From Candidatus Omnitrophota bacterium (GTDB taxonomy: Bacteria > Omnitrophota > Omnitrophia > Omnitrophales > Aquincolibacteriaceae): a stretch of DNA of 64,000 bases. Shown piece after piece: positions 1-64,000 of the stretch. The translations under genes were made by a program, and so were the position numbers. Positions within the stretch are counted from its first letter, which is position 1; the number at the start of each line of letters is the position of its first letter. The notes beneath the pieces were generated by a model that was given only the letters and a program-made list of their open reading frames with translations, had not been told where the DNA came from and searched no databases. Location of the stretch: assembly GCA_043821445.1 (NCBI GenBank), contig JBDRCT010000037.1, positions 49,703 through 113,702 on the forward strand. The letters are read 5' to 3'.

Positions 1-354
1 TTCTATCAGTATCTTTTTGTCGGCATTTTCTTCGTTTTTGCGCTTGTTTTTGCCGCAATTCCTTTGGTCCTGGCCTGGTTCCTGGCCCCCAAGAAGCCAT
101 CGGCTGAGAAACAAGCCTCCTACGAATGCGGCCTGGCCTCCCAGGGTGACCCTTGGATGCAGTATCATGTGCAATATTATCTCTTTGCGTTGATCTTCGT
201 CATTTTTGATATCGAAACGGTCTTTATCTACCCGTGGGCCGTGGCCTTTAAAAAACTGGGCCTCTTCGCCTTCGTGGAAATGGCTATTTTTATCGCGATC
301 CTCGCTTTCGGCCTCATTTACGCCTGGAAGAAAAAAATGCTCGAGTGGGAATAA
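1..354 (+). CDS. nuoA: NADH-quinone oxidoreductase subunit A (5' end outside window)
   Basis: Frame 1 is open from base 1 (FYQYLFVGIFFVFALVFAAIPLVLAWFLAPKK...). Conserved NuoA core (ECGLASQGDPWMQYHVQYYLFALIFVIFDIETVFIYPWAV) is followed by nuoB. Confidence 0.9.
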   Translation, partial: FYQYLFVGIFFVFALVFAAIPLVLAWFLAPKKPSAEKQASYECGLASQGDPWMQYHVQYYLFALIFVIFDIETVFIYPWAVAFKKLGLFAFVEMAIFIAILAFGLIYAWKKKMLEWE

Positions 355-371
355 ACGGGGGCTGACCCCTT

Positions 372-1124
372 TTGGGGAACGCGGAAAATCTTATGACATT
401 CACAAAAAACACATCTTCGGTCGATGCATCGCTTCGCGCGGAACTCGCGAAAAATGGCGTGGTCTGGACAAGCCTTGATTTCCTCTACAATTGGGGCCGG
501 CGTTCGTCGATCTGGCCCATGCAGTTCGGCCTCGCTTGCTGCGCATTCGAGATGATCGCCGCGGCCTGCGCCCGTTATGACATTGCCCGGTTCGGCTCCG
601 AACTTTTCCGTGCCTCGCCGCGCCAAGCCGACCTCATGATCATTTCAGGGACCGTCACCAAAAAAATGGCGCCCCTGGTCGTCCGTCTTTATAATCAGAT
701 GCCGGAACCCAAGTACGTGCTCACGATGGGTGCCTGCGCAATCTCGGGTGGTCCTTTTATCGACGGTTATAATGTTTTGCGCGGGATCGACCGTTACATC
801 CCGGTCGATGTCCATCTCCCCGGTTGTCCTCCCCGGCCCGAAGCCCTGCTCCACGGCCTCATGGAACTTCAAAAAAAGATCGCCTCACAGGAGATCCGGA
901 AAACCGAATGGTATCAAAAAGGCCTGAAGCGAAAGTTCCCGATCCCGGAGCTTGGACCTAACGGTCTCATCCCAAAATTCAACCCGGAGGTTTGGCAACC
1001 GCTCGAAAAAGATCCTCGCCGGGAACATTACGGACCAACGATCCTTGTTGGGAAAAAACAGAAAGCCCCGGACTTGGAAGGGGTGGTGGCCGCCAAGCCC
1101 GCCGCGCCGGGAGCTACCGCCTGA
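372..1124 (+). CDS. nuoB: NADH-quinone oxidoreductase subunit B (20 kDa, Fe-S N2) with a ~70-aa K/P-rich C-terminal extension
   Basis: Motifs [16 protein letters not shown] and [12 protein letters not shown]. The ORF start at 372 is TTG; ATG at 393 is an alternative start. Confidence 0.9.
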
Positions 1125-1125
1125 T

Positions 1126-1797
1126 ATGAATCTCCCCATCGAAGAGATCAAAAAAGAACTTGAGGCCCGGCTGCCGGACGTCAAACTCCGCCGGATCCGG
1201 GATTCCCTTTTGATTGAGGACCCGGAAGATCTGCCGCAGGTTGCCTTGTTTTTGAAGGAAAGCCCGAAATTCCTTCTGGATTATCTCTCGTCCGTCACCG
1301 GCGCGGATTATTTGGATCATCTGGAATCGGTCTATCACCTTTACTCCATGGCTAAAAAACAAGGCCCCGTCGTGCTTCGCGTTCGCGTCACAAAAAGCCA
1401 TACGGCGGTCCCCTCGCCCATTGACGGCAGCAAAACAGAAACGGGGGCTGAGAAGAACGCCCCGGACGTAAAAAAAGTAAAAGCCGGGAAGATTCCTTCC
1501 CTCGTGTCGATCTACCGGAGCGCGGAACTTCAGGAGCGCGAGGCTTTTGATACCTTCGGCATTATTTATGAAGGGCATCCCGACCCGCGGCGGCTTTTCA
1601 TGTGGGAAGAATTCCAGGGTCATCCCCTGCGCAAGGATTACGAACAAGAAGACGCGGAGGTCCTGGAAACTGCGGATATCGCATGGCTTGAAGCCCGCGG
1701 GATCAAGGTCCCCGACGAAATGAAAGAAAAAGCAAAGGCGCTCCAGACGGCCGGTCGGCGCGCCGTGGCTCAAAAGCCGGAAAAACCGAGGAATTGA
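1126..1797 (+). CDS. nuoC: NADH-quinone oxidoreductase subunit C (30 kDa)
   Basis: ATG 1 nt after the nuoB stop. NuoC motifs (SIYRSAELQEREAFDTFGIIYEGHPDPRRLFM); carries an internal insert and a C-terminal extension. Confidence 0.88.
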   Translation: MNLPIEEIKKELEARLPDVKLRRIRDSLLIEDPEDLPQVALFLKESPKFLLDYLSSVTGADYLDHLESVYHLYSMAKKQGPVVLRVRVTKSHTAVPSPIDGSKTETGAEKNAPDVKKVKAGKIPSLVSIYRSAELQEREAFDTFGIIYEGHPDPRRLFMWEEFQGHPLRKDYEQEDAEVLETADIAWLEARGIKVPDEMKEKAKALQTAGRRAVAQKPEKPRN

Positions 1798-1804
1798 CGT
1801 TTTA

Positions 1805-1882
1805 TGTCATCGCGAGCCCGCATTTTGGGCGTGGCGATCTCGAAGCAAGATTGCTTCGCCGTCTTCGCGGCTCGCAATGACT
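1805..1882. repeat. MITE/REP-like palindromic element, family 1 (TIR GTCATYGCGAGC / GCTCGCAATGAC), short copy
   Basis: Nested inverted repeats (tgtcatcgcgagc ... gaagcaagattgcttcg ... gctcgcaatgac) in the nuoC-nuoD intergenic space. Related copies at 4965-5070 and 55376-55516. Confidence 0.7.
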
Positions 1883-1895
1883 CGATAAGGAAAGA

Positions 1896-3044
1896 ATGGA
1901 AGCAACGAATGTTCTAAAAAATACTGATAACGCCTCGCTTCTCGAGATCAATTTCGGGCCGCAGCACCCGTCTACCCACGGCGTTTTCCGCATGACAGTG
2001 CAGCTCGAGGGTGAAAAGATCTGCGGGCTGAAGCCCGTCTTCGGATACCTTCACCGCAACCATGAACAGATCGCGGAAAACCTTCCCTACGCGGCGATCA
2101 TGCCCTACACGGACCGTCTGGATTACGTGAACGCGCTCTCGAATAATTTCGGCTACGCGCTCACGGTCGAAAAACTCGCGGGGCTTGAAGTGCCCGAGCG
2201 GGCGCAATATATCCGCGTGATCATGGCGGAACTCGCGCGCATCGTGAACCATATCGCGGTCATCGGATTCATGCTCAACGACCTCGGCGCTTTTTTTACG
2301 CCGCTCCTCTACGCCTTCCGCGAACGGGAAAGGATCCTGGATCTTTTCGAACGGGTCACAGGTTCGCGCCTGATGAATAATTTTTTCTGTTTCGGCGGCG
2401 TGAAGCGCGATTTCACGGACGCGAATTTTACCGCCATCCGGAAGATCGTTTCAGGATTTCCGGCGTTCCTTAAAGAATTCGAGGCGCTCCTCACGAAAAA
2501 CGAGATCCTCTGTATGCGCTGCCAGAATATCGGCGTTCTGTCGGGGGAAACGGCAACGAACGCCGGCATCACCGGCCCCGTGCTCCGCGCCTCGGGCGTG
2601 AATTATGACATCCGTAAAGTGGACCGTTACGGCATTTACGACCGTTTTGATTTCAAGGTCCCGCTCGGGCAAAAAGGAGACGTCTACGACCGTTTTTATG
2701 TCCGTGTCCTCGAGATACGCGAGAGCCTGAAGATCCTTGATCAGGCCCTGACCCGGATCCCGCCCGGTGAGATCATGAATAAGAAATCGTCTTCGACCCT
2801 GAAAATACCGCGCAATTTCAAGCCGCCCGTGGGTGAAGCCTATGGACGCGTCGAATCCCCGAAAGGCGAACTGGGATTTTATGTCGTAAGCGACGGTACG
2901 CCGCAACCGTGGCGCTATCACGTGCGCGCCCCATCGCTTATCAACCTGACCGTCTTGGAAGAAATGTGTCTCGGCCAGAAGATCGCCGATGCGATCATTA
3001 TCCTGGGAAGCATCGATATCGTGCTCGGGGAGACGGACCGATGA
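1896..3044 (+). CDS. nuoD: NADH-quinone oxidoreductase subunit D (49 kDa)
   Basis: LEINFGPQHPSTHGVFRM; RASGVNYDIRK; C-terminal HVRAPS. Not fused to nuoC. Confidence 0.95.
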   Translation: MEATNVLKNTDNASLLEINFGPQHPSTHGVFRMTVQLEGEKICGLKPVFGYLHRNHEQIAENLPYAAIMPYTDRLDYVNALSNNFGYALTVEKLAGLEVPERAQYIRVIMAELARIVNHIAVIGFMLNDLGAFFTPLLYAFRERERILDLFERVTGSRLMNNFFCFGGVKRDFTDANFTAIRKIVSGFPAFLKEFEALLTKNEILCMRCQNIGVLSGETATNAGITGPVLRASGVNYDIRKVDRYGIYDRFDFKVPLGQKGDVYDRFYVRVLEIRESLKILDQALTRIPPGEIMNKKSSSTLKIPRNFKPPVGEAYGRVESPKGELGFYVVSDGTPQPWRYHVRAPSLINLTVLEEMCLGQKIADAIIILGSIDIVLGETDR

Positions 3045-3787
3045 CCAGCGCGGAATTCAATAAAAAAAGCTTGGAAACGAACGGCGAGAACCCTGCCCAG
3101 GCATCTTCTGTTCGAAACGCGGCCTCAAACCATGGGTTTGAGACTATTTTCGGATGGGGTGTTTGCAAAGGCATGGGGGTCACGCTTAAAAATTTCTTGA
3201 CCTCTTATTTCCGGAAACCCGACGAGGGCGGCATCTTCACGGTCCAGTATCCGGAGGAGCGAGAAAGGCTGGTCGAGAATTTCAGGAACTTCCCTTTTCT
3301 CGTGTATGACGGCACGCCCGAAAAGGTCCGCTGTGTGGCCTGCGGGATCTGCGAACGGGAGTGCCCGACCAAATGCATTCATATTGAGATGGAGTTCGAC
3401 GCCGCGGTCCCAATACCTGTCAATTTCAGCAAAGCTGAAATTGGGGCCGTCCCGGCTCCCATTGATCAAAAGAAAATCATAGCCGGGACGGGAAAGCCGG
3501 CTCGAAAGCCGGCCGTATTCGATATTAATTACGGGCTTTGTATGAATTGCGGCATGTGTGAAGAGGTCTGCCCGTTCGATTCGATCTTCATGGACCACGC
3601 TTTTGAGGTGACGGCCCCGGAACGTCAAAGCAGCCTCGTCCGGCACAAAAAAGAGCTTCTGAAATCGAATGAGTATTTCAGGGAAATACGGCCGTCTCTG
3701 GCGTCGGCCATTGATCAGAAACGGAAAGCGGCGGAAGAGAAGAAAAAGGCGGCCGTTCCGCCGCCTGTAACGCAAGGACCCCGATGA
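3041..3787 (+). CDS. nuoI: NADH-quinone oxidoreductase subunit I (2x[4Fe-4S] ferredoxin) with an insert between the cluster motifs and a K/E-rich C-terminal tail
   Basis: ATGA overlap with the nuoD stop. CVACGICERECP and CMNCGMCEEVCP motifs. Confidence 0.88.
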   Translation: MTSAEFNKKSLETNGENPAQASSVRNAASNHGFETIFGWGVCKGMGVTLKNFLTSYFRKPDEGGIFTVQYPEERERLVENFRNFPFLVYDGTPEKVRCVACGICERECPTKCIHIEMEFDAAVPIPVNFSKAEIGAVPAPIDQKKIIAGTGKPARKPAVFDINYGLCMNCGMCEEVCPFDSIFMDHAFEVTAPERQSSLVRHKKELLKSNEYFREIRPSLASAIDQKRKAAEEKKKAAVPPPVTQGPR

Positions 3788-4956
3788 TAAGAGGGATTGA
3801 ATTCTATGTCGACATGATCTTCGTGACGGCCAAGGCCTGGATCTTGACCCTTCTGGGCCGTTTCCTTCCGGACTGGCTGATCGTAGTCGCATCGATCACG
3901 ATCAGCGGCGTCGTGATCCTTGTTCTCGGCGTTGTCATCATGATGTACATGACGCTTCTTGAAAGAAAACTGATCGGCAGGATCCAGAACCGCTACGGCC
4001 CGAACCGTGTCGGAAAATGGGGCCTTTTGCAACCCATCGCTGATGCCATCAAGATGTTCACCAAAGAGGACATTGTCCCGGCGAAGGCCGATAAGATCGT
4101 CCACCTCCTCGCGCCCATCGCGATCGTCGTGCCCGCGCTGATGATCTTCCTGGTCGTACCCTTCGGCGACGGCATGACAGCGGTGAATTTGAATATCGGT
4201 CTTCTTTACTTTATCGCGGTATCGTCCGTCGCCATCCTGCCGATCTTCATGGCAAGCTGGGCTTCCCGCAATAAGTATTCGCTTTTGGGCGGCATGCGCA
4301 CGGCGGCCCAGATGATCTCCTATGAGATCCCGATGACCCTCGCCGTCGTCCCGGCCATCATGATGAGCCAGAGCCTTGCGACCAACACGATCGTCCTGGC
4401 GCAGACCGGCGACTACGACCTCCACTGGTTCATCTTCACGCCCTGGGGCATCGTGGGGTTTATTATTTTTTTCCTTTGTGCGACCGCCGAATGCAACCGC
4501 ACCCCGTTCGATCTTCCGGAAGCGGAATCCGAACTCGTGGCAGGCTTCCACACCGAATACAGCGGCATGAAATTCGCTCTCTTTTATATGGCGGAATATA
4601 TGAACACGTTCACGCTTTGCGGTATCGCGGCCACCCTGTTCCTGGGCGGCTGGCAGGGCCCCTTCCTTCCGTCCTGGCTGTGGTTCTTCGGAAAAACGCT
4701 CGCCCTTGTCTGCGTGATGTTCTGGTTCCGCGGCACCTTCCCGCGTTTTCGCGTCGACCATCTGATGGGATTCGCCTGGAAATTCCTTTTGCCGCTCACG
4801 CTCGTCAATATTCTTATCACCGCGCTCTGGTATTTCACGTCGAACCTCGCAGCGTGGGTCTGGTCGGTCCTGATCCTGGGCGTTTCGCTCTGGGTCCTGG
4901 TCAAGCTCAACCGTACTTTTGTTTCTGAAAAACGAACATACCTTTTTTCGGACTAG
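3784..4956 (+). CDS. nuoH: NADH-quinone oxidoreductase subunit H
   Basis: ATGA overlap with the nuoI stop. NuoH motifs (LLERKLIGRIQNRYGPNRVG, PFDLPEAESELVAGFHTEYSGMKFALFYMAEY). Confidence 0.95.
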   Translation: MIRGIEFYVDMIFVTAKAWILTLLGRFLPDWLIVVASITISGVVILVLGVVIMMYMTLLERKLIGRIQNRYGPNRVGKWGLLQPIADAIKMFTKEDIVPAKADKIVHLLAPIAIVVPALMIFLVVPFGDGMTAVNLNIGLLYFIAVSSVAILPIFMASWASRNKYSLLGGMRTAAQMISYEIPMTLAVVPAIMMSQSLATNTIVLAQTGDYDLHWFIFTPWGIVGFIIFFLCATAECNRTPFDLPEAESELVAGFHTEYSGMKFALFYMAEYMNTFTLCGIAATLFLGGWQGPFLPSWLWFFGKTLALVCVMFWFRGTFPRFRVDHLMGFAWKFLLPLTLVNILITALWYFTSNLAAWVWSVLILGVSLWVLVKLNRTFVSEKRTYLFSD

Positions 4957-4964
4957 GCTCATGG

Positions 4965-5070
4965 ATCATTGCGACCTTGCTGCTGTCTTGCGACAGCAAG
5001 ACGGCAAGGGAAGCAATCCCGTTTTAAAGAAAGATTGCCGCGCCCCAAAGAACGGGGCTCGCAATGACAC
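4965..5070. repeat. MITE/REP-like palindromic element, family 1, long copy
   Basis: atcattgcgac ... ggaagcaatcccgttttaaagaaagattgccgcgcc ... gctcgcaatgaca in the nuoH-nuoJ spacer. Shares core and termini with the 55376-55516 copy. Confidence 0.75.
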
Positions 5071-5085
5071 AAAGAAAGTGAAACT

Positions 5086-5598
5086 ATGGAAATATTAGAA
5101 ATGGCCGCAAAATTCGGAACGTACGCTGTGATGGCCGTGATCCTTGTGTTCGCCCTGGGCGTGGTCACACTCCGGAATCTTTTCCATTGCGCGCTTTGCC
5201 TCGCGGCCGCGCTGATCGGAACGGCGGTCATTTATGTCGTGCTCCAGGCGGAATACCTCGCCGCGATCCAGGTCCTTCTTTACGTCGGTGCCGTGGTCAC
5301 GCTCGTCATCTTTGCCATTATGCTGACAGAACACCTTGCGGGAAAGACCGTTCGCCAGAATAATTCCCAGAGCCTGCCGGCGATGGCGGGGCTGTTGGGC
5401 TTCGTGTTGCTCGTCACGGCTCTGATCTTGAAAACGCCCTGGCCGGTCACCCCGGCCGCGCTCAAAGCCAAGGTTTCGGTCATGGGGCTCGGCAAGGCCT
5501 TGATGGGAACTTATGTGTTCCCGTTCGAGGTCATCTCGATCGTCTTGATCGCGGCCTTGATCGGCACGGTGGTCATCGCCAAAAAGGATGATGTATGA
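5086..5598 (+). CDS. nuoJ: NADH-quinone oxidoreductase subunit J
   Basis: Hydrophobic NuoJ-like protein ([22 protein letters not shown]) in the expected operon position. Confidence 0.85.
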
Positions 5599-5909
5599 TC
5601 CTCCTCCCTTTGTCGCACATCCTGATCTTTTCTTTGCTTCTTTTCGCGATCGGCGTCTACGGCGCGCTCGTGCGGCGCAATATCATCGGCATTTTGATCT
5701 CGATCGAGCTCATGCTGAACGCCGCCAATATCAACCTGATCGCGTTCTCGAAATACACGTCCCTGGCCCCGGAGACCGGGCAGATCTTCGCCCTTTTTGT
5801 GATCGCGATCGCCGCGACCGCGGCCGCCGTGGGGCTCGCCATTGTCCTGGCCCTTTACCGCGTCCGGAAAACCGTTCAAGCCGATGAGGTTCATTTATTG
5901 AAATGGTAA
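5595..5909 (+). CDS. nuoK: NADH-quinone oxidoreductase subunit K
   Basis: Overlaps the nuoJ stop. Conserved [18 protein letters not shown] motif. Confidence 0.9.
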
Positions 5910-7849
5910 CGTCCGATCAGATCATCCTGGTTCCGTTGCTTCCTTTTTTCGCCTTCGTGGCCAATATCCTGGCCGGGCGGTGGCTCAAGGACCGCGCGGC
6001 GTGGCTTTCCATCGCCACGAGCTCCGTAGCCTGCGTGATCGCGCTCCCCGTCTGCTGGGCTGTCTTCCAGGGTGCCCGTTTCGCTCACCAAGGCACTTGG
6101 CTTATGCTCGGCGCGACACCGCTTAAATTCGGCTATCTGATGGACCCTCTTTCCGCGACGCTTCTTTTCATGGTCACGATCGTCGGCACCCTGATCCAGA
6201 TCTACGCCGCGGGTTACATGCACGGCGACCCGCGCTACAGCCGGTTCTTCGCGTACGTTTCGCTTTTCATGTCCGCCATGCTCACGCTCGTGGTCTCGGA
6301 CAACTACCTCCTCTTTTTCATGTCGTGGGAGATCATGGGGCTTTGCTCGTATCTTTTGATCGGTTTTTATTTCGAGAAAGCCTCCGCCGCCAGCGCCTCG
6401 CTGAAGGCCTTTCTCACTACGCGCGTCGGAGACGTCGGATTCCTCTTGGGGTTCCTCACGCTTTTCGCGGCGCTCGGGACCTTGAACTTCGCGGAAATGA
6501 ACGCCCTTCTGGCGGGGGCCCACAAAACTCATTTCGCGCTGAATACGGGTCTCCTTGCGATGGCGGCACTTTTCATTTTCTGCGGCACGATCGGCAAGTC
6601 CGCGCAGTTCCCGCTCCACGTGTGGCTCCCCGACGCCATGGAAGGCCCGACGCCCGTGAGCGCCCTCATCCACGCGGCGACGATGGTCGCGGCCGGAGTA
6701 TTCCTCGTCGCGCGTTCTTTCACCCTTTTCATGGCCGTCCCGAACGTGTTGCCCGTCGTCACCGCCATCGGCACGACCACCGCCTTCATGGCCGCCTTCA
6801 TCGCGCTGACCCAGAACGACATCAAACGTGTCCTCGCTTATTCGACGATCTCACAGCTCGGCTATATGGTGACCGCCCTCGGGCTTTCGGGCCTCGGCGC
6901 CGGGACCTTTCACCTGATCACGCACGCCTTCTTCAAGGCCCTGCTCTTCCTCAGCGCCGGCAGTGTGATCCACGGCGCGCACGTCCAGGACATCCGCGAG
7001 ATGGGCGGCCTTTTTAAGAAAATGCCGCACACCGCCGTCACTTTCATCATCGCAAGCCTGGCCCTTGCCGGGGTTCCGCCGCTTTCCGGGTTCTGGTCCA
7101 AAGACGAGATCCTACTGGCGGCCTTCGGGTCCGGTCATTTCCTGGTCTTCGGTATTCTTCTCCTCACAGCGCTCCTGACCGCCTTTTATATGTTCCGTCT
7201 TATTTTCCTGACCTTTTTCGGCGCGGCAAGAAATCCCGGGGTCCACGCGCACGAATCCCCGGCCCTCATGACCCTGCCGCTTTGGTGCCTGGCAGTGGGA
7301 TCGGTCGTGATCGGCATCCCCGGCTCGCCTTTCATGCATCACTGGTTCCAGAAATTCATCGCGCACATGGCCCATTGCCCGGAATATGAACCTTCCGCTT
7401 TCGTCATGGCCTGCTCGATCGCGGTGGCCGTCCTCGGGATCGCCCTCGCGGGGATCATGTACCTCAAGCAGAAGCACTGGGCCGCGGCGGTCGCCAGGGC
7501 CTTCCCTTTTCTTTATCGCCTCTCTTTCAACAAATTCTATTTTGACGAATTCTATTTCGCTTACATCGTGAAACCCTTTCAGTCCCTCGGCCGCGTCCTG
7601 TTCCGCTTTGACGAAACCGCGATCGACGGCACCGTGAATAACGCAGGCCGCGCCACTCTTTTCCTGAGCGGGATAAAGAATTGGATCGACCAATACATCG
7701 TGGACGGCGCCGTGAATTTTATGGGGACTGCGGTCTATTTCTTTAATTCGATCGTCAAACGCATTCAAACAGGTTTCGTGCAGAATTATCTTTTGATCGT
7801 ATTTCTGGTATTGATGGTTTTTCTTTTTTGGGAATTAAAGTTAGCATAA
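5903..7849 (+). CDS. nuoL: NADH-quinone oxidoreductase subunit L
   Basis: 648-aa antiporter-like subunit ([22 protein letters not shown]) with a long C-terminal extension. Overlaps the nuoK stop. Confidence 0.95.
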
Positions 7850-7947
7850 TCTTAAAGTATTGAGTTCAGAGTTCGGAGTTCGGAGTAAAACCATGGGCCT
7901 TTACTCCCGCCCCCGAACTCCTGGCTCCGTACTAAAAAGGAGTTTTT

Positions 7948-9411
7948 ATGACCTCTCATATCCTGTCCTGGATCATTTTTGCGCCATTGATCGGCGCGTT
8001 CGCAGTCCTCTTTGTGCCGAAAAGCGCGGCCTCCGCGATCAAATGGATCGCGCTTGTCACCACCGGCGCCGTGATGGCGCTCACCGGTTACGCCCTGATG
8101 ATCTTCCGGCCCGCCCAGGCCGGCTTTCAGATGGTGGAGCGTGCCTCGTGGATCCCGCAATTCGGTGTCCAGTATCTTCTGGGGATCGACGGGATCAGCC
8201 TTCCCATGGTGTTCCTCACCGCGATCATTTCGCTGGTAGCGTGCCTCGCCTCCTTCGGGATCAAGGAACGCCAGAAAGAATATTATTTCCTGTATCTCCT
8301 CCTTGAGACCGGCATGATGGGAACTTTCCTTGCGCTCGACCTTTTTCTTTTTTATGTGCTCTGGGAGGTCGTGCTGGTTCCGATGTATTTCCTGATCGGG
8401 ATCTGGGGTGGACCGCGTCGCGAATACGCCGCGATCAAATTTTTCCTTTATACCCTCGCGGGCAGTCTTTTCATGCTCCTGGGGATCCTCGGCGTTTACT
8501 TCGCCGCCGCGCCGCACACGTTCGATATGACGCAGCTGGTCGGCATGCCCCGCGGACTTCTTTTCCAGCAGATCGTCTTTATGGCCTTTTTCCTCGGCTT
8601 CGCGATCAAGGTGCCGATCTTTCCGTTCCACACCTGGCTTCCGGACGCGCACGTGGAGGCCCCGACCCCGATCAGCGTGATCCTCGCGGGAGTGCTTCTC
8701 AAAATGGGCACGTACGGATTTTTCCGTTTCAGTTATCCCCTCTTCCCGGAAGCCGCGCATTGGTTCCAGCCGGCCATGGCGGTCCTGGCCATTGTGGGCA
8801 TCATCTATGGCGGCTATGTCGCGCTCGCGCAAACAGACTTCAAAAAAATGGTCGCTTACTCGAGCGTCAGTCACATGGGCTTCGTTCTGCTCGGACTTGC
8901 TGCTTTAAACGCAAACGGTTTCCGCGGGGCCATGCTCCAGATGTTCACCCACGGCACCATCACGGGCGGGCTCTTCTTGCTGGTCGGCGTTCTCTACGAC
9001 CGGGCCCACAGCCGCGACCTGAACGGTTTTGGCGGACTCGGCGTCAAAATGCCGGCCTACGCGGGATTCCTGACCTTTTTCGCGCTCGCATCGCTCGGTC
9101 TCCCGGGCCTCTCCGGATTTATCAGCGAATTCCTGGCGCTCCTGGGCTCTTATCAATATTCCAAACTGGTGACCGGGCTTTCCACGATCGGCATTATCCT
9201 CGCGGCGACCTATCTTCTTTATATGGTCCAGCGCGTCCTGCTCGGGAAACTCAACCCGAAGTGGGCCGCTCTTCCGGACATCAGCACCCGCGAGGTGCTG
9301 ACGCTCGTCCCGCTCATGGTCTTTATCCTCGGGATCGGTCTGTACCCGCGGATCATCCTGGACTACATGGTCCCGACGCTCGATGCTTTGCTTAAAATGG
9401 TCAAGGTCTGA
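7948..9411 (+). CDS. nuoM: NADH-quinone oxidoreductase subunit M
   Basis: Antiporter-like subunit (WLPDAHVEAPTPISVILAGVLLKMG). AAAAGGAG RBS 7 nt upstream; an imperfect hairpin at 7856-7932 precedes it. Confidence 0.95.
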   Translation: MTSHILSWIIFAPLIGAFAVLFVPKSAASAIKWIALVTTGAVMALTGYALMIFRPAQAGFQMVERASWIPQFGVQYLLGIDGISLPMVFLTAIISLVACLASFGIKERQKEYYFLYLLLETGMMGTFLALDLFLFYVLWEVVLVPMYFLIGIWGGPRREYAAIKFFLYTLAGSLFMLLGILGVYFAAAPHTFDMTQLVGMPRGLLFQQIVFMAFFLGFAIKVPIFPFHTWLPDAHVEAPTPISVILAGVLLKMGTYGFFRFSYPLFPEAAHWFQPAMAVLAIVGIIYGGYVALAQTDFKKMVAYSSVSHMGFVLLGLAALNANGFRGAMLQMFTHGTITGGLFLLVGVLYDRAHSRDLNGFGGLGVKMPAYAGFLTFFALASLGLPGLSGFISEFLALLGSYQYSKLVTGLSTIGIILAATYLLYMVQRVLLGKLNPKWAALPDISTREVLTLVPLMVFILGIGLYPRIILDYMVPTLDALLKMVKV

Positions 9412-9428
9412 TAAAGGATAAGAAAATG

Positions 9429-9534
9429 AACCCCGTTAGACCTTTTGAAATCAGTCTCAATCGCATGGATGTAAAAGAAGCTATGAACAAAAGCAAAACG
9501 AAATTTATTATTAAAGTGGAGGTCTAACGGGGTG
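9429..9534 (+). promoter_or_regulatory. Inverted 13-nt arms (AACCCCGTTAGACC ... GGTCTAACGGGGTG) bracketing the SD and GTG start of nuoN
   Basis: Left arm 9429-9442, right arm 9521-9534. The right arm contains the nuoN GTG (9532) and lies just 3' of a GGAGG SD. A 33-codon sORF (9426-9527, MNPVRPFEISLNRMDVKEAMNKSKTKFIIKVEV) with its own AAGGA SD runs between the arms. The same arms recur at 29014-29124. Confidence 0.5.
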
Positions 9535-10938
9535 AACGCTGTTGAAAGTTTGAAATATTTTATCCCCGAGCTGGTGCTCTTGGGCGGCGCGGTCGCGACG
9601 TTCACGCTGGATTTTTTCCTGAAGCGAAAGAAGCTCGTGGGAGAATTCGCCCTGCTCGTGATCGTGCTTGCGCTCTGCCTTGTAAAAACGCCCGCACAGC
9701 CCCTGCATCTTTTCTTCGGCATGTTCGAGCTGGATACCTTCGCGCATTTTTTCCGCTACTTGGCGCTGGGCGCCGTCGGCGTGACGCTTCTCATCTCGCT
9801 CGGCTACTCGCCGCTCAAGGACCGTTATGACGGCGAGTTCTACGGCCTTTTTCTTTTTATGGCGTTCGCCCTTATCACGGTCGCGGCAGCGAACAATCTC
9901 CTGATGATCTTTATCAGCATCGAATTCGTTTCCCTGCTCTCGTACCTTCTTGTGGGATTTCTGAAGAACGACCCCAGATCCAAAGAAGCGGCCATCAAGT
10001 ATCTTCTCTTCGGAAGTGTTTGCTCGGCCGTCATGCTCTACGGGATGTCCTTTCTCTACGGCGTCGCCGGATCGCTCGAACTTCCCGCCATCGGGAACGC
10101 CCTCTTTGATGCCCCCTTTAAGCCGCTGGCGATCGCGGCCGTTCTTTTCTTTTTTGTCGGACTGGGTTTTAAGATCTCCATGGCGCCTTTCCATATGTGG
10201 GTGCCCGACGTTTACGAAGGCGCGCCGACCCCGGTCACGGCCTTCCTGACCGTCGCGCCCAAAGCGCTCGGCTTCGCGGTCCTGACGCGCGTGTTGGACA
10301 TGATCTTCCTCAATTTCTACAGCGTCTGGAGCCCCGTACTCGTCGTCCTCTCGATCCTGACCATGACGATCGGCAACATCACCGCCGTCTCCCAATCGAA
10401 CATCAAGCGATTCTTGGCCTATTCGAGCATCGCGCAGGCGGGCTATATCCTCATGGGCCTCGCGGTCTTTACCATGCTTGGCCGTGCCTCGACCCTGATC
10501 TATTTACTTGCTTATCTCTTGACGAACCTCGGCGCCTTCGCGGTCGTCCTCTTCGTCGGCGGAGAGACCGGGAGCGATTCCCTGGACGCCTACGCGGGCC
10601 TTTCCGAGCGTTCCCCCGCCGCCGCGGCCATGCTCACCGTCTTTTTGCTCTCGCTTGCCGGTCTTCCTCCGTTCGCGGGATTCATCGGAAAATATTATGT
10701 GTTCGCGGCGGCCATTCAGGCGAAGTTCATTACGCTTACGATCGTCGCCGCCATCAATAGCGTGATCGCGGCCTATTATTATTTCCGGATCGTCCGGCTC
10801 ATGTACCTGACACCTCCCACAGGCCCCGCCTTTCCCTCTCCCTCAAGGTCCCTCGCGATCGTTCTCTGGATCCTGTTCCTGGGCGTTCTTGCGATGGGCA
10901 TTTTCCCGGGCTTTTTCATCACCCGTATCCTGGGATAA
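9532..10938 (+). CDS. nuoN: NADH-quinone oxidoreductase subunit N (GTG start)
   Basis: Antiporter-like subunit (WVPDVYEGAPTPVTAFLTVAPKA); last gene of the operon. Confidence 0.93.
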   Translation: MNAVESLKYFIPELVLLGGAVATFTLDFFLKRKKLVGEFALLVIVLALCLVKTPAQPLHLFFGMFELDTFAHFFRYLALGAVGVTLLISLGYSPLKDRYDGEFYGLFLFMAFALITVAAANNLLMIFISIEFVSLLSYLLVGFLKNDPRSKEAAIKYLLFGSVCSAVMLYGMSFLYGVAGSLELPAIGNALFDAPFKPLAIAAVLFFFVGLGFKISMAPFHMWVPDVYEGAPTPVTAFLTVAPKALGFAVLTRVLDMIFLNFYSVWSPVLVVLSILTMTIGNITAVSQSNIKRFLAYSSIAQAGYILMGLAVFTMLGRASTLIYLLAYLLTNLGAFAVVLFVGGETGSDSLDAYAGLSERSPAAAAMLTVFLLSLAGLPPFAGFIGKYYVFAAAIQAKFITLTIVAAINSVIAAYYYFRIVRLMYLTPPTGPAFPSPSRSLAIVLWILFLGVLAMGIFPGFFITRILG

Positions 10939-11037
10939 AAGTGCGCCGTTTTTCAGCCTGCCCCGTACTACGGGTTCCCGATCATGGTCGTAAGAAAAAC
11001 TCTTTGCAAAATAGACCCCATTGTTTTTTCACCCTTG

Positions 11038-11931
11038 ATGAATAAGCCTTGCCGTTGGTACGGGGTCCCGGAAAAAGCGCTTCTTCAGGATTTCCTCTTC
11101 ACGGTCCTGAAGGACCTCAAGAAAACAAAGATCAAGCAGATCCTGAAATTCGGCTCCGTCCACGTCAACGGCCGCGAGGTCACTTGGTACCGGCACCCCT
11201 TGAAGCCCGGCGACAAGGTCGAGATCCTGGGGAAAGAACGCGCTTCCGCGGAAAGATCCAAATCAGAGCTGGGCCTTGTGATCGTCTATGAGGACGAGGA
11301 TCTCCTGGTCGTGGAAAAACCTGCGGGGCTTCTGACCATGGGGACGGAACGCGAAAAAGAGGCGACGCTTTATTTTATGCTGGGCGAATACGAACGCTCT
11401 AAAGCCAAGGGCGGCCGGGACCGTGTTTTTATCGTGCATCGCCTGGACCGGGACGCTTCGGGATTGATCGTCTTCGCGAAAAACGACGCCGCAAAGCACG
11501 TGCTCCAGGGCCACTGGGAACTCGTCACCAAGAAATACTATGCGATCACGGAAGGGACTCCGGAGAAAAGATCGGGAACGATCGAGAACTATCTCAGGGG
11601 AGACGATTTCAAACGGGTCTACAGCGTTCCTAAAAACCACCCCGAAGCCCGACATGCCGTCACGCATTACCGCGTGCTCCGCGAGAACGGGGGCTACGCC
11701 CTCCTGGAAGTCCAGCTCGAGACCGGCCGCAAGAACCAGATCCGGGTGCATCTCTCCGGCCTCGGGTGCCCCATCATGGGCGATGAGAAATACGGCGCCA
11801 AGTCCGACCCTTTTCGCCGCCTGGCGCTCCACGCCTGTTTTCTCTCATTTCCCCACCCCGCCACGGGTGAGCTCAAGACCTTCCGGTCCTCTCTCCCCGC
11901 TCCTTTCAAAAAGATTTTCCCGACTACGTAA
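11038..11931 (+). CDS. RluA/RluD-family pseudouridine synthase with N-terminal S4-like domain
   Basis: VVEKPAGLLTM, HRLDRDASGLIVFAKN, NQIRVHL motifs. An in-frame upstream start at 10984 is possible. Confidence 0.8.
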   Translation: MNKPCRWYGVPEKALLQDFLFTVLKDLKKTKIKQILKFGSVHVNGREVTWYRHPLKPGDKVEILGKERASAERSKSELGLVIVYEDEDLLVVEKPAGLLTMGTEREKEATLYFMLGEYERSKAKGGRDRVFIVHRLDRDASGLIVFAKNDAAKHVLQGHWELVTKKYYAITEGTPEKRSGTIENYLRGDDFKRVYSVPKNHPEARHAVTHYRVLRENGGYALLEVQLETGRKNQIRVHLSGLGCPIMGDEKYGAKSDPFRRLALHACFLSFPHPATGELKTFRSSLPAPFKKIFPTT

Positions 11932-11935
11932 CAAC

Positions 11936-11975
11936 AAAAGGGGACAGGCATTGAGTGACTGCCTGTCCCCTTTTG
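11936..11975 (+). terminator. Rho-independent terminator after the pseudouridine synthase gene
   Basis: aaaaggggacaggca-ttgagtgac-tgcctgtcccctttt: perfect GC-rich stem followed by a T run, 5 nt after the stop. Confidence 0.8.
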
Positions 11976-11992
11976 TTTGACCAACCTAAAAG

Positions 11993-12083
11993 TGTCAGAG
12001 TATCAGAGTGTCAAAGTATCAGTGTTGACTCGTTGATACTATGACACGAGTTTGTTCCTGGCGAACGGTGACACTTTGATACT
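11993..12083. repeat. MITE-like element, family 2 (GTGTCAGAGTATCAGAGTGTCA ... TGACACTTTGATACT), copy 1
   Basis: Near-identical ~90-bp element with internal inverted repeats also at 24963-25054 in the same orientation. The two copies bracket the signalling island. Confidence 0.8.
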
Positions 12084-12130
12084 TAAGAATTCAGGGTTTA
12101 GTGTTTCTGGTTGCGGGGTTCTTGGCACTG

Positions 12131-12493
12131 CTAACCGATATACTTCTTGATCGTGGCGACCAACTCGTCGGATTTGAACGGCTTGGTGAGACAGCCGGCG
12201 GCCCCACATGTCGTGAACTTATCCTCAAGAAATTTGGCATTCGCAGAGATCAAAATAATGGGGATGTTTTTTGTTGCTTCTTCTTTCGATAATATTTTGG
12301 CGACTTCATCGCCATTCATGACCGGCAGGAGAACGTCCATAAGGATCAGGTTCGGCATCTTTTGACGCGCGAGATCAAGGGCCTCCCGGCCATTCGCGGC
12401 CCCAAAGGTCTCATAACCTACATGCCTGAGCCTGAGCAACGTCACCAGAAGGAGATCGCTTTCATCATCCACCACGAGGATTTTTTTTGTCAT
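12131..12493 (-). CDS. Single-domain response regulator (CheY-like receiver)
   Basis: KILVVDDE ... LMDVLLPVMNGDEV ... K-P receiver signature. Confidence 0.85.
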   Translation of the reverse strand: MTKKILVVDDESDLLLVTLLRLRHVGYETFGAANGREALDLARQKMPNLILMDVLLPVMNGDEVAKILSKEEATKNIPIILISANAKFLEDKFTTCGAAGCLTKPFKSDELVATIKKYIG

Positions 12494-12505
12494 AGGAGGT
12501 TCATT

Positions 12506-15500
12506 TTACAACGGTAAAGTAAAATGAAAAGAACTTCCTTTTCCGACGGTGGATTCCGCCCATATTTTTCCATGATGCGCAAGAATGATCTTTTTGGAGA
12601 TCGCGAGTCCCAAACCCGTGCCGCCTTTCTGCCTGTTCATGAGACCGCCTACCTGCTCAAAGGGCTGAAAAAGTTTAGGGAGATCTTCGGGGAGAATCCC
12701 CTCTCCTGTGTCCTGTACCCTTACATGCACGACGTCCTTCTCCTTTTGGACGGCAAGAGTGATGTCGCCGTTTTGGGTGTGACGGATAGCATTATTCACC
12801 AGATTCGTTATGACCTGGACCAGTTTGTCCCGGTCGAATTTTATTTTAGGGAGCCCCTTCTCCATCTCCACCTTGAGATCTAAACCTTTTCCTTTCACTA
12901 AAACGCTCATGCTTTGCCGGATCTCCTCCATTACCTCATGGAGATCATTTTGCAAAATGAGATATTCCATTTTTCCCGATTCTATTTTCTGGAAATCCAG
13001 AACATTGCTGATCAAGCCGATCAACCGCTCGCTATTCTTTTTCGCTATCGCTAATACCTCCTTGAGTTCGTCATCGACCTTGTCCGGCAAACCTTCCAAA
13101 GCAATTTCCAAAGCTCCAAGGATCACCGCGATCGGACTTCTAAGCTCGTGAGAGATCATCGAGATAAACTTTGTTTTTGCCTCCGTAGCGGCCGCCATAA
13201 CCTCCACGCGGTTCTTTTCTGCTGCCAGTATTTTTTGCTCGGTGATATCCTCGGAAATACCCAACAGGTATTTCGTGACCCCATCGGCCCCTCGAACGCA
13301 GACCTTCCGTGTGTGAAGCAACCGCTCGCCTTTCTTGGCCGTTAAAATAGGCTCTTCGGGAATGTCCACCATGCCGGCCTTGCCATCGAGCACTTCGCGG
13401 TCCTTGGCCGCAAAGAACGCCGCCTGTTCGGGAGGAAAAAGATCCAGGTTGTTCTTGCCAAGCACTGCCTTGCGGTCATAGCCCAGGAGTTCCTCTCCCG
13501 CACGATTGAATATGATGAAACGCAGGTCTTTCGCCTCTTTCAGGAAGATCATGAGCGGAACATTTTCCACGACCGCCTCGGTGAGTTCTTTCGATTCCCT
13601 GAGTTCCTGCTCGGTCTTCATGCGATCGGTGATATCCCGGGCAATGCCCAGCACGCCAATGATTTTTTGGTGGGTATCAAAGAGAGGCATTTTTAAAGTA
13701 TCGAATATCCGGATCCCTTCCGGTGTGTTCGCCGGATCATGAGTATTATGGATCACGTTTCCGTTCAAGACGTCCCGGTCATCATTTTCAAACCCGCGTA
13801 TCCCCTTAAGCGGATTCCCATGAACAAGTTCCGGATCCCATCCGTTCTCGACGTCCGTATGCCCGATCATATCCTTCGGTGCCTTACCGACAGCTCTGGC
13901 GTAAGCCTTGTTGGCAAGTATCGTGCGCAGTTCAGTGTCTTTTGCAAAAATAAAGTCCGGCGTAGAATCAATGATCTCTTTTAATACTTCGCCTTGCTGT
14001 TTTAACTCTTCCTGTATTTTTTTCCGCTCGGTAATGTCCCAGAAAAAGCCGAGGAGCCCCGTTACGTGACCCGCCCCATCGCGGACAGGCACCTTGACGA
14101 TATGGACATAAGACTTCCGAGAGCCTGAGAGATAATCCCGGATCCCATGGTATTCCTCTTCCCGGTCTTCCGGCATCCCCGATTCCATGATCTGCTTATC
14201 TTCATCCCTTTGTTTTTCCGCCAGATGCGTAGGAAAAAAATCATAGTCTGTTTTTCCCACGATCTCTTCCGACCGGATCCCAAGGTCCTTTGCGTAATTC
14301 TCATTGCAGGATAAATAGACGGAGTTCTTGTCTTTAAGGAACACCTTGGAGGGCAAAGTCTCGATGAGTGTTCTGAACTGCAGTTCCTTGGCTTCTGCCA
14401 ATTCTTTTTTCAACCGCTTGCGCTCGGTGATGTCGCGGATATTGCACTGGATCACTTTGCGATGGTCCACCTGATAGACATTACTCACGAACTCCACTTC
14501 GATCTTCCGGCCATCTGCCGTCTCCAAGGGCAGATCTTCATAGCGGGCGTATTTTTCCTGTTGCAGTTTCAGGAAATTATTCTTATTCGCAATGATATCC
14601 TTGAGACATCCGACATCCCAGATCGCTTTTCCGAGGAATTCTTTGTGCGAATATCCTAACATCTCGATCAAATACGGGTTGGCATCCAGGATCATGCCTG
14701 TCCCGGCATCGAGGATCAAGATGCCGTCTTTCGCTGCCTCAAAAAGGCGACGGTATCGCGTTTCTGAATCTAGAAGCAATGCTTCCGTCCGTTTGCGCGC
14801 TTCAAGCTGTAGAGTGCGGTACCAAAAGGCCATTCCACCTGCAACACAAAGGATCAAGATAAGAACCGCGAGGGAAACCGCCACAGCACGCAAACGCACC
14901 TCTCCTCGGATCTCCGCTTCGTCTTCCTTAGTCACCAGGAACCAGTCCGTCCCGGGTATAGGCTGCAGATCTGCGACAACCGCCTTCCCAAGGTAATCCT
15001 TACCGTAGAAGATCCCTCTCCTCCCGAGGACCGCCTGAACGGCCGGTAACGTGTTCAGAGAAAGCAGAAAGCTCAGCCTCAGGGCTGTGTTTTTCCGGTG
15101 CCTGAGTTCGTTTAGAAAAAGCACTTCGTCACCGTCCCGGCGCACCAGCAAAGTCTCGCCGCTTTGGCTGGATGTCGGCCAGGCCTCGATCATCGGGAAA
15201 AGGTATTCTTGCACATTTGTAGTCAACACAAGAACCGCCAGTGTTTGGTTCGCATCGTCCCTGATAGCCGCTGCGATATCGATATGGATCCCACCGGAGA
15301 CAGTATAGTGCAACTGGCTCAGCACCGGACGACGTTCCGTTAAAGCCTTCTTCACCGCCACCCAGCTTTCTTTCTCCATCTCCACAGGCCGAGAAGCACC
15401 GGAAAGCAGGATCTTCCCGCCCGCGTCCACCAGAAGTGCCTGGAAATAAATGCCGAGTTCCTGTTCAAGCTGCAGGCGTTCGACCAGATCCTCTCTGTCG

Positions 15501-15820
15501 GCAAGCCGCTCCGGATCGCGAAGCCATTCGGCCAAGATTCTTTTAACCGCCGGAGAATCTGAGATCCTTCTCGCGTCATTGCTCCGCTCCTGGCACCAAC
15601 GCTGGATCTGTTTTATCTTGATCTGATTAATGGCGCCCAGCCCAGAGATCCTCAGTTGCCGGATCCGGTCCAGGTCGGAAAAATAATAAAACGAACCGCA
15701 CGCAATAAATAATACCGCGATCAGGAAGAACCATAGCATCATCTTGTGCCCGGGTACCCGGGCGGCCGCTTCCCAATGACCGTTGCTCGTTCTTGCCGGC
15801 TTGTCTGGACTCATATCCAC
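12506..15820 (-). CDS. Sensor histidine kinase: periplasmic sensor domain + TM + multiple PAS + HisKA + HATPase_c
   Basis: HELRSPIAVILG (H-box); GTGLGLAISKKIILAHHGKIWAESTVGKGSSFHFTLP (G2 box); repeated PAS blocks. The N-terminal sensor domain is paralogous to that of 22372-24927. Confidence 0.9.
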   Translation of the reverse strand: MDMSPDKPARTSNGHWEAAARVPGHKMMLWFFLIAVLFIACGSFYYFSDLDRIRQLRISGLGAINQIKIKQIQRWCQERSNDARRISDSPAVKRILAEWLRDPERLADREDLVERLQLEQELGIYFQALLVDAGGKILLSGASRPVEMEKESWVAVKKALTERRPVLSQLHYTVSGGIHIDIAAAIRDDANQTLAVLVLTTNVQEYLFPMIEAWPTSSQSGETLLVRRDGDEVLFLNELRHRKNTALRLSFLLSLNTLPAVQAVLGRRGIFYGKDYLGKAVVADLQPIPGTDWFLVTKEDEAEIRGEVRLRAVAVSLAVLILILCVAGGMAFWYRTLQLEARKRTEALLLDSETRYRRLFEAAKDGILILDAGTGMILDANPYLIEMLGYSHKEFLGKAIWDVGCLKDIIANKNNFLKLQQEKYARYEDLPLETADGRKIEVEFVSNVYQVDHRKVIQCNIRDITERKRLKKELAEAKELQFRTLIETLPSKVFLKDKNSVYLSCNENYAKDLGIRSEEIVGKTDYDFFPTHLAEKQRDEDKQIMESGMPEDREEEYHGIRDYLSGSRKSYVHIVKVPVRDGAGHVTGLLGFFWDITERKKIQEELKQQGEVLKEIIDSTPDFIFAKDTELRTILANKAYARAVGKAPKDMIGHTDVENGWDPELVHGNPLKGIRGFENDDRDVLNGNVIHNTHDPANTPEGIRIFDTLKMPLFDTHQKIIGVLGIARDITDRMKTEQELRESKELTEAVVENVPLMIFLKEAKDLRFIIFNRAGEELLGYDRKAVLGKNNLDLFPPEQAAFFAAKDREVLDGKAGMVDIPEEPILTAKKGERLLHTRKVCVRGADGVTKYLLGISEDITEQKILAAEKNRVEVMAAATEAKTKFISMISHELRSPIAVILGALEIALEGLPDKVDDELKEVLAIAKKNSERLIGLISNVLDFQKIESGKMEYLILQNDLHEVMEEIRQSMSVLVKGKGLDLKVEMEKGLPKIKFDRDKLVQVITNLVNNAIRHTQNGDITLAVQKEKDVVHVRVQDTGEGILPEDLPKLFQPFEQVGGLMNRQKGGTGLGLAISKKIILAHHGKIWAESTVGKGSSFHFTLPL

Positions 15821-15879
15821 TCCGTCAGATGGACGATACGTTAAAATCTATGAAACCCCAAATCCCTGCCTGACCGGCC

Positions 15880-16030
15880 GGCAGGCGAAACCCTGAACTC
15901 GACAAACCCTAAATCCAAAACTCTAAATAAATCCAAAACCTAAAATCCAAAATTCGACAAATTTTATACACTAAATATTAAATCTAAAATTCCAAACCCT
16001 AAATCCAAAAAGTTTCGGTTTTCAAAAAGT
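15880..16030. promoter_or_regulatory. AT-rich degenerate (C)TAAATCCAAAA repeat tract upstream of the 12506-15820 kinase
   Basis: Repeated ccctaaatccaaaa, aaatccaaaacctaaaatccaaaattcgacaaa and ctaaatattaaatctaaaattccaaaccctaaatccaaaaag. A similar tract lies at 21240-21330. Confidence 0.4.
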
Positions 16031-16053
16031 GTGCGCTCGTCGTCGATCGTTCG

Positions 16054-16440
16054 TCAAACACCTCTTGGACCCAGACGTTCTTCAATGCAATCCATCAGTT
16101 GTTTGATGTCTACCGGTTTAGCCAGAAAGAACTGGCCGCCTATTTCTCCTCCGGTTCGCGCTAATTCTTGAGCACTCACAGCTCCTGTTAAGAAAACGAT
16201 GGGCACTTGAGCCAAAGCAGGGTCCGATCTGATCTCAAAAGCTAAAGCCGACCCTTCCATTTCAGGCATCATGATATCGATGAAAATAATCTGGGGTTTG
16301 AAATCACGGGCTTTTTGTAATGCTAATTTAGCGTTTTGCTCCACCGCGACCTCGTAGCCGCCTTTCTGTTCCAAAACCCTCTTAAACATGCGAAGCAGCG
16401 CCTCTTCGTCGTCGACGAAAAGAATCCTCTTTTTTTCCAT
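16054..16440 (-). CDS. Single-domain response regulator (receiver)
   Basis: ILFVDDEEALL ... FIDIMMPEMEGSALAF ... receiver fold. Stop is 1 nt from the upstream kinase start. Confidence 0.85.
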   Translation of the reverse strand: MEKKRILFVDDEEALLRMFKRVLEQKGGYEVAVEQNAKLALQKARDFKPQIIFIDIMMPEMEGSALAFEIRSDPALAQVPIVFLTGAVSAQELARTGGEIGGQFFLAKPVDIKQLMDCIEERLGPRGV

Positions 16441-19424
16441 TAAACACCCCCCTTTTTCCGTTCATCCAATATTTCGTTAACTTTTTTCAACAGAGAGAGC
16501 GAAGAAAATGGCTTGGGAATGAGCCCGGCATCAGGACCCAGCACATCAAACCCATCCAAAGCATCCCCCATATAGCCGGACATAAAAAGCACTTTAAGAT
16601 CCGGTTGGATTTTTTTGATCCTCTCCGCGGTTTCTCTGCCGCCTATCTGAGGCATAATAACGTCCGTTAACAAAAGATCGACTTTTACATGCTTGCGTGA
16701 AAGCTCCTCCAACAGGTTAATGGCATCGACGCCGCTTTGCGCTACGAAAAGAGTATAACCTTGTCCACTTAAGATCTTGGAGCAAAACTGGCGGATCATC
16801 GGCTCATCTTCGACCAATAGGATGGTCTCCGATCTTTGAGGCAGGATCTCCTTCTCCTTCTCCTTCTCCTTCTCCTTCTCCTTCTCCTTCTCCTTCTCCT
16901 TCTCCTTCTCCTTCTCCTTCTCCTTCTCCTTCTCCTTCTCCTTTTCGCTGATATCTAATTCTGTGGCAGAAGGCAATAAGACTTTAAATGCGGTCCCCTT
17001 TCCCGGCTCACTTTGAACAGAAATGTGACCCTCCATCCGCTTAATGATCCCGTAACACGTCGCAAGACCCAGCCCTGTCCCTTTATCTTTAGATTTCGTG
17101 GTAAAAAAGGGTTCGAACAGATGGCGTTTAGTCTCTTCATCTATACCAACGCCTGTGTCAGTCACAGACAGTTGGACGTACGCTCCGGGCTTTAGGCCTG
17201 GATCGTTCATGACATCCGCTTCATTCAGAATAATATTTGTGATTTCAAAAACTATTTTTCCTTTGCCCGACATAGCATCCCGCGCATTCACCGCGAGATT
17301 CATGATGACTTGTTCCATCTGGTCCGGATCGATCTTAGTCCTCTTCAATAAACTATCTGTGAACATTACGACTTCAATGCCTGCGCCCAGAAGACGCTTG
17401 AGCATCTGGCTCATGTCCATCACGAGAGCGCTCAGATCGACGAGAATGGGTTTCACCGGTTGGCGGCGCGAAAAAGCGAGAAGTTGATTCGTAAGATTCT
17501 GCGCGCGCTTGCCGGCTTTGAAAATTTCCTCTAGATCATCATGAAGCGGATTATCAGGAGCCAGGGATCCCAGTGTCAGGTCAGCATAGCCATTGATCAC
17601 GGTCAGGAGATTATTAAAATCATGGGCAATGCCACCGGCCAGTATGCCGACGGCTTTCATCTTTTCGGCGTGGGCAATCTGGGCCTGAACCCTTTCTAAT
17701 TCCGCCAAGTTCTTTTCCAATCTTTCCCTGATCTGGTTGTTATCAGCCAGCATGCTGGTCATGATCTCGCGGGATTTCATCTCTTCCTTCAAAACCTGAT
17801 TCATCTTCTCTTCCGCCCGCTTGCGCTCGGTGATATCATGGGCTACGTACACCGCCCCCAGGATCTTTTCGCAATGCTCGCCTTTTTCTTTAAATGACGG
17901 GTAATCGTCCTTTGGCTCTTTTTGAGGACAGTCTTTTTCCCTTAGTATTGCTCTGCTTAAAATAACCGGCATTTTCTTTCCATCCTTAGCTTTGTAATTG
18001 ATCTCATAATCCTTCGAAACTCCCCCCTTGAGAAGCTTCTTAAGTTTTGCTCCCTGAAGTGGAATTTCTTCTTCTGAAAATAAAAGACTTATATCTTTCC
18101 CGATCAGTTCTTTTTTCTCATAGCCTAAAAGCGCGTATGTCGCTTTATTAACAATTGAAATTTTTGAATCGGGATCAATGACTACCAGGCTATCGACCAT
18201 GTTCTCCATGATATTATCGAGATAATCCCTTGAAACGGTGGTCTTCCCCAACTGCCTGGTCATCGCATTGAAAGCATCGGCCAGGTCTTCGATTTCATCC
18301 CCGGTTTTCAAGTCTATTGTGTGATCCCATTCTCCCTGAGAGAAACGCTGTATCCCATCCCGGATCTTTTGTAGCGGAGAAATAAAAACGGCTTTGATCC
18401 TCTTTTGCAGGCTCCTTATGAGCAAAAGAGAAAAAAATATTATCATAATGAAGCCCACGGCAGAGATCACATAGAACGGAAAAAAGATCTCCTTCATCTC
18501 TTGCGTCACAACAGTGATCCAATGGATATCATTCCTCTTAAGATATTGGCTATTAACCTCTGCCGCGGTTACAAGAGAATTTCCATCCTGCTTGCCTAGA
18601 TTCAAAATCAAAAAATCACGCTTGCTGTTCAAGAGCTCCCCTATCATAATGCTCGTCAGCGGCGATTGGCTCATCGGATCCATGCCGGCGTGATAAATCA
18701 CCATTCCTTGTTCATTAAGCAGCGCCGAACGGCCGGTTCTGCCGAATTTATACCGTTTCATCATCTTAAAAAATACATCAATATCTACTATGGCTTTTGC
18801 AATACCGATGATCCGGCCCTTCTCATCCTTGATCGGAACCGCAATAGCGCTGCTTATTTTCCCGCTGGATTCATCTATCGTAACTTCGCCAAAATAATTA
18901 TCGCCTTTGCCGTTATCATAGGCGCGTTGCCACCACCGTTCATCCGCCTGATAGAAATCACTCGTTTTGTTTGACGCAGCCACCAATCCGCCATATTGGT
19001 CCGTAAGAAATATTTCCGCTATAACATCATCGCCTTCCGCCAAGACCTTCAGCCTCTGACCTATGCGGGAACCCAGCCATTCCTGTAGCTGGCTATCCGC
19101 CATAGCGGCCCACTGCTTATCCATGTGCGCCATATACTCCTGGATGGCTTTGGGTTCCAAATCTTTATAGCGCAGGTTCGCTTCTTGAACCGCATCGCGC
19201 CACCACTGACTTTCCACGTAAAATCTTATTTCGTCCACTTGACGATCAATGAGACTCGCGATGAATCCCGAGAATAACCGCGCATCTTGTTTTTGCCTGC
19301 TGCCGATGGTGTCAAAGCGCATTTTCCAGACGCTGCCGAAACCTGCGATCAGCAGACATGCGACCGCTATGCCGATACTGAAGACTATGAATCGTGAAAT
19401 TTTTTTACTGACACTTGCTTTCAT
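16440..19424 (-). CDS. Hybrid sensor histidine kinase: double-Cache-like sensor + HAMP + PAS + HisKA + HATPase_c + (EK)16 linker + receiver
   Basis: [16 protein letters not shown] (H-box); [37 protein letters not shown]; a long EKEKEK... run; C-terminal [13 protein letters not shown] receiver. Confidence 0.9.
16848..16943 (-). repeat. Perfect hexanucleotide SSR (CTCCTT)16 on the + strand = (AAGGAG)16 on the coding strand, encoding the (EK)16 linker
   Basis: 16 uninterrupted 6-bp units counted directly. The unit is the Shine-Dalgarno consensus on the mRNA. Confidence 0.95.
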
Positions 19425-19430
19425 CGTAGT

Positions 19431-20343
19431 TCAAGTCCCTTGATCTTTGAGCTTTTTCTCCAGATCTGCCACCTGCTCTTTCAATTCCAAGATCCGCTCT
19501 TCCCTGCCGATGCTTGCTTTATAAAAAACTTCCAGTTCCTGCAGGCGTTTCTGCAATTCCTTCTCGGCTTTCTTATACCCCGTGATATCCTCCACCATCT
19601 CGATGACGGCGACAACCTTGCCATGCTCGTCTTTGATCGGAGAAGCGACGATCCTGTAATTAAACACTTGGCCGCCCATAGGCGTTTCCGTCACATCTTC
19701 GTGCACGAGTCCGTCTTTCAATGTCTTGGCTGTCGGGCAATAAGAACAAATTTCATCTCTCGGCGGTTGGTTAAAGGCGCGGTAACAAATAGGTTTGTCT
19801 TCAAGATCAATGCGCGGATTCCATTTCTTCATTTGCTTGTTTAAAGACAAAATTTGCATATCCGGAGAGACCACTGCCACGCCGATACTGATGTTGTCCA
19901 GAATGCCTCGAAGCTTTTCCTCACTTTCACGCAAGGCATTATCCGCCTTTTTGTGGTCGGTGCGCTCCTGCCTCTCTTTAAGTGCGCGTTGGATGGCCGG
20001 AACAAGTCTGGAAAGCTTGTCTTTCATGACGTAATCCACCGCCCCGGACTTCATCATCTCGACGGCGATGTCCTCGCCGATGGTTCCCGAAACAACGATG
20101 AAAGGTGTTTCCGGAAAGCGCTCCTTGACGATATCGAGAGCCTTGAAAGCATCGAATGACGGCATCTTATAGTCGCAGAGGATCATGTCAGGAACAAATT
20201 CGCCAAGCGCCGAAAGAAACTCCTCCTTCGACTGCACCCATTTCACGGTATGAGTGAAGTCCCTCTTGCCGAGCTCTCTTTTGATGAGCTCGGCATCAAC
20301 GGCGGAATCTTCTACGGCGAGGATATGTATTTTTTGAGCCATA
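19431..20343 (-). CDS. Response regulator: receiver + PAS + coiled-coil C-terminus
   Basis: GGAGG RBS then ATG (MAQKIHILAVEDSAVD...). The ORF extends further 5' in frame but lacks an RBS there. PAS block after the receiver. Confidence 0.8.
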
Positions 20344-20368
20344 AAACCTCCCAACCAGCCTTCAGTCG

Positions 20369-20734
20369 TCAGCTGGCAGCTTTCAGTTTCTTTTTGAAGC
20401 CCGTTATCATTGCCGACAATTCGTCCGATCTTTCGAGAAGAGGATCCGATTCGTTTGACCTCAGGTACTCTAATCTTTTTGCGATCTCTAACCCGCACAT
20501 GACTTCGTGATTCGACCTATGTGCAATACTCAGGAATCTGTTAAATTCGTTATCAGAACCCGCGGCGCTACCTTCCGCGATATTTAAAGCCACAGAAGTT
20601 GCCGCTTGCCTTAATTGACTGGTTAAGCCATAAACTTCTTTTGCCGGGAATTTTTCCGTGACTCGATAGATCTCTTCAATGAGATCCATTGATTTGTTCC
20701 AAATCTCTAATTTCCTAAATTTCTGATTTTTCAC
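20369..20734 (-). CDS. Four-helix-bundle protein (TIGR02436, 23S rRNA IVS-protein family)
   Basis: KFPAKEVYGLTSQLRQAATSVALNIAEGS signature typical of the family. A paralogue lies at 21907-22260. Confidence 0.75.
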   Translation of the reverse strand: MKNQKFRKLEIWNKSMDLIEEIYRVTEKFPAKEVYGLTSQLRQAATSVALNIAEGSAAGSDNEFNRFLSIAHRSNHEVMCGLEIAKRLEYLRSNESDPLLERSDELSAMITGFKKKLKAAS

Positions 20735-20840
20735 TTTCGAGCCCTCTGCTTTCAGCTATCAGTTTTTAGCCTAAAAGCTTTTGCCGATGGCTGTCGGCTG
20801 AAGGCTGATCGCTGACGTCTGTAAGCTCACGCCCCACATC

Positions 20841-21227
20841 CTACGTCCCACGCTCCGGTGCATACTTCTCCAGGACCACTTTAAGCACTTCCGGATCGAT
20901 GGGTTTCTCCACATATTCATCTGCGCCGATCATCTTAGAAAACTTCTCATTCAGGTCCGGATAACCGGTCAAGATAACGACTTTCTCAGCCCTGTGGTTT
21001 TTCTTGATATGTTCGGCTATCTCCAGACCCGTAGGCCCCGGCATGTTCTCGTCCAAAAAAAGGATGTCGTAAGCTTTCTCTTTGATCGACCGCATGGCCT
21101 CTTCCCCGTCCAGAACATACTTCGCAGACGATACTTTGGTCTTCATAAACGGGCGCATCGCCCTTTGGAAAAGCTCCATATCCGTGGGAGAATCTTCGGC
21201 GACCAGGATCCGCATTTTCTTATTCAT
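20841..21227 (-). CDS. Single-domain response regulator (receiver)
   Basis: MRILVAEDSPTDMELF ... LFLDENMPGPTGLEI ... receiver fold. Confidence 0.85.
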   Translation of the reverse strand: MNKKMRILVAEDSPTDMELFQRAMRPFMKTKVSSAKYVLDGEEAMRSIKEKAYDILFLDENMPGPTGLEIAEHIKKNHRAEKVVILTGYPDLNEKFSKMIGADEYVEKPIDPEVLKVVLEKYAPERGT

Positions 21228-21239
21228 ATCTTCTCCTAA

Positions 21240-21330
21240 TGAACATTTTAAAATACTAAATCCGAAATTCTAAACAAATTTAAAACCCAAATTTCAAATT
21301 CAAACTTTTTTCAGATCTCGTCTTTTGAAT
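21240..21330. promoter_or_regulatory. AT-rich TAAATCC/AAAATT degenerate repeat tract upstream of the 20841-21227 receiver gene
   Basis: tactaaatccgaaattctaaacaaatttaaaacccaaatttcaaattcaaa. Same flavour as 15880-16030. Confidence 0.35.
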
Positions 21331-21401
21331 TTATTTTGACTTTAGAGTTAAAAAAATGAGCCCTTTCATTTTTGAACAGCGGACAGTTTATTGATAAAAA
21401 C

Positions 21402-21845
21402 TCAGTACCAGCCAAGTTCGGCGATCATCGTGCTGAACTTTTCAAAATCGACCGGCTTCACGATGTAGCTGTTCGCTCCGAGCTCATAACTTGCGACCAA
21501 GTCGCTTTCTTCCTGAGAAGACGTCAGGATCACGACTGGGATGGACCGTGTCCTCTCATCCGCCTTGATCCTTTTCAGGACCTCCTTACCTTCCACCCTG
21601 GGAAGCTTCAGGTCGAGAATGATGATCTTAGGCGGCACCCTGATGTCCCGGTCCGAATAGATCCCTTTGCAAAATACGAAATCGAGCGCCGCGGCTCCGT
21701 CTGTGATCACATGGATTTTGTTTGTGAGATTCTTCTTTTTGAATGCCCGAAGTATAAGCTCGACGTCGTCCGGATTATCTTCTACCAACAGAATCTCGAC
21801 CAGTTCACCGTTTGTCATGCGAATCTCCTTTTTTCCATAGTTCAC
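21402..21845 (-). CDS. Single-domain response regulator (receiver)
   Basis: ILLVEDNPDDVELILRAF ... IIILDLKLPRVEGKEVL ... receiver fold. Confidence 0.85.
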   Translation of the reverse strand: MNYGKKEIRMTNGELVEILLVEDNPDDVELILRAFKKKNLTNKIHVITDGAAALDFVFCKGIYSDRDIRVPPKIIILDLKLPRVEGKEVLKRIKADERTRSIPVVILTSSQEESDLVASYELGANSYIVKPVDFEKFSTMIAELGWY

Positions 21846-21906
21846 AGTTCGTTGTTATTGGTTCATTGATCATAGTTCAGCGTTGGTTGTTCATCGTTAA
21901 GTGTGT

Positions 21907-22260
21907 TCAGCAAATCAAAGCCCTCTTCAAGCCACTCAGCATCTTTGAAAGATCTGTTAGCCTATTTTCTAGATCTTTATATTTTTCTATTTGAAAATAA
22001 TTTTGTCTGGAAGCTATTTGCAAAATAGCTAGGCATTCATAAATGGAGCCACGAGACATGTCTATAAAGCGTGCAAAATCTTTCTTACTCCTCGCAGATC
22101 CCTCCGATATATTAGCCGCAATAGATACAGCCGCTCTTCTTAGTTGGCTGGTTAATCCGAACTGTTCATCTTTAGGAAAAGCCCTTGTTAAAACATAAAT
22201 TTCGTTCATAAACTCTAACGCTTTTTGGTAAACCTCTAACTTTTCGAATCCAAACCCCAT
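21907..22260 (-). CDS. Four-helix-bundle protein (TIGR02436 family), paralogue 2
   Basis: AFPKDEQFGLTSQLRRAAVSIAANISEGSAR signature. Flanked on both sides by GTTCA/TGAAC direct-repeat tracts. Confidence 0.75.
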   Translation of the reverse strand: MGFGFEKLEVYQKALEFMNEIYVLTRAFPKDEQFGLTSQLRRAAVSIAANISEGSARSKKDFARFIDMSRGSIYECLAILQIASRQNYFQIEKYKDLENRLTDLSKMLSGLKRALIC

Positions 22261-22371
22261 ATTTTCGCCTTCTTGCCTTGTTCCGTGTTTTGTGTTCGTG
22301 GTTCATTGTAACTACGAACTATGAACTACTCACTATTCACACAATAAACAACGAACTACCGACAATGAACG

Positions 22372-24927
22372 TCACCTCGGAAGCGTGAAATAAAATGTTG
22401 CCCCTTGACCGACCTCACCCTCCGCCCACACCCTGCCTCCGTGGCGCAAGACGGCACTTTTAACGATCGCAAGACCTATCCCGGTGCCTTTGAACTCGTC
22501 CTGCGTATGAATTCTCTGGAAGATCCCAAAAAGCTTATCTGCGTACTTCATGTCGAATCCCACCCCGTTATCCTTGACGTAATAAACACGTTCTCCCTCC
22601 TTATCGTAACTCCCGATCTCGATCACGGCCTTTTTTTGGCGAGCGGTGAATTTTATCGCATTCAAAATGAGGTTCGTGAATATTTGCCTGACAAGCATCA
22701 AGTCCGCTCGGACGGCCGGTAACGGCTTTACGACCACGTCAATGGCCCTGTCGGCAGGGGCCCCCACTTTCAACTCTTGCTCTATAGAACATACAAGCGT
22801 CGTCAAGTCGATATCGACCAACTGAATCGCGATTCTTCCAAAGTGAGCGAGTTTGAGAAGATCCTCGATCATCATTCCCATATTTCTCACGTTGTCGTTG
22901 ATAACGCCGATCACGCGCCGGCCATTATCATCGAGCTTAGAAGCATAATCCTCGAAGAGAATACCCGCGAACCCCCCTATCGCTCTGAGCGGGGCCTTCA
23001 GATCGTGCGCGACCGAATAGCTAAAAGCATCCAGCTCTTTGACCGCTGCGGTAAGATCCGCCGTGCGCAATCTGACGCGATCTTCAAGCTCTATATTGAT
23101 CTGCCGGATCTTCTCCTCCATCTTCTTACGGTCGGTGATATCACGGGCAAAACTGTTGATCTCCTTGACCTCGCCGGAGTCATCGAAATACAAGTTGATA
23201 TCCCAAAGCATATCAAAAACCTGGCCGCTCTTATGGACTTGACGATTCTCAAAGCTGATCCGTTTCTCTTTGCCCGTGACCCAACCTTCAAAAGCCTTCT
23301 TTGTCCTTTCTCGGTCATCCGGATGAATAAAGTCAAACGCCGACCGGCCGGCGCATTCTTTGGGTTTGATGCCGAAAAATCTTTCCGCGCTATGATTCAC
23401 AAAGGAAAAACGGCCTTCTTTGTCCACAATGGTGATCAGATCGTCGGTCCCTTCCACTAGATCGCGGTAGCGTTCATTGGCCAGGCGTAAGGTCTCTTCC
23501 GTCCGTTTGCGTTCGGTGATGTCGGTCAAGATACAATGGGTTTGCCTGAACGTCCCGTCCGGCTTATATCCGATACGCCCCTCAAAGACAATGAACCGTC
23601 TGTCGCCGTTCTTATGAAGCATTTGAAATTCGGAATGTATTTTCCCGTCTTTTTTAAAAAGGGGAAAACGTTCGCGAAAGGCGTCCACGAATTCAGGGGC
23701 CAGAAAATCACCGAACCACTTCCCCACGACTTCTTCGCGACGGTAACCAAGCGTCTCGATCCATATTTGATTCACATCAAGAAAGCGGCCCTCTTCATCC
23801 AGGGACTGGTAACCCACCGGCGCGTATTCGAAAAGAGAGCGATAGCGCGCCTCGTTCTCCCCCAGTATCTTATCCGACCGTGCTTTTTCTGCCCTGCGCC
23901 GGATCCGGTAATGGTAGGCGATCGCTCCTGCGACACCCAGGATCATCATGAAAACAAGCCCAAAGATCACAAAAGCGCGAAAGCGAAGTTCCGCTAGTAT
24001 TTCCGCAGTATCTACCTTGCTCACGAGATGCCAGGGGGTCCCCGGGACCGGACGAAGATCAGCCAACACCTCCGTCCCGCGATAATCCGAACCGAGGAAT
24101 GCGCCTATCCTGCCCTTCGCTGCCTGAACCGCCGGGAGATCGGTCTTAGAAAATGGAAAGCTTAAAACAAGGGCTGTATTCTCGTGGTGCCTCAAATCGT
24201 TCAAGAAGATCGCACTATCCCCGTTTCTCCGGATCAGAAGCGTTTCCGCACTGCGATTCGGTACCGGCCAACTCTGGATCATCGGAAAAAGGTATTCTTC
24301 CGCATAGGAAGAAAGGACGGCCACGGCCAGCACTTTTCCTGTAGTGTCCAACACAGAGGCTGCGATATTTTGATAGATCTTTCCGGATGCTGTTCGGGTC
24401 AATTCGCCTATGACCGGCACAGGACTTTTCAAAGCAAGATCCACCACCTCCCAGTCCTCTGTTCGTATTTCAACGGGATCAGGCTCGGAAAAAAGAACAC
24501 GGTGGGCGGAATCCGTTATGAATGCCCGAAAATAAAAATCAGACTTAACCTCGACCTCCAACCTCTGTTGCAAAATCTTTTTAACATCAGCGTCGTCAGG
24601 CCCGGAGATCCATTGCTCGAACACAAAAGCCAGGGCTGAAGATCCGAAAAGGCGGGAGATGTCGTTTATCCGCTCTTTTCGCCAACGCAGGATCTGATCC
24701 ACCTTCATTTGTCCGATGGCCGCGAGCTCATTGGATTTTTCCGTTTTGATCCGGCTCGCCTCGGCCTCGTAATAAAGGAAACCGAAAACGACGAGGATGG
24801 CCGCCACCAAACAGAAGAGCGCGACTCCGCGCCACGGAAGAACGAAAGACCTTTCACCGGTCGCGGCCGGGAGCTCCGCTCCTTCGCGGTCCCCTTTACT
24901 TTTTTCCGTCTTTTTTTCCAGGTTCAT
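22372..24927 (-). CDS. Sensor histidine kinase: periplasmic sensor + TM + 3 PAS + HisKA + HATPase_c
   Basis: AHDLKAPLRAIGGFAGIL H-box; GTGIGLAIVKSAVLRHGGRVWAEGEVGQGATFYFTLP. N-terminal sensor paralogous to 12506-15820 (LPAVQA..G..YRG..V.ADL.P.PGT.W.LV.K). Confidence 0.9.
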   Translation of the reverse strand: MNLEKKTEKSKGDREGAELPAATGERSFVLPWRGVALFCLVAAILVVFGFLYYEAEASRIKTEKSNELAAIGQMKVDQILRWRKERINDISRLFGSSALAFVFEQWISGPDDADVKKILQQRLEVEVKSDFYFRAFITDSAHRVLFSEPDPVEIRTEDWEVVDLALKSPVPVIGELTRTASGKIYQNIAASVLDTTGKVLAVAVLSSYAEEYLFPMIQSWPVPNRSAETLLIRRNGDSAIFLNDLRHHENTALVLSFPFSKTDLPAVQAAKGRIGAFLGSDYRGTEVLADLRPVPGTPWHLVSKVDTAEILAELRFRAFVIFGLVFMMILGVAGAIAYHYRIRRRAEKARSDKILGENEARYRSLFEYAPVGYQSLDEEGRFLDVNQIWIETLGYRREEVVGKWFGDFLAPEFVDAFRERFPLFKKDGKIHSEFQMLHKNGDRRFIVFEGRIGYKPDGTFRQTHCILTDITERKRTEETLRLANERYRDLVEGTDDLITIVDKEGRFSFVNHSAERFFGIKPKECAGRSAFDFIHPDDRERTKKAFEGWVTGKEKRISFENRQVHKSGQVFDMLWDINLYFDDSGEVKEINSFARDITDRKKMEEKIRQINIELEDRVRLRTADLTAAVKELDAFSYSVAHDLKAPLRAIGGFAGILFEDYASKLDDNGRRVIGVINDNVRNMGMMIEDLLKLAHFGRIAIQLVDIDLTTLVCSIEQELKVGAPADRAIDVVVKPLPAVRADLMLVRQIFTNLILNAIKFTARQKKAVIEIGSYDKEGERVYYVKDNGVGFDMKYADKLFGIFQRIHTQDEFKGTGIGLAIVKSAVLRHGGRVWAEGEVGQGATFYFTLPR

Positions 24928-24962
24928 ATGAGGTCGGAGTCCAAGGTTCCCAGTGCTCTGAG

Positions 24963-25054
24963 GTGTCAGAGTATCAGAGTGTCAGGGGGTCAGAGTTGAC
25001 ACGCTGACACTATGACACTCGTTCGCCTCTGGCGAACGATGACACTTTGATACT
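24963..25054. repeat. MITE-like element, family 2, copy 2
   Basis: gtgtcagagtatcagagtgtcagggggtcagagttgacacgctgacactatgacactcgttcgcctctggcgaacgatgacactttgatact. Direct copy of 11993-12083. Confidence 0.8.
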
Positions 25055-25145
25055 CTTGCGCTTTGGCACTTAAAAATTTGAGTTTGCTTTTTGATGTTCT
25101 TCAGGCGGGCCGCCCCGCAATAGCGGGCGAGCCTCATCCTGTTCT

Positions 25146-26795
25146 TCAGGCGGGTTCTCCCCAGAGGAACCCCTGTCCGTACGGAACGCCTAATTCTTTG
25201 AGCGTCTCCAGATCCTCCCGGCTCTCGATCCCCTCGGCAATGATCCGGGCATGAAGACTTTCCACAACGGCCAGAAGCCTCCGGAGCATTTCTTTTTGGT
25301 TTTTATCATGGCTGATATTCTGTACAAGCCGCTTGTCGAGCTTGATCACGTCGGGCTGAAGGAGGATCAGGCTCTCAAGACAGCTGCGGCCGAAACCCAC
25401 GTCGTCGATCGCGACGCCGATCTTTCTTTTTTTGAGTTCCTGGACCACGCGGACAAGATAAGAGGGATCGCCCAGGATCTGTTGCTCGCTGACTTCGACG
25501 CAATAAGCGCCGCAAAGTCTGGCCGGCGGAAAGAGCCTTGAAAATTGTTCGCTCCGGAGTCCCGCCATGGTCGACGGGAAAAGATTCACATGTTTTTCGG
25601 ACGCCGGAGAGACGCCTTGCGCGGCCACGAGCGCGATCTCGAGACACCGCTCGTCCACCATGGAAAGGATGTTATTCTCCATGCTGAAACCGAAGAATTC
25701 GTCCGGCATTTCAAAGCCGCCGATATCGGTGCGTGTAAGAAACTCATAGCCGACCGTTTTTTCCGTGAAAAGATCCAGGATCGGCTGTTTGACCGACCGG
25801 AAACAGGTACCGGAGCGGAGCGTGTCCGCCACACTGTCCGATCTCGGTTCCCAACCTTCCCCCGCGCTCACCTTATTTTTTCCCGATTGTTTACTTTTCG
25901 CCAAGGCCGCATGGGTCTCCTCCAAGAGCGAATCGATCGAAACCATTCGTTTATTTACACTCATGACGCCCAGACTGGCCGTGACCTTGACCGTCTCTCC
26001 TCCGGCCACCACGAAAGGCGTTTGGCTGATCGCGACCCTTATCCGCTCGGAAAAGTGGATGCCCTCGGCCAAACGGGTGTTCGGCAGAAGGACAATGAAC
26101 TCATCCCCGCCTACGCGGGATACGTAATCGGCGGCGCGCACCGTGCGCTTCAGGATCTTTGAGAGCTCCTGAAGAACGATGTCGCCGACCGCGTGGCCGA
26201 ACGTGTCGTTGATGGGTTTGAAGTTATCCAGGTCCAGAAGGATCACGGAAAGATTCGTGCCCTCGCGGCCTGAGATCTCCATTTCGCGGGAAAGCATCCG
26301 TTGGAGACCGCGACGATTGAGCAACTGGGTTAGGGGATCCAGAAAGGAAAGTTTCTCGAGGTGCTCGTTCAGCTCTTCGATCCGTTGTTTCTGATGTTGC
26401 CGTTCCAAAGCATACGAGAGGATCCTGGCGAGCATTCCCGCGCGGACTTCCCCCTTCACCACATAATCCTGGGCCCCTTTTTTGACCGCTTCAAGCGATA
26501 GGGCCTCGTCATCGGTGCCGCTTAAAATGACGCAGGCGATCCCGGGATAAGCCCCGGCGATCTTCTCGAAAGTGGCCAGGCCCTGGCTGTCGGGAAGTCC
26601 CAGATCAAGAAGGATCAGCTGGAATGTTTCTTCCCCGAGCATTTTGAGAGCGGACTCAAGCGTGTGCGCCGTTTCGACCTCAAATGGGGTTCGTTTTTCG
26701 CTCCGTAGGGAGATCTGAGAAATCCTCGTAAAATCAGTGTCGTCGTCCACCAGGAGCATCCTTACCGGAGATGCCGTACGCCTTTCTTCCTCCAA
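25146..26795 (-). CDS. Response regulator with GGDEF and EAL domains (c-di-GMP turnover)
   Basis: N-terminal receiver (MLLVDDDTDF); RVGGDEFIVLL GGDEF motif; C-terminal EAL-type domain (YEFLTRTD ..., ESLILLQPDVIKLD). Confidence 0.88.
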   Translation of the reverse strand: MEEERRTASPVRMLLVDDDTDFTRISQISLRSEKRTPFEVETAHTLESALKMLGEETFQLILLDLGLPDSQGLATFEKIAGAYPGIACVILSGTDDEALSLEAVKKGAQDYVVKGEVRAGMLARILSYALERQHQKQRIEELNEHLEKLSFLDPLTQLLNRRGLQRMLSREMEISGREGTNLSVILLDLDNFKPINDTFGHAVGDIVLQELSKILKRTVRAADYVSRVGGDEFIVLLPNTRLAEGIHFSERIRVAISQTPFVVAGGETVKVTASLGVMSVNKRMVSIDSLLEETHAALAKSKQSGKNKVSAGEGWEPRSDSVADTLRSGTCFRSVKQPILDLFTEKTVGYEFLTRTDIGGFEMPDEFFGFSMENNILSMVDERCLEIALVAAQGVSPASEKHVNLFPSTMAGLRSEQFSRLFPPARLCGAYCVEVSEQQILGDPSYLVRVVQELKKRKIGVAIDDVGFGRSCLESLILLQPDVIKLDKRLVQNISHDKNQKEMLRRLLAVVESLHARIIAEGIESREDLETLKELGVPYGQGFLWGEPA

Positions 26796-26928
26796 AGAAT
26801 ATCGCCCCCTTTCTCTCGTCCTGGTCTTTATTTTAGACCCTTTAAAATACAGGGTAAAGGGAAGTTTTGCCTGGGTTTTTGCCTGGATTTCCGTGGGGTC
26901 TATTTTGGGTATGCCAAGAAAGGCGGTT

Positions 26929-27525
26929 TTAAAACGTCAGGTCGATCAGAAAAAGAGCCCCGAGAAGAACGCCTTTTTCCGTCGTGTCGGCGGCAAACGG
27001 GAATACGATACCGAAGTGATCTTTCCGCGATATTCCCTCTTCTACGAGCGGGGTCGGCCGCTTGCTGATCCTCCCCACGGCAACGATGCCCTTAACGGTG
27101 CCCTTCAGGATATGAAAGGTCTCCAGGTCCTCGGGGCGGCCTTCAATGCCGTAAAGGACCTTCCCTCCGGCATCCAGCGTCTGAAATTGTATTTTTATTT
27201 TCGAGGACCCTTGTTTCCGGACGGAACCGAGCAGATTCTCGGATGCATCAAAGATCTCCAATTTATCCGCAAACAGCCCGACGTGTTTCTTGAAATAAAG
27301 AACTTCCTCCCCTTTCTTGTTGAGAAGATAAATCGCAAAGGCCTTCGGTTGGCGCAAAACGGCCCAGTCCGGACCTTTATCGCCCTCTAGGGCCGCGTAA
27401 TAAACTTCCTCTTCCGAGATGTCCGAAAGACAGCAAAGGGGCTGGAGCTTCCAATTCTCCGGCATCTCGGAGTATTTTTTCTTTTCGCGCAGGCTCAGCG
27501 AATCAAGGGATTCTAATTGCTCCAT
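26929..27525 (-). CDS. Hypothetical protein, possibly a tubby/LURP-one-related-like (DUF567) fold
   Basis: 198-aa ORF with no clear catalytic motif. The family assignment is a weak impression only. Confidence 0.35.
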   Translation of the reverse strand: MEQLESLDSLSLREKKKYSEMPENWKLQPLCCLSDISEEEVYYAALEGDKGPDWAVLRQPKAFAIYLLNKKGEEVLYFKKHVGLFADKLEIFDASENLLGSVRKQGSSKIKIQFQTLDAGGKVLYGIEGRPEDLETFHILKGTVKGIVAVGRISKRPTPLVEEGISRKDHFGIVFPFAADTTEKGVLLGALFLIDLTF

Positions 27526-27531
27526 AAGTTC

Positions 27532-28155
27532 CTAGGAGAGTGGCGGGACCTGCGGAAAATCGATCGCCGTATCCGCCACGTGGTTGACATAATTGGTAAA
27601 GAGATTAAGCGAAACGGCCGTGATGATCTCGAGGACCTCTTCGTCCGAACAACCCGCCTTACGGACTTCCGCCCAGGCCGCATCCGTGATGTTTCCCCGG
27701 TTCGCCGAAAGCCTTTGGGCGAACTTGAGGATCGCGTCCGTCTTAGGGTTCGGGGACCGGGCCCGGCGGCCTCCCTCGATCTCTTCCGGTGTAAGTCCCG
27801 CGTGCTTTCCGATTGCCGAATGCGCCGCGACGCAATAATGACATTGATTGTCCTCTCCCACGGCAAGCGCGATCTGTTCCCGGACCTTAAGCGGCAGCTT
27901 GGCGTCGGCAAAAGCACCGCTCAGGCCCAGATAGGCCTGAAGCGCCGCGGGCGAATGGGCCATGGTCTTCAAAATATTTGAGACCCGTCCCGACTTGCCC
28001 TGGCCTCCTTTTTCTTCTGAATCAAGGTTGCCAGGACTAGTCCCATTAACCCTTGATCCTTTTGATGGAGAATGGGACTTGGCCTTGATCGCGGCCAGGA
28101 GTTCCTGGGTCTTGCCCTGCGCTTTTTCGGGATCCAACGGTTGTATGCGGCTCAT
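27532..28155 (-). CDS. Carboxymuconolactone decarboxylase / AhpD-like family protein
   Basis: CHYCVAAH (CxxH) motif in a helical domain. Starts MSRIQPLDPEKAQGKTQELLAAIKAKS. The ORF tracker extends the frame 5' to 28410, but no convincing start exists there. Confidence 0.65.
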   Translation of the reverse strand: MSRIQPLDPEKAQGKTQELLAAIKAKSHSPSKGSRVNGTSPGNLDSEEKGGQGKSGRVSNILKTMAHSPAALQAYLGLSGAFADAKLPLKVREQIALAVGEDNQCHYCVAAHSAIGKHAGLTPEEIEGGRRARSPNPKTDAILKFAQRLSANRGNITDAAWAEVRKAGCSDEEVLEIITAVSLNLFTNYVNHVADTAIDFPQVPPLS

Positions 28156-28184
28156 AAAATTTTCTCCTGGGTGTGGGGTGCGCG

Positions 28185-29015
28185 CTACCGCATCCTGAGA
28201 TAGTGACGGGTCAGTGCGATCAGGAAAAGCGGTGTGAGTAAAATCCCCGAGAGGGCTTCGACCGCCGCGACGCCGCGGACCCAGCCCATCGGAAGATAAT
28301 CCCCATACCCCACGGTCGTGTAAGTCATAATGCTCAGATAAAACGATTCGAAAAGATCGATCTTCTGAACAAAACTTCCGGTCAGGACCGTTCCGGACAT
28401 ATGATAACAAAGCGCGCTCAGGATGATCACGGTGCAGGCGATCATGAAGGTGCGGAACGGCAGTTCCCCGTAACCCCAGATCAGACGGTTCAGAGAACCG
28501 AAAAACCAGCTAAAAAAAGTCCGGACCCTTCCTTTCCGGGAGGCCCGTTCGAGACCGACCGCTTCCGGAAGACTTGTCTTCGTTTGCGTGAAAGTTCTCC
28601 ATAAACGCACGAGCCGGGCGTCCTTGGCGCGTTGGTAGCAATAGGAAAATTTCGTGAAATCCCCCTCTTTTTCATAGAGGAGCGCGGCTTCGCTGAAGAG
28701 CGTTTCCGCGTAAGCATGGTCTTGAGCCACGAGGGCCTGGATCGCGGCGGATTCATTGCGCGTCGCGGCGTTACGGAGCGGCTGCCAGCCGGTGTGAATA
28801 TTCCAGCATGTCGCGGCGGAGGAAAAACAGACTGCGGCTTTGAGGGGTTCGTTCGCCTCCTGAAAAAGCTTGGCCGCCCGGTCAAAGGTCTGGAACGCCT
28901 GGTCGATCTTGCTTTCGCCGCGAAGGCGGTGCGCCTCGCGCTCCAGAGCGATCGCTTGCTCGATCTTGCTGGTGGCTGCGGCTGACTCCGCATGAAGAAG
29001 CGTTTTCGGATCCAC
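28185..29015 (-). CDS. Two-TM potassium channel with an N-terminal TPR-like cytoplasmic domain (GTG start)
   Basis: TTVGYGD selectivity filter between two hydrophobic helices at the C-terminus. Alpha-helical, repeat-like N-terminal ~150 aa. Confidence 0.8.
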   Translation of the reverse strand: MDPKTLLHAESAAATSKIEQAIALEREAHRLRGESKIDQAFQTFDRAAKLFQEANEPLKAAVCFSSAATCWNIHTGWQPLRNAATRNESAAIQALVAQDHAYAETLFSEAALLYEKEGDFTKFSYCYQRAKDARLVRLWRTFTQTKTSLPEAVGLERASRKGRVRTFFSWFFGSLNRLIWGYGELPFRTFMIACTVIILSALCYHMSGTVLTGSFVQKIDLFESFYLSIMTYTTVGYGDYLPMGWVRGVAAVEALSGILLTPLFLIALTRHYLRMR

Positions 29016-29124
29016 CCCGTTAGATCTCCTATACCCTCGGAAGAGTTCTCTTCTTAATTAAAAAGACCAACCCGTCTTACCTCGGAAACCTCTCCTCCCA
29101 ATTGCATCAGAGATCTAACGGGGT
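29014..29124 (-). promoter_or_regulatory. Inverted 13-nt arms (ACCCCGTTAGATC ... GATCTAACGGGGTG) bracketing the SD and GTG of the K+ channel gene
   Basis: Same arm sequence and same position relative to SD/GTG as at 9429-9534. The interior sequence is unrelated. Confidence 0.5.
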
Positions 29125-29653
29125 CCATGGCGAGCATTCTACTCAATTTGTCCCGCGTCCTCCAGCGAAGTTTCTGCTTCGGGCACATCTCAGCTTAGAT
29201 TATTATATTTTCTCATGGCTTAAGAACTCCGCCGGGAAGTGTGTTTCGCCAACGTTTGCCATGCCCCACCGAGGCATGGCTGCACTCGCAAGCGTCGGCC
29301 TCGATGAGAAACCCTGGCTCTCGGCCTCCTTAGCGCGTCTCAACACACTTCCCACCTCCGCGGTTCTCAAGAGAAGGCGAAGGGTTGAGACGAGGCACGC
29401 TGGAAGGACGAGCGGGCAGGGACTTCTCGAAGAGAAGGAGCGAGGACTGGAGGGCGAACAAGGGAATCCACGCCGGGGATTCCCGAGTGGTGACGAGACG
29501 CAAACCTTAAGCCTTCTCTTGCGTAAACGCATGGAATCAAGATCGAGGTGTTGGAAATCCGGGTGGGATTTTTACTGCCCAATTCTTTATCTTCTTTTCC
29601 ATATGGTGAATTGGACTGTCCTGATTACCCGTTATTTTTTAAATGAAAGAGAA

Positions 29654-31201
29654 TCAGGACTGCCAGGCCTCGCGGCGGAGGAGGGCCTTTTGGTAAACAT
29701 CTTCATACTGCTTGGCGGCATCAAGCCAAGAGAAATGCTGAAGCATCGCGCGCTTGCGCATCAATTCTATGTGCTCGGGCCTGTCATAATAGGTGCTCAC
29801 CGCCCAGCCGATCGTATCATAGACCGCAGACGGGGCCTCTTGATAATAAAGGAACCCGGTCCCAAAACCGCTTTTTTCCTCATACGGAATGATCGTGTCC
29901 TTTAACCCGCCGGTCGCGTGCGCGATCGAAAGTGTCCCGTATTTCAAGCTGTAGATCTGATTGAGGCCGCACGGCTCATAAAGCGACGGCATCAGGAAAA
30001 AATCAGATCCGGCTTCGATCAAATGCGCCTTGCGTTCGCTGTAGCCGATCCAGGCGCCCACCTTGCCGGGATAAAGCGCGGGAAGCCCCCCGAAGAAGTC
30101 CTCCTGCCCCTTGTCCCCGCTTCCGACAATCGCGAACTGCACGGCCATATCGCGGAGGATACGGTGCATGACGAGCATCAAATGCTGGAAGCCTTTCTGC
30201 TCCGCGAACCGTGAGACAATGCCCACGATGGGAAGATCTTCATGGGGACTCAGAAGAAATTCTTCCCGGAGGGCTTTTTTACAAAGCTTTTTTCCTGACA
30301 TGCTCTGAGAAGAGTAATTCGCCGGAATGAGAAGGTCCGTCTCGGGATCCCAATGGTCATAGTCGGCGCCGTTCAGGATCCCGAAGAGATCGTCTTTGCG
30401 CCGCTGAATGTAGGTGGAAAGCCCGTTCGCGCCGGGTTCGCCGAGGATCTCCTTAGCATAAGTGGGACTGACGGTCGTAATGGCGTCGGCGTAAAAGATC
30501 GAGCCCTTCATGAAATTGATGCCTCCGAAATTCTCGAACTTGGTATCCGTAAAATTATCGCGCCCGAGCCCCAGAAATCCGTACGCGTCGGCCTTGAAGG
30601 TCCCCTGGTAGGCGATATTGTGGATCGAAAAAACGCTCGCAGTTTCGGCGAAAAAGGGATTGTGCTGTTCCCAGATCTTCAGATAAGGAGCGACGAGCGC
30701 CGTCTGCCAGTCGTGACAATGGATGATATCGGGCCGGAATTTCAGGTCCTGGCAAAGCTGGAGGCAGGCACGCGAAAAAAAGCCGAAACGCTCGGGATTG
30801 TCCGCAAATTCCCAGTTCCCGTCGTCATAAAGCCCGGCCCGCCCGAAATAACTTTCGTGCTCGATGAAATAAACCGGAAATCCGTCGGACTTCCCCTCGA
30901 AGACTTGGCACCAAACGATGCCGTTACCGGTCGGAACACCCATCGGCCCCAGCACGGGTTTGAGCCCGTATTTTTCTTTGCTGATGGACCAGTAACGCGG
31001 CAAGACAAGACGGACGTCATGACCGAGTTTCTTCAGGGCCTTGGGCAGCGCGCCGCAAACATCTCCGAGACCTCCGGTCTTGATGAACGGTGTCGCCTCA
31101 GAGGCCGCGAAAAGGATCGCGTATTTTTTTCCGTTCTTTCCGTTCTTTTTTTTCACTCCCCGAGATCTCCGCTTCGGTTGAAGTTTTTTGAAAAACCGCA
31201 C
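29654..31201 (-). CDS. glgA: Glycogen synthase (GT5), with a K/R-rich N-terminal extension
   Basis: KYAILFAASEATPFIKTGGLGDV; overall GlgA architecture. The true start may be internal. Confidence 0.88.
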   Translation of the reverse strand: MRFFKKLQPKRRSRGVKKKNGKNGKKYAILFAASEATPFIKTGGLGDVCGALPKALKKLGHDVRLVLPRYWSISKEKYGLKPVLGPMGVPTGNGIVWCQVFEGKSDGFPVYFIEHESYFGRAGLYDDGNWEFADNPERFGFFSRACLQLCQDLKFRPDIIHCHDWQTALVAPYLKIWEQHNPFFAETASVFSIHNIAYQGTFKADAYGFLGLGRDNFTDTKFENFGGINFMKGSIFYADAITTVSPTYAKEILGEPGANGLSTYIQRRKDDLFGILNGADYDHWDPETDLLIPANYSSQSMSGKKLCKKALREEFLLSPHEDLPIVGIVSRFAEQKGFQHLMLVMHRILRDMAVQFAIVGSGDKGQEDFFGGLPALYPGKVGAWIGYSERKAHLIEAGSDFFLMPSLYEPCGLNQIYSLKYGTLSIAHATGGLKDTIIPYEEKSGFGTGFLYYQEAPSAVYDTIGWAVSTYYDRPEHIELMRKRAMLQHFSWLDAAKQYEDVYQKALLRREAWQS

Positions 31202-31318
31202 GTCAGACTTACCGCCGGCGCGTTGAGAGAGGGATTATACCTAAGAATCAAAAATAAACCACCCCGAACCCTCGCGGGGAGCGCCCTCTCTTGCTTGGGA
31301 GTCCGTCGTCCTGAAAGT

Positions 31319-32737
31319 TCAGATCCCGAAATAGATGAACGGCAAATTCGCGCTGCTGCCCGAGCTCAAAAAAAGCCAGAATGTAAGCCAGTAAAAAACC
31401 ACCTTAAAAACAATGTTCGTTTTTAAGAGGACGAATTCTTCTTTTCTGGCCGCCTGCCATACCTGCACCAACACAAGTATGAAGATGTACATGAATAAAA
31501 TGCGGAGATTCGTGATGAAAACGTCGAATTGAAAATCCGAAAAGATCTTTGCCACCTGCGTCACCGCGTGCCTGATACTTATCGGGTAAAAGAACAGCCA
31601 TCCCAGACACACGATGTGGAATGTCGCGAACCATGAAGCGAAGCCGGTCACGGCCCGCACCCATTTCGGGGCTGTGTCCGGTCCGGAAGACGCCCTGTTC
31701 GTTTTGTACCAATGAAAGATCGCTACCGCGATGCCGAAATACACCCCGCGGAAAATACTGCTGAGAGAAATGCTGTGCCATAAGCTAATGCATAAGAGCG
31801 TCACAAAAGAAGCGAGGTAAGCATTGCCTTTGTGATACGCCAGCACGGGGAAAAAAACGTAATCCCTGAACCAATATGTCATGGACATGTGCCACCGCCG
31901 CCAGAAATCCGAGATATTCCTTGCAAAGTAGGGCTGCCGGAAATTGATGGTCAGGTCAAACCCCATCAATTTCGCCGTTCCCCTGGCGATATCCGTGTAA
32001 CCGGAGATGTCGCAGTAGATTTGAAAAGCGAACGCATAAAGAGCCACCAGGACCCCCGCGCCGGAAGACCCGGCGGGATCCGAAAGGAGTTTTTCCGACA
32101 AAACAGCGCAATGGTTCGCGATAAAGATCTTCTGAAAAAGCCCCCAGTAGATCAGATAAACCCCTGTTCTGATATGGCTCCAGGAAATGATCCTTTGATT
32201 CTCGATCTGGTGGTAAAGATGCTTCGCTCTTTCGATGGGGCCGGCGATCAACTGCGGGAAAAAAGAAACATACAACAGATAGTCGGTAAAGTGCCTCACC
32301 GGTTTGACGCCTCCCCGGTAAACGTCGATCAAGTAGCCCATGGTTTGAAAGGTATAAAAAGAGATCCCTAAGGGAAGGATCACCTGAAGATGAAGGGTGT
32401 GCGCGCTCAGCCCGAAGAAAGCAAGGATGGGGTTCAGGCTTGAAATGAAAAAATTGAAAGATTTAAAAAACAGCAGGATGCTGAGATTGATCGACAAGCC
32501 TAATATCAAATACCGTTTTTTGATTCCCGGGCCGTGATTCCGGTCGATCGCCAGGCCGCAAAGGTAATCCGTCGTGCTGGAAATGAAGAGGAGTGAAAGA
32601 AAACGCCAATCCCACCACGCATAAAAGAAATAACTCGCTGCTAGAAGAAAGAGATTCTGTTGACGGTGTTTGAGGAGGACATAGATCAAAAATACGATCA
32701 AAAAGAATACCCAGAACTCGGGGGTGACGAATGACAT
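31319..32737 (-). CDS. MBOAT-family membrane O-acyltransferase (DltB/AlgI-like)
   Basis: Polytopic MBOAT protein with the conserved His region (WRRWHMSMTYWFRDYVF). Starts 1 nt after the ligase stop. Confidence 0.85.
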   Translation of the reverse strand: MSFVTPEFWVFFLIVFLIYVLLKHRQQNLFLLAASYFFYAWWDWRFLSLLFISSTTDYLCGLAIDRNHGPGIKKRYLILGLSINLSILLFFKSFNFFISSLNPILAFFGLSAHTLHLQVILPLGISFYTFQTMGYLIDVYRGGVKPVRHFTDYLLYVSFFPQLIAGPIERAKHLYHQIENQRIISWSHIRTGVYLIYWGLFQKIFIANHCAVLSEKLLSDPAGSSGAGVLVALYAFAFQIYCDISGYTDIARGTAKLMGFDLTINFRQPYFARNISDFWRRWHMSMTYWFRDYVFFPVLAYHKGNAYLASFVTLLCISLWHSISLSSIFRGVYFGIAVAIFHWYKTNRASSGPDTAPKWVRAVTGFASWFATFHIVCLGWLFFYPISIRHAVTQVAKIFSDFQFDVFITNLRILFMYIFILVLVQVWQAARKEEFVLLKTNIVFKVVFYWLTFWLFLSSGSSANLPFIYFGI

Positions 32738-34279
32738 CTATTTGCCCTTTTCCAAATATTGTTTTCTGAGGCTCTCGACCTTGACCTTCCCCGTGGCCCC
32801 CCGCGGAAAATCCTTCGGAAAGAACAGGTCTTGGGGCACCAGGAAAGCCGGGAGCTTTTTCATGGCATGCCGGTAATATTTCTCTTTGGATTTTTTCGGA
32901 CCGCGGACCTTCAAGGCGGTAATGATCGCTTCTCCGTAACGCTCATCCGGAATTCCAAAACTGATCGCCTCTTTGACATCGGGATGCTCTAAGAATGCCT
33001 GGTCGATCTCCAAAGGATAAACATTGATCCCGTTCTTGATAATGATCTGCTTGATCCTGTCCAAAAAGAAAATTTTTCCCTTGGGATCGATAGACCCCGT
33101 GTCCCCCGTTTTGAGAAATCCCCCTCCGGCCATGCAGGATCTTGTCTCTTTCTGATTCCTGAAATACCCCAGCATGTTATAGGGACTTTTCACGCGGAAT
33201 TCTCCGGTCTCGTTAGGCCCTAGCCTTCTTCCTTTCCCGTCAAAAACCCCTATCTCGGCTCCCAAAGCCTTTCCGACACAATGGGCCTTTTCCCCTTTGC
33301 CGGCGCTCTTAGGGACGCTGATCCAACTGGCTGTTTCGGTTAGGCCGTAGCAATTACGGATATAAATGCCCAGATGACCGGCATACCAATCATAAACAGC
33401 TTGCGGCAGTTGAGAGGAAGCCGAAAAAACGGTCCGCAGGCACTTCAAATCCTTTTTCCGGAAACCGCCGGTGTGTTCCTTCAAGAGTGCCAAAATGCCC
33501 GGCACCGCGGTAAAATAACGGATCCGGTATTTTTTCACCATGTTCCAGAATTGGACAGCCAGGAAAGGGTCGAATCTTGCGATATATATTCTGCAGCCGG
33601 ACAAGAACGGGACAAGCATTCCGGGGATCATGCCATGACCGGAAAAAAAAGGCAGGAAACTGAAAAAAGCGGTGCGGGGCCTGAAATTCAAAAGATCGAT
33701 AAGGTTCAAAATTTTCAGCCTTACGGATTCCATGGAAAGCATCACGCCTTTGGGACTTCCGATTGTCCCGGAGGTATACAGGATGAACTTAAGGCCTTTT
33801 TTAGGGATCTGACATTTGCGGACCGGGCGCGATGCTTCGTCCGGTTCCGGGGCAGACCGGAAGATTTCATCCGTAAGCACCGTCCGGCAAGGAAGCTCTT
33901 TGAGCCATGCGTTGCGACCCAAGATCGCTTGGGATGTGATGAGGAATTTTGACCGTGAATGGCGCGCAAGATAGGCCGTCTTTGTTTGATTCAGCCGGGG
34001 GTTCAGGGGAACGAGGACCAGGTCGACGTCCAGGAGGGCCAACAAGACCGCCATGGAATCGATGGAGTTGTCCAAAAAGAGGACTGCCTTATCCCCCGGA
34101 GAGTGCGGGATCGCGCTGAAATAGTGATAGGCCGAATGGACTTTCTTTTTAAAGCCGGCGAGATCGATCGAACTCTTGTCTTGAACGTCCGTGATGAGCT
34201 TCCCGTTTTGGGGAAAGCGATGGGAAAATTCTTCAAAGAACATTTTGGGCGCTACCATAGGCGCGGATGGCCCCGCCAT
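32738..34279 (-). CDS. ANL-superfamily adenylating enzyme (DltA / acyl-CoA ligase-like)
   Basis: YTSGTIGSPKGV (A3 P-loop), GYFRNQKET, TGDTG ... IKNGINVYPLEIDQAF core motifs. Confidence 0.85.
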   Translation of the reverse strand: MAGPSAPMVAPKMFFEEFSHRFPQNGKLITDVQDKSSIDLAGFKKKVHSAYHYFSAIPHSPGDKAVLFLDNSIDSMAVLLALLDVDLVLVPLNPRLNQTKTAYLARHSRSKFLITSQAILGRNAWLKELPCRTVLTDEIFRSAPEPDEASRPVRKCQIPKKGLKFILYTSGTIGSPKGVMLSMESVRLKILNLIDLLNFRPRTAFFSFLPFFSGHGMIPGMLVPFLSGCRIYIARFDPFLAVQFWNMVKKYRIRYFTAVPGILALLKEHTGGFRKKDLKCLRTVFSASSQLPQAVYDWYAGHLGIYIRNCYGLTETASWISVPKSAGKGEKAHCVGKALGAEIGVFDGKGRRLGPNETGEFRVKSPYNMLGYFRNQKETRSCMAGGGFLKTGDTGSIDPKGKIFFLDRIKQIIIKNGINVYPLEIDQAFLEHPDVKEAISFGIPDERYGEAIITALKVRGPKKSKEKYYRHAMKKLPAFLVPQDLFFPKDFPRGATGKVKVESLRKQYLEKGK

Positions 34280-35040
34280 TGCAGCTTCAGAAGAAGCAGG
34301 TCAAAAAACGAGAATACCGCCAATCCCATCATGGAAAAAACGGCAAGGCCCACATACACGTCCAGGATGCGGAACTGGTCCCAGGCATTCCACATGAAGA
34401 AACCTATTCCGTTCTTTGCGGCAAAGAATTCACCGGCCACGACCATCACCAAGCCGTAACCTATCCCTATCTTGCAGCCGTATAAAATATCGGGAAGAAT
34501 GCCTTTCAGGACGATCGAGTAAATTTTTTTAAAGAAAGGGATCCTGTAGATCTGGGCGATATAAGAATAAATTTCCGGAAACCTCCGGATCCCGTGGATC
34601 ACGCTGAGCAGGACAAGATAGAATATCCCGATGGCGATAATGGCTACTTTTGAAGCGTCCCCTATCCCCAGCAGGATCATCAAAAGCGGCAGGACCGACA
34701 ACTTAGGGATCGGATAGGTAATGGAGATAAGCGGATTAAAAAAACGGGCCGCCCTTTGATTCAGGCCCATGATCAATCCGAGTACGACGGCCAAGGGAAC
34801 GGCCAAGACCGTCCCGAGGGCCAATCGCTTCAGGCTGAATGAAAGGTCGCTTAAAAATTTCGGGTCATGCAACAAAAGCCCGGCCAGCCTCCGGAGAATG
34901 GCGACCGGAGCGGGAAAATAGCGGCTATCGATGATTTGGAAATACGCGAGCAATTCCCAAAGCACCAGAAGGACTACCGGCGCATTGAAAAGGGCGCCGG
35001 ATCGTTTGTTTAAAGGACCGAATGTTTGTTTTTTATCCAT
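34252..35040 (-). CDS. ABC transporter permease, NitT/TauT (SsuC-like) family
   Basis: Binding-protein-dependent transport inner-membrane signature (EFFAAKNGIGF). Overlaps both neighbouring genes. Confidence 0.8.
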   Translation of the reverse strand: MDKKQTFGPLNKRSGALFNAPVVLLVLWELLAYFQIIDSRYFPAPVAILRRLAGLLLHDPKFLSDLSFSLKRLALGTVLAVPLAVVLGLIMGLNQRAARFFNPLISITYPIPKLSVLPLLMILLGIGDASKVAIIAIGIFYLVLLSVIHGIRRFPEIYSYIAQIYRIPFFKKIYSIVLKGILPDILYGCKIGIGYGLVMVVAGEFFAAKNGIGFFMWNAWDQFRILDVYVGLAVFSMMGLAVFSFFDLLLLKLQWRGHPRLW

Positions 35041-35840
35041 TGTTGGAACTGCCGCTGGGTTCTTTCGACTTCTACCGTTAATAGTTCCGTGATCTCACGG
35101 ACCAGATCGAGATAACGCCTGTCCTCCCTGATCTGATTAACATCTCTGGGCCGCGGGATATCCACCAAAAACTCCTTCACATTTTTTCCGGGTCTTGAAG
35201 ACATCAGCACGACCCTGTCGGAAAGAGTGACCGCTTCATGGATATTATGCGTGATAAAAAAAACGGTCCTCAATTCGCCTGCCAATATCTCCAAGGTCAG
35301 CTGTTGGAGCTGGATCCTGCTCAGGAAATCCAGATGGACGAAAGGCTCGTCCATCAGGATGACTTTGGAACAAGAGGCCAAGGCGCGTGCAACATTCGCC
35401 CGCTGGATCATGCCTTCCGAAAGGTCGCCCGGAAAATAATCTTTAAAATCCGATAACCTGACCCGCTCCAGATAGCTCGATACTAAACGGTTTTTTTCCG
35501 GGTCCGGCAGAGGGCCATTGAGGCAGATCTTGATGTTGTCGAAAATGTTCAGCCAGGGGAAAAACGCGAAATCCTGAAAGACCACCGACGCGAATAATTC
35601 GGATCCATCGTGCGGCTGGCACTCCAGCTCTCCGGAGAAGTCCTTCGTAAGCCCGGCAAGGATCTTGAGCAGGGTGGTCTTCCCGCACCCGCTGGGGCCG
35701 ATCAAGGAAACGAACTCGCCCTGCCGCAGCGACAGATTGAAATGATCCAGGACCGCCAATTCTCCGAACGCCTTGCAAATGTTGGCGGCTTTTAAAACAA
35801 CGTCCCCGGGCTTGCGTGCGTGATTATTCGAATTTTCCAA
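35010..35840 (-). CDS. ABC transporter ATP-binding protein, NitT/TauT family
   Basis: GPSGCGKTT Walker A, LSEGMIQRANVARAL signature, ILMDEPFVHLD Walker B. Confidence 0.88.
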   Translation of the reverse strand: MENSNNHARKPGDVVLKAANICKAFGELAVLDHFNLSLRQGEFVSLIGPSGCGKTTLLKILAGLTKDFSGELECQPHDGSELFASVVFQDFAFFPWLNIFDNIKICLNGPLPDPEKNRLVSSYLERVRLSDFKDYFPGDLSEGMIQRANVARALASCSKVILMDEPFVHLDFLSRIQLQQLTLEILAGELRTVFFITHNIHEAVTLSDRVVLMSSRPGKNVKEFLVDIPRPRDVNQIREDRRYLDLVREITELLTVEVERTQRQFQQWIKNKHSVL

Positions 35841-36846
35841 GACGGGCCAACGCTTTTTCTACGAAGGTGTGGTCCACGGCTTTTTCGATGTCGCAGGGCA
35901 CATCAAGGTATCCATGCTCCCGGTACCATTGTGTATCTTCAGCCAGGGACTCTTTATTGAGGTAGCCGTCCGGATTGATCCCTGCGGGGATCATGTTACT
36001 CCAAATGTCATTCGCTTCGATCTTAACATGTTTCTTGAGCAGAAAAATGGCTTCCTCTTTATTTTTGCCTTTGATAAATGCGTCGTAATAGTCCCGGACC
36101 CCTTTCAGATAGGCGATCATGAATTTTTCCGCCAGATCAGGCCGTCCGGTGATGAATGGGAAGGAATACAGGATGGCCGCGCTCTGCTGTCCGGGATAGA
36201 CTTCATTGACCCCCGCAACCTTGACCGCGATGCCTTTTGACTCGGCCTCGGTAAGATACGGCTCAAGCTGGATGGTCGCATCGAGGGCCTTGTTCCCCAA
36301 AGCAACGTTCATGGCCGCATAATCCATCTTTTCAAAAACTACATCGTTCACGCTCAATCCCGCGGTCTTCAAGAATTTATCGGCCGCGATTTGCTGGGAA
36401 ACTCCGAACGCGGTCACCGCCATCTTAAAGCCTTTCAGATCGCCGAATCTCTGGTATCGCTTGCTGTCGACATGGTCTTTCCTGACCAGCAATCCTATGT
36501 AATCACATGCTTTGCTGACGCTCCCTTTATCGGCCACCAGTTTTATGTTGAGCCCGCTGTTGATGGCATTCCATAACCCCGCGCTGATATTCCCCGCGCC
36601 GACGTCCAGACTGCCGTTCCCCAGTAAGGCTGTCATGGGCGCTCCTGAGCCCTTAAAATAGGTCAAGTCGGCTTCGATCCCCTCTTTCTTAAAATATCCC
36701 TTTTCGTAAGCAAGAAAAATGCCCGAGGAACTGACCACGGGAGAAACCCCGATCTTGACCTTAGAATCTTTGCCGTCACTGGCGCTCGCTACCGACACAG
36801 AGAGGCCTATGCAAGCGACCATCCCTACGATCCATGTTTTTCTCAT
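35824..36846 (-). CDS. ABC transporter periplasmic substrate-binding protein (NMT1/SsuA-like) with signal peptide
   Basis: Signal peptide MRKTWIVGMVACIGLSVSVASA; NitT/TauT SBP-like fold. Confidence 0.75.
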   Translation of the reverse strand: MRKTWIVGMVACIGLSVSVASASDGKDSKVKIGVSPVVSSSGIFLAYEKGYFKKEGIEADLTYFKGSGAPMTALLGNGSLDVGAGNISAGLWNAINSGLNIKLVADKGSVSKACDYIGLLVRKDHVDSKRYQRFGDLKGFKMAVTAFGVSQQIAADKFLKTAGLSVNDVVFEKMDYAAMNVALGNKALDATIQLEPYLTEAESKGIAVKVAGVNEVYPGQQSAAILYSFPFITGRPDLAEKFMIAYLKGVRDYYDAFIKGKNKEEAIFLLKKHVKIEANDIWSNMIPAGINPDGYLNKESLAEDTQWYREHGYLDVPCDIEKAVDHTFVEKALARLGKFE

Positions 36847-37112
36847 TTTCGCTCTCCTTCTTTTTGTTTGTTGGATATAAAGGCCGTTAAATTTTCGATC
36901 GTTTCCAGGTTTCCGGGGTGAATATCGCCCTTCTTGATCTTGATATGAAACCGGGCCTCGAGCGCGTGGACAAAAGGAAAGATGCCGAAAGAATCGACGA
37001 TCCCCCGTAAAAAAAGCGACTCACCGGCGGAAAAATCCCTTGGCACTTTAATGCCGTGATTATTCTTTGCCAGGATGTCCCTGACCGCGTTCTCGATTTC
37101 TTCGCGTTGCAT
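36843..37112 (-). CDS. Small carrier protein, DltC/ACP-like (89 aa)
   Basis: GIVDSFGIFPFVHALE resembles the DltC phosphopantetheine attachment site (GIIDSFQTV). Size and helix pattern fit a carrier protein. Confidence 0.6.
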   Translation of the reverse strand: MQREEIENAVRDILAKNNHGIKVPRDFSAGESLFLRGIVDSFGIFPFVHALEARFHIKIKKGDIHPGNLETIENLTAFISNKQKEGERK

Positions 37113-37160
37113 TGGTTCTATTCTATAAGCCCTTATGGATATCGAGCAATCCTTTTTGTA

Positions 37161-38918
37161 TCAATTTTCCGTTAATTGGCGGAAGATCTCCTGGGCTATA
37201 ATTTTGTGCCCATATCGGTTAGGATGAGAATGAGCTTCCGCGAGGAGAAAATTTTTATTTTTGTTAAATATACCTTCCAGGTTCAAATAGTAGATTTCCG
37301 GATGTTCCCGGCGCAAATTCGCCAGAAAAATTTCTGTTCGCTCATCATTCAAGCCCGTTGAAAAGTCAAGCTGCGGGATGAAAACCACCTTGATCCCCTT
37401 TTCTTTACATAAGGTTATCACTTCTTTAAAAAGAAAGTCCGGGTTCTCAATGGACGTCGCTCGGTCGCCGGAGTGCCATGCACCCAGGAACCTTTTTCTG
37501 ATGTTTTCCACAGCCATGAATAAATAACTTTTACATAAAAAGTCGTACAGGTACACGATCTCTTTGATCGGCTCCTTGAATTTAAGGGCGGCATACAAGA
37601 GCCGGCCGTTCTTGATCCAGTCGGAATTCTTTTCCATCACCCTCTTGGCTCTCTGGTATAAAGCATAATCCTTCTCAAGCCGTCCTTTGTTATTCTCCTC
37701 TTTCGGATAGGCTAGCCTTCCATAAAATAATATGAAGTCAGGGTTCATTTTGTTCAATACTTCTTTCAAATATATGTTCATCTCTACGCTGTAAAAGTTA
37801 TTCATCCCGGGAAGGACTAGGGGAATGACCATGTTTTTCTTTTGATTCCACGCATTCAATTTCTTTTCCAAAAGGGCCGGGAAAACTTGGGCCAGGGAAA
37901 GAGCTCCGATCTCAAGGGGGGAAGATCCCGCGCAGAGGATCCGCGTGGCGTGTTCGGAATTCGCTATCAGGTATTTGTTCGGCCGGTCACCAAAGTAAGA
38001 CTTGATCGTGAGCTCCTTCGGATCGTTGAAGGCCCCAAAAAAATTAGTGGATATCTCGAATCGCCATTTGGGTTTCAGTTGACCGATGTCCAGACCCGGA
38101 TCATGGGGGTAAGCCACTCTTAGAAATGCTTCCAGGAAAAACAGGGGGAAGACAAAAAAGAGTAACTTTCTGAAGAAGCGCTTTTCAGAACATCCCAGGG
38201 CAAGAAAGATCAGCACTCCGAGGGAAAGGAACATTTGCGAGATGAATTTGTAAAAATAGAGCAGGGCAAAATCAGCGTTGAATAAAATTCTCCCCGCAGG
38301 ACCCAAAATTTCCAGCCTGTTAAGCGTCACTTCTTTTTGCGACGGGAGGAACAAGCCGAAGTTATAATTTACGGGCTCAGGACCCAGCGGGATCTTTTCC
38401 ATGAATTTTCCGTTCATATAAACAAGGACCGTTTTTTCTGTCAGATTGCATTTCAAACGCGATTGGAAACCTTCCGATCGATTAAACCCTGGTATCATGC
38501 ACAAAGGTGAGAGTGGATATTTTATCGTTGAGACATATTCTTCCTGACCCTGCCCATCCTTACAATAAACCCCCGAGGGGCTGCTATATCCGGATAGAAT
38601 GAAGCTGCATCGATCACAAAATCGTATTTCGACCCTTCGGCAGGCCAACCGTGTCAGGTTGACTTCGATGTCGTACCGGGTCGGGTCACGGGGTTGACCC
38701 GCGTCCGTCGCCTTAGGATGTTCATATCCCCATACCTCATTGAGTTCATAGAGCGACCGCCACTTTTTTCCCAGGGCTGGGATTTCTTTTTCGCAGAATA
38801 GGATCGAAGAAGCTGCGACGATCATAAGGACGAGCGAATAGATTGCGGTGCGTGATTTGTTTTTATGTAATGCTTCTGTAAGGGATGCGACTGAAGATCT
38901 TTTCATAATGTTGATCAA
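37161..38918 (-). CDS. Membrane protein, paralogue A: TM + Cys-rich ecto-domain + 2 TM + DltD/AlgJ-like SGNH domain
   Basis: TM at aa ~22-42 and 2 TM at aa ~220-270. C-terminal ILCAGSSP (SGNH block I-like) and HSHPNRYGHKIIAQEI (block V-like). 585 aa. Confidence 0.7.
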   Translation of the reverse strand: MINIMKRSSVASLTEALHKNKSRTAIYSLVLMIVAASSILFCEKEIPALGKKWRSLYELNEVWGYEHPKATDAGQPRDPTRYDIEVNLTRLACRRVEIRFCDRCSFILSGYSSPSGVYCKDGQGQEEYVSTIKYPLSPLCMIPGFNRSEGFQSRLKCNLTEKTVLVYMNGKFMEKIPLGPEPVNYNFGLFLPSQKEVTLNRLEILGPAGRILFNADFALLYFYKFISQMFLSLGVLIFLALGCSEKRFFRKLLFFVFPLFFLEAFLRVAYPHDPGLDIGQLKPKWRFEISTNFFGAFNDPKELTIKSYFGDRPNKYLIANSEHATRILCAGSSPLEIGALSLAQVFPALLEKKLNAWNQKKNMVIPLVLPGMNNFYSVEMNIYLKEVLNKMNPDFILFYGRLAYPKEENNKGRLEKDYALYQRAKRVMEKNSDWIKNGRLLYAALKFKEPIKEIVYLYDFLCKSYLFMAVENIRKRFLGAWHSGDRATSIENPDFLFKEVITLCKEKGIKVVFIPQLDFSTGLNDERTEIFLANLRREHPEIYYLNLEGIFNKNKNFLLAEAHSHPNRYGHKIIAQEIFRQLTEN

Positions 38919-39023
38919 GCGGTATCAGGCCCCTGGTCCAACAGGTTCATTATAAAAAACGTCCGTTCGAGAACGTCAGTGAACTTACCGATCATTTGTG
39001 GATATCGAGCGATCCTTTTTCTG

Positions 39024-40784
39024 TCAATTTTCCGTTAATTGGCGGAAGATCTCCTGGGCCATCACCTCATTTCCATAGTTATTAGCATGAGCCCTATCTC
39101 TCGCGATGAGAAAATTTTCATACCGTTTAAATATACCTTCCAGGCTTAGATAATAGATCTCCGGATATTTTTGGCGGAAATTCACCAAAAAATTTTCTGT
39201 GAGCTTGTGATTCGAACGCGTTAAAAAGTTAAGCTGCGGAATGAAAACCACCTTGATCCCCTTTTCTTTACATAAGGTTATCAAGGCTTCAAAAAGAAAG
39301 TTCGGGTTCTCAATGGACGTCACTCGATCGCCGGAGTGCCATGCACCCAGGAACCTTTTTCTGATGTTTTCCACGGCCATGAATAAATAACTTTTACATA
39401 GAAAGTCGTATAGATACACGATCTCTTTGACCGGCTCCTTGAATTCAAGGGCGGCATATAAGAGCCGGTCGTTCTTGATCCAGCCGGAATTCTTTTCCAT
39501 CACCCTCTTGGCTCTCTGGTATAAAGCATAATCCTCCTCGAACTGTGCTTTATCATACTCCTCATAAAAGGGGCTCAGCGTGCCATAAAATAACATGAGG
39601 TCAGGATTGATTTTTTTCAATACTTCTCTCAAATAGACATTCATTTCTACATTCCTAAAGTTATCGCTCCAGGGAATGATGATGGGGATCACGATGTTTT
39701 TCTTTTGATTCCACGCATTCAATTTCTTTTCCAAAAGGGCCGGGAAATCTTGGTCAAACAAAGGGGGTCCGGCCATAAGAGGGGAAGAGCCTGCGCAGAG
39801 GATCCGCGTGGTGTGTTCGGGACTCGCTATCAGGTATTTGTTCGGCCGGTCACCAAAGTAAGACCTGATCGTAAGCTCCTTCGGATCGTTGAAGGCCCCA
39901 AAGAAATTAGTGGATATTTCGAATCGCCATTTGGGTTTCAGCCGATCGATATCCAGACCCGGGTCATGGGGGTAAGTCACTCTTAGAAATATTTCTATGA
40001 ATACCAGGGGAAAAACAAAAAGCAGGACCTTTCTGAAAAAGCGTCTCTCAGAACATGCCAGGGCAAGAAAGATCAGGACGCCGAGGGAAAGGAACACTTG
40101 CGAGATAAATTTATAAAAATAGAGCAGGGGAAAGTTGACATGGAATAAAACTCTTCCTTTTGGGTCGGAAATTTTTAGCTTATCAAGTATCACTTCTTCT
40201 CCTGCCGGGGGGATAGCCAAACCGAAACTATCATGGAGGGACTCAGGACCTAGCGGGATCTTTTCCGCGAATTTTCCGTTCACGTAAACAAGAACCGTTT
40301 TTTCTATCAGATCGCATTTCAAACGCAATTGGAAACCTTCCGATCGTTTAAACCCTGGTATCACGCACAAAGGTGAGAGCGGATACTTTATCGTTGAGAC
40401 ATATCCTTCCCGGCCCTGTTCATCCTTACAATAAACTCCCGAGGAGCTGCTATATTTGGACAGAATGAAGCTGCATCGATCACAAAATCGTATTTCGGCC
40501 CTACGGCAAGCAGACCGTGTCAGGCTGACTTCGATGTCGTACCGGGTCAAGTTACGAAGCTGACCTTCTTCCATCGCCTTAGGGTCCTCATATCCCCACA
40601 CTTCGTTTAATGCATAGAGTGATCGCCACTTTTTCCCCTGGGCTGCTATCTCTTTTTCACAGAATAGGATCGAAGAAGCTGCGACGATCATAAGGACGAG
40701 CGAAAATACGGCGATGGGTAATCTGCTTTTGCTTAATATTTCCGTGAGGGATGCGACTGAAAATCTTTTCATAACGTTGATCAA
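39024..40784 (-). CDS. Membrane protein, paralogue B of the tandem SGNH-like array
   Basis: Same architecture as A. The C-terminal ~100 aa and the spacer are nearly identical to the other copies. Confidence 0.7.
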   Translation of the reverse strand: MINVMKRFSVASLTEILSKSRLPIAVFSLVLMIVAASSILFCEKEIAAQGKKWRSLYALNEVWGYEDPKAMEEGQLRNLTRYDIEVSLTRSACRRAEIRFCDRCSFILSKYSSSSGVYCKDEQGREGYVSTIKYPLSPLCVIPGFKRSEGFQLRLKCDLIEKTVLVYVNGKFAEKIPLGPESLHDSFGLAIPPAGEEVILDKLKISDPKGRVLFHVNFPLLYFYKFISQVFLSLGVLIFLALACSERRFFRKVLLFVFPLVFIEIFLRVTYPHDPGLDIDRLKPKWRFEISTNFFGAFNDPKELTIRSYFGDRPNKYLIASPEHTTRILCAGSSPLMAGPPLFDQDFPALLEKKLNAWNQKKNIVIPIIIPWSDNFRNVEMNVYLREVLKKINPDLMLFYGTLSPFYEEYDKAQFEEDYALYQRAKRVMEKNSGWIKNDRLLYAALEFKEPVKEIVYLYDFLCKSYLFMAVENIRKRFLGAWHSGDRVTSIENPNFLFEALITLCKEKGIKVVFIPQLNFLTRSNHKLTENFLVNFRQKYPEIYYLSLEGIFKRYENFLIARDRAHANNYGNEVMAQEIFRQLTEN

Positions 40785-40889
40785 GCGGTATCAGGCCCCT
40801 GGGCTAACAGGTTTATTATAAAAAACGTCCGTTCGAGAACGTCAGTGAACTTACCGATCATTTGTGGATATCGAGCGATCCTTTTTCTG

Positions 40890-42647
40890 TCAATTTTCCG
40901 TTAATTGGCGGAAGATCTCCTGGGCTATCACTTCATGCCCATAATTGTTAGTATGAGAGTTATCTATCGCGATGAGAAAATTTTCATACCGTTCAAATAT
41001 ACCTTCCAGGCTTAGATAATAGATCTCCGGATATTTTTGGCGGAAATTCACCAAAAAATTTTCTGTGAGCTTGTGATTCGAACGCGTTAAAAAGTCGAGC
41101 TGCGGGATGAAAACCACCTTGATCCCCTTTTCTTTACATAAGGTTATCAATGCTTCAAAAAGAAAGTCCGGGTTCTCAATGGACGTCGCTCGGTCGCCGG
41201 AGTGCCATGCGCCCAGGAACCTTTTTCTGATGTTTTCCACGGCCATGAATAAATAACTTTTACATAAAAAGTCGTATAGATACACGATCTCTTTGACCGG
41301 CTCCTTGAATTCAAGGGCGGCATACAAGAGCCGGTCGTTCTTGATCCAGCCGGAATTCTTTTCCATCACCCTCTTGGCTCTCTGGTATAAAGCATAATCC
41401 TCCTCGAACTGTGCCTTGCTGCGCTCGTCTCTAAAGGGAACCAGCATGCCATAGAATAATATGAGATCAGGATTCATTTTGTTTAATACTTCTTTCAAAT
41501 ATATGTTCATCCCTAAGCTGTAAAAACTAGCCATCCCGGGAAGGACTAGGGGAATGACCATGTTTTTCTTTTGATTCCAGGCATTCAATTTCCTTTCCAA
41601 AAGGGCCGGGAAAGCTTGGGCCAGGGAAAGGGCTCCGCCTTCCAGGGGGGAAGCTCCTGCGCAGACGATCCGCATAGCGTGGTCGGGGTTCGCTACCCGG
41701 TATGTGCGCAATTCGCCAGAGCCAGACTCGAGCGTGAGCTCCTTCGGATCGTTGAAGGCCCCAAAAAAATTAGTGGATATCTCGAATCGCCATTTGGGTT
41801 TCAGTTGACCGATGTCCAGACCCGGATCATGCGGGTAAGCCACTCTTAAAAATGCTTCCAGGAAAAACAGGGGGAAGACAAAAAAGAGTAACTTTCTGAA
41901 AAAGCGCTTTTCAGAACATGCCAGGGCAAGAAAGATCAGCACTCCGAGGGAAAGAAACCCTTGCGAGATAAGCCTGAAAAAAATGAGCGGGACGAAATTA
42001 ATGCTGGATAAAACCTTCCCCTTTGGGTCGGAAATTTCCAGCCTGTTAAGTATCACTTCTTTTCCCACCGGGTGGATCACTAAACCAAAACTATCATGGA
42101 CGGGCTCAGGACCCAGCGGGATCTTTTCCATGAATTTTCCGTTCATGTAAACAAGGACTGTTTTTTCTACCAAATCGCACTTCAAAAGCAGCTTGACGCC
42201 TCCTAACCGTTCATGCCACGCCATCACGCGCGTCGATGGGTACGGATACTCTGCCGTCGAGACATATGTTTCCCGGCCTTGTTCATCCTTATAATAAACT
42301 CCTGAGAGTTTGCTATCTCCGGACAGAACAAAACTGTATTTATCGCAAAATCGTATGGCGATCCTATGGTAGGCAAACCGTGTCAGGCTGACTTTGATGT
42401 CATACCGGGTCAAGTTACGAAGCTGTCCCTCTTCCATCGCCTTAGGGTCCTCATATCCCCACACCTCTTTCAGCTCATAGAGCGATCGCCACTTTTTTTC
42501 CAAGACTGGGATCTTTTGATCGCAGAATAGGATCGAAGAAGCTGCAATGATCATAAAGAGCAATGAAAATACGGCGATGAGTAGTCTGCTCTTGCTTAAT
42601 ATTTCCGTGAGGGATGCGACTGAAGATCTTTTCATAATGTTGATCAA
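40890..42647 (-). CDS. Membrane protein, paralogue C of the tandem SGNH-like array
   Basis: Same architecture; most divergent ecto-domain (Cys pattern partly lost). Confidence 0.7.
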   Translation of the reverse strand: MINIMKRSSVASLTEILSKSRLLIAVFSLLFMIIAASSILFCDQKIPVLEKKWRSLYELKEVWGYEDPKAMEEGQLRNLTRYDIKVSLTRFAYHRIAIRFCDKYSFVLSGDSKLSGVYYKDEQGRETYVSTAEYPYPSTRVMAWHERLGGVKLLLKCDLVEKTVLVYMNGKFMEKIPLGPEPVHDSFGLVIHPVGKEVILNRLEISDPKGKVLSSINFVPLIFFRLISQGFLSLGVLIFLALACSEKRFFRKLLFFVFPLFFLEAFLRVAYPHDPGLDIGQLKPKWRFEISTNFFGAFNDPKELTLESGSGELRTYRVANPDHAMRIVCAGASPLEGGALSLAQAFPALLERKLNAWNQKKNMVIPLVLPGMASFYSLGMNIYLKEVLNKMNPDLILFYGMLVPFRDERSKAQFEEDYALYQRAKRVMEKNSGWIKNDRLLYAALEFKEPVKEIVYLYDFLCKSYLFMAVENIRKRFLGAWHSGDRATSIENPDFLFEALITLCKEKGIKVVFIPQLDFLTRSNHKLTENFLVNFRQKYPEIYYLSLEGIFERYENFLIAIDNSHTNNYGHEVIAQEIFRQLTEN

Positions 42648-42752
42648 GCGGTATCAGGCCCCTGGGCTAACAGGTTTATTATAAAAAACGTCTGTTCAAG
42701 AATGTCGGTGAACTTATCGATTACTTATTGATATCGAGCAATCCTTTTTGTA

Positions 42753-44499
42753 TCAATTTTCCGTTAATTGGCGGAAAATCTCTTCAGCTATGACCTCGTG
42801 CCCATAGCTGCTCAGGTGAAACCGGTCTTTCATGATGGTAAAATGTTCATTCCTTTCAAATATGCTTTCCAGGCTTAAATAATAAGTCTCCGGATGTTTC
42901 CGGCGCAAATTCGCCAACGGATCCCCCGTTTGCCTGTCATTCGAGCGCGTTAAAAAGTCGAGCTGCGGAATGAAAACCACCTTGATCCCCTTTTCTTTAC
43001 ATAAGGTTATCAAGGCTTCAAAAAGAAAGTCCGGGTTCTCAATGGACGTCGCTCGGTCGCCGGAGTACCATGCGCCCAGGAACCTTTTCCTGATGTTTTC
43101 CACGGCCATGAATAAATAACTTTTACATAGAAAGTCGTATAGATACACGATCTCTTTGACCGGCTCCTTGAATTCAAGAGCGGCATAGAGTAACCGGTCG
43201 TTCTTGATCCAGCCGGAGTTCTTTTCCATCACCTTCTTTGCTCTCTGGTACAGGACATAATCCTTCTCGAACTGTGCTTCGTCATACCCCTTACTAGCAG
43301 ACAGTAACTTGCCATAAAATAATATGAGGTCAGGATTCATTTTATTTAATACTTCTTTCAAATAAATATTCATTTCTACATTGTTAAGGCGTTCAAACCA
43401 GGGAACGATTATGGGGATCACTACATTTTTCTTTTCACTTCGTGCATTTAATTTCCTTTCCAAAATGGCCGGAAAAGCTTGATCGGGGAAAGGGGCTCCC
43501 GCAAAAAGAGGGGAAGAGCCTGCGCAGAGAATCCGCATCGCGTGCTCGGGGTTCGCTACCTGGTAGGTGCGTGGAGGGCACCCGTAAGAATGAATCGTGA
43601 GTTCCCTCGGATCGTTGAAGGCCCCAAAGAAATTAGTGGATGTCTCGAATCGCCATTTGGGTTTCAGTTGACCGATGTCCAGACCCGGGTCATGGGGGTA
43701 AGTCACTCTTAGAAATATTTCTATGAATACCAGGGGGAAAGCAAAAAGTAGCACCTTTCTGAAGAGGCGCTTTTCAGAACATCCCAGGGCAAAAAGGATC
43801 AGCACTCCCAGGGAAAGAAACACTTGCGAGATGAGTTTAAAAAAAAAGGAGCGGAAAAAAATTAACGCTGTATAACACTCTCCCCTTTGGGCCGGAAATT
43901 TCCAGTTTGTCAAGCATTGCTTCTCTCCTCCACGGAGGGATGGCCAAGCCAAAGTTATTATTGACGGGCTCGGGACCCAGGAGGATCTTTTCCATGAATT
44001 CCCCGTTCATGTAAACGAGGACCGTTTTTGCCACTAGATCACATTTAAAAAGAAAATGGTAGTTTTTGGGTTGTTGATGCCCTGTCATCGCGCGCATAGG
44101 TGCGCACGGATACTCTACCTTCGAAACATATTCTTCCCGACCCTGCCCATCCTTATAATAAACTCCCGAGGGTTTGTTATTTTCCGTCATAATAAAGCTG
44201 TATTTATCACAAAACAGTATTTCCACCCTGCGTTGGTCACTCCGTGTCAGACTGACTTTGATGTCATACCGGGTTGGGTCACGGGCCGGACCCGCGTCCG
44301 TCGCCTTAGGGTCCTCATATCCCCACACCTCATTTAACTGACAGAGCGATCGCCACTTTTTTTCCAGCTTTCTTATCTCTCCTTCGCAAAATAGGATTGA
44401 AGAAGCTGCGACGATCATAAGGACGAGCGAAAATACGGCGATAGGTGATCTGTTTTTGCGTAATATTTCCGTGAGGGATGCAGCTGAGAATTTTTTCAT
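42753..44499 (-). pseudogene. Paralogue D of the array, split by a +1 frameshift near A9/A7 homopolymer tracts (ORFs 43837-44742 and 42753-43952)
   Basis: The N-terminal and C-terminal halves lie in different frames. Alignment with copy A shows one extra base in gcggaaaaaaattaac (43850-43865). The true start is MKKFSAASLTE at 44499. Confidence 0.65.
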
Positions 44500-44582
44500 G
44501 ATGTCAATGAAGCGGCAACAGGCGATGGACCCCATTGATTGATTATAAAAATGCTCGTTCGAGAGAGAAGGATCGGAGGCTT

Positions 44583-45716
44583 TTAGACCGCGGGCAAGGT
44601 GAAAAAGAAAGTCGAGCCAACCCCGGATTTGCCCGCCGTACTGTCTTGAACGTCTACCGCTGAGCCGGACGGATCCGTTGTGCGGTGGGTCGAAGATTCT
44701 ACCCAAATGCGCCCGCCGCAACGCTCCACGATCTTCTGGCACGTCGCCAAACCGATCCCCGACCCCGGATATTTTTGCCGCGTCGCCAATTTTTCAAACA
44801 TGAGAAAAATGCGTTCCCGGAGCGCTTCGGGGACCCCGATCCCGTTGTCTTGGACAGAAAAAAGCCATTCTTTTTCTTTGCGGACGGCCGAAATATGGAC
44901 GCGCGGTTCTTTTTCGCAGTATTTGATCGCGTTGCCGATCAGGTTTTGAAAAAGCAATCCCGCGAGGCCCGGATCGATCGGTAAGGCCGGTAAGGGATCG
45001 CAGATCACTTCCGCTTTTTTTTGGAGTATCAAAAAATGGAAGTCCTTGATCACTTCCTTGACGACCTTTTCCAATTCCAAGGGGGACTGCGGGGCCTTGG
45101 ATTTTTGAACATTGGCGTAATTCAAAAGCGCTTTGATAAAAAGGATCATCCGGTTCACGGTGGTGATAATACGTTCCATGAAATCTTTCGCCGTCTCATC
45201 TCCTGAATCCTGATACTTGTCTTTCAAGAGCTCCGCAAAACCCAAAATAGTCGCCAAAGGGGATTGAAGATCGTGGGCCGCCTTCGATGCGAACAATTCG
45301 AGCTCGAGATTGGAACGGGCTAGTTCGTCCGATTTTATTTTAAGCTGTTCTTCCTTGCTCCGGATGATGCCGGTCATCATGCAGACGACTGTAAATGTTA
45401 GGACACGCACGAGGCCATTCACGAGCAAAAAAGGCGAATCCTTTTGGGCGATAGACCACAGGATCGATGACAGAACCACCATAAGCCAACCCGGCCGGTC
45501 CCCCCAATACCAAGTCACGGCCATGATGGAAGGGATATAAAAAATATAAAAGGCGACTTCGTCGCCGGTCATTACATCCAGATTAAAAATAAGAAGCGTG
45601 GCGCAAAGGATAAGGAGGCCCTCAAGCATTTCCAGGGCCTTGCTTTTTTTAGGCGGTCTCTTTTGAGAAGTGATCTTCATCAAGGAATAGTATAAACTTG
45701 CATCCCGAACTGTCAA
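44583..45716 (-). CDS. Intramembrane-sensing histidine kinase (multi-TM N-terminus + HisKA + HATPase_c)
   Basis: AHDLQSPLATILGFAELL H-box; GSGIGLATCQKIVERCGGRIWVES. No cognate receiver gene adjacent. Confidence 0.85.
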   Translation of the reverse strand: MTVRDASLYYSLMKITSQKRPPKKSKALEMLEGLLILCATLLIFNLDVMTGDEVAFYIFYIPSIMAVTWYWGDRPGWLMVVLSSILWSIAQKDSPFLLVNGLVRVLTFTVVCMMTGIIRSKEEQLKIKSDELARSNLELELFASKAAHDLQSPLATILGFAELLKDKYQDSGDETAKDFMERIITTVNRMILFIKALLNYANVQKSKAPQSPLELEKVVKEVIKDFHFLILQKKAEVICDPLPALPIDPGLAGLLFQNLIGNAIKYCEKEPRVHISAVRKEKEWLFSVQDNGIGVPEALRERIFLMFEKLATRQKYPGSGIGLATCQKIVERCGGRIWVESSTHRTTDPSGSAVDVQDSTAGKSGVGSTFFFTLPAV

Positions 45717-45814
45717 CGCGCATCCTGCTTTAAACGGCTATTTTTTATTATTGGGATGCGTCATCACTTGGATTACGGCTTTCCCCCAGCTTTGATCTCT
45801 TGCTATAATCTTCC

Positions 45815-46753
45815 ATGACTTTGATCAGCGTCATCATCCCCACCTACAACCGCAAAACGGTCCTGCCCCGCGCGATCGGCTCCGTCCTCGCGCAATCCGC
45901 CACAAAGCGCTGGACGGATCCGTCCTTTGGCGGAAAAGGCGCAGACCTTGAACTTATCGTTGTCGATGACGGTTCCACAGACAATACGTGCGCAACGGTC
46001 AACGCTCAACGTTCAACGAAAGATAATTCCCGCGAAAACGGCGATCTGAACGGACCAGAAACACGCTGTGCGTTGCACGTCGTGCGTTGCGCGGAAAATA
46101 AAGGCCCCGCCGCCGCCCGGAACCTCGGGATCCGGGAAGCGAAGGGCGAGTGGATCGCGTTCCTGGATTCGGATGATGAATGGAAACCCGGCAAGCTTAG
46201 GGCCCAGCTGGAATTCTTCGGGAAAAATCCGGACCACCTCATTTGCCAGACCGAGGAGATCTGGGTGCGCAACGGCACGCGCGTCAACCCGATGAAGAAG
46301 CACAAAAAATCCGGCGGATGGATCTTTGAAAAATGTCTGCCGCTTTGCATCGTAAGCCCTTCAGCTGTGATGATGCACCGGAGCCTCTTCGATGAGGTCG
46401 GGTTTTTCGACGAATCGCTTCCAGCTTGCGAGGACTATGACCTCTGGCTTCGGATCGCCGCAAAATATCCCATCGGCTTAATCGAAAAACCTTATCTTAT
46501 CAAATACGGCGGCCATGCGGACCAGCGCTCCCGTGAATTCCCGGCCATGGACCTCTTCAGGATCCAATCGCTCGTTAAGATCCTTTCTCAAAATATCCTC
46601 ACCCCCGAACAAACTTGCGCCGCGCGGCGAATGTTGGAAGAAAAATCGAGGATCTTCATCGCAGGGGCGCTCAAACGCGGAAGAGAGGAAGAAGCGGAAG
46701 AAATCCAAAAGCTCGCGCAAAGCGCAACGGTCAACGCTCAACGGCTAAGCTAG
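45815..46753 (+). CDS. Family-2 glycosyltransferase carrying MITE-derived sequence
   Basis: VIIPTYNR ... LIVVDDGSTDNT ... AARNLGIREAKGEWIAFLDSDDEW (GT2 DXD region). Contains a 35-aa in-frame insert and a MITE-encoded C-terminus. Confidence 0.85.
   Translation: MTLISVIIPTYNRKTVLPRAIGSVLAQSATKRWTDPSFGGKGADLELIVVDDGSTDNTCATVNAQRSTKDNSRENGDLNGPETRCALHVVRCAENKGPAAARNLGIREAKGEWIAFLDSDDEWKPGKLRAQLEFFGKNPDHLICQTEEIWVRNGTRVNPMKKHKKSGGWIFEKCLPLCIVSPSAVMMHRSLFDEVGFFDESLPACEDYDLWLRIAAKYPIGLIEKPYLIKYGGHADQRSREFPAMDLFRIQSLVKILSQNILTPEQTCAARRMLEEKSRIFIAGALKRGREEEAEEIQKLAQSATVNAQRLS
45989..46093. repeat. MITE-like element, family 3 (TIR GCGCAACGGTCAACGCTCAACG), 105 bp, in-frame inside the GT2 CDS
   Basis: tgcgcaacggtcaacgctcaacgttcaacg ... 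cgctgtgcgttgcacgtcgtgcgttgcgcgg. Length 105 = 35 codons with no stop. Sits between the DGSTD and NKG..AARN blocks. Confidence 0.7.
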
Positions 46754-46790
46754 GTTTTTATGTTGTCCGTTGCGCGTTGAACGTTGCGCT
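46721..46790. repeat. MITE-like element, family 3, minimal ~70-bp hairpin copy spanning the stop codons of two convergent genes
   Basis: agcgcaacggtcaacgctcaacgg-ctaagctaggtttttatgttgt-ccgttgcgcgttgaacgttgcgct. The GT2 TAG (46751) and the permease stop (46789-46791) both fall inside the element. Confidence 0.75.
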
Positions 46791-47838
46791 AGAACTTGTT
46801 GAAGATCCATCCCAGCAGCACCACCTGCGGCAAACTGACTGCGAGCATCCAAAGCGCGGTCCTGGGCCCAAGATTTTTCCACACCAGACCGATCTCGGTG
46901 AGGTCCGTCACGACGCCCCCCATCAGGAACGCGAACGCATTGCCGAAAGCACCCGTCTGCTGATAGATCGTGAAAGCCAAGGGCGACGTCCCTTCGGAAC
47001 AGACCTCAAGGACCGTCGCGAGGGCCATGGTGATCAAAAGCCCGAGCAGGGTCGGCCCGAAATAATGGTGGAAAGTATGCCCCGGCACAAAGGTGGTGAC
47101 CAGGCCTCCCAGGACGATGCCGACCAGGATCCACGGCAACACCATTCCGGCAAGACTGATCGCGCCGACGGACACTCCACGGAACGCCTTCCAGAAGTTC
47201 TCATGGCTGAACTCGTGTTCCTTGAAACGGCGCAGGATATCCCGCCAGATCGAAAATCCTTCTTCCACTTCGACGGAGTTGCGATTCCTTTCGATCCATC
47301 CCAAACGGTCCAGTCCCTGCAAGATAGATCCGGTGGTCACCGCGACGAGAAGCGCTCCCCCCACGATCAAAAACGCCTTGGCCCCGAAGAACCCGAAGAG
47401 AAGGATCGTGATGGGAAGGTTCGCCCAGGGGCTCGCGAGAAGGAAGCTCACGACGGCGGGGCCGGAGGCCCCTTTTTTATGGATCTCCATCGAGATTGCG
47501 AGGATCCCGTGACAGCAGGCGCTCATGAGGAACCCTAACCCGACGGAATAAAGGATCGTCCGCTTCCTCGGGACCGAGAGATGTTTCGAAATGTAAGTTT
47601 TTGGAACGTAATGGTCGATCAACCCGCCCACAAAAAAACCGATCACGACGGGCCAAAACATCATCCCGACATATTCGCGAAAAGTCCGGTGGAAACCCGC
47701 CATTGCGGGAAAAAGAAAAGATGCGCCTAAGAGCGCGAGCGTCAGGGCGATGACAAAAAAAAGCCCCGTTTTATACCACGGCCTTTTTTTGCTATCTTTC
47801 TCGCAGCAGGTCTCTGTGCTCACTATACTGTTCTCCAT
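46789..47838 (-). CDS. COG0701/DUF318-family predicted permease
   Basis: Polytopic membrane protein with paired Cys motifs (MSACCHGIL). Family assigned by overall similarity only. Confidence 0.6.
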   Translation of the reverse strand: MENSIVSTETCCEKDSKKRPWYKTGLFFVIALTLALLGASFLFPAMAGFHRTFREYVGMMFWPVVIGFFVGGLIDHYVPKTYISKHLSVPRKRTILYSVGLGFLMSACCHGILAISMEIHKKGASGPAVVSFLLASPWANLPITILLFGFFGAKAFLIVGGALLVAVTTGSILQGLDRLGWIERNRNSVEVEEGFSIWRDILRRFKEHEFSHENFWKAFRGVSVGAISLAGMVLPWILVGIVLGGLVTTFVPGHTFHHYFGPTLLGLLITMALATVLEVCSEGTSPLAFTIYQQTGAFGNAFAFLMGGVVTDLTEIGLVWKNLGPRTALWMLAVSLPQVVLLGWIFNKF

Positions 47839-47901
47839 TTGATTTTAAGGGTTAACAGTATTGCCCAAGTCTTTATTTCTTTTTATGAATGGAGACTTGG
47901 A

Positions 47902-48204
47902 CTAGAGACTCCCCTGCTCCATATCGCGTTCCATTTCCGCCGATGCCGCGGCATCCGCCTTGGCGGCATATTGAGCCGGATCGCTTAGAAAAGTCTTTTC
48001 GCACATGGGGCAACAAAGACCGTAGCGCTTGCCTTCATAAACCACGAAATTTTGCCCGCTCACCGGTCCGCCCATCACCGGGCACATCTTATTGCCCACA
48101 TCCACGATCCCTGTTTGTGCCGTATCTTCCGTCGCAAAAACCTGCGGCAGCGCGAACGGCATCAGAAACAGCACGAGCATCGCAACGACCAATAGTTTTT
48201 TCAT
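47902..48204 (-). CDS. Secreted YHS/TRASH-type metal-binding domain protein
   Basis: Signal peptide, then CPVMGGPV ... YEGKRYGLCCPMCEKTF (YHS-like Cys pattern). Sits next to the cus genes. Confidence 0.65.
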   Translation of the reverse strand: MKKLLVVAMLVLFLMPFALPQVFATEDTAQTGIVDVGNKMCPVMGGPVSGQNFVVYEGKRYGLCCPMCEKTFLSDPAQYAAKADAAASAEMERDMEQGSL

Positions 48205-48223
48205 GTTGATCCTCCTTAAGTGA

Positions 48224-51200
48224 TCAGACCGTCTGGATCCAATCTGCTTTTCCTTGTTTCATTTCGAACCGCCATTTCCAGATGAAATAAATGACGGGAT
48301 ATACCAATAATTCCAGGATAAAAGAGGTCGTGAGCCCGCCGATCATCGGCGCCGCGATCCGTTTCATGGCGTCCGAACCCGCGCCCGCGGCCCACATGAT
48401 CGGTAAAAGGCCCATGAACGCGGCCATGACGGTCATCATCTTGGGCCGCACGCGCTTGACCGCGCCATGAATGATCGCTTCCTCAAGGTCTTGTTCCGTG
48501 CGCATTTTCTTTTTATCGACGGCCTCGTGATACGCAAGGTCGAGGAAAAGGAGCATGAAGACGCCCGTTTCGGCATCGAGACCCATGAGCGCGATCATGC
48601 CGACCCAGACCGCGATCGAAACATGATAGCCCAGGGCCCACAGGAGCCAGACGGCCCCGACCAGCGAAAAGGGAACGGCCAGAAGCACAATCCCGGTCTT
48701 TACCGCGGATCTTGTGTTCATGTAAAGCAAAAGGCAGATCAGAAAAAGCGTGAGCGGAAGAACAACTTTGAGCCGTTCTTTGACGCGGATCATGTTCTCG
48801 TACTGGCCGCTCCATACAAGCGCATACCCTTGCGGGAGCCTGAGCTCTTTCGCCACGATCTTTTTGGCTTCTTCGACGTAGCTGCCGATGTCGCGGCCGA
48901 TCATGTCCACGTACACGTAGCCCGCCAGGAGACCGTTCTCATTGCGGATCATCGCGGGGCCTGAAACTTTTTTGATGTTCGCGAGCTCCGCGATCGGGAT
49001 CTGCTGCCCCGCGGCCGTGGGAACGAGCACGCGCTTCAATTTTTCGATGTCGTTACGGAATTCCCGGGAATAACGGACATTCACGGGATACCGCTCGCGG
49101 CCTTCGATCGTGGTCGTAATGTTCTCCCCGCCGATGGCCGAATTGATGACCGCCTGGACATCCGCGACGGAAAGACCGTAGCGCGCCAGGGCTTCGCGCT
49201 TGATATCGAAATCGATGAAATAACCGCCGGCCACGCGTTCCGCATAAATGCTCCGGGTCCCCGGGACATCCTTCAGGATCATTTCGATATGCGTCCCGAT
49301 CTCCTCGATCTTTTGGATGTCCGCGCCGAGCACCTTGATCCCGATCGGCGTACGGACGCCGGTGGAAAGCATATCAATGCGGTTTTTGATCGGCATGGTC
49401 CATGCGTTCGTCGTGCCCGGGATCTTGAGGGCCTGGTCCATTTTTTGAACAAGTGCTTCGCGCGAGATATGCTCCGGCCAGATCCACTGAAGCGGCCCTT
49501 TGAACCATCCGGGGATCCATGAGGAATACCACCGTTCTTTCCGGGTCCATTCTTTTTCCGGTTTCAGGAGAATGACGGTCTCCATCATGGAAAAAGGCGC
49601 GGGGTCCGTGGAACTTTCCATGCGTCCCGATTTCCCGAAAACCCGTTCGACCTCCGGAAAGGACATCAGGATCTGATCCTGCTTTTGCAAAAGCTTCTGG
49701 GCCTCGGTCACCGAGATCCCCGGCAATGTCGTCGGCATATAAAGGAGGTTCTGTTCCCAAAGAGGCGGCATGAACTCGGAGCCTAATTTCAAATAAACGG
49801 GAATGGCGGTCAGGACGAGGAGAAGGGCCGTGACGAGCGTCGCCTTCCGGTATTTCAGAACGAAGCGGCAGGCCGGCTCATAGATCTTGAAAAGCACCTT
49901 GCTGACCGGATGTTTTTCCTCCGGATAATAGGTCCCGACCGCAAGGGCCGTCGCAGCTTTAGAAAGCCCCTCCTCGACCTTCTTCGGGAAGAACGGCAAT
50001 TTGAACTTGATCGGGTCCATCCGCGCGAAAAGCATCCGCATCGCAGGATCCAGGGTTACGGCCAGGATCGCCGCCGCGGCCATCGCGAGGGTTTTCGCCC
50101 ACGCGAGCGGCCGGAAGAGACGACCTTCCTGGTCCAGGAGCGTGAAGACCGGCAGGAACGACACCGCGATCACAAGGAGAGAAAAGAAAACCGCCGGTCC
50201 GACCTCTTTGAGGGCCTGGAGCCGGATCAAGTGAAAATCCCCTTTGCGCCCGCCCTCGATCCATTGCTCAAGGCGTTTATAGGCATTTTCCACCTCCACG
50301 ATCGCGCCGTCCACGAGCACGCCGATCGAAATGGCAATGCCGGAAAGCGACATGATGTTGGAAGTAAGATGCATTTGATGAAGGAAAATAAAGGAAAGCA
50401 GGACCGAGATCGGGATCGTCACGATCGGCACGATGGCGGACGGAAAATGCCAGAGGAAAAGGAGGATCACGAAGCTCACGATCAGCATTTCTTCAAAAAG
50501 CTGGTGCTTCAGCGTGTCCATAGCGTGAAGGATCAGTTCCGAGCGGTCGTAGGTCACCACCAGTTCCACGCCCGCGGGGAACGAGGACTTGAGCTCTTCA
50601 ATTCTTTTTTTGACGCGTTTGATCACATTAAGCGCGTTCTCGCCGGAGCGCATCACCACCGTCCCGGACACCACGTCCCCTTCCCCGTTCAGATCGGCCA
50701 GCCCGCGGCGCATGTCGGGACCGATCACCACACTGCCGAGATTTTTGATAAGGACAGGCGTTCCGTTGGGATCGACGCCCACCACGATATCCTCGAAATC
50801 TTTAACGGATTTCGCGTAACCGCGGCCGCGCACCATATATTCAACGCCGGAAAATTCCAGCACACGGCCGCCCGTTTCCTGGTTGCCGCTCCGGACCGCG
50901 TCCATGACCTTGGTGATCGGGATGTTGTAACTGAGAAGTTTGTTCGGATCGATCGTGACCTGGTACTGTTTGACGAACCCGCCGAGCGAGGCGACCTCCG
51001 CGACCCCCGGGACGCTTTGAAGATAATAACGCAAATACCAGTCCTGGAAACTCCGGAGTTCCTGAAGATCATGCTTGCCGGTCTTGTCCACAAGAGCATA
51101 TTGAAAGACCCAGCCCACGCCGGTAGCGTCCGGCCCGAGCTCGGTCTGGACGCCTTCCGGGAGCCGCGGGATGATCTTGCTCAGGTATTCCAGCGTCCGG

Positions 51201-51547
51201 CTCCGCGCCCAATAAAGGTCCGTCCCGTCCTTGAAGATCACGTAAACATAAGAAAACCCGAAGTCCGAGAACCCGCGCACCGCTTTGACGTTCGGAGCGC
51301 CGAGCATGGCCGTCACGATCGGATAGGTTACCTGGTCTTCGATGATGTCGGGGCTGCGGTCCCATTTGGAATAAATAATGACCTGCGTGTCGGAAAGATC
51401 GGGAATCGCATCGAGGGGGATATTCTTCAGGGACCAGACCGCCGTAGCGATCGCGACGGCCGTGAGAACGAAAATGAGAAGTTTGTTATGGGCCGAGAAC
51501 TCAATGACCTTTTCGATCCAGCCGCCCTGCCGTAATTTAGGGTCCAT
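48224..51547 (-). CDS. cusA: CusA/CzcA-family heavy-metal efflux RND transporter
   Basis: 1107-aa HME-RND protein (MDPKLRQGGWIEKVIEFSAHNKLLIFVL ...) with 12-TM architecture and a methionine-rich periplasmic domain. Confidence 0.92.
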   Translation of the reverse strand: MDPKLRQGGWIEKVIEFSAHNKLLIFVLTAVAIATAVWSLKNIPLDAIPDLSDTQVIIYSKWDRSPDIIEDQVTYPIVTAMLGAPNVKAVRGFSDFGFSYVYVIFKDGTDLYWARSRTLEYLSKIIPRLPEGVQTELGPDATGVGWVFQYALVDKTGKHDLQELRSFQDWYLRYYLQSVPGVAEVASLGGFVKQYQVTIDPNKLLSYNIPITKVMDAVRSGNQETGGRVLEFSGVEYMVRGRGYAKSVKDFEDIVVGVDPNGTPVLIKNLGSVVIGPDMRRGLADLNGEGDVVSGTVVMRSGENALNVIKRVKKRIEELKSSFPAGVELVVTYDRSELILHAMDTLKHQLFEEMLIVSFVILLFLWHFPSAIVPIVTIPISVLLSFIFLHQMHLTSNIMSLSGIAISIGVLVDGAIVEVENAYKRLEQWIEGGRKGDFHLIRLQALKEVGPAVFFSLLVIAVSFLPVFTLLDQEGRLFRPLAWAKTLAMAAAAILAVTLDPAMRMLFARMDPIKFKLPFFPKKVEEGLSKAATALAVGTYYPEEKHPVSKVLFKIYEPACRFVLKYRKATLVTALLLVLTAIPVYLKLGSEFMPPLWEQNLLYMPTTLPGISVTEAQKLLQKQDQILMSFPEVERVFGKSGRMESSTDPAPFSMMETVILLKPEKEWTRKERWYSSWIPGWFKGPLQWIWPEHISREALVQKMDQALKIPGTTNAWTMPIKNRIDMLSTGVRTPIGIKVLGADIQKIEEIGTHIEMILKDVPGTRSIYAERVAGGYFIDFDIKREALARYGLSVADVQAVINSAIGGENITTTIEGRERYPVNVRYSREFRNDIEKLKRVLVPTAAGQQIPIAELANIKKVSGPAMIRNENGLLAGYVYVDMIGRDIGSYVEEAKKIVAKELRLPQGYALVWSGQYENMIRVKERLKVVLPLTLFLICLLLYMNTRSAVKTGIVLLAVPFSLVGAVWLLWALGYHVSIAVWVGMIALMGLDAETGVFMLLFLDLAYHEAVDKKKMRTEQDLEEAIIHGAVKRVRPKMMTVMAAFMGLLPIMWAAGAGSDAMKRIAAPMIGGLTTSFILELLVYPVIYFIWKWRFEMKQGKADWIQTV

Positions 51548-51573
51548 AGTCCACCGTCCTCAGTCGACCAGTA

Positions 51574-52692
51574 TCATCCGCCATGGACGTGCTCTCCGCC
51601 TCCGGCACCTTCCAGAGCTGACCTGAGCCGGCTCTCCGAATCGATCAGGAAATTGCCGCTTGTCACGACTTGCTCGCCTTCCAGAAGCCCGCTCTTGATC
51701 TCGTAAAAACCGTCCGCTTTCGCGCCAAGGACCACTTCATGCGGATCGAAAATATTTTTCTCCCGGACCACGAAAACGATGTTCTTTTCTCCGGTCATGA
51801 ACACGGCCTCTTCCGGCACCGCGAGTTGTTCCCCAAGATCGGTCTTGAGCACCGCGTTCACATACATCTCGGGCTTCAATATGCCGTCCGGATTTTCAAG
51901 CTGCGCGCGGACACGGATGGAACGCGTCACCGGGTCCACCACGGAATCCAGGGCCCGCACAACCCCCCGGTACTTCTTGTCCGAGATCGCCGGCACATCG
52001 ACCTCCACCGCGTCCCCCATGTGCACAAACGGCGTTTCATACTCGTAGATGGGCGCGTAAAGCCAGACCTTACCGCCCGGATCGGAATAAAGAAGCGAAC
52101 GGTCCGGCTTCCCGGCCTCTTCGATCTCCTGAACGATCGCGTCATTTAAACCCAAAAGCCGCAGTTTGATCTTGGAGGAATCCACGAGCTTCGCGGCCTG
52201 CTCCCGGATCTCCGGGTCCGCGGTCTCAGCTTTCTTTAAAGCTTGAGCGGCCTGAAGGTATTCTTCCTCGGCTTGGTAAAGTTCGGGGTCATACGCGATC
52301 CGGCCGCTGGCCCGGATCGTTTTCGTCAACGCCATTTTCCGGACCGGCGCGGTCCTCACCCCGATCGCCTGTTGCTTTTCGGCGCCCAGTTGCAGGGACG
52401 TATAGCCCTGCGGGAATGCGTCCTTCACGATCACGCCGAGGTCTTCCCCGCAATGCGGGCATTTCCCAAGCCGGGCGAATTCCGGCGTCATGGCGATCAT
52501 GCAAGTTCCCATTTTGCATTTATGAAGCAGGCAGATCTCGCCCGGTTTCATGGCCACGAGCTGCGCGACCGTAAAAACCTTCGGTTGGTCCACAGTCGAC
52601 AGTCCATGGTCCATAGTTTTTTTGTCCGTGGTCTGCGGTCTGTGGTCTGATTCGTTTCGCGCTTCACAAGCGACATGTTGCAGATAGGACAA
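51574..52692 (-). CDS. cusB: CusB-like RND periplasmic adaptor (membrane fusion protein), main ORF
   Basis: MFP beta-barrel and lipoyl-like regions. Has an internal Cys/His metal site (CLLHKCKMGTCMIAM ... CPHCGEDL). Lacks an N-terminal signal or anchor in this frame. Confidence 0.8.
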   Translation of the reverse strand: MSYLQHVACEARNESDHRPQTTDKKTMDHGLSTVDQPKVFTVAQLVAMKPGEICLLHKCKMGTCMIAMTPEFARLGKCPHCGEDLGVIVKDAFPQGYTSLQLGAEKQQAIGVRTAPVRKMALTKTIRASGRIAYDPELYQAEEEYLQAAQALKKAETADPEIREQAAKLVDSSKIKLRLLGLNDAIVQEIEEAGKPDRSLLYSDPGGKVWLYAPIYEYETPFVHMGDAVEVDVPAISDKKYRGVVRALDSVVDPVTRSIRVRAQLENPDGILKPEMYVNAVLKTDLGEQLAVPEEAVFMTGEKNIVFVVREKNIFDPHEVVLGAKADGFYEIKSGLLEGEQVVTSGNFLIDSESRLRSALEGAGGGEHVHGG

Positions 52693-52868
52693 GTCCCCGG
52701 CCGGTCGGAGGTGTAATTCGGATGCATGGGACAGTAATAAACCGATTTTTCGGCATGTTTTGCCGTGTGAGTTGAAAGATGCCCCAAGGACCGGAACGCC
52801 ATGGCGCCCGCTACGATCACGATCGTTAAAAGAATTCCGAGGGATAAAAAACGATTCCTTTGGATCAT
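52548..52868 (-). CDS. Membrane-anchored heavy-metal-binding domain (HMBD) segment, probably the authentic N-terminus of cusB in another frame
   Basis: Signal-anchor LSLGILLTIVIVAGAMAF then YYCPMHP ... GTCPICNMSL (CusB-type HMBD). Overlaps the cusB ORF by 145 bp across a cagaccacagaccgcagaccac short tandem repeat. Confidence 0.55.
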   Translation of the reverse strand: MIQRNRFLSLGILLTIVIVAGAMAFRSLGHLSTHTAKHAEKSVYYCPMHPNYTSDRPGTCPICNMSLVKRETNQTTDRRPRTKKLWTMDCRLWTNRRFLRSRSSWP

Positions 52869-54169
52869 GGCTGTAACTCCGCTTTTTGATTATTCAGATC
52901 AAGACCGGTCGCCCAGGACAGGTCGGCATAAGATTTGAGCGCTTCGGCGTGAAATTGGACCTCCGAAAGTTTGGCGTTCAGGAAAACGCGTTCACTGTCC
53001 AGAAAATCAAGAAACTCCGTCTTCCCCGATTCATAGCCGGCCTGATCCGCAGAAAGCGCGAGTTTCGCTTGCGGAACGATCGCCGCTTCATAAAGGTCTG
53101 CGATCTTCGAGGCCGTTTCGAAACGGTAATAAGCGTCCTTCACTTCAAAAAAGGTCTGGTTCTTCACCGCGATCAATTTCGCCGCTTGGGCTTCTTCAAG
53201 CTTCTTGGCTTCCTGGATCTCCGGGATGATGCGGTTCTGCCAGACCGGAAGGTTCACCGCCAGCGGGAACATCCAGGTATTTTTCCCGTCCATGGGACTT
53301 GTCGTACTGCCGGAACCCACCCGCGTGTATTGAAAACCGACGTTCACATCCGGGAAATAAGCCAACTGCGCCAACCGTTTCGCATAGTGAGTTTTTGAGG
53401 CCATCGCCTCCGATCCCTTGATCTCCTGCCGGTTCTGAACGGCCAGATTGATCAATTCGACAAGCGACCGGTCCAGGGCGGGCTTGGAAGGAAGCGTTGC
53501 TTTCCCGATCACGGTCATGGGGTCCTGGTCCAGAAGCGCGTTCATCTGCGCGGTCACGCTCTCGCGTTGCTGCTGAAGCGTGTAAAGCTTTTCGAGATTT
53601 AACGAAAATTCCGTTTGCGCCTTGGCGACATCGCGCTGAGCGCCCGAGAGATTGGAATAACGCGCCTGGGCCACTCCTTCGATCTTTTTCAGGAGTGCTT
53701 TGACCTCCGCGAGCGTGTCCAGCGAAGCATCAATGTAGTAAAGCTGGTAATAAAGCTGCGTGAGTTTGTTGGTAATGTCCCGTTCGAGCGCCTGAAAACG
53801 GGCCCGGGAAGCTTCCGCTTCTGCTTTCGCGACCTTTCTTTTTTCCCAGAGCTTCCCCGGAAAAAGCACCTCTTGGGAGATCATGAACCGGTTCTTCTGA
53901 GGACCGGTCCGTGTCTCGACCATGGAACCCATAATGTCATAGCCCCCCACGGGGTCCGGGAGCGCCCAGGAAGCCATGATGGCTTTCTTGGAGGCAAGCC
54001 ATTCGGCCTTGGCGGCGGCGATCTCGGGATTTTTTTCAAGAGCTTGCAGGATCAGGTCTTGAAGGCGCAAGGTTTGACCCGCCTGGAACATTTCTTCTGC
54101 GAGGGCGAGGCGCGTAACTGAAAGAAAGGGAAGGGTTAAGATCAGGATCGCTACGAACATTTTTTTCAT
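52865..54169 (-). CDS. cusC: TolC/CusC-family outer membrane efflux protein
   Basis: Signal peptide and OEP-family repeats. Its stop overlaps the start of the HMBD ORF. Confidence 0.85.
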   Translation of the reverse strand: MKKMFVAILILTLPFLSVTRLALAEEMFQAGQTLRLQDLILQALEKNPEIAAAKAEWLASKKAIMASWALPDPVGGYDIMGSMVETRTGPQKNRFMISQEVLFPGKLWEKRKVAKAEAEASRARFQALERDITNKLTQLYYQLYYIDASLDTLAEVKALLKKIEGVAQARYSNLSGAQRDVAKAQTEFSLNLEKLYTLQQQRESVTAQMNALLDQDPMTVIGKATLPSKPALDRSLVELINLAVQNRQEIKGSEAMASKTHYAKRLAQLAYFPDVNVGFQYTRVGSGSTTSPMDGKNTWMFPLAVNLPVWQNRIIPEIQEAKKLEEAQAAKLIAVKNQTFFEVKDAYYRFETASKIADLYEAAIVPQAKLALSADQAGYESGKTEFLDFLDSERVFLNAKLSEVQFHAEALKSYADLSWATGLDLNNQKAELQP

Positions 54170-54223
54170 CGCGTGGCCCTCTTTTGAGGTTTCATTTTAC
54201 CCCTCCCGTCTTTGATTAAAAAT

Positions 54224-54504
54224 TCATTTTTTAATGCGCTCGAGCAGCTTGTAGATCTCCTGGATCTTCCGGCTTTTTTCCGCTAAAGACTTTCCGGTAA
54301 AAGCGGTCTTCACGCAGGCGTTCAAATGATCTTTGAGGATCTTCGATTCCACGTTCCGCAGGGCCCCGATCGCCGCGCCCACGGCATAAAGGATATCCAC
54401 GCAGTAGCGCCGGTCCTCGATCATCTTGTGGATGCCGCGGACCTGGCCCTCGATCCTCCGGAGTGATACCAGTTTGTCCTGATGGTCCATGCCCTTTTTC
54501 ATAC
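54224..54504 (-). CDS. csoR: CsoR/RcnR-family metal-sensing transcriptional repressor
   Basis: DUF156 helical-bundle signature (RRIEGQVRGI ... YCVDILYAVGAAIGAL ... DHLNAC). Likely start at MKKGMDHQ; the ORF extends in frame to 54538. Confidence 0.8.
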
Positions 54505-54514
54505 CCCAAGCATA

Positions 54515-54534
54515 GCATACCCCATGGGGGTATG
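54515..54534. promoter_or_regulatory. Putative CsoR operator: GC-rich palindrome gcATACCCCATGGGGGTATg
   Basis: Near-perfect 17-bp palindrome ATACCCC-ATG-GGGGTAT directly upstream of the csoR start. Known CsoR operators are ATACCC ... GGGTAT-type pseudo-palindromes. A half-site-like cataccccaag lies at 54500-54510. Confidence 0.55.
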
Positions 54535-54544
54535 TCAATGCCCG

Positions 54545-54690
54545 CGCGACGGGTAACGCTCAACGGAAAAGCGACAAAAAGACGCCCCGCAAGCTCCGTT
54601 GACTCGTTCAAACAGCTCCGATAGAATGCCCCGCATTAAGAATGCCCTTCATTCACTGAACGTTGTGCGTTGCGCTTTGCGCGTTGAGCG
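54545..54690. repeat. MITE-like element, family 3, long copy
   Basis: gggtaacgctcaacgg ... gaacgttgtgcgttgcgctttgcgcgttgagcg between csoR and tsaB. Termini match the copies at 45989 and 46721. Confidence 0.7.
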
Positions 54691-54696
54691 GATCTT

Positions 54697-55374
54697 ATGA
54701 ACCTTCTAGCCATAGAGACCTCCGGCCCGGTCCTGAGCGTTGCGGTCCAAAAAAGCGGCGCCGGGCTCCGCCACGCCGTGGTCCGGGGCTATATGAAGCA
54801 CGCCGAAAACCTCCTCCCCGTGATCGACCGGCTTCTCAAAAAGGAACGCCTGAAGATCGGGGACATCGATGCCTTCCTGATCGGCCGCGGACCCGGGTCC
54901 TTCACGGGATTGCGTGTTGGTTTCGCCACGCTCAAGGGACTGATCGCGACCCGTCCCAAACCCTGTTACGGCGCTTTTTCCCTCGATCTGATCGCGGCCG
55001 GCATAAAACCCGGAAAACACACAAATCTCACGGTATGTTTGGACGCAAGACGTGGTAAACTTTACATTCGTTCGTACCGTTATTATTATAAGGAAGGATG
55101 GAGCCCGCAAGGGCCGTCCCGCGTCCTCCCCATCAACAAAATAGTTACTCAACTTCCCGCGGGAAGTTGGATCGCGGGCGACGGGGTCAAAAAATTCGAG
55201 GCAAGGGGATCTCGGATCGCGCCGGAAAAGAGCTGGCACCCGAAGGCCTCCGCCTTGATCGCGTTATTCGAGACGAAGAGTCCGCTTCTTAAGAGGCTCC
55301 TCGCCCCCAAAGAATTTTTACCTGTTTACTTGCGAAGTTCCGAGGCGGAAGAAAGACTGAAGGATAAAAAATGA
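54697..55374 (+). CDS. tsaB: tRNA threonylcarbamoyladenosine biosynthesis protein TsaB
   Basis: MNLLAIETSGPVLSVAV ... FLIGRGPGSFTGLRVG (inactive Kae1/YeaZ paralogue signature). Confidence 0.85.
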   Translation: MNLLAIETSGPVLSVAVQKSGAGLRHAVVRGYMKHAENLLPVIDRLLKKERLKIGDIDAFLIGRGPGSFTGLRVGFATLKGLIATRPKPCYGAFSLDLIAAGIKPGKHTNLTVCLDARRGKLYIRSYRYYYKEGWSPQGPSRVLPINKIVTQLPAGSWIAGDGVKKFEARGSRIAPEKSWHPKASALIALFETKSPLLKRLLAPKEFLPVYLRSSEAEERLKDKK

Positions 55375-55375
55375 C

Positions 55376-55516
55376 GATTTTTTGTCATTGCGGACCGTGC
55401 GTCCGCCGAAGGCGGATCCGCCTCTGGCGGAAAGCAATCTCGTTTTAAACACAGATTGCCACGCCCCTGCTGTTTTCTTGCGAAAGCAAGAGGCAGGTCC
55501 TCGCAATGACGTCATA
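55376..55516. repeat. MITE/REP-like palindromic element, family 1, long copy
   Basis: tgtcattgcggacc ... gaaagcaatctcgttttaaacacagattgccacgcc ... cctcgcaatgacgtcat between tsaB and alr. Confidence 0.75.
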
Positions 55517-55530
55517 GGAAAATTATTAAC

Positions 55531-56664
55531 ATGACCGAACTCACTAAAGAAAAATCGAAGGTCCAGCATAGTTCGTGGATCGAGATCCGCGCAGACCGTC
55601 TTCTCAGGAACCTCGAAACCCTTCGGAACGGATCGGGGCAGACGGATGTTTTAGCGGTGATCAAAGCGAACGCCTACGGCCACGGCCTCCGGGAGACCGC
55701 AGGCATTCTTGCCGGAAAAGTCACCTACTTCGGCGTCGCCACTCTTAAGGAGGCCCTGGAACTTAAAGAGAACCATCCTCAGACCCCGGTCTTCCTTTTC
55801 GGGCATTTGCTCTCGCCTGAGCTCCCGGCGGCGCTCTTGGGCGGCATCACTTTGAGCGTTTCGAACCTCGAAAAAGCGCGGGAGATCTCGGACCTGTCGG
55901 AGGGCCTGGACCGTAAGACCTCCGTCCATGTGAAGATCGACACGGGCATGGGCCGCATGGGGATCCCGGTCCGCGAAGCCGCGGCTTCCATCGAGGAAAT
56001 GGCAAAGCTCAAAGGGCTCATGCTGGACGGTATTTACATGCATTTTCCCACCGCCGAAAAGGATGATGCGTTTCGCGAGAAACAGGTGCGAAAATTCGGG
56101 ATCCTGCTCCAGGAGCTCGAAGAAAAGAATATTGTATTCCGGTTCCGTCATGCCACCAATAGCGCCGCGACGCTGACCCTGAAAACCCTGTTCTTTAATA
56201 TGATCCGCCCGGGTCTCGCGCTCTACGGCGCTTATCCGGACCCGGAGTTGAAAAGCGTCGCTCACTTCGAGCCGGTCCTTTCACTCAAAAGCCGTATGGT
56301 CCTTATCAAAAAAGTCCGTGCGGGAGAATCGGTCGGATACGGCCGGGAATTTATCGCCCGGCGCGATACCACGATCGCGGTGCTTCCTTTCGGATACAGC
56401 CATGGCTACCCCTACACGGCATGGAAAAATGCCTCCGTACTTTTCCAAGGCAGGCGCTATCCCCTTGCGGGCAAGGTTTCCATGGATTATATCGCCGTGG
56501 ATCTCGGAAACACCAATGCCAAGGAAGGCGATACGGTCACACTGATCGGAGAGGAACAAACGGAGCGCATCACGGCCGAAGATATCGCGGGCTGGGCCGG
56601 AACGATCCCCTATGAGATCCTGACGCGCCTGAATCCCAATTTACCGAGAATTGTTATCCCGTAA
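55531..56664 (+). CDS. alr: Alanine racemase
   Basis: VLAVIKANAYGHGL PLP-lysine motif; two-domain Alr length (377 aa). Confidence 0.9.
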   Translation: MTELTKEKSKVQHSSWIEIRADRLLRNLETLRNGSGQTDVLAVIKANAYGHGLRETAGILAGKVTYFGVATLKEALELKENHPQTPVFLFGHLLSPELPAALLGGITLSVSNLEKAREISDLSEGLDRKTSVHVKIDTGMGRMGIPVREAAASIEEMAKLKGLMLDGIYMHFPTAEKDDAFREKQVRKFGILLQELEEKNIVFRFRHATNSAATLTLKTLFFNMIRPGLALYGAYPDPELKSVAHFEPVLSLKSRMVLIKKVRAGESVGYGREFIARRDTTIAVLPFGYSHGYPYTAWKNASVLFQGRRYPLAGKVSMDYIAVDLGNTNAKEGDTVTLIGEEQTERITAEDIAGWAGTIPYEILTRLNPNLPRIVIP

Positions 56665-56706
56665 ACATTCCAACAACGCCCCGGAACCGGGACTCAACCG
56701 TCGCCT

Positions 56707-57249
56707 ATGATCCAATTCACGATACGCCGCATCGCCGAAGTTTCGTCGACCAATACCGTGGCCTTGGATGCGGCAAAACAAGGCTCCCCGGAAGGACTTG
56801 TGATCGTTGCCGACCACCAAACCGCGGGACGCGGCAAGCCCGGACGGCAGTGGCTTTCTCCCCCGGGAAAGAACCTCCTTTGTTCGGTCCTTCTCAGACC
56901 GACGCTCAGTCCGGCGCAGGCCCCGATGCTCACCCAGATCGCCTGCCGGGCGGTTGCCAAGGTCCTGAAAGAGAAGTATGATATCGCCTCGGAATTCAAG
57001 CGGCCCAACGATGTCATGGTGGGTTCACAGAAGATCTGCGGTACTTTAGTGGAAACTTTTTCCTCCTCTTCGAAGCTGGAGGCTGCCGTCATCGGCATTG
57101 GGTTGAATGTGAACGCGGAAGCCTCGGAGCTTCCCCCCGAGGGGATCTCCATGAGGATCTTGAAGAATGTCGAGTATTCGATCGATGAGGTCCTTGGGCA
57201 TCTTCTTTGTGAATTGGGACATAAGTGTAGTGAATTATATAAAAAATAG
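56707..57249 (+). CDS. birA: Biotin--protein ligase catalytic domain (short BirA, no HTH)
   Basis: ADHQTAGRGKPGRQWLSPPG (GRGRRGR-type motif). 180 aa, immediately followed by coaX (Baf-type arrangement). Confidence 0.75.
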   Translation: MIQFTIRRIAEVSSTNTVALDAAKQGSPEGLVIVADHQTAGRGKPGRQWLSPPGKNLLCSVLLRPTLSPAQAPMLTQIACRAVAKVLKEKYDIASEFKRPNDVMVGSQKICGTLVETFSSSSKLEAAVIGIGLNVNAEASELPPEGISMRILKNVEYSIDEVLGHLLCELGHKCSELYKK

Positions 57250-57350
57250 GCTATATAACGATCATCACCCTATAATGAACGATTTTTTAGCCTTAAGTGG
57301 TAAATTGAGCATCACTTTTATCATCAAAAGATCGAAGGATTCACGAAAGG

Positions 57351-58112
57351 TTGAGAGGCATGATCAAGCGAATATTGGCTATTGACGTCGGGAATACAGC
57401 CGCTACGGTTGGATTCTATCAAGGCGGCCGCTTGATGTATTTTGGATCTATGAAATATAGCGATATCCCAAAATTTGCCATAAAACTTACTCGAAGTGGT
57501 AAAAATTGTCATCTAGACATCATTATTAGCTCTGTTTTCCCAAAAATAACTCGTTTTTTGAGATGCAGATTACAAAGAATTAAAGGTGTGCTAATTCGCA
57601 CAGTTGGCGGAAATTTAGCTATAAAAATAAGGCATAACTATATTAATTACAATAGCTTAGGTGTAGACAGAAAGGTCAATATCTATGGCGCTGTACAGAT
57701 GTATCGCCTTCCCTTACTTGTGATCGACTATGGAACTGCCATCACTTTCGACTATATTGATCCAAAAGGCGTCTTCCGCGGAGGCATGATCATTCCTGGG
57801 CCTGAGACGTCCTATAGAGCTCTGGGTCAGAAGGCCGCCCTGCTCCCCAAGGGACTCTCCCTCCCTAAAAAGGCCCGCTCTTTCCTCGGAAGGAGCGCCC
57901 GTGAATGCATGGAATCGGGGATCCTCGAGGGCTACGGCGCCATGACCGATGAGTTGATCCTGAGGTTCCGGCAGCGATATGGGAAGAACCTCAGGATCCT
58001 GGCCACGGGCGGCTTTGCCGGGTTGATTTCCCCCTACGCCAAGCGCATTGACATCGTCGACCCCAAGCATTCCATTAAGTCCCTCCTTGCTCTTTGGAGA
58101 AATGAAAAATAG
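57351..58112 (+). CDS. coaX: Type III pantothenate kinase
   Basis: ILAIDVGNTAATVGFY N-terminal ASKHA motif; ~250 aa. Confidence 0.85.
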   Translation: MRGMIKRILAIDVGNTAATVGFYQGGRLMYFGSMKYSDIPKFAIKLTRSGKNCHLDIIISSVFPKITRFLRCRLQRIKGVLIRTVGGNLAIKIRHNYINYNSLGVDRKVNIYGAVQMYRLPLLVIDYGTAITFDYIDPKGVFRGGMIIPGPETSYRALGQKAALLPKGLSLPKKARSFLGRSARECMESGILEGYGAMTDELILRFRQRYGKNLRILATGGFAGLISPYAKRIDIVDPKHSIKSLLALWRNEK

Positions 58113-58193
58113 TACGGCGTACGGTGCGACGGATGACCGCTTTTGCGCCGTACACCGTACTTCTTACTCCGTATTGCTTTTTTAAAAATTCTC

Positions 58194-58221
58194 TTGATTT
58201 TTTTTGCCTGCCGACTAGAAT
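58194..58221 (+). promoter_or_regulatory. Putative sigma70-type promoter of the groEL1 operon (TTGATT-16 nt-TAGAAT)
   Basis: -35 TTGATT (58194-58199), 16-nt spacer, -10 TAGAAT (58216-58221). The CIRCE begins 10 nt downstream. Confidence 0.5.
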
Positions 58222-58231
58222 AACGCCTCGC

Positions 58232-58258
58232 TTGGCACTCTGAATTGCTGAGTGCCAG
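58232..58258 (+). promoter_or_regulatory. CIRCE (HrcA operator): TTGGCACTC-N9-GAGTGCCAG
   Basis: Close match to the TTAGCACTC-N9-GAGTGCTAA consensus with the correct 9-nt spacer, ~120 nt upstream of groEL1. Confidence 0.8.
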
Positions 58259-58316
58259 CGCCTCGAAATGAATCTTCTCATCAAATAGATTCGTCATTCT
58301 GAAGCCAAAGAGCTGA

Positions 58317-60035
<1,719 letters not shown>

Positions 60036-60044
60036 TGACGACAT

Positions 60045-60080
60045 CACTTAGCGAAGCTGCCAAGGACAGCGAGCTAAGTG
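60045..60080 (+). other. Inverted repeat CACTTAGC-N20-GCTAAGTG between groEL1 and groES (not CIRCE), followed by a CCCCGC/GCGGGG hairpin at 60094-60125
   Basis: Read directly from sequence. The half-sites are not the CIRCE half-sites. Confidence 0.5.
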
Positions 60081-60170
60081 ATCCGTCGGAATTAACCCCG
60101 CGAAGCCGCAAGGTGTAGCGGGGTTGAGAAAACCGAAATCAAATACCAAATAAATAAAGGAGATCCAAAC

Positions 60171-60464
60171 ATGAAAGTCAGACCGTTAGCAGACAGAGTG
60201 CTCGTGGAAGTTCTTGAAGCGGAAGCGAAAACCAAGGGCGGCATCATCCTGCCGGACACCGCAAAGGAAGAAAAGACCGAGGGCAAGGTCATCGCCGTCG
60301 GCGCCGGGAAAATGCTCGAATCGGGCAAGATCCAGGCCATTGAAGTCAAAAAAGGCGATCGCGTGCTTTTCGGGAAATATTCCGGTGATGATCTCGTGAT
60401 CGACGGCGTCAAGCACAAGATCGTCAAAGAGAACGAGATCCTCGCCGTTTATGAAAAAGATTAG
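60171..60464 (+). CDS. groES: Co-chaperonin GroES
   Basis: MKVRPLADRVLVE ... GGIILPDTAKEK ... typical 97-aa GroES, with an AAAGGAG RBS. Confidence 0.97.
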   Translation: MKVRPLADRVLVEVLEAEAKTKGGIILPDTAKEEKTEGKVIAVGAGKMLESGKIQAIEVKKGDRVLFGKYSGDDLVIDGVKHKIVKENEILAVYEKD

Positions 60465-60585
60465 AAACAAGATGCAAGAAGCCGGAAGCAAAGAGGCGAA
60501 AAAAGTCTTTGCCTCTTGTTTCTCTGCTTCTCGCTTCTGCGCTGCAGACAAAACGGTCTAATCAATTGAAAGAAGGAGAAAAATC

Positions 60586-62217
60586 ATGAGCGCTAAGTTA
60601 ATCTCGTACTCAGAAGAAGCGCGCCAGCGGATCAAACGCGGCGTCGACATCCTCGCAAGGGCTGTCAGCGTCACGCTCGGTCCCCGCGGCCGTAATGTCG
60701 TGATCGACAAGAAATTCGGCGCACCGCTTGTCACCAAAGACGGTGTCACGGTCGCCAAAGAGATCGACCTCAAGGACCCGTATGAGAATATGGGCGCCCA
60801 AATGGTCCGCGAAGTTGCCGAAAAGACCTCGGACACGGCCGGGGACGGCACCACGACCGCGACGGTCCTGGCCCAGTCCATCGTTGCCGAAGGCTTGAAG
60901 AACGTCACCGCAGGCGCCAATCCGATGGCACTGAAGCGCGGTATCGACAAGGCCTCCGCGAAGATCGTCGAAACGATCAAGAAAATGTCCAAAGCCGTGA
61001 AGGGCAAGGAAGACATCACCGCCGTCGGCGCGATCAGTGCCAATAACGATGAGTCGATCGGTCAGCTTTTGGCGGACGCCCTGGAAAAGGTCGGCAAAGA
61101 AGGCGTGATCACGGTCGAGGAGGCAAAGGGCCTTAAGACCGAGCTGGACGTGGTCGAGGGCATGCAATTCGATCGCGGCTATCTCTCGCCCTATTTCGTG
61201 ACCGATGCCGAGCGGATGGAAGTGGTCTTGAAGGAACCTTACATCCTTCTTTATGAAAAGAAGGTCAGTACGGTGAAGGACCTCGTCCCGGTGCTTGAGA
61301 AGGTGGCGCGCCTCGGGAAACCCCTCCTCATCATCTCCGAGGATATCGAAGGCGAAGCGCTCGCGACCCTGGTGGTCAATAAGATCCGCGGCGTGCTTCA
61401 GATCGCGGCCGTCAAGGCCCCCGGGTTCGGGGACCGCCGTAAGGCCCTGATGGAAGACATCGCGATCATCACCAAGGGCAAGTTCATCTCCGAGGACCTC
61501 GGCGTGAAGCTCGAGAACGTGGACCTTGAGATGCTCGGCACGGCCCAGCGGGTCGTGATCGATAAGGACAACACCACGATCGTGGGAAGCGCCGGCACCC
61601 AGAAGGACATCAAGGGACGCTGCGACCAGATCAAGGCGGAAATTGAACGGTCCGATTCCGATTATGACAAAGAAAAGCTCCAGGAACGTCTCGCGAAACT
61701 TTCCGGCGGCGTGGCCGTCGTAAAAGTCGGCGCGGCAACGGAGACGGAGATGAAAGAAACAAAGGCCCGCATCGAAGACGCGCTCCACGCGACCCGCGCG
61801 GCCATCGAAGAAGGCATCGTCCCGGGCGGCGGCGTGGCGCTTTTGCGCTCCATCGCATCACTCGACGACGTCAAAGTATCGGGGGATGAAGCCACCGGCC
61901 TTCAGATCGTGCGCCGGGCGCTTCAGGAACCCGCCCGCAAGATCGCCCACAACGCCGGCGCCGACGGATCGGTGGTCGTGAAAAAGATCCTCGAAGGCAA
62001 GGGCGCCTTCGGGTTCAACGCGCAGACCTGCGAGTACAGTGACCTCGTGGAAGACAAGGTCATTGACCCCGCCAAGGTCGTCCGCATCGCGGTGGAGAAC
62101 GCCTGCAGTATCGCGGGACTTATCGTCACGACCGAATGCGTGATCGCGGATAAGCCGAAGGAAGTCAAAGACGAGGACAAGAAGAAATCCTCGAACTACT
62201 CGGGCAGCATCGAATAG
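60586..62217 (+). CDS. groEL: Chaperonin GroEL, copy 2 (no GGM tail; ends [11 protein letters not shown])
   Basis: [19 protein letters not shown]. About 70% identical by eye to copy 1, with some near-identical nucleotide stretches. Confidence 0.97.
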
Positions 62218-62235
62218 TCCGAAGAGCACCCTAAC

Positions 62236-62276
62236 AAAAAAAGGGGCAGGCGTTAACCGCCTGCCCCTTTTTTTAT
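62236..62276. terminator. Bidirectional rho-independent terminator between groEL2 (+) and the tsaC-PTP gene (-)
   Basis: aaaaaaaggggcaggcg-ttaa-ccgcctgcccctttttttat: perfect stem with A and T runs on both sides. Confidence 0.85.
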
Positions 62277-62305
62277 TGTGACCGATCTCTTATTTCTCAA
62301 GGGTC

Positions 62306-63394
62306 CTAATGAAGGATCCTGTCCAGATACCGTTCGAGTTTTGTCTCGAGGTCCAGCAGGGTCTTTTCAAAAACATCCAGCCCCTTTCCGATCGGGTCCT
62401 CCACATGGAGCGTGATCGTCCTCTCCCTGACCGAAGGTAGCCTCTTGGTGATATCATGGGCGTGTTGCGGCGCCATCGCGATCACCAGGTCCGCACTCCA
62501 CAGGTCCCCGCCGCGGCAGAGACGGCTGCGGAACTTGCTCAGATCGATCGCTAAGCTCCGCATCACGGTTTCCGCTTCGAGCGTGCAGGGGAGTCCGTCC
62601 CGGGCGCGCGTCCCGCAGGAAGCCACCTCGATCTCGCCGGCCAATCCCCTCTCTTCGATCTTTCGCTTGAGCCACCCTTCCGCCATCGGCGAACGGCAGA
62701 CGTTCCCCGTGCAAACGATCAGGATGCGTTTCCGGGGGCACTTCCCGGCGTGGATCTTTTCAACGGCCTTTTCCACGTCCGTGCTCTGCGCTCCCCTGCG
62801 AAGAATGGCCGGCATTTCGCCCGTCAGGTCCACGATCGTTGAAGTCATTTTAAATTCCGTCTTGCCGCCGTCAATCAGGCAGTCAAAACCGTCCGGCAGA
62901 CCCTCCAGCACCTGATGGGCCGTATGGGCCGACGGCTTCCCGCTTACGTTGGCGCCTGCCGTGATCAGCGGTTCTCCGGTCTCCCGGATCAGCGCGAGCG
63001 CGATCTTGTTCCTCGGGAGCCGGATCCCCATCTTCCGCCCGGCAAGATTGGACACGATCAAGGTGACCGGCCCCGGCCAGAACTGCTGCGCCATGAGGCG
63101 GAGGGACGGCGTTTTCTTGATCCCCAGCGCATCGAGCATCGCCCAGTCGCCGACATGATACATGAAAGGCGCCATTTCCGACCGCCCCGTGATCTCACAA
63201 AGCCGCTTTTCGGTCCCGGCCAAGCTCATCCGTCCGCCGACGATGTAGACCGTCTCCGTGGGGAACGCGATCACCTTGCCCTTTTTACAGGCTCCCGCCG
63301 CTTTCCGGATGCGCCCCTTCTCCGGGTCCCGGGCATTGATCTTCAAAATGGAAGGTTTTTTGTTCATAGCTTGATCTCTAACAGGCTGCAGCAA
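62306..63394 (-). CDS. Fusion protein: TsaC/YrdC-like threonylcarbamoyl-AMP synthase domain + low-molecular-weight protein tyrosine (or arginine) phosphatase domain
   Basis: N-terminal AFPTETVYIVGG (YrdC fold). C-terminal ILIVCTGNVCRSPMAEG (C-X5-R P-loop of LMW-PTP) with a DPIG region. Start may be at MNKKPS. Confidence 0.75.
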   Translation of the reverse strand: MLQPVRDQAMNKKPSILKINARDPEKGRIRKAAGACKKGKVIAFPTETVYIVGGRMSLAGTEKRLCEITGRSEMAPFMYHVGDWAMLDALGIKKTPSLRLMAQQFWPGPVTLIVSNLAGRKMGIRLPRNKIALALIRETGEPLITAGANVSGKPSAHTAHQVLEGLPDGFDCLIDGGKTEFKMTSTIVDLTGEMPAILRRGAQSTDVEKAVEKIHAGKCPRKRILIVCTGNVCRSPMAEGWLKRKIEERGLAGEIEVASCGTRARDGLPCTLEAETVMRSLAIDLSKFRSRLCRGGDLWSADLVIAMAPQHAHDITKRLPSVRERTITLHVEDPIGKGLDVFEKTLLDLETKLERYLDRILH

Positions 63395-63439
63395 AGGTCC
63401 CGAAAAACATTTTAGATCCGGCTTGCGCCAAGAACGACG

Positions 63440-63838
63440 TCATTTATTTTTTGCACGCTTAAAAACGCGCTGCACGAAAACCAGGTATTCGGCGGATTCT
63501 TTCTCACTGATCAGCTGCCCCGCCCCGTAGAGGTCCTGATTCCGTTTCATTCGCATGGCATTCCCAAGAGTCAGGATATCCGGATCATCAAGCGCCGCGC
63601 TCATGCGTTCAAGGATCTTCACGTGATGGCCCGGAATACTGCGGACCTTCAGCCCTTCCGACGCAAGGATGGCGATGCCGGTCTTGATCAGAGCTTGAAA
63701 AGCGTAACTGAAGCGGACTTCCGGGAATGGATCCTTCTCGGCGATCACAAGGTCCCTGCGGGCGTTCTCAAACCGCGCGTTGATTTCTTCGACGGCAAAT
63801 GCGAACTTCTGAAAGAATTTTTTTTCCGGCCCTTTCAT
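63440..63838 (-). CDS. HEPN-like helical protein (possible HEPN/MNT toxin-antitoxin component)
   Basis: All-alpha 132-aa protein with a RMKRNQDLYG region. The HEPN call is weak (no clear Rx4-6H motif). ATGA overlap with the upstream partial ORF. Confidence 0.4.
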   Translation of the reverse strand: MKGPEKKFFQKFAFAVEEINARFENARRDLVIAEKDPFPEVRFSYAFQALIKTGIAILASEGLKVRSIPGHHVKILERMSAALDDPDILTLGNAMRMKRNQDLYGAGQLISEKESAEYLVFVQRVFKRAKNK

Positions 63839-64000
63839 AAAAGGCGGACCTTTTTCTTTTTCGCGAGAGACTTGAGGAAAGGGTCCTTCTTGATTTTCTC
63901 TCTATACTCCTTCGTCCCTATGCTGATCACATTGATCTCGCGGTCGCTCTCCTTCTGCAGCGCCCCCACGGCCCTTTGAAGCGCGAGAGTGTCGTGCCCT
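63835..64000 (-). CDS. Partial ORF (3' end only), possible minimal nucleotidyltransferase partner of the HEPN protein
   Basis: Open frame from the window edge (... GHDTLALQRAVGALQKESDREINVISIGTKEYREKIKKDPFLKSLAKKKKVRLL*). Its stop overlaps the HEPN ATG. Assignment is by context only. Confidence 0.3.
   Translation of the reverse strand, partial: GHDTLALQRAVGALQKESDREINVISIGTKEYREKIKKDPFLKSLAKKKKVRLL

Follow-up and report, generated by a model that had tools for sequence, protein, structure and literature searches.

Two start-codon hairpins in a Candidatus Omnitrophota genome as probable insertions of one MITE-like element family

RNA thermometers and riboswitch platforms mask the SD and the start codon of an mRNA with a helix, and in thermometers of the ROSE and fourU type this helix is weak, contains mismatches and melts in the physiological range. 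Riboswitches carry a conserved aptamer for their ligand upstream of the platform. REP/REPIN sequences have a GTAG-type head, no target duplication and an associated RAYT gene. The attC sites of integrons have the core-site order 5'-RYYYAAC ... GTTRRRY-3' and extrahelical bases, again with no duplication, and a bulge-helix-bulge has two 3-nt bulges with a 4-bp helix between them at the exon-intron junctions. Elements of the IS1380 and piggyBac type make a 4-bp duplication, have CC(C) termini and a cognate DDE transposase, and restore the target by precise loss; the target of piggyBac is the palindromic TTAA. The Correia elements have terminal inverted repeats (TIRs) of ~26 bp, a TA duplication and a Neisseria-specific sequence.

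MITEs are known to act on gene expression by way of promoters, IHF sites, RNase III/E processing, gene inactivation and sRNAs, a list in which start-codon regeneration does not appear (PMC10969869). In the Correia/NEMIS elements of Neisseria the TIRs fold into an mRNA hairpin that may change expression and is cleaved by RNase III, and these elements may also act as sources of promoters; Rickettsia palindromic elements (RPEs) persist in protein-coding genes as in-frame peptide insertions (PMC10969869). The Chunjie element of Geobacter uraniireducens is 178-235 bp long and has 21-bp TIRs and 9-bp direct repeats (PMC3184786).

The window, that is the whole 64,000-nucleotide (64-kb) stretch of DNA that we analysed, comes from a Candidatus Omnitrophota MAG. 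The original prediction had described identical inverted arms in front of two unrelated genes, nuoN (9532-10938, plus strand) and an Ion_trans_2 potassium-channel gene (28185-29015, minus strand), and we can confirm them: ACCCCGTTAGA occurs exactly four times in the window and forms two inverted pairs, at 9430-9440(+)/9523-9533(-) and 29014-29024(+)/29114-29124(-). The arm spacing is 82 and 89 nt, and there are no other such ACCCCGTTAGA pairs in the window. If one mismatch is allowed, the window contains 5 matches versus 0.68 expected, a number that 0 of 100 shuffles reach, and the claim that the shared geometry is not due to chance is borne out. On the coding strand both genes show the same order, in which an SD-like GGAGG or AGGAG is followed by (G/A)TCTAACGGG and a GTG; thus, nuoN is preceded by GGAGG-TCTAACGGG-GTG and the channel gene by AGGAG-ATCTAACGGG-GTG. 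The sequences between the arms had been called unrelated, and in an alignment of the two interiors the similarity is indeed confined to the arms.

Both pairs are bounded by 4-bp direct repeats, and a blind search of the window for inverted repeats of at least 11 bp with flanking 4-bp direct repeats returned only these two sites. For nuoN the repeats are TGAA at 9427-9430 and 9533-9536 (plus strand). For the channel they are TCCA at 29011-29014 (gene-proximal) and 29124-29127 (distal), that is, TGGA on the gene (minus) strand. The layout on the gene strand is TGAA|CCCC...GGGG|TGAA for nuoN and TGGA|CCCC...GGGG|TGGA for the channel. Directly outside the upstream arm there is an in-frame ATG at both genes: at 9426-9428 for nuoN, made of A9426 and the upstream duplication, and at 29128-29126 on the minus strand for the channel, at the distal duplication. 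In both cases the last base of the repeat unit is the G of the GTG. The nuoN GTG (9532-9534) consists of G9532, with which the element ends, and the TG of the downstream duplication; the channel GTG (29015-29013) is rebuilt at the gene-proximal duplication. The full reading is ATGAA[102 bp]TGAACGCT for nuoN and ATGGA[109 bp]TGGATCCG for the K+ channel.

The copy in the nuoN start codon (9431..9532, plus strand, with target-oriented polarity +) is thus 102 bp long and has the termini CCCCGTTAGA...TCTAACGGGG. Its left TIR (9431..9443, +) reads CCCCGTTAGACCT; its right arm (9518..9532, +) carries the SD-like GGAGG at 9518-9522 and a TAA at 9525-9527. This TAA ends, 5 nt before the GTG, a 33-codon leader ORF (9426..9527, +) whose start is the displaced ATG, preceded by the native SD AAGGA (9414-9418), and which spans the whole element. 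The copy in the channel start codon is 109 bp long (29015..29123, minus strand); its distal arm (29109..29123, -) pairs with the gene-proximal arm (29015..29029, -), in which the GGAG is the complement of 29026-29029.

Uninterrupted sites, ATGAACGCT and ATGGATCCG, are found in close relatives. For nuoN, whose homologues have 468 aa and the N-terminus MNAVES, the junction without the element reads ATGAACGCT or GTGAACGCT in four relatives (L119, L120, L121 and L125). In the first three, with NuoN 83-87% identical, ...ATGAACGCTGTTGAAAGT... is continuous, and L125 has a native GTGA overlap of nuoN with nuoM, as read from its sequence. In P0002, L126 and L127 the site is empty as judged by gene coordinates alone (nuoM and nuoN overlap by 4 nt), and in L126 and L127 the coordinates indicate a native overlap of the GTGA type. 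In a relative with 93% identical NuoN, the called nuoM and nuoN overlap by 4 nt as well (a matter of gene coordinates, not of DNA). We considered the NuoN homologues with a GTG start as additional occupied sites and rejected them, as they have native GTGA overlaps with nuoM instead. Relatives of the K+ channel have the N-terminus MLAMDPKT, several homologues have an unbroken ...AMDPKTP..., and the relative L123 (86%) shows the empty site GCCATGGATCCGAAG. Because relatives carry uninterrupted sites, both loci are insertions that separated the A of the original start codon from its TG. No examined relative has the nuoN copy, which is therefore young. By contrast, the channel insertion is old; it is found at the same position and with the same TGGA duplication in L124 (81% amino acid identity) and L128 (75%), and is absent from L123 and others. 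Such a distribution implies that copies were lost precisely or that the site was hit more than once.

To see how far these termini extend, two sets of sequences were scanned. A scan of one genome per species with the pattern CCCCGTTAGA-N68-98-TCTAACGGGG gave at least 118 loci, and an independent scan of metagenomes gave 120 further ones. Altogether, more than 260 copies have these termini, and their MAGs belong to at least 12 phylum-level lineages, where both the breadth and the variability refer to copies that match the 10 terminal bases fixed in the search pattern. All sequences of the family are MAGs or metagenome contigs, and the genome-scan hosts among the matches listed are all MAGs. These hosts include, among the matches listed, Omnitrophota, many lineages of Patescibacteria, Planctomycetota, Thermodesulfobacteriota/deltaproteobacteria, Nitrospirota, Spirochaetia, Cloacimonadota, Stahlbacteria, Edwardsbacteria, WOR-3, Bdellovibrionales and two gammaproteobacterial bins. 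In the viral contigs and plasmids that were scanned we found neither copies nor an autonomous element with these termini.

Exact 4-bp duplications flank 71 of 128 genome copies among the matches listed (shuffle mean 10.6, maximum 21) and 70 of 133 metagenome copies (shuffle mean 15.4), and no duplications of 5 or 6 bp were seen in either set. Among the 262 copies listed, the Hamming distance between the flanks is 0 in 142, 1 in 34 and at least 2 in 86; the last group, about one third, has no recognisable duplication. The TIR is exactly 13 bp long. Its positions 1-10 are set by the search; positions 11-13 vary between copies and are complementary in 94, 87 and 72% of cases (31-48% expected), and from position 14 on the complementarity is at chance level. 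The median length is 101 bp, with a range of 80-141 bp among the copies listed that is partly set by the method (arm spacing fixed at 68-98 nt, extraction allowing 60-125 nt), and there is no long ORF. Two subfamilies, of 23 and 12 copies, have common interiors at separate loci. The majority of interiors occur only once in the sample; there are 180 singleton copies, and their interiors are unrelated.

Considering the size, the TIR, the duplication of fixed length, the empty sites and the amplified subfamilies, we take the arm pairs to be the TIRs of a non-coding, MITE-like element of about 100 bp that has an R|TNAA target and entered both start codons (probability about 0.85). The finding in the window would then be two independent insertions of one mobile-element family, which appears to be undescribed. 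A literature search by sequence yielded only primers and oligos and no account of these termini, and searches on MITEs and start codons, Chunjie, IS1380/piggyBac and bacterial tRNA introns turned up no account of the family.

The insertion accounts for the geometry. The element entered between the first and the second base of the start codon and duplicated 4 bp of R|TNAA, leaving the old ATG upstream. Its last G and the duplicated TG form a new GTG, the conserved terminus TCTAACGGG serves as the spacer, and the variable part of the arm, in these Omnitrophota copies, presents GGAG(G) at SD distance. Two unrelated genes thus have the same geometry because the insertion itself provides the GTG, the spacer and the SD word. 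Among the copies listed, an SD-like word in the proximal arm is found only in Omnitrophota, and because of this the SD is a local property and not part of the family design. A purpose-built device, proposed as the cause of the geometry, thus gives way to insertion of a mobile element, given the duplications and the uninterrupted sites in relatives.

Alternatively, the conserved 11-13-mer could be the operator of a host regulatory protein that binds at the initiation regions of a regulon; the original prediction had named a protein-binding site as its alternative. Two genes carry the sequence in identical form, and dimeric DNA-binding proteins typically recognise inverted repeats. However, the half-sites are 82-89 bp apart and accompanied by target duplications, relatives of both genes do without the sequence, and it is found across at least 12 phylum-level lineages in all contexts: in promoters, intergenic and coding regions and tRNA genes. 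The sole plausible binder would be a candidate transposase or recombinase, and we regard a host operator as extremely improbable.

We analysed the target on the basis of unique duplications. Among the copies listed, 115 of 139 are TNAA in one orientation, and in 111 of these 115 the base at -1 is a purine (G 74, A 37; the background being G 17% and A 30%). The target is therefore an asymmetric 5-mer, R|TNAA, which includes GTAAA, (A/G)TGAA and GTCAA (= TTGAC); in the window the targets are A|TGAA for nuoN and A|TGGA for the channel. Relative to the interior, the duplicated word lies on the same strand in 15 of 15 and 11 of 11 copies and in all smaller clusters. We found no positional motif that separates the two element ends in the copies listed. 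Insertion is thus strictly orientation-specific despite the symmetric 13-bp arms. Such strict polarity is unusual for a TIR element and, like the covarying arm positions 11-13, atypical of simple TIR/DDE elements.

Since a single orientation is used despite symmetric arms, and since arm positions covary, we also considered that the element is mobile and is moved in a way that does not involve a classical TIR/DDE transposase. A site-specific recombinase could act on a circular form, with the junction ...TCTAACGGGG-TNAA-CCCCGTTAGA... recombining with R-TNAA pseudo-sites; a single-strand hairpin intermediate is another possibility. In the circular junction of the first version, the 13-bp inverted arms would surround an asymmetric core. 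The polarity with respect to an asymmetric 4-nt core holds in every multi-copy subfamily, the target base at -1 resembles the G with which the element ends, hardly any copy uses a palindromic core such as TTAA, no transposase lies nearby in the flanks searched, and positions 11-13 vary and still stay complementary, which may mean that pairing between the arms matters. On the other hand, no recombinase was found either, and a 4-nt overlap would be unusual for tyrosine recombinases. The duplicated 4-mer varies within a subfamily (TAAA and TGAA; CGGG and TATG elsewhere), as expected for a staggered cut. Flanks with one mismatch differ at scattered positions and look like decay (by eye, in 8 non-matching pairs of the 23-copy subfamily). 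A non-classical mover is perhaps the case, and we would rather doubt it.

The arms had been tied to start codons, and at the level of the family this does not hold: of the more than 260 copies most lie elsewhere, as judged from the copies listed. ORF interiors are avoided, as 21 of 65 copies listed are deep in an ORF of at least 100 aa versus 79% of control sites; by a stricter count 7 of 138 copies listed are in a restorable ORF, 3 of which look like real genes. Intragenic copies are accordingly rare (about 2% of the copies listed). The three cases, L082, L163 and L175, are exactly in-frame, stop-free insertions of 37, 33 and 35 codons, in which the translated arms read NPVR...SNGV. By eye, and with no family search, their hosts are Memo-like (L082), an AAA ATPase with the insertion between the Walker A and B motifs (L163) and an MBL-fold protein (L175).

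Start codons make up 14 of the 19 duplications of the TG class in the genome copies among the matches listed; this share is weaker in the metagenome set (7 of 18). We rejected active targeting of start codons: the odds ratio of 6.6 under a loose control falls to 2.7 (p = 0.048) when RTGAA-matched controls are used (17 start and 7 other sites versus 75 and 82). Target preference together with purifying selection suffices to explain the excess. The association with promoters is stronger. In 13 of 15 TTGAC insertions the duplicated TTGA forms the first four bases of a TTGAC[A/G/C] hexamer with a TANNNT 16-18 bp further on, compared to 18% promoter-like sites among control non-ORF TTGAC sites (p = 3e-8), and this -35 association was replicated independently, with 7 of 8 cases at exactly 17 bp. 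The occupancy of -35 hexamers may reflect either real targeting or survival bias in compact genomes.

What does such an insertion do to translation? We modelled 171-176-nt mRNAs of the two genes. The arms are predicted to form a helix of 15-16 bp and about -28 kcal/mol (duplexes of -27.9 and -28.4 kcal/mol), and the elements have folding z-scores of -3.6 and -6.3. The claim that the arms occlude the SD and the start holds in silico: at 37 C, the predicted probability that the SD is unpaired is 0.12 for nuoN and 0.02 for the K+ channel, and the ATG of the reconstructed empty nuoN site is predicted to be 0.82 unpaired. In the mRNA, pairing of the arms would thus bury the SD and the GTG, with a presumable effect on expression. 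If the upstream arm is held single-stranded, the predicted accessibility of the nuoN SD is 0.44; opening the distal arm of the channel copy gives 0.85 for the start codon and only 0.11 for the SD.

These values fit a model in which ribosomes that start at the displaced ATG (in nuoN, at the native SD and coupled to nuoM) would run into the upstream arm and thereby unfold the helix. For nuoN, these ribosomes would then stop at the TAA within the terminal TCTAACGGGG, 5 nt before the GTG, and could re-initiate in a coupled manner, which gives the proposed chain nuoM -> leader ORF -> nuoN by helix opening and termination-reinitiation. A leader ORF that ends at the terminal TAA is present in nuoN, L022, L023 and L124, and L062 shows complete in-frame read-through. 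For the channel the coupling model appears weaker, because its leader ORF ends 41 nt upstream of the GTG and the SD is still predicted to be largely paired when the distal arm is open. The effect on translation would be a by-product of the insertion, perhaps relieved by translation of the leader ORF from the displaced ATG.

The original prediction had interpreted the hairpins as a translational gate, and we asked whether a dedicated or recruited gate, opened by temperature, a ligand or a factor, could explain them. In its favour, a stable predicted helix covers the SD and the G of the GTG. Also, the orthologous channel copies are conserved in a suggestive way: the window and L124 are identical at 31 of 31 arm positions, compared to 58% identity at fourfold sites of the adjacent gene, and their interiors are nearly randomised, with weak similarity only (z = 2.7). 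All three orthologous copies retain the GGAG of the proximal arm, opposite a G.U-compatible partner. This arm now carries the SD and the start of the channel gene. However, in L128, where the interior is visibly homologous, three changes in the arms break pairs without compensation. Because the L124 arms are identical and the L128 pairs broken, the arms evolve more slowly than the interior, yet their pairing is not strictly maintained. A thermometer is unlikely because the SD accessibility is almost constant between 20 and 55 C (predicted to go from 0.08 to 0.19 for nuoN and from 0.024 to 0.016 for the channel). The helix is perfect and of transposition origin, and it has no conserved aptamer or thermometer motif, unlike thermometers and riboswitches. 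A riboswitch is unlikely as well, given the unrelated interiors and a search of Rfam at permissive thresholds (E<=10) that gave no hit for either window site. Moreover, the insertion fully accounts for the geometry, start codons are not the site of most family copies listed, and the young nuoN insertion is absent in the 93% relative (gene coordinates) and in the 83-87% relatives (junctions read). A gate as the explanation is therefore unlikely; gating is possible only as a side effect or a later exaptation of the insertion.

A subclass of the family is linked to tRNA genes. About 25 copies listed that have no duplication agree in their junctions, ...TTYA|element|CRRG.... Of 265 copies listed, 8 contain a complete tRNA gene (Val, Ala, Thr or Pro), as do none of the shuffled controls; 7 of these 8 elements have the TTYA|element|CRRG junctions, and the eighth, L158, has the close variant TTCA|element|TAAG. 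The notion that the interiors are tRNA relics in general was rejected, with only these 8 of 265 copies listed containing a tRNA. Other members of the subclass (L213, L188 and L189) are within a larger intergenic repeat of ~200 nt. In five cases (L065, L067, L088, L191 and L228) the element is flanked by the two halves of a different tRNA gene, which is split in the anticodon loop. Removing the element together with 6 extra nucleotides restores a 73-nt cloverleaf in L067 and L228 (ARAGORN); hand parsing of the loop implies 4 extra nucleotides in L065 and L088, and L191 resembles L067. Either these split tRNA genes are dead, or the insert is removed at the RNA level.

The latter would fit an intron-like element that is excised from the RNA with religation of the exons, such that insertions into start codons and RNA genes are harmless. 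Deletion of the element and one flank copy does restore the original sequence, the cloverleaves around the anticodon-loop copy are intact in at least 5 tRNA genes, and L067 and L228 differ by compensatory changes in the anticodon stem. On the other hand, copies strongly avoid the interior of ORFs, and with splicing there would be no need for the three intragenic copies to be in-frame and stop-free, as they are. Many copies lie on -35 hexamers, which are not transcribed, the tRNA-hosted copies have no duplication and leave 4-6 extra loop nucleotides, and the interior has no conserved ribozyme-like core. We also rejected, by inspection, an archaeal bulge-helix-bulge intron: the junctions have a 2x2 internal loop beside a continuous 13-bp helix and no staggered 3-nt bulges. 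An intron-like nature of the family is thus very improbable.

Coming back to the MITE-like element, a putative mobilising enzyme would act in trans. We found no transposase or autonomous element with these termini in ~1.5 Mb of flanks of ~240 loci, and Pfam revealed no transposase among the 10 least obvious ORFs of the window. An all-against-all clustering of ORFs, for 118 and then ~240 loci, gave housekeeping families only and no recurrent neighbour gene. Long pairs of termini were considered as an autonomous element and rejected, since they are neighbouring small copies; at L213, with three copies, only metabolic genes lie in between. Short-read MAGs often lose IS copies.

Among known systems, Correia-like bacterial MITEs are similar to the present element in that both are ~100-150 bp long, non-coding, co-transcribed and equipped with TIRs and a short duplication (PMC10969869). 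Identity with Correia/NEMIS was rejected: the present TIR has 13 bp (10 fixed and 3 covarying) and a different sequence, the duplication is 4 bp at R|TNAA, insertion is orientation-specific, and many phyla are hosts. The in-frame, stop-free copies in L082, L163 and L175 resemble RPEs; however, RPEs are ~150 bp long, confined to Rickettsia and frequently intragenic, whereas the present family is rarely intragenic and its sequences are unrelated. Chunjie comes from a host group that overlaps with the present hosts, and was rejected for its 21-bp TIR and 9-bp repeats (PMC3184786). REP/REPIN-RAYT was rejected as well (there is a 4-bp duplication, the termini are CCCCGTTAGA and no neighbouring gene recurs), and so was integron attC (the order of GTTAGAY and RTCTAAC is reversed whichever strand is read, and there are a perfect helix and a 4-bp duplication). 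IS1380/piggyBac fits in duplication length and CC termini, a partial likeness that serves as a lead only. The piggyBac TIR, CCCTAGAAAG, and the ISEcp1 IR, CCTAGATTCTACGT, both have a TAGA core, as do the present termini. On the other hand, the TTAA target of piggyBac is essentially unused in the present family, strict insertion polarity is, to our knowledge, no property of IS1380 or piggyBac, and no IS1380-type transposase was found in the flanks of the loci or among the 10 window ORFs searched with Pfam.

Taken further, the data tentatively suggest, as one conceivable picture, a hairpin-ended family in many phyla, possibly with a non-classical mover, that would settle preferentially in gene-start signals, both start codons and the leading 4 nt of sigma70 -35 hexamers, and regenerate these signals by its own structure (terminal G plus duplicated TG giving GTG; duplicated TTGA). 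One subclass would deliver tRNA genes to the anticodon loops of other tRNA genes that are still intact, and this would require removal at the RNA level.

For annotation, a GTG start after ...TCTAACGGG in these uncultivated lineages flags an insertion; the ancestral start and its SD are then ~105 nt upstream, and the hairpin in between should not be annotated as a regulatory RNA. The two sites show how compact genomes tolerate insertion even where an operon is most sensitive: duplication and terminal G rebuild the start codon, an SD can come from the arm, and translational coupling can persist through a leader ORF. The features of the family at large are one conserved terminus in at least 12 phylum-level lineages, strict polarity, -35 occupancy and tRNA cargo in tRNA genes. 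If they hold, an unknown mobilisation machinery would be common to Patescibacteria, Omnitrophota, Planctomycetota, Thermodesulfobacteriota and others, and the element would be a ready marker of recent horizontal exchange among these lineages.

The element is a MITE-like non-coding unit of about 100 bp. Family-wide, among the matches listed in the genome and metagenome scans (loci L001-L118 and L129-L248), the target is strong and asymmetric: R/TNAA, where the stroke marks the insertion point and TNAA is the duplicated 4 bp. A purine precedes the insertion point in 111 of the 115 sites among the matches listed (G in 74, A in 37). The target sites of the two window copies lie at 9426-9430 and 29124-29128. 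Among the matches listed, each multi-copy subfamily has a single insertion orientation relative to the target (15/15 and 11/11), despite the symmetry of the 13-bp arms.

Where a copy has TTGA as its duplication, those bases are the opening 4 nt of a sigma70-like -35 hexamer (TTGACA-N16-18-TANNNT). Among the matches listed, 13 of 15 such copies are on a -35-like hexamer, compared with 18% of matched control sites, and the metagenome set repeats this placement (7/8 at N17, again among the matches listed). The TTGA loci are L006, L012, L056, L057, L070, L074, L086, L094, L103, L159 (2 copies), L172, L194, L209, L230 and L243. Within the window's nuoN copy we also see a weak sigma70-like match directed into nuoN (9484-9511 (+), TGAACA-16-TATTAT, 9/12).

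Eight copies among the matches listed hold an entire tRNA gene (for Val, Ala, Thr or Pro): L043 431-539, L065 1140-1248, L067 1366-1476, L088 5057-5166, L191 1830-1936, L228 824-929, L033 4971-5060 and L158 627-736. They have no 4-bp duplication and share the junctions TTYA/.../CRRG. Five of the eight interrupt another tRNA gene, one half of which lies on each side of the copy; this gene is broken in the anticodon loop and has an otherwise intact cloverleaf.

The only convincing intragenic copies among the matches listed, L082 (1732-1838), L163 (2352-2446) and L175 (11392-11492), are all exactly in-frame and stop-free, adding 37, 33 and 35 codons, respectively; their arms translate as NPVR...SNGV. 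Judged by eye, the host proteins look Memo-like (L082), like an AAA ATPase in which the copy separates Walker A from Walker B (L163) and like an MBL-fold protein (L175).

In some genomes a conserved intergenic repeat of ~200 nt encloses the hairpin unit, for example gcaaggcgcgcaaaaactgaggag...cgATTCA, the unit, then CAAGgttgaagcg...cagatggacttttta (copies in L213 at 3583-3672, 5566-5656 and 11142-11232, L188 88-178, L189 530-620, L226 and L248). This repeat has no Rfam match, and no transposase was found near it at its loci. Very short versions of the element (23-64 bp, scarcely more than both arms) also occur, some with the 4-bp duplication (L035 3405-3435, L047 1262-1291, L066 2989-3014, L114 2982-3022, L116 4791-4820 and others), as do tandem and nested copies (L111, L137, L113, L027).

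Small repeats seem abundant in relatives of the source genome. Other palindromic intergenic repeats occupy the same junctions there, namely an AAATCCTAAATCC...GGGTTTAGAGTTTTGGATTT family and a nuoM-nuoN spacer that contains GGGATCCAGTCTGGATTCCCGCTTCCGCGGGAATGAC (repeats and spacer: L120 1355-1485, L124 880-1030; L119 1375-1490).

Elsewhere in the window, a 117-aa protein (21910-22260 (-)) matches the 23S rRNA-intervening-sequence protein (PF05635, 1e-36) and bAvd-like; homologues occur in about 5 element-bearing loci, none adjoining an element. Three tandem paralogous ORFs of ~585 aa each, with near-identical N-termini, lie at 37161-42647 (-); the one searched had no Pfam match.

Finally, similar interiors are found in L014 and L080, from MAGs assigned to Omnitrophota and Thermodesulfovibrionia, and in L043 and L067 (Spirochaetia and Parcubacteria). 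This likeness between MAGs assigned to different phyla reflects either a binning error or horizontal transfer.

Follow-up and report, generated by a model that had tools for sequence, protein, structure and literature searches.

Two copies of a 92-nt palindromic element flank a group of signalling genes in this Omnitrophota DNA, and they do not delimit a mobile unit. Both insertions postdate the split from relatives in which the corresponding sites are empty, and the element is a member of a class of intergenic hairpins, found across phyla, which shares its design with the inverted arrays bracketing PF05635 genes. We consider it probable that the two copies, called A and B here, are diverged, gene-less palindromic arrays of short words that were inserted separately, as non-autonomous relatives of PF05635 cassettes (IVP cassettes below), and that they are not island borders. 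For the locus itself this result is deflationary, as the signalling block is not the repeat-bounded island that the initial annotation had suggested. The element class to which A and B belong is widespread and barely described.

The following features lie in the window, i.e., the entire 64-kb stretch of DNA that was analysed. Relatives are referred to by their locus numbers (L120, L125 and so on).

7855..7925, no strand assigned: gene-less heptamer hairpin in the nuoL/nuoM spacer, built of GAGTTCR words and the complementary words
11933..11977, no strand assigned: perfect inverted repeat of 18 bp, AACAAAAGGGGACAGGCA / TGCCTGTCCCCTTTTGTT, with one run of A and one of T
11992..12083, no strand assigned: copy A, in the convergent spacer between RluD and RR120
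12131-12493, minus strand: RR120, syntenic with L120 (89% amino-acid identity)
12506-15820, minus strand: HK1104, a PAS histidine kinase, syntenic with L120 (60% amino-acid identity)
15880..16022, no strand assigned: array of CTAAATCC/AAAATCCAAA words in the spacer between HK1104 and RR128a
16054..20343, minus strand: RR128a, hybrid kinase hHK994 and RR-PAS, GC 0.46-0.49
20356..20827, minus strand: IVP cassette 1, with a PF05635/TIGR02436 ORF at 20369-20734, GC 0.42
20841..21845, minus strand: RR128b and RR147, orthologous to both response regulators of L125/L126
21240..21360, no strand assigned: A+T-rich array of words and their inverted counterparts, between RR128b and RR147
21836..22370, minus strand: IVP cassette 2, with a PF05635/TIGR02436 ORF at 21907-22260, GC 0.37
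22372..24927, minus strand: HK851, a dCache-PAS histidine kinase
24963..25054, no strand assigned: copy B, in the spacer between the GGDEF-EAL stop and the HK851 start codon, starting 36 nt ahead of the latter

A hairpin element in two diverged copies

A repeat-family search and alignment showed that copies A and B, 92 nt each, lie in direct orientation and align without gaps at 84% identity, with a distance of 12,971 nt between them. The initial annotation had correctly recognised two related copies of about 90 bp in the same orientation, as well as the inverted repeats that it quoted from within them; in calling the copies near-identical it overstated the case. Their longest identical runs measure 22 and 15 nt, and the alignment shows that the similarity ends at the element boundaries, beyond which the flanking sequences are unrelated. 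The shared 22-mer, GTGTCAGAGTATCAGAGTGTCA, occurs in the window only at A and B (0 of 100 shuffles), and no third copy of the element was found within the 64 kb.

In its general plan, the element consists of a 5' arm formed by a run of 8-nt GTRTCARR words, a 3' arm of the complementary YYTGAYAC words and two small nested hairpins. The outer arms, AGTATCAGAGTGTCA and TGACACTTTGATACT, are 93-94% complementary and constitute terminal inverted repeats. In copy A, four GTRTCA words with a period of 8 nt are followed by three inverted words, a small hairpin and TGACACTTTGATACT. Copy B contains a perfect inner hairpin, CGTTCGCC-TCT-GGCGAACG. The copies also have a non-periodic core in common, comprising ACTATGACAC, CTGGCGAACG and the small hairpin, with an identity of about 75% as counted by eye.

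Each copy is predicted to fold as a stable three-way hairpin. The RNA folds of the two copies on the + strand reach -38 and -51 kcal/mol (z-scores of -4.8 and -5.9 against shuffled sequence), and the folds as single-stranded DNA have z-scores of -3.2 and -7.0. The hairpin that the initial annotation had thought worth checking is thus borne out, both copies being far more stable than shuffled sequence.

Neither copy contains an ORF. A target-site duplication, the mark of classical transposition, is absent from both (A is flanked by CCTAAAA and TAAGAAT, B by CTCTGAG and CTTGCGC). The earlier label "MITE-like" holds loosely, for a small, non-coding element with inverted arms that is present or absent at orthologous sites, and it does not hold for the target-site duplication. 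Searches with blastn among 119 loci with word arrays and 8 related loci returned no full-length relatives of the element, with matches to the arms alone. The non-periodic right end GGCGAACGNTGACACTTTGATAC had 0 matches in a metagenome scan, and the plasmid and phage collections held no match to the 92-nt element. In Rfam, no family matched at the gathering threshold, and no rRNA was detected in the window by the same search; miRNA- and CsrC-type matches at an E-value threshold were discarded as chance, being well under the cut-offs of their families.

Word arrays across phyla and the PF05635 cassettes

We found three consecutive GTRTCARR words at more than 119 loci in a genome scan, where about 9 were estimated by chance. 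These loci belong to Nitrospirota, Omnitrophota, Nitrospinota, Planctomycetota, Bacteroidota and other phyla. Most of the matches listed are hairpins of the form (GTRTCARR)n-loop-(complement)n, and among them the GTRTCA arm comes first in 46 cases and second in 2. The matches listed include 100 clusters, of which 54 lie between co-directional genes and 5 within ORFs. Judged by the crude longest-ORF calls made for these loci, the arrays are frequently 0-20 nt from both adjoining ORFs, and most fill the spacer between two genes. Such arrays can also sit in frame within genes.

The order of the arms follows a rule that extends beyond a single word. In gene-less arrays the 5' arm is the purine-rich one, by 35 to 2 for GTRTCA-type words and by 32 to 2 for other words, and copies A and B conform to this. 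Among 32 class members between co-directional genes, the stability of the sense and antisense RNA folds showed no bias (15 versus 17, p 0.86). This means that nothing points to RNA-level selection, and that the small advantage of the + strand in the folds of A and B is no evidence for a + strand RNA.

The same architecture surrounds the two PF05635 genes of the window, IVP1 and IVP2, whose assignment to PF05635/TIGR02436 has an E-value of 1e-36. Their arms, 20-30 nt long and 411-460 nt apart, are inverted TCAGC/GCTGA word arrays in cassette 1 (20356-20386 and 20790-20827) and inverted AGTTCR/YGAACT word arrays in cassette 2 (21836-21891 and 22309-22370). The cassettes have a GC content of 0.37-0.42, compared with about 0.55 for the genome. 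In L125 and L126, RR147 and HK851 are neighbours; here, cassette 2 is inserted between them. The word of its arms is the same as that of the hairpin between nuoL and nuoM, which is missing in L120.

None of the IVP cassettes in the window has GTRTCA arms. Such arms do bracket IVP genes in L065, L080 and L106, in cassettes that belong to other phyla, and one and the same MAG contains both the cassette of L080 and the gene-less hairpins of L058. The idea that every word array adjoins an IVP gene was dropped, as the fetched DNA contained such a gene in 3 of the 119 listed GTRTCA loci; in those 3, the array abuts it. Looked at from the side of the gene, flank-to-flank inverted repeats scored above all shuffles in 52 of 67 metagenomic IVP loci, and nearly all of the bracketed loci use a 7-8-nt word of their own. 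The 5' arm contains more G than C in 45 of 47 cassettes. Similarity between words follows the identity of the IVP proteins, and one cassette type was found in unrelated gene contexts. We also observed one natural inversion between the arms, in which the cassette is flipped between two genomes that are 96.5% identical.

These observations make it unlikely that the arrays arise in place, through replication slippage and palindrome growth, and that A and B resemble each other because gene conversion acted locally or because both converged on a preferred word. Slippage is consistent with nearly every array having its own word, with the tandem periods of 7-9 nt that prevail among the arrays, with the different arrays that relatives carry in one and the same spacer, and with the lack of a target-site duplication. 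However, A and B match in their non-periodic core as well as in the words, and slippage alone leaves both the 46:2 arm order and the purine-first rule unexplained. Nor does it account for words that are passed on with the IVP gene when it enters new contexts.

We likewise regard as improbable that the elements are host cis-regulatory DNA or RNA of the operon, i.e., arrays of regulator sites, a promoter, or a terminator or attenuator, selected for the benefit of the cell. Their positions would suit such a role: copy B closely precedes the HK851 start codon, copy A is placed where two convergent genes end, beside a terminator-like hairpin, and class members are flush against gene ends. TTGACA-like hexamers are also found within the inverted words. 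Yet these words recur in over 100 unrelated contexts in different phyla, and close relatives have the same genes without the element. Binding by a local regulator was rejected, as none of the regulators of the locus has a DNA-binding output domain. A promoter was rejected too: the 8-nt period places TTGACA and GATACT 12 or 20 nt apart rather than 17, so that no -10 element stands at a workable spacing, and a scan detected neither a sigma-70-type promoter nor a canonical terminator. The perfect inverted repeat at 11933..11977, which resembles a bidirectional terminator and, together with copy A, lies in one 195-nt insertion relative to L120, was missed by this simple terminator scan because its loop is 9 nt.

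A mosaic, hypervariable signalling locus

Ten minus-strand genes lie between A and B, eight of them encoding His-Asp signalling proteins and two PF05635/TIGR02436 proteins according to Pfam. The initial annotation had described this content well, including the two TIGR02436 genes, except that it counted 11 genes. The closest proteins come from Candidatus Omnitrophota MAGs, and HK851 is 100% identical to a protein of a Candidatus Omnitrophota MAG at NCBI. The gene directly outside copy B (25146-26795) encodes yet another signalling protein, an RR-GGDEF-EAL. In the ten genes, Pfam detected no integrase, transposase or recombinase domains.

Close relatives without any copy of the element retain, at this very position, orthologues of RR120, HK1104, RR128b, RR147 and HK851. 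In L120, RR120 and HK1094 are situated directly between RluD and the GGDEF-EAL gene, with the element on neither side, and L209 also retains RR120 and the kinase without a copy. In L125 and L126, which lack the element as well, RR120 is followed by genes resembling RR128b, RR147 and HK851, in that order. RR128b has 58-62% and RR147 77-81% identity to the response regulators of these two loci, and the C-terminal half of HK851 shares 53-57% identity with the kinase found in the corresponding place. RR128a, hHK994 and RR-PAS have no orthologues at this locus in any relative examined. What lies downstream of RluD is thus an old, mosaic, hypervariable signalling locus and not one acquired block, which is why copies A and B are not the borders of a mobile unit.

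The site of copy A measures 5 nt in L120 and L209, compared with 200 nt in the window, and is occupied by a different array, of CTAAAT words, in L126 and by a 350-nt TIR element in L125. The site of copy B is empty in L120, where homology to the spacer restarts about 12 nt to the right of the copy. None of the eight related contexts examined contains any copy of the element. The block that is missing from L120 extends from about 15852 to 25065, so that its left edge is 3.8 kb away from copy A; the word array at 15880..16022 is found at this edge of the roughly 9.2-kb block.

It is therefore very unlikely that A and B are the direct-repeat borders of a signalling island of about 13 kb that was acquired, excised or duplicated by homologous recombination, even though they are in direct orientation 12,971 nt apart, the GC content is lower between them and the region downstream of RluD varies among relatives. 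Recombination between A and B would delete RR120 and HK1104 and leave one copy. No relative is in such a state: RluD with a single copy of the element and without the intervening genes was not seen in any relative examined, and the empty site with one copy and no island that the initial annotation had proposed to search for is absent from all eight related contexts. Instead, L120 and L209 have RR120 and a kinase, and L125 and L126 have orthologues of four of the inner genes, without a copy. Nor do the longest identical runs of the copies and their overall identity make a good recombination substrate, and the ten genes include no mobility gene. The drop in GC content from about 0.55 in the flanks to about 0.43-0.52 between the copies is real; the signalling genes share their low GC content with the relatives' orthologues.

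Known relatives of the element and its possible origin

Several families of small repeats invite comparison with A and B. REP/BIME and REPIN sequences are multi-copy short intergenic palindromes, often located within operons, that stabilise the 3' ends of mRNAs and are thought to be mobilised in trans. A REP is a single conserved imperfect palindrome of 20-40 nt with a GTAG-type 5' tetranucleotide and is tied to the RAYT transposase. Unlike the REPs and REPINs of proteobacteria, the present arms are built of tandem words, and the word varies between elements. The Correia/NEMIS MITEs of Neisseria are small, non-coding elements with inverted ends that lie beside genes and whose transcripts are cut by RNase III. 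MITEs are marked by terminal inverted repeats matching those of a transposase-encoding IS and by target-site duplications, neither of which was seen for A and B.

The closest known relatives are the S23p-type rRNA intervening sequences and the STRR hairpins of cyanobacteria. Intervening sequences that carry S23p have complementary ends, are cut by RNase III, are low in GC and are regarded as selfish (PMC4990558). The layout of the S23p-type sequences in 23S rRNA (in Leptospira and Coxiella, with a Xanthomonas-type PF05635 ORF) is matched by both IVP cassettes of the window: a PF05635 four-helix-bundle ORF, complementary ends that form a long stem, low GC and a patchy distribution among relatives. 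The cassettes differ in that they lie between response-regulator and kinase genes rather than in helix 25 or 45 of rRNA and in that their arms are tandem 7-8-nt words, and copies A and B differ further in having no ORF.

STRR heptamers form intergenic hairpins in cyanobacteria, e.g., between hupS and hupL, with proposed roles in transcript stability and translational coupling (PMC2670836). The title of Vioque 1997, as cited in PMC2858038, places STRRs in the RNase P RNA gene of heterocyst-forming cyanobacteria. Like A and B, STRRs consist of tandem short words in spacers that are able to form a hairpin. The words of A and B are 8 nt long instead of 7, whereas 7-nt words make up the window's other arrays and the majority of IVP arms; the host is an Omnitrophota bacterium, and the class extends to many non-cyanobacterial phyla. 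In the papers on STRRs and intervening sequences that we read, we found no link between STRRs and PF05635, no rule of arm polarity and no word arrays flanking PF05635, and a search on TIGR02436 and on the literal words returned nothing.

Following the reading of A and B as separate insertions, each copy would have entered a permissive spacer of its own, the convergent RluD/RR120 junction in one case and the GGDEF-EAL/HK851 junction in the other. The gene-less forms may be non-autonomous relatives of PF05635 cassettes that propagate as DNA and are selfish or nearly neutral insertions. Once transcribed, a stem of 40-50 kcal/mol might act, by analogy, like that of an rRNA intervening sequence or like an intercistronic REP or STRR hairpin, punctuating the transcript as a structure for RNase III-type processing or for protection of 3' ends. 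We infer that the element is likely a selfish insertion whose transcript would form an RNase III-type stem.

A broader proposal, which we put forward as speculative and rather doubtful, is that PF05635 genes and their purine-first inverted word arrays together make up cross-phylum mobile, invertible cassettes, of which the rRNA intervening sequences were merely noticed first. The gene-less arrays, including STRR-type hairpins as well as A and B, would be non-autonomous derivatives, and the IVP pentamer would generate or preserve the arrays by acting on nucleic acids. If so, the cassette family would represent a mobility mechanism without described precedent. The architecture ties together the PF05635/TIGR02436 family, which is unexplained and of which many genomes have tens of copies, the rRNA intervening sequences and the STRR-like hairpins. 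Its rules are inverted 7-8-nt words, a 5' arm that is purine- or G-rich on both strands, a word inherited with the gene and a cassette that can be inverted. If this link is real, it provides a handle on the function of the IVP protein and on the spread of the hairpins. It would also aid annotation, as many of the spacers in operons of Omnitrophota, Nitrospirota and other phyla are taken up by these arrays.

Within the window, small insertions are not confined to the surroundings of A and B. Compared with L120, to which the nucleotide identity is 87-91%, structured insertions of 80-200 nt are found at nearly every gene junction. A small element at 9437-9533 has terminal inverted repeats and a TGAA duplication.

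The two copies of the palindromic element

A repeat search of the window recovered a two-member, ungapped 92-nt repeat family, both members in the same orientation, as the initial annotation had described:

11992-12083, copy A, in the convergent spacer between the gene of an RluD-like pseudouridine synthase (+ strand) and the response regulator gene RR120, adjoining a perfect 18-bp terminator-like inverted repeat
24963-25054, copy B, beginning 36 nt upstream of the start codon of the histidine kinase gene HK851 and downstream of an RR-GGDEF-EAL gene

The description of these copies as near-identical was too strong, as their identity is 84%. Their similarity stops at the element borders, and a 22-mer common to both is found only at these two sites of the window, with matches in 0/100 shuffles. 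The left part of each copy consists of four GTRTCA words with a period of 8 nt, followed by three inverted words of the TGAYAC type; the inverted repeats that had been cited inside each copy are present. A small hairpin follows, which is perfect in copy B (CGTTCGCC-TCT-GGCGAACG) and in copy A keeps its pairing only via G-U pairs. The terminal sequence of the element is TGACACTTTGATACT. Folding predicts a three-way junction with one outer stem and two inner hairpins, and both copies fold far more stably than shuffled sequence (+ strand RNA, -38 and -51 kcal/mol, z -4.8 and -5.9; single-stranded DNA, z -3.2 and -7.0). Target duplications are expected of MITEs, whereas copies A and B have none.

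Gene-less word arrays and PF05635 cassettes

Scanning one genome per species (1.2e12 positions, in which we estimate that about 9 matches would occur by chance) for GTRTCARR x3 yielded at least 119 loci. Hosts among the matches listed belong to Nitrospirota, Omnitrophota, Nitrospinota, Planctomycetota, Bacteroidota, Elusimicrobiota, Lentisphaerota, Chloroflexota, cyanobacteria and others, frequently with several loci in one MAG. The majority design among these matches is (GTRTCARR)n, a short loop and (complement)n. In 100 clusters formed from the matches listed, the GTRTCA arm came first in 46 and the reverse order was seen in only 2; 54 clusters were set between co-directional ORFs, 10 were convergent, 12 divergent and 5 inside ORFs, and they frequently lay 0-20 nt from ORFs on both sides, the ORFs of fetched loci being longest-ORF approximations. 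Across the same 1 Mb of fetched sequence the prevailing tandem periods are 7, 8 and 9 nt, and the other words are highly diverse. The 5' arm of gene-less arrays is purine-rich for GTRTCA-type words (35 vs 2) and for other words (32 vs 2), and copies A and B conform to this polarity. As a palindrome is the same on both strands, arm polarity is independent of gene direction. One word family, CCTAAATCC / GGATTTAGG, found in different operon spacers of several relatives and of the window (L208 835-1005 and 4440-4600; L126 2185-2290; window 15880-16022; L-numbers denote related or metagenomic loci used for comparison), breaks the 5'-arm G>C rule, its 5' arm being A- and C-rich.

None of the matches listed for GTRTCARR x3 contains the non-periodic core seen in the 92-nt copies. 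A and B are therefore genuine copies of one another, and the class otherwise shares design, not sequence.

Inverted word arrays also enclose both PF05635/TIGR02436 four-helix-bundle genes of the window:

20356-20827, IVP cassette 1
21836-22370, IVP cassette 2, an insertion separating the response regulator gene RR147 from HK851, a pair that is adjacent in L125 and L126

Each gene has inverted word arrays on either side, 411-460 nt apart, built of TCAGC/GCTGA in one cassette and AGTTCR/YGAACT in the other. AGTTCR doublets are found in the window only in the cassette 2 arms and in a gene-less hairpin at 7863. Of 80 metagenomic loci retrieved for homology of their products to the two proteins, 67 were testable, and in 52 of these the upstream-vs-downstream inverted repeat scored above every shuffle (mean score 18.9; shuffles 8.2, direct-repeat control 9.4). 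The cassette arms are tandem 7-8-nt words; the word differs at nearly every locus, and G exceeds C in the 5' arm of 45/47 cassettes (p 1.6e-11). Arm similarity tracks protein identity: it is shared by 35% of pairs that are at least 60% identical, but by <1% of those below 50%. A cassette of the AGTTCR type sits in pseudopilin operons of L128 and L129, a context unlike that in the window. GTRTCA arrays bracket PF05635 genes in L065 (Victivallales), L080 (Nitrospiraceae) and L106, and the L080 cassette comes from the same MAG as the gene-less hairpins of L058. In the metagenomic contigs L179 and L187, whose flanks are 96.5% identical, the same cassette (92.4% identical) lies in opposite orientation:

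L187 16-1458 and 1930-2050, against L179 3315-1873 and 1383-1263
L187 1426-1960, the cassette

Because the inversion breakpoints fall inside inverted AGATGTC word arrays, this is a natural inversion polymorphism. PF05635 cassettes have a common design with copies A and B; they change context while retaining their word, and are capable of inversion. As for copies A and B, they are insertions missing from relatives, and are palindromic word arrays with the polarity of the class. A limited literature search, which does not in itself prove novelty, found no description of PF05635-flanking word arrays, the arm-polarity rule or cassette inversion.

Candidate origin and role of the elements

The gene-less forms are probably non-autonomous relatives of PF05635 cassettes, and their spread would be that of selfish or near-neutral DNA. 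When transcribed, they would fold into long stems acting like those of S23p-type intervening sequences, which have complementary borders, are cut by RNase III, are low in GC and are viewed as parasitic (PMC4990558). The two IVP cassettes would work likewise but sit outside rRNA, and copies A and B resemble gene-less versions. Alternatively, the gene-less forms, copies A and B included, might act between genes as STRR or REP hairpins do, for which effects on transcript stability or translational coupling have been suggested (PMC2670836). Sense and antisense folds are equally stable in 32 class members, which gives no support to RNA-level selection; no promoter or terminator consensus and no matching Rfam family were found. 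The purine-first rule could keep a C-rich, G-poor arm from Rho before its partner is transcribed, or it could be a footprint of array synthesis.

A regulatory role for the host is unlikely, as relatives with the same genes have no element, the words recur across phyla in unrelated contexts and no DNA-binding regulator is present at the locus. We likewise doubt that the elements originated locally by slippage with conversion, which fails on the non-periodic core common to A and B and leaves unexplained both the arm order and the inheritance of words along with the IVP gene.

The signalling locus and other insertions

Ten genes, not 11, lie between the copies, and their make-up is as reported, with eight proteins of the receiver, PAS or histidine-kinase kind and two of the PF05635/TIGR02436 family. 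Eight related contexts were obtained via RluD homologues (86-90% identity); the nearest proteins are those of Candidatus Omnitrophota MAGs. Gene orders in the comparison were:

L120-L123 and L209: RluD, 5 nt, RR120, kinase 60% identical to the histidine kinase HK1104 (L122 and L209 stop within or just past the kinase)
L120, L121 and L123: GGDEF-EAL gene, scramblase and CMD genes directly after the kinase
L125 and L126: RluD, spacer with other insertions, RR120, RR128b-like regulator (58-62%), RR147-like regulator (77-81%), kinase matching the C-terminal half of HK851 at 53-57% identity
L127, L124 and L210: wholly different genes downstream of RluD

None of the related contexts compared carries a copy of the 92-nt element; most genes between the copies therefore have orthologues at the corresponding locus of genomes without it. 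The segment missing from L120 runs from ~15852 to 25065. The initial annotation had proposed that the block was mobilised as an island by recombination between A and B, which is very improbable, since synteny contradicts it: relatives keep inner genes without the copies, and the block absent from L120 starts 3.8 kb from copy A. The block is lower in GC than its flanks, but its signalling genes (0.46-0.52) match those of relatives (0.48-0.53), and the sole outliers are the IVP genes (0.37 and 0.42) and the regulator-kinase pair RR128a/hHK994 (0.465).

Four variants of the junction between RluD and RR120 are seen: a spacer of 5 nt, a hairpin of CTAAAT words, a TIR element of 350 nt and the 195-nt insertion of the window. 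The 350-nt insertion (L125 10885-11248) is GC-rich and has 14-nt terminal inverted repeats, AACCGGCAATTCCC / GGGAATTGCCGGTT. The signalling locus is long-lived, mosaic and hypervariable, and the two copies fill two permissive spacers at or near its ends.

The window and L120 are colinear at 87-91% nucleotide identity, and extra structured segments of 80-200 nt are present in the window at nearly every junction, in the nuo operon and beyond. Word arrays occupy every spacer of the signalling block, each with its own word. Insertions relative to L120 include:

3046-3147, 3407-3489 and 4934-5098, GC-rich stems
7855-7925, heptamer-word hairpin
9437-9533 and 10956-11065, TIR elements

The element at 9437-9533, at the nuoM|nuoN junction, ends in inverted repeats (ACCCCGTTAGACC / GGTCTAACGGGGT), is apparently accompanied by a TGAA duplication and changes the nuoN start from ATG to GTG. 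The same site is occupied in L210 (2013-2115) and empty in L120, and 29014-29124 is a related copy. Two insertions relative to L120, at 1785-1945 and 4928-5102, have stems of the GTCATYGCGAGC...GCTCGCAATGAC type in common, apparently another recurrent hairpin family. At the 3' end of the GGDEF-EAL gene the window has 45 nt more than L120 (25096-25140), an insertion with a small GC-rich hairpin inside and bordered by a 15-nt direct duplication, TGTTCTTCAGGCGGG.

Other repeats lie within genes. The hybrid kinase at 16440-19424 has an (EK)16 linker just before its receiver domain, encoded by sixteen perfect TCTCCT hexamers (16847-16943). An in-frame CAACG/CGTTG palindromic word array (45990-46092) lies inside the family-2 glycosyltransferase gene at 45815-46753, whose Pfam match is 191 residues long for a profile of 168 positions; related arrays are found at 46714-46790 and 54541-54690, the latter enclosing TTGACT-17 nt-TAGAAT, as seen by eye. 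A tandem run of four paralogous units, each 1863-1866 nt long (37132-44372; 70-93% identical; GC ~0.45), encodes three proteins of ~585 aa and a fourth ORF of 399 aa, with no Pfam match in the two scanned. Two adjacent Cpn60/GroEL-family genes (58380-60035 and 60586-62217), 2206 nt apart, share repeated segments with 75-82% DNA identity.

What the first reader, a model, noticed from the sequence alone, without database searches (positions are those of the whole stretch)
16848..16943. Perfect (AAGGAG)16 coding repeat: an (EK)16 linker made of sixteen consecutive Shine-Dalgarno hexamers
Sixteen uninterrupted hexamers link the HATPase domain to the C-terminal receiver of the hybrid kinase. Hexamer repeats expand and contract without frameshifting, so the linker length (and perhaps phosphotransfer geometry) is probably variable in the population. 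On the mRNA, the repeat is the SD consensus iterated 16 times. Internal SD-like sequences are known to cause ribosome pausing. This region may therefore also throttle translation of the receiver domain or act as an internal ribosome recruitment site.
Basis: partly seen in the sequence, partly recalled or inferred. Interest (0 to 1): 0.55.

Follow-up and report, generated by a model that had tools for sequence, protein, structure and literature searches.

The report
Expanded EK microsatellite in kinase linker
A perfect 16-copy six-base DNA stutter has more than doubled the flexible tether between the kinase and receiver halves of a bacterial sensor protein; it is a real, probably young and unstable microsatellite, but there is little support for the idea that it works as a ribosome-binding signal.

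Summary
Window 16848-16943 reads (AAGGAG)16 on the minus strand. It lies in frame in a 994-aa hybrid histidine kinase (16440-19424, minus) and encodes (EK)16E, residues 827-859, between HATPase_c and the receiver domain.

It is best read as a young coding microsatellite made by replication slippage. Every unit uses GAG and AAG, although the gene and the window prefer GAA and AAA. It is the only simple repeat of 15 bp or more in 64 kb.

In 248 sampled relatives of the CckA-like kinase core, the same linker is 20-24 residues in all but four, and at most 39. Here it is 47, so about 25 residues were added. Catalytic and phospho-acceptor residues on both sides are intact.

No conspecific allele could be retrieved, so population variability is likely but untested. 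Indirect support comes from a (GAA)n tract in the PAS domain of related kinases, with n = 3, 6, 9 and 11.

The Shine-Dalgarno (SD) reading is weak. The host does use AAGGAG as an SD, but no ATG, GTG or TTG follows within 30 nt, and the two near-cognate codons are predicted to be base-paired. SD-induced pausing is contested in the literature. The same repeat is common in viral contigs, giant-virus ones included.

Verdict: ordinary kind, unusual size.

The parts
16848..16943 (-). Perfect (AAGGAG)16 hexanucleotide microsatellite (the + strand reads CTCCTT)
   Evidence: TRF 16847-16943, 16.2 copies, 100% matches. Exact regex match at 16848-16943 on the minus strand.
16848..16946 (-). Codons for (EK)16E, residues 827-859: GAA AAG (GAG AAG)15 GAG
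   Evidence: Translations. Repeat codon counts are GAG 16, AAG 16, GAA 1.
16830..16970 (-). Whole interdomain linker, residues 819-865 (47 aa): SATELDIS-(EK)16E-ILPQRS
   Evidence: Anchored on the family-conserved LP (end of the CA domain) and ET (before receiver strand 1) in alignments A1 and A2. Relatives have 20-24 aa here, rarely 25-39.
16440..19424 (-). Hybrid sensor histidine kinase gene, 994 aa: dCache_1, TM, HAMP, PAS, HisKA, HATPase_c, EK linker, REC
   Evidence: ORF, translation, Pfam.
16968..17330 (-). HATPase_c (CA) domain, residues 699-819
   Evidence: Pfam PF02518, E = 2.6e-23. Best PDB fold match is CckA DHp-CA 5idj at 40% identity.
17460..17642 (-). HisKA (DHp) domain, residues 595-655, with phospho-His H601 (AHDFNNLL)
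   Evidence: Pfam PF00512. H is invariant in 129 aligned sequences.
16479..16823 (-). Fused receiver (REC) domain, residues 868-982. D873, D921 (acceptor), S949 and K971 are intact, and the FMSGY motif is present.
   Evidence: Pfam PF00072, E = 2.6e-16. Invariant and near-invariant columns; residues checked. The FxSGY 'FATGUY' motif of CckA-type intermediary receivers is described in PMC9981736.
16842..16847 (-). In-frame near-cognate codons ATC (I860) and CTG (L861) directly 3' of the repeat. These are the only possible starts that would give a complete receiver.
   Evidence: Codon list. Predicted unpaired probability is about 0-0.05 for UCCU, which pairs with the last repeat units.
18066..18074 (-). 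(GAA)3 tract (E451-E453) in the PAS domain. The homologous tract is expanded in relatives.
   Evidence: Window (GAA)3; L020 (GAA)6GAG; L035 (GAA)9; L033/L034 (GAA)11.
16054..16440 (-). Stand-alone receiver gene. Its ATG overlaps the kinase stop codon (TAATG).
   Evidence: sequence; Pfam Response_reg, E = 8e-22.
12131..26795 (-). Signalling gene cluster around the kinase: REC; dCache-PAS-HK; REC; this hybrid HK; REC-PAS; REC; dCache-PAS-HK; REC-GGDEF-EAL
   Evidence: Pfam scans.

Best explanation
This is a young coding microsatellite. A short E/K-rich stretch in the CA-to-receiver tether of a CckA-like hybrid histidine kinase was expanded by replication slippage to 16 perfect GAGAAG units. That added about 25 residues to a linker that is otherwise held near 22.

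The expansion is tolerated for two reasons. The site is an unstructured tether. And strictly alternating Glu-Lys is a charge-balanced, very soluble, non-sticky sequence that behaves as an expanded, helix-prone chain.

The expected functional effect is a modest one on the protein. A longer tether lowers the effective concentration of the fused receiver at the phospho-histidine by roughly 3-fold, and it loosens geometric constraints. That could shift phosphoryl flow slightly towards the stand-alone receivers encoded next door.

The repeat's identity with the Shine-Dalgarno hexamer is a by-product of the GAG/AAG codons, not a selected function.

Shown here: the repeat, its reading frame, intact domains on both sides, the uniform codons, and the outlier linker length. 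Inferred: the slippage origin, copy-number instability, and the size of the effect on phosphotransfer.
For: (1) The units are identical at the DNA level, including all synonymous sites: 16 GAG and 16 AAG. Outside the repeat the gene uses GAA:GAG = 40:24 and AAA:AAG = 45:36, and other genes of the window 523:381 and 485:431. Independent codon choice would give this pattern with a probability of about 1e-11.
(2) The linker is an outlier. It is 20-24 residues in 244 of 248 family members sampled in two searches, with exceptions of 25, 28, 29 and 39. Here it is 47. The non-repeat flanks SATELDIS and ILPQRS still align with the family's linker ends.
(3) None of those 248 relatives has an EK run of three or more units. 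One unrelated Lachnospiraceae hybrid kinase has (EK)4 with mixed codons at the same position (L007).
(4) H601, N713, D873, D921, S949 and K971 are all intact, so the gene is not decaying.
(5) Related kinases carry a perfect (GAA)n tract at one homologous PAS-domain site, with n = 3, 6, 9 and 11. This shows that in-frame purine SSRs expand and are tolerated in this lineage.
(6) Perfect (GAGAAG) runs of six or more units are a recurrent SSR type. At least 120 viral contigs carry one, with a median length of 51 bp and a maximum of 130 bp. They are read as EK/KE in 45 of 123 runs and as EG/GE in 70.
(7) AlphaFold2 models residues 822-853 as one helix, with pLDDT 77-85 falling to 52. CD of (EKEK)5 shows that helicity falls as pH rises from 3 and eventually reaches zero; the pattern allows only i,i+3 ion pairs, while longer chains are more helical (PMC11094733). 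Strictly alternating (Glu-Lys)25 (kappa = 0) is an expanded chain (PMC7503639).
(8) SSR indel rates of 1e-6 to 1e-2 per generation and in-frame behaviour of 3- and 6-nt units are described in PMC3013739.
Against: No second allele or close ortholog was available, so recency, instability and neutrality are inferred and not observed. The tight conservation of a roughly 22-residue linker in the family argues that length matters, so a 47-residue linker may not be neutral. It could be mildly deleterious, or selected. The AlphaFold helix has no alignment depth in the repeat columns. The copy number depends on a single assembly.
Confidence: 0.65

Rival explanations
1. Adaptive 'tuning knob'. The repeat number is kept variable in the population, and each allele sets a different tether length. 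As a flexible chain or a roughly 5-nm EK helix, the tether would tune intramolecular His-to-Asp transfer against transfer to the free receivers of the cluster.
For: The unit of 6 is in frame, and the run is long and perfect, so it should be mutable (PMC3013739). Linker length is strongly constrained in the family, which implies that length affects function. The cluster encodes three stand-alone receivers plus REC-PAS and REC-GGDEF-EAL proteins that could compete for the phosphoryl group. AlphaFold2 predicts a continuous 32-residue helix. [quoted passage not shown]
Against: No polymorphism data could be obtained. There is only one SSR in 64 kb, so there is no sign of a contingency-locus strategy. 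None of 248 relatives uses a repeat here. A 2-fold change in a flexible tether is expected to change effective concentration only a few-fold.
Confidence: 0.2
2. Translational element. The 16 tandem SD hexamers bind the anti-SD of 16S rRNA. They would either slow elongating ribosomes before the receiver is made, or recruit 30S subunits to start a separate receiver protein.
For: AAGGAG is a real SD in this genome (genes at 7948, 36846(-) and 60586; 9 of 46 starts have an SD match of 5 nt or more, against 6.7% background). Each unit can pair with the canonical anti-SD at -7.2 to -8.8 kcal/mol, and the purine tract is more accessible than its flanks (unpaired probability 0.65 against 0.39-0.46). 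The in-frame near-cognate codons ATC and CTG follow directly and would yield a complete receiver.
Against: There is no ATG, GTG or TTG within 30 nt. TTG L870 and ATG M876 would delete receiver strand 1. ATC and CTG are predicted to be paired with the last repeat units. SD-induced pausing is attributed largely to footprint-length bias, and ORF-internal SD motifs are reported to be inconsequential (PMC6377232, PMC6107199). E. coli ribosomes lacking SD pairing still select the correct starts and ignore internal AUGs (PMC7043885). The same repeat occurs in giant-virus contigs and is more often read in the EG frame, so its recurrence does not depend on SD function. A stand-alone receiver gene already follows the kinase.
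Confidence: 0.05
3. Assembly or sequencing artefact. The copy number is wrong (collapsed or inflated), or the repeat is a false join between two genes.
For: The repeat rests on one assembly. Perfect low-complexity repeats often break or distort short-read assemblies: 15 of 123 (GAGAAG)n runs in viral contigs sit at a contig end. The only independent contig from the same strain (Logan SRR27458548, 100% identical over 1049 bp) covers 12049-13097 and not the repeat.
Against: The reading frame is continuous. Both flanks align to the conserved ends of the family's linker, and the HisKA-HATPase-REC order is the family's native architecture, so a chimeric join is very unlikely. At 97 bp the run is shorter than the largest k-mers of common metagenome assemblers and shorter than 150-nt reads, so it can be spanned (inference).
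Confidence: 0.07

Closest known systems
Coding simple sequence repeats (microsatellites) of prokaryotes with 3- or 6-nt units, arising by slipped-strand mispairing
   Same: Head-to-tail perfect units. The unit length is a multiple of three, so insertions and deletions add or remove amino acids without a frameshift. The site is a tolerant region of the protein (PMC3013739).
   Different: At 16 perfect hexamers (97 bp) it is long for a bacterial genome. It is the only SSR in 64 kb, and polymorphism has not been demonstrated here.
CckA-type hybrid histidine kinases (HisKA-HATPase_c-linker-REC, intermediary receiver with an FxSGY motif)
   Same: The kinase core is 45-50% identical to many members. 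The best solved fold is CckA DHp-CA 5idj at 40% identity. The H, N and G boxes, the receiver D/D/S/K residues and FMSGY are all present (PMC9981736).
   Different: The linker is 47 aa instead of 20-24. The sensor half (dCache-HAMP-PAS) is that of non-hybrid Omnitrophota-type kinases (49-69% identity), so the protein is a mosaic.
ER/K single alpha-helix (SAH) spacers
   Same: Made only of Glu and Lys, more than 30 residues long, predicted as one isolated helix joining two domains.
   Different: SAH domains rely on i,i+4 E-K salt bridges. Strict alternation puts like charges at i,i+4 and leaves only i,i+3 pairs. CD of (EKEK)5 shows its helicity falling towards zero as pH rises from 3 (PMC11094733).
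Dipeptide-repeat spacers of bacterial proteins, such as the Glu-Pro/Lys-Pro region of TonB and the Ser-Asp repeats of staphylococcal Clf/Sdr proteins (from my own knowledge, not tested here)
   Same: A dipeptide repeat acts as a spacer between functional modules, with length variation by repeat number.
   Different: Those spacers are extracytoplasmic stalks encoded by degenerate repeats that are conserved across species. This one is cytoplasmic, perfect at the DNA level and lineage-specific.
Phase-variable contingency loci (Haemophilus, Neisseria, Helicobacter)
   Same: A slippage-prone SSR inside an ORF.
   Different: Those switch genes on and off by frameshift and occur as many loci per genome. 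Here the unit is in frame, and no other SSR is present in the window.

Membership tests
Coding microsatellite (slipped-strand SSR) | Tandem head-to-tail copies of a 1-6 nt unit | tested here: met
   Period 6, 16.2 copies, 100% matches.
Coding microsatellite (slipped-strand SSR) | Identity at the DNA level, including synonymous positions, indicating duplication of DNA and not selection for the peptide | tested here: met
   All 16 GAG and 16 AAG, against a background preference for GAA and AAA.
Coding microsatellite (slipped-strand SSR) | Copy-number polymorphism among strains or reads | not testable with these tools
   No conspecific sequence covering the repeat was found. The one same-strain Logan contig lies 4 kb away.
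CckA-like hybrid histidine kinase core | HisKA with phospho-His, HATPase_c N/G boxes, C-terminal receiver with acidic pocket, acceptor Asp, Ser/Thr and Lys | tested here: met
   Pfam. H601, N713, D873, D921, S949 and K971 sit at invariant or near-invariant columns. Fold match to CckA 5idj.
CckA-like hybrid histidine kinase core | FxSGY ('FATGUY') motif of intermediary receivers | tested here: met
   FMSGY at residues 947-951. The motif is described in PMC9981736.
CckA-like hybrid histidine kinase core | CA-to-REC linker of about 22 residues (empirical feature of the sampled family) | tested here: not met
   47 residues, against 20-24 in 244 of 248 relatives, maximum 39.
Phase-variable contingency locus | Repeat unit not divisible by three (or promoter spacing), giving an ON/OFF switch | tested here: not met
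   The unit is 6 nt, in frame inside the ORF.
Phase-variable contingency locus | Several SSR loci per genome | tested here: not met
   No other perfect SSR of 15 bp or more in the 64-kb window. The rest of the genome was not available.
ER/K single alpha-helix (SAH) domain | Long E/K/R-only segment predicted or shown to be an isolated helix | tested here: inconclusive
   AlphaFold2 gives a helix at 822-853 with pLDDT 77-85, then 52, but there is no alignment depth in these columns. The helicity of (EKEK)5 falls towards zero as pH rises from 3 (PMC11094733).
ER/K single alpha-helix (SAH) domain | Opposite charges at i,i+4 (E4K4-like blocks) | tested here: not met
   Strict alternation puts like charges at i,i+4 (sequence; argument in PMC11094733).
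Internal ribosome-binding site | Sequence complementary to the anti-SD, with an SD type used by the host | tested here: met
   Duplex energy of -7.2 to -8.8 kcal/mol with the canonical 16S tail. AAGGAG precedes three ATG starts in the window. The host 16S rRNA itself is not in the window.
Internal ribosome-binding site | Canonical start codon 4-12 nt downstream, in an accessible context, giving a meaningful product | tested here: not met
   No ATG, GTG or TTG within 30 nt. Only ATC and CTG are present, and both are predicted to be paired. TTG L870 and ATG M876 would truncate the receiver.
SD-mediated elongation pause | Increased ribosome dwell time at the motif | not testable with these tools
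   This needs ribosome profiling or toeprinting. The phenomenon itself is disputed (PMC6377232, PMC6107199, PMC5100845).

The most novel reading that the evidence does not exclude
The EK array could be a slippage-adjustable molecular ruler. Alleles with different copy numbers would coexist, and the tether length would set how much phosphoryl flux stays on the fused CckA-type receiver and how much goes to the free receivers of this multi-kinase, c-di-GMP-linked cluster. That would give the population a heritable but reversible rheostat on a signalling branch point. A still more exotic variant is that the 16 SD copies drive low-level initiation at the in-frame ATC or CTG, producing a free receiver.
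Probability: 0.1. Interest if true: 0.6.

Novelty: new member of a known kind. Interest (0 to 1): 0.3.

Why it matters
If the repeat number really varies, this locus is a natural experiment on a basic question in two-component signalling: how much does the length of the tether between kinase and fused receiver matter? The family holds that tether near 22 residues, and this protein has 47. It is also a clean test for the disputed idea that internal Shine-Dalgarno sequences slow ribosomes, because it places 16 consecutive copies inside one ORF of an SD-using organism. As it stands it is an unusually long but otherwise ordinary coding microsatellite, and it marks a place where short-read assemblies may misreport length.

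Tried and rejected
(1) Finding alleles.
- Exact-protein look-ups of the kinase and of two neighbouring receiver genes found nothing.
- The receiver at 12131-12493 hit one 1049-bp Logan contig (SRR27458548). It is 100% identical to window 12049-13097 but does not reach the repeat.
- The genome-contig scan was wasted.
- The metagenome scan with the EK run deleted found only the 69% relative L020 and CckA-like kinases at 55% identity or less.

(2) Searching for other hybrid kinases with EK linkers. A 140-aa query centred on the linker was used; by a typing slip it carried one EK too many. None of the top 120 hits has such a linker.

(3) PDB sequence search with the linker gave only insignificant low-complexity matches.

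(4) Rfam and tRNA scans of the window found nothing, so the host's anti-SD could not be read directly.

(5) H-DNA or triplex formation was considered. The tract is all purine on one strand, but GAGAAG is not a mirror repeat (its reverse, GAAGAG, is not a rotation of it). A perfect intramolecular triplex is therefore not expected, and this was not pursued.

(6) An antisense ORF was considered. No ORF of 60 aa or more on the + strand overlaps the repeat.

(7) A recent gene fusion with a downstream receiver was considered, because relatives such as P0003 have separate receiver genes after the kinase. It was rejected because the linker flanks and the receiver belong to the natively fused CckA-like family.
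Full report
**Observation.** The window contains, at 16847-16943, a perfect period-6 array of 16.2 copies with 100% matches and TRF score 194. The next array in the window scores 63. The gene lies on the minus strand, which reads (AAGGAG)16 at exactly 16848-16943. The + strand as given reads CTCCTT. In the reading frame of ORF 16440-19424(-), 994 aa, the codons are GAA AAG (GAG AAG)15 GAG. This gives (EK)16E at residues 827-859, coordinates 16848-16946. No other perfect repeat of unit 2-6 and 15 bp or more exists in the 64 kb, and the chance expectation is about 1e-50.

**The gene.** Pfam gives dCache_1 (43-252), HAMP (348-392), PAS (402-495), HisKA (595-655), HATPase_c (699-819) and Response_reg (868-982).

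The protein is a mosaic. Residues 1 to about 590 are 49-69% identical to non-hybrid kinases of metagenomic origin, and many of the weaker hits are labelled Candidatus Omnitrophota. From the His box onwards it is a CckA-like HisKA-HATPase-REC core, 45-50% identical to thousands of proteins from many phyla. Its best solved fold match is CckA DHp-CA (5idj, 40% identity).

H601, N713, D873, the acceptor D921, S949 and K971 are all in place. The receiver also carries FMSGY, the FxSGY motif of CckA-type intermediary receivers (PMC9981736). The gene is intact on both sides of the repeat.

It sits in a minus-strand signalling cluster (12131-26795). The cluster holds two more dCache-PAS kinases, three stand-alone receivers, a REC-PAS protein and a REC-GGDEF-EAL protein.

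**Origin of the repeat.** All 16 Glu codons of the perfect units are GAG and all 16 Lys codons are AAG. The rest of the gene uses GAA:GAG = 40:24 and AAA:AAG = 45:36, and other genes of the window use 523:381 and 485:431. Independent codon choice would give such uniformity with a probability near 1e-11. The array was therefore made by duplication of DNA, that is by slippage, and recently enough that no substitution has interrupted it.

One degenerate unit (GAA AAG) flanks it on the 5' side. The non-repeat parts of the linker, SATELDIS and ILPQRS, align with the ends of the family's linker (for example RVDEPLEE...EELPRGS in P0121). This leaves room for roughly 3-4 ancestral EK units.

**How unusual the linker is.** I measured the segment between the conserved LP at the end of the CA domain and the ET before receiver strand 1.
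- In 128 relatives it is 20-29 residues, with median 22 and only two above 24.
- In a second, independent set of 120 it is 20-24 in 118, with outliers of 28 and 39.
- Here it is 47.
- None of the 248 has an EK run of three or more units.
- One unrelated Lachnospiraceae hybrid kinase (L007) has (EK)4 with mixed codons at the same position.

The family thus keeps this tether at a nearly fixed length, and this protein has more than doubled it.

**Physical nature of (EK)16.** AlphaFold2, run with the 129-sequence alignment, gives mean pLDDT 88. It models residues 822-853 as one uninterrupted helix, with pLDDT 77-85 falling to 52 at the C-terminal end of the repeat. There is no alignment depth in those columns, so this is essentially a single-sequence guess.

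Published CD on (EKEK)5 shows helicity that is highest at pH 3 and falls as pH rises, eventually reaching zero. That pattern allows only i,i+3 ion pairs and has like charges at i,i+4, although longer chains are more helical (PMC11094733). Strictly alternating (Glu-Lys)25 is the kappa = 0 reference polyampholyte with expanded conformations (PMC7503639).

Either way the segment is soluble, non-sticky and extended: about 5 nm as a helix, and about 4.5 nm rms as a coil for the whole 47-residue linker, against about 3 nm for 22 residues. These lengths are my estimates. That implies roughly a 3-fold lower effective concentration of the receiver at the phospho-histidine. The effect is modest and plausibly tolerated.

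**Is it variable?** This could not be tested directly.
- The exact protein is not on record.
- No allele or close ortholog appears among 5.8 billion proteins or in the metagenome scan.
- The genome scan was saturated by the EKEKEKEK pattern.
- The same strain is present in Logan run SRR27458548: a 1049-bp contig is 100% identical to window 12049-13097. That contig does not reach the repeat.

Indirect evidence favours instability. SSR indel rates are 1e-6 to 1e-2 per generation, and 3- or 6-nt units change length in frame (PMC3013739). At one homologous site in the PAS domain (LLFS-En-IP), this kinase lineage carries a perfect (GAA)n tract with n = 3 in the window, 6 in L020, 9 in L035 and 11 in L033/L034. 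In-frame purine microsatellites therefore do expand and persist in these genes.

**The Shine-Dalgarno reading.** The host does use this SD. AAGGAG precedes the ATGs at 7948(+), 36846(-) and 60586(+), and GGAGGT precedes 9532. In all, 9 of 46 crude gene starts have an SD match of 5 nt or more, against 6.7% at random in-frame positions. Each unit can pair with the canonical 16S tail at -7.2 to -8.8 kcal/mol, compared with -16.7 for a full 10-nt SD. The purine tract is more accessible than its flanks, with unpaired probability 0.65 against 0.39-0.46.

Several points count against a function.
- There is no ATG, GTG or TTG within 30 nt of the repeat's end. The first canonical in-frame starts, TTG L870 and ATG M876, would remove receiver strand 1 or more.
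- Only the near-cognate ATC (I860) and CTG (L861) could give a whole receiver. The AUCCUG there is predicted to pair with the last repeat units, with unpaired probability about 0-0.05.
- SD-driven pausing is disputed. Later profiling work ascribes the signal to longer footprints at G-rich sites and to size selection (PMC6377232). A comparative study concludes that ORF-internal SD motifs may be inconsequential (PMC6107199). Another study finds expression-dependent depletion (PMC5100845).
- Start-site choice in E. coli persists without SD pairing, and internal AUGs are ignored (PMC7043885).
Run lengths have a median of 51 bp and reach 130 bp. They are read as EK/KE in 45, EG/GE in 70 and RR in 8 of 123 runs. 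The motif's recurrence therefore does not depend on SD function or even on the EK frame.

**Artefact check.** A chimeric join is unlikely. The frame is continuous, both flanks match the family's linker ends, and the domain order is the family's own. The copy number cannot be verified. Such repeats do break assemblies: 15 of 123 viral runs lie at contig ends. At 97 bp, however, the run is short enough to be spanned by 150-nt reads and by large k-mers; this is an inference.

**Verdict.** This is a real, unusually long but otherwise ordinary coding microsatellite. It has expanded a normally length-constrained tether in a CckA-like hybrid kinase. The most likely account (0.65) is a recent, tolerated slippage expansion with at most a modest effect on phosphotransfer. 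An adaptive, population-variable tether (0.2) is possible and easy to test with reads. A translational role (0.05) and an artefact (0.07) are unlikely. Interest is 0.3, and the novelty class is a new member of a known kind.

Noticed in passing
window 18066-18074 (-); L020 3245-3265; L035 990-1017; L033 2850-2883; L034 1493-1526: Related kinases carry a perfect (GAA)n microsatellite at one homologous PAS-domain site (LLFS-En-IP). n = 3 in the window, 6 (+GAG) in L020, 9 in L035 and 11 in L033/L034. A poly-Glu insertion of variable length therefore sits inside a PAS domain.
   Followed up: partly
window 37161-43952 (-): Four tandem paralogous ORFs (585, 586, 585 and 399 aa) are 72-76% identical to each other and have no Pfam hit. 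They have an N-terminal hydrophobic segment, near-identical upstream sequences, and an 11-nt TTTTCCGTCAA repeat in the spacers. They lie in a low-GC block (45-47%, against 54-57% in the flanks). Function unknown.
   Followed up: partly
window 16440-19424 (-), junction near residue 590: The kinase is a mosaic. The dCache-HAMP-PAS sensor and S-helix are 49-69% identical to non-hybrid Omnitrophota-type kinases, whose own DHp is of the HEVKNPL type. From the His box (AHDFNNLL) onwards it is a CckA-like hybrid core, with no relative above about 50% identity. This suggests a domain swap at the DHp boundary.
   Followed up: partly
window 12000-24000 and 36000-46000: GC content drops to 45-51% in the signalling cluster and in the tandem-paralog block, against 54-57% elsewhere. 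GC skew is negative over most of the window.
   Followed up: no
window 12049-13097; L036: A 1049-bp Logan contig from run SRR27458548 is 100% identical to this stretch. The same strain was therefore sequenced in that public run, which is where read-level repeat counts could be obtained.
   Followed up: yes
window 12131-26795 (-): This is a dense two-component cluster: three dCache kinases, three single-domain receivers, REC-PAS, and REC-GGDEF-EAL. No recognisable Hpt protein was found, although the hybrid kinase's receiver is of the intermediary (FxSGY) type. The 165-aa ORF at 21372-21869(+) has no Pfam hit.
   Followed up: no
Several are giant-virus bins, runs reach 130 bp, and 15 of 123 sit at a contig end. 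The EG/GE reading frame is more frequent than EK.
   Followed up: partly
L007 2022-2045 (Lachnospiraceae MAG RUG12831): An unrelated 1073-aa hybrid kinase has (EK)4 with mixed codons (GAA AAA GAG AAG GAA AAG GAA AAG) in its HATPase-to-receiver linker. This is the kind of short seed from which an array like the one studied could expand.
   Followed up: no

Follow-up and report, generated by a model that had tools for sequence, protein, structure and literature searches.

Among the closest described systems is Dlt of Firmicutes (DltA, DltB, DltC, DltD, and DltX), which D-alanylates teichoic acid. Its acyl group is first loaded by an ANL enzyme onto a stand-alone carrier protein, then crosses the membrane by way of an MBOAT protein and an acyl-Tyr, and finally reaches the polymer through an SGNH-type protein anchored in the membrane. 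Diderm bacteria also aminoacylate outer-membrane components by means of carrier proteins, as in the dlt-like dra locus of Bordetella and in AlmEFG of Vibrio cholerae. The dra genes are plain homologues of dltABCD, and AlmG is an LpxL-type acyltransferase rather than part of an MBOAT–SGNH pair. To our knowledge, neither has an ABC importer or a lectin–SGNH protein.

A second group consists of acyl-CoA-dependent MBOAT–SGNH pairs that use acetyl-CoA directly, namely PatA/PatB for peptidoglycan O-acetylation, AlgI/AlgJ/AlgF/AlgX for alginate, and WssH/WssI for cellulose. These systems have no carrier protein, and an FxYxxF acyl-shuttle motif has experimental support in PatA and DltX (PMC12148441). 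Finally, Ape1 and the CE2/CE3 carbohydrate esterases combine a β-sandwich with an SGNH domain; these hydrolases are soluble, and their oxyanion hole is canonical.

Here, we analyse a 64,000-nucleotide stretch of DNA (the window) from an uncultured Omnitrophota bacterium, available as a single short-read MAG assembly. It contains a cassette that would work like Dlt yet fails every Dlt equivalog test, no component reaching a Dlt threshold, and that is a hybrid without description in the literature searched. The cassette probably directs carrier-protein-dependent MBOAT–SGNH acyl transfer and decorates an extracytoplasmic glycan.

Gene layout

An earlier note on this DNA described ten co-directional minus-strand genes joined by stop/start overlaps. 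All ten ORFs are found on the minus strand at the coordinates it gave, and nine of them are intact. The tight coupling holds for the six core genes: the MBOAT and ligase genes abut with a 0-nt gap, and the ligase/permease, permease/ATPase, ATPase/SBP, and SBP/carrier overlaps are 28, 31, 17, and 4 nt, respectively. It does not extend to the SGNH array, whose genes are separated from each other by 105-nt spacers and from the carrier gene by a 48-nt spacer, and whose fourth gene is frameshifted.

In the spacer between array copies B and A, a minus-strand hairpin precedes a T-run and TATAAT (38958–38977), and the same element is present in the spacer between copies C and B (40824–40843, minus strand). 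The spacers are 93–95% identical among copies A, B, and C, and each duplicated SGNH unit has its own 5′ region. At the other end, a GC-rich hairpin with a T-rich tail (31262–31279, minus strand), 40 nt past the MBOAT stop codon, probably marks the end of the transcription unit; it is a pattern match only, and the scan totals did not exceed those of shuffles.

Conservation of the cassette

The conserved unit comprises seven genes, encoding the lectin–SGNH protein, carrier, SBP, ATPase, permease, ANL ligase, and MBOAT, and this gene order is found again in about ten other contigs. The same order and tight coupling occur in L001/L002, L003, L004, L005, L006, L007, and L011, with lectin–SGNH identity down to 33–44%. 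The flanks of the L003, L004, L005, and L011 cassettes are unrelated. The same order in independent contigs with unrelated flanks indicates that the arrangement is not due to chance. The six core genes are also kept in L010 (MBOAT 55% identical) and L012 (46%), where the SGNH gene has moved downstream. Recurrence in relatives, which the earlier note proposed as a check, is thus that of one conserved block including the ABC importer, rather than of separate neighbourhoods.

Importer, ligase, and carrier

The importer genes lie on the minus strand and encode a NitT/TauT-type permease (34252–35040, 262 aa; PF00528 (BPD_transp_1), 2.7e-11), an ATPase (35010–35840, 276 aa; PF00005 (ABC_tran), 2e-26), and a periplasmic SBP of the NMT1/SsuA family with an N-terminal signal sequence (35824–36846, 340 aa; PF13379 (NMT1_2), 3.8e-17; PF09084, 1.6e-14). 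The NCBIfam matches are TauC (1.6e-32) and SaoP (1.5e-29) for the permease, SaoA (2.6e-53) and NtrCD (5.8e-52) for the ATPase, and TIGR01728 SsuA_fam (5.8e-25) for the SBP, all under cutoff. The best PDB match of the SBP is an uncharacterised exported protein (3qsl, 3.6e-11). In accordance with the earlier description of a NitT/TauT-type importer between the carrier and ligase genes, the family assignments hold and the three genes stay together in relatives. However, the L013 variant cassette, beside an LPG_synthase_TM gene, has a BPD_transp_1 permease and no nearby SBP, which weakens the case for the importer as an obligatory part. Transport is predicted to be inward, and the substrate may be a small carboxylic acid taken from the environment or salvaged from a hydrolysed ester.

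The ANL adenylate-forming ligase (32738–34279, minus strand, 513 aa) matches PF00501 (4.8e-56) and PF13193. Its role as an adenylating enzyme stands, but in contrast to DltA it is acyl-CoA-synthetase-like. The best NCBIfam match is PRK06187, a long-chain fatty acid–CoA ligase (1.6e-80, under cutoff). The nearest PDB entries are oxalate–CoA ligase (1e-54), FadD13 (4e-43), and malonyl-CoA synthetase (5e-40), and DltA is absent among the best 60 PDB matches. These nearest solved relatives, oxalate-, malonyl-, and fatty-acyl-CoA synthetases, make a carboxylic acid a likelier acyl group than an amino acid. The resemblance to CoA ligases also means that the enzyme could make acyl-CoA, in which case the role of the carrier would be less clear.

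The proposal that the stand-alone 89-aa protein (36843–37112, minus strand) is a carrier is borne out by its predicted fold and by an invariant Asp-Ser pair. Ser41, in the motif GIVD40S41FG, is the presumed phosphopantetheine site, and D40 and S41 are invariant across 16 homologues. The protein itself matches PF00550 at only 0.038 in a Pfam search, and AmcB ACP (2e-8) and DltC (1e-3) in NCBIfam, both under cutoff. A profile of its orthologs matches PigG (5e-7), PltL-type PCP (7e-6), and DltC (2.5e-4) with the DS aligned. The AF2 model has moderate confidence (pLDDT 72.6), and the best 50 Foldseek matches to it are all carrier proteins, including PltL with a TM score of 0.83.

MBOAT with a fused shuttle motif

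The MBOAT O-acyltransferase (31319–32737, minus strand, 472 aa; PF03062, 2.2e-19) matches TIGR04091 DltB at 1e-45, but its 156 bits fall short of the cutoff of 375. Its only solved relatives are DltB proteins (4e-29), aligned across residues 121–383. The catalytic-type residue His321, in SLWH321S, aligns with the catalytic His in the FWH of DltB. Residues 384–472, about 90 at the C-terminus, are extra with respect to DltB and end in an invariant PFIYFG[I/F] (FIYFGI in this copy), which fits the FxYxxF acyl-shuttle motif. Fusion of this motif to the MBOAT explains why DltX is not needed, and the cassette has no separate DltX. The O-acyltransferase role assigned earlier is correct, whereas the AlgI/PatA type and the shuttle motif had been overlooked; the system is therefore a Dlt/Pat hybrid rather than a copy of Dlt. 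An MBOAT 44% identical to this one sits outside any cassette, in an ordinary polysaccharide locus (L014).

Lectin–SGNH proteins

The four array genes lie on the minus strand at 37161–38906 (copy A, 581 aa from ATG, identical to P0001), 39024–40772 (copy B, 582 aa, P0002, 75% identity to A), 40890–42635 (copy C, 581 aa, P0003, 73% identity to A), and 42753–44499 (copy D, 69–72% identical to A–C and full length apart from a +1 frameshift at a T9 run). The proteins consist of a TM helix, a galectin-like β-sandwich, a TM hairpin, and an SGNH domain with a helical insert of ~100 residues. They have no match of their own in Pfam and NCBIfam, and the SGNH assignment comes from a profile search together with a structure model of moderate confidence (pLDDT 70). 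In the profile search, 2959 distant relatives match only the C-terminal half, and 10/10 sampled relatives pass PF13472.

Ser333 and His565 are invariant in every sequence covering those positions, and so is Asp562 of block V with the exception of copy A, which has Ala; copies B and C have Ser, Asp, and His. The earlier term "DltD/AlgJ-like" captured the C-terminal SGNH fold but not the family: the domain is GDSL_2-like, nearest to Ape1, PatB, and OatA, and lies outside the DltD and AlgJ families. Of the solved structures nearest to it, most belong to esterases, namely Ape1 and the CE2/CE3 acetyl esterases. The canonical oxyanion-hole Gly of block II and Asn of block III are missing, so catalytic competence is suggested by the conserved Ser and His alone. 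In contrast to Ape1 and the CE2/CE3 esterases, the lectin–SGNH protein is polytopic and genetically tied to an MBOAT. The missing catalytic Asp of copy A, and the position of the carrier under the Pfam and NCBIfam thresholds, speak against the acyl-transfer reading.

The extra domain had been described as a Cys-rich ecto-domain of ~200 aa. It is N-terminal (~residues 53–216), between TM1 and TM2, and is a galectin-like β-sandwich. Copies A, B, C, and D have 6, 6, 2, and 4 Cys in it, respectively, with C101 and C157 alone being family-wide. Positive residues are located at the N-terminus and in the TM2–TM3 loop, and both soluble domains are predicted to face outside. The L007 protein, with three N-terminal modules, retains the same topology alternation.

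Proposed mechanism and alternatives

The earlier note proposed surface-polymer acylation by adenylation, carrier thioester formation, MBOAT transfer, and SGNH transfer, and the carrier fold, the SGNH fold, and the conserved neighbourhood agree with it. The logic is that of Dlt. The importer would deliver the acid to the cytoplasm, and the ligase would adenylate it and form a thioester on the phosphopantetheine arm at carrier Ser41. The MBOAT, using His321, would accept the acyl group from the carrier and pass it through the membrane to the Tyr of its own C-terminal tail. The membrane-anchored periplasmic SGNH protein would then receive it on Ser333, assisted by His565 and Asp562, and, with the galectin-like β-sandwich selecting the acceptor, hand it over. 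The PVC group, to which the host belongs, is diderm, so teichoic acids are not expected as acceptors. Unlike Dlt, the operon has a built-in ABC importer and an SGNH protein with a lectin-like domain. Compared with the PatA/PatB, Alg, and Wss systems, it has conserved carrier, ligase, and importer genes within the operon, and its SGNH partner has two additional TM helices, the galectin-like domain, and the helical insert.

The same chemistry could instead target a protein of the periplasm or outer membrane, or a lipid, whether lipid A, an ornithine-type lipid, or the head group of a phospholipid. The carrier weakly matches an ornithine-lipid ACP, an LPG_synthase_TM gene adjoins the L013 variant, and dra and AlmEFG are precedents. 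However, a glycan is favoured by the galectin-like domain and by structural neighbours whose substrates are peptidoglycan or carbohydrates, and the closest non-cassette MBOATs are located in polysaccharide loci, making such an acceptor unlikely.

The esterase neighbours of the SGNH domain would also suit proteins that strip an acyl group from external glycans of a host, prey, or the environment, the released acid being imported and re-activated by the ligase, carrier, and MBOAT for the cell's own use. This scheme naturally accounts for the importer within the operon, variable lectin domains suit variable external targets, and Omnitrophota are reported to have ultra-small cells and host-dependent traits (PMC10066038). 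We consider it quite improbable: the MBOAT would lack an enzyme to accept its acyl group, the FxYxxF tail implies hand-over to an SGNH partner (PMC12148441), and the lectin–SGNH protein is the sole SGNH protein of the seven-gene cassette. Moreover, the transferase PatB is also described with an atypical oxyanion hole. Glycan acylation by the lectin–SGNH protein, acting as a transferase, is preferred.

There is very little chance that the carrier, whose best matches are the prodigiosin PCP PigG and the pyoluteorin PCP PltL, acts as a type II PCP that makes an acylated small molecule or signal with the ligase, the MBOAT and ABC system providing export or immunity. Condensation, KS, TE, and tailoring enzymes are absent from every cassette version, the ABC system is of the SBP-dependent importer type, and MBOAT, SGNH, and FxYxxF together are a hallmark of envelope acylation.

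The tandem array

The earlier idea that four paralogues replace the single DltD is not upheld, because the four copies are present in this MAG only and orthologous cassettes are mostly single-copy; the array is therefore a lineage-specific tandem duplication. It is scarcely credible that mis-assembly made the array out of one gene and that the importer is an unrelated passenger. Stretches 97–99% identical between copies could favour mis-assembly of this one short-read MAG, but 15–21% nucleotide divergence, in-frame indels, and dN/dS of 0.3–0.5 (including frame-corrected D) do not fit a repeat that was collapsed or inflated. Expansion has also occurred independently, giving the L007 protein its three N-terminal modules and probably producing two array copies beside P0019. 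The ABC genes lie between carrier and ligase with stop/start overlaps in every cassette examined, down to 46% MBOAT identity.

Copy D splits into ORFs 42753–43952 and 43837–44742 owing to one extra base at the T9 run (43839–43847, minus strand; A9 on the plus strand), where the other copies have T5 or T7. Removal of one T restores a 581-aa frame without stops. An error in sequencing or assembly, a lesion in a pseudogene, or a tract prone to slippage could each account for the frameshift. The four diverged SGNH copies may plausibly broaden or vary acceptor specificity.

A predicted carrier-fed MBOAT with a fused acyl-shuttle motif

The cassette on the minus strand of the window (31319-44499) is best described, from the predicted functions of its genes, as a carrier-fed, fused-shuttle, importer-linked variant of MBOAT-SGNH envelope acylation with a lectin-bearing polytopic SGNH transferase. 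The ten minus-strand ORFs listed in an earlier note on this DNA are all present. The six distal genes are tightly packed: the carrier gene (36843-37112) overlaps the SBP gene (35824-36846) by 4 nt, which overlaps the ATPase gene (35010-35840) by 17 nt, which overlaps the permease gene (34252-35040) by 31 nt, which overlaps the ligase gene (32738-34279) by 28 nt; the ligase gene abuts the MBOAT gene (31319-32737).

The carrier gives marginal HMM matches (PF00550, E 0.038, 14.7 bits vs a cutoff of 20.8; AmcB ACP, 2e-8; DltC, 1e-3). A profile of its orthologs best matches stand-alone peptidyl carriers, PigG (5e-7) and PltL-type PCP (7e-6), followed by DltC (2.5e-4), and its DS is aligned with the DS of PigG. 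Residues D40 and S41 of the GIVDSFG motif are invariant in 16 homologues. In the AF2 model (pLDDT 72.6), the best 50 Foldseek matches are all carriers, including PltL (TM 0.83), PigG, and DltC. The carrier assignment in the earlier note is thus borne out by a four-helix fold with the invariant Asp-Ser, the predicted phosphopantetheine site, at the start of helix 2. The protein falls below the DltC equivalog cutoffs (TIGR01688, 14.9 bits vs 52; NF003464, 19.1 vs 68).

The ANL ligase (PF00501, 5e-56) has fatty-acyl-, oxalyl-, and malonyl-CoA ligases as its best NCBIfam and PDB matches. Among solved structures, it is closest to oxalate-CoA ligase (1e-54), FadD13, and malonyl-CoA synthetase. Amino-acid ligases that load carriers match far more weakly (e.g. 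prolyl-carrier ligase, 4.5e-25), and DltA is absent from the best 25 NCBIfam and the best 60 PDB matches. The similarity to acyl-CoA ligases favours a carboxylic acid as the substrate, at a level that does not fix specificity.

The NMT1/SsuA-family SBP, the BPD_transp_1 permease (TauC/SaoP-like), and the ABC ATPase (SaoA/NtrCD-like) are encoded in one operon, as in a NitT/TauT importer. All three stay below the equivalog cutoffs (Tau, Ssu, Nrt, Sao). The best PDB match of the SBP is the uncharacterised 3qsl (3.6e-11), and the SBP is too divergent for a PDB sequence search to indicate a ligand.

The MBOAT matches PF03062 (2e-19; 70.4 bits vs a cutoff of 27). Its solved homologues are DltB structures only (~4e-29), aligned over residues 121-383, and H321 in an invariant SLWHS is aligned with the catalytic FWH of S. 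thermophilus DltB. Against the DltB equivalog TIGR04091, it scores 156.5 bits (cutoff 375), over residues 97-383 only. By these alignments, the MBOAT is a non-equivalog homologue of DltB. Residues 384-472 are without a DltB counterpart and end in an invariant PFIYFG[I/F]. The ending is PFIYFGF in two relatives (L003 and L004) and PFIYFGI in the window and its close relatives, where the last residue is Ile instead of the Phe of FxYxxF; Tyr469 is invariant. From its sequence, we assign this tail to the FxYxxF acyl-shuttle motif. In PatA and DltX, the Tyr of the motif undergoes auto-acylation and passes the acyl group on to the SGNH partner (PMC12148441).

Comparison with Dlt and PatA/AlgI systems

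The earlier note described the cassette as Dlt-like. This holds for the logic, as the cassette is predicted to work like Dlt, and fails for the identity, as all Dlt equivalog tests are negative and the MBOAT is of the PatA/AlgI type. In Dlt, FxYxxF resides on a separate microprotein, DltX, whereas the cassette has it fused to the C-terminal end of the MBOAT itself. The PatA/AlgI type carries the C-terminal FxYxxF hexapeptide on an extension absent from DltB, and so does the cassette MBOAT. However, the PatA/AlgI type uses an acyl-CoA donor and no carrier, whereas the cassettes examined all have a carrier and a ligase in the operon. Two types have been described so far: Dlt is fed by a carrier and has a separate DltX, and the rest take acyl-CoA and have the shuttle built into the MBOAT. 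Outside Dlt, MBOAT-SGNH pathways are stated to have no carrier protein (PMC12148441). Judged by its gene content, the cassette is an exception to this rule. The presence of carrier and ligase together with a fused-shuttle MBOAT indicates that the two features are separable. We found no description of this gene combination in the searchable literature, which includes the main Omnitrophota genomics paper and covers subscription journals poorly.

The lectin-SGNH protein

The protein encoded by the array genes, hereafter X, combines a galectin-like domain with an SGNH domain. The X family is small (19 members in a word-indexed search of 5.8 billion proteins), and no member has a Pfam domain. A family-profile HMM scan of 1.84 billion representatives returned 2,959 proteins at E≤1e-3. 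Outside the family and its fragments, the listed matches span profile positions ~250-590 only, and PF13472 (Lipase_GDSL_2) is above threshold in all ten distant matches sampled. The array proteins themselves have no direct Pfam or NCBIfam match except NonGDSL in copy D (E 0.077, below the gathering score). Many of the distant SGNH-domain relatives are ~800 aa long, among them P0044, P0046, P0049, and P0055 (787-818 aa); their N-terminal 450-500 residues are without a Pfam match and may represent a different fusion partner of the same SGNH subtype.

The AF2 model of X (mean pLDDT 70, higher within domains) consists of TM1, an all-β domain (residues ~80-216), a TM2-TM3 hairpin, and an α/β domain with a ~100-residue helical insert. 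The α/β domain has the α/β/α SGNH fold. The DltD/AlgJ-like SGNH proteins of the earlier note are SGNH proteins of another kind: X has neither a family HMM match to AlgJ/AlgX (PF16822) nor a place in its structural neighbourhood, and comparison with the DltD family (PF04914) does not identify X as a DltD-type partner. Positively charged residues at the N-terminus and in the loop between TM2 and TM3 (CSEKRFFRK) suggest that both soluble domains are outside the cytoplasm. In the ecto-domain, previously called Cys-rich, C101 and C157 are the only cysteines conserved across the family.

Block I Ser333 (RIxCxGS-S333-P) is invariant in 19 of 19 X sequences, and block V His565 in all 18 that reach the position. 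Asp562 of the block V Asp-x-x-His is present in 17 of these 18, the exception being window copy A (Ala). In the alignment with GDSL_2 relatives, the block II Gly and the block III Gly-x-Asn-Asp of the oxyanion hole are not conserved: the relatives have GG and GxND, whereas X has variable sequences (YGRLA, YFDWA, YMRWS). The invariant Ser and His and the unconserved blocks II and III indicate a divergent SGNH domain with predicted nucleophile and base intact and a non-canonical oxyanion hole. In PatB, a transferase, the block II motif is unusual and the oxyanion hole noncanonical (PMC12148441). CE2 and CE3 esterases are among the structural relatives of the X model, and a main rival to acyl transfer is that X is an esterase serving a harvest-and-reuse loop.

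The stretch of X most conserved across the family is the helical insert (unit positions ~1300-1600, residues ~405-505; WIKNDRLLYAALEFKxPVKEIVYLYxFLCKSYLFM). Its nucleotide identity between array copies is 95-99%, and dS is also depressed, which suggests that gene conversion has homogenised the stretch in addition to strong constraint. MBOAT docking and membrane association are possible roles.

Proposed acyl transfer pathway

All of the evidence is computational, and both structure models are of moderate confidence. The mechanism that best fits the components, with their catalytic residues and linked genes, takes every chemical step by analogy with Dlt and PatAB. A small acid would be imported or salvaged, adenylated, and thioesterified to the holo-carrier. 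His321 of the MBOAT would catalyse its transfer to Tyr469 on the periplasmic tail, from where the acyl group would pass to Ser333 of X and then to a glycan, the acceptor being selected by the galectin-like domain. The importer may be present because the cell does not make the acyl group itself, or because labile esters are recycled. Import of the acyl group, suggested by the embedded position of the importer genes, fits the reduced, host-associated lifestyle proposed for Omnitrophota.

A second main rival has a lipid or a protein as the acceptor instead of a polysaccharide; the galectin-like domain of X points to a glycan. A third makes the cassette a small-molecule pathway.

Envelope acylation through the carrier, the MBOAT, and X would also admit a more specific version, a 'scavenged-acyl' surface-decoration system in which an imported acid, a carrier-fed MBOAT, and an amplifiable lectin-SGNH repertoire are joined. 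We regard this joint reading as unlikely. Its dedicated importer would capture an exogenous small acid, possibly a short dicarboxylate because the nearest solved relatives of the ligase act on oxalate and malonate. The acid would reach the AlgI/PatA-type MBOAT via the carrier, bypassing CoA, and the lectin-SGNH module would provide a variable and perhaps phase-switchable acceptor repertoire. The expansions that enter this reading are the four genes in the window, three N-terminal modules in the relative L007, two genes beside the homologue P0019, and the T9 slippage tract of copy D. If true, the fused-shuttle class of MBOATs would gain its first carrier-fed member.

The cassette suggests that diderm envelopes receive acyl groups besides acetate and D-alanine. 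Its seven-gene compactness makes heterologous expression feasible, which could give access to a new envelope modification and to how an MBOAT discriminates carrier from CoA, and the repeated expansion of the lectin-SGNH module offers a natural handle on acceptor specificity.

Conservation and variants of the cassette

On the contigs of relatives that encode X homologues, the conserved order is X, carrier, SBP, ATPase, permease, ligase, and MBOAT. The recurrence proposed as a check in the earlier note is thus found: the same seven genes are present in L001-L007 and L011. X is 64% identical to the window protein in L001/L002 and L006, 53% in L007, 44% in L003, 43% in L004, 39% in L005, and ~33% in L011, and L003, L004, L005, and L011 have entirely different flanks. 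In these seven-gene loci X is single-copy, so the unit is the cassette and not the four-gene array. The proposal that the ABC genes are passengers, or the array an artefact, is contradicted by this conservation. The upstream histidine kinase and the flanking glycosyltransferases were excluded from the cassette, as they are syntenic only in the close relatives L001 and L006 and absent from L003-L005.

Searching from the MBOAT identified four further loci. L010 (GCA_018823795.1; MBOAT 55% identical) and L012 (46%) keep the six core genes and have a large SGNH protein downstream; that of L012 has the same SGNH domain and insert (hhalign E 4e-24) and a different N-terminal domain. In L013 (4358-9416; MBOAT 45% identical), carrier, ATPase, permease, and ligase genes are divergent from the MBOAT gene and there is no SBP. 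In L014 (Zetaproteobacteria; 44%), the MBOAT has flippase and glycosyltransferase genes around it, as in an ordinary polysaccharide locus, and genes for a carrier, a ligase, or an ABC system are absent. The survey indicates that the ABC importer is a conserved, translationally coupled part of a distinct AlgI-like MBOAT sub-clade.

The variant cassette of L010 (462-5315) is divergent from its neighbours, which encode two short stand-alone proteins of the GDSL_2 type (329 and 355 aa), a methyltransferase, and a radical SAM enzyme. The 559-aa protein encoded downstream of the MBOAT is the third SGNH protein there. L013, the most distant variant, has a putative carrier of 101 aa and, as neighbours, an LPG_synthase_TM gene, a nucleotidyltransferase, an epimerase, and an amine oxidase.

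Every source-named contig belongs to Omnitrophota, a member of the PVC group. A GTDB genome scan returned two species only, both Omnitrophota; it used lectin-domain peptide patterns and by design misses cassettes with other N-terminal domains. The taxonomic breadth of the cassette is under-sampled, most contigs being metagenome assemblies.

Expansion of the lectin-SGNH component recurs independently. In L007 (9200-12571), from another Omnitrophota MAG, the X orthologue (1,123 aa) has three tandem TM / galectin-like / TM modules in frame ahead of one SGNH domain, with a consistent alternating topology. A 583-aa ORF without Pfam matches lies just upstream of P0019, and P0021, of 583 aa, is 63% identical to P0019; two adjacent X genes are probably present there. 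The in-frame amplification of modules in L007 parallels the amplification of genes in the window.

The four-copy array

The array and its frameshift are known from one Candidatus Omnitrophota MAG assembly. Copies A (37161-38906), B (39024-40772), C (40890-42635), and D (42753-44499) are separated by conserved 105-nt spacers, and a 48-nt spacer separates copy A from the carrier gene. NCBI has entries identical to proteins A, B, and C on a 119-kb contig, namely ABH891_07825, ABH891_07830, and ABH891_07835. The four units, aligned by script because the ~1.86-kb unit exceeds the period limit of Tandem Repeats Finder, are 1,863-1,866 nt each and 79-85% identical to one another. Blocks of 97-99% identity (e.g. 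unit positions 1300-1600) alternate with blocks of ~70%, a mosaic that indicates gene conversion among the units.

Each inter-copy spacer contains a hairpin followed by TTTTTATAAT. The same motif is found upstream of copy D, indicating that the 5' region of the gene was duplicated along with it. Scans for sigma-70 promoters and terminators gave no enrichment over shuffles, and only positionally sensible hairpins were retained, as weak evidence.

Copy D is split into two ORFs by one extra base in a T9 run (A9 on the plus strand, 43839-43847), where the other copies have T5 or T7. With one T removed, it encodes an uninterrupted 581-aa protein, 69-72% identical to A-C. The frameshift could be an assembly or sequencing error, a fresh pseudogene, or a slipped-strand on/off switch. 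Pairwise dN/dS is 0.3-0.5 in every domain and every pair of copies, indicating that purifying selection acted on all four copies until recently. For the lectin domain, diversifying selection was rejected, as the ecto-domain has no excess of dN/dS.

Other genes in the window

The region 12000-24000 has a lower GC content (45-49% vs ~55% elsewhere). Three of its genes encode very large sensor histidine kinases with multiple PAS/Cache domains (1,104, 994, and 851 aa), and another encodes a PAS-containing response regulator. Two adjacent plus-strand genes (58380-60035 and 60586-62217) belong to the Cpn60/GroEL family (both PF00118, ~1e-78). A 198-aa ORF (26929-27525), syntenic in L001, matches the scramblase family (PF03803, 6e-9), which is known mainly from eukaryotes.
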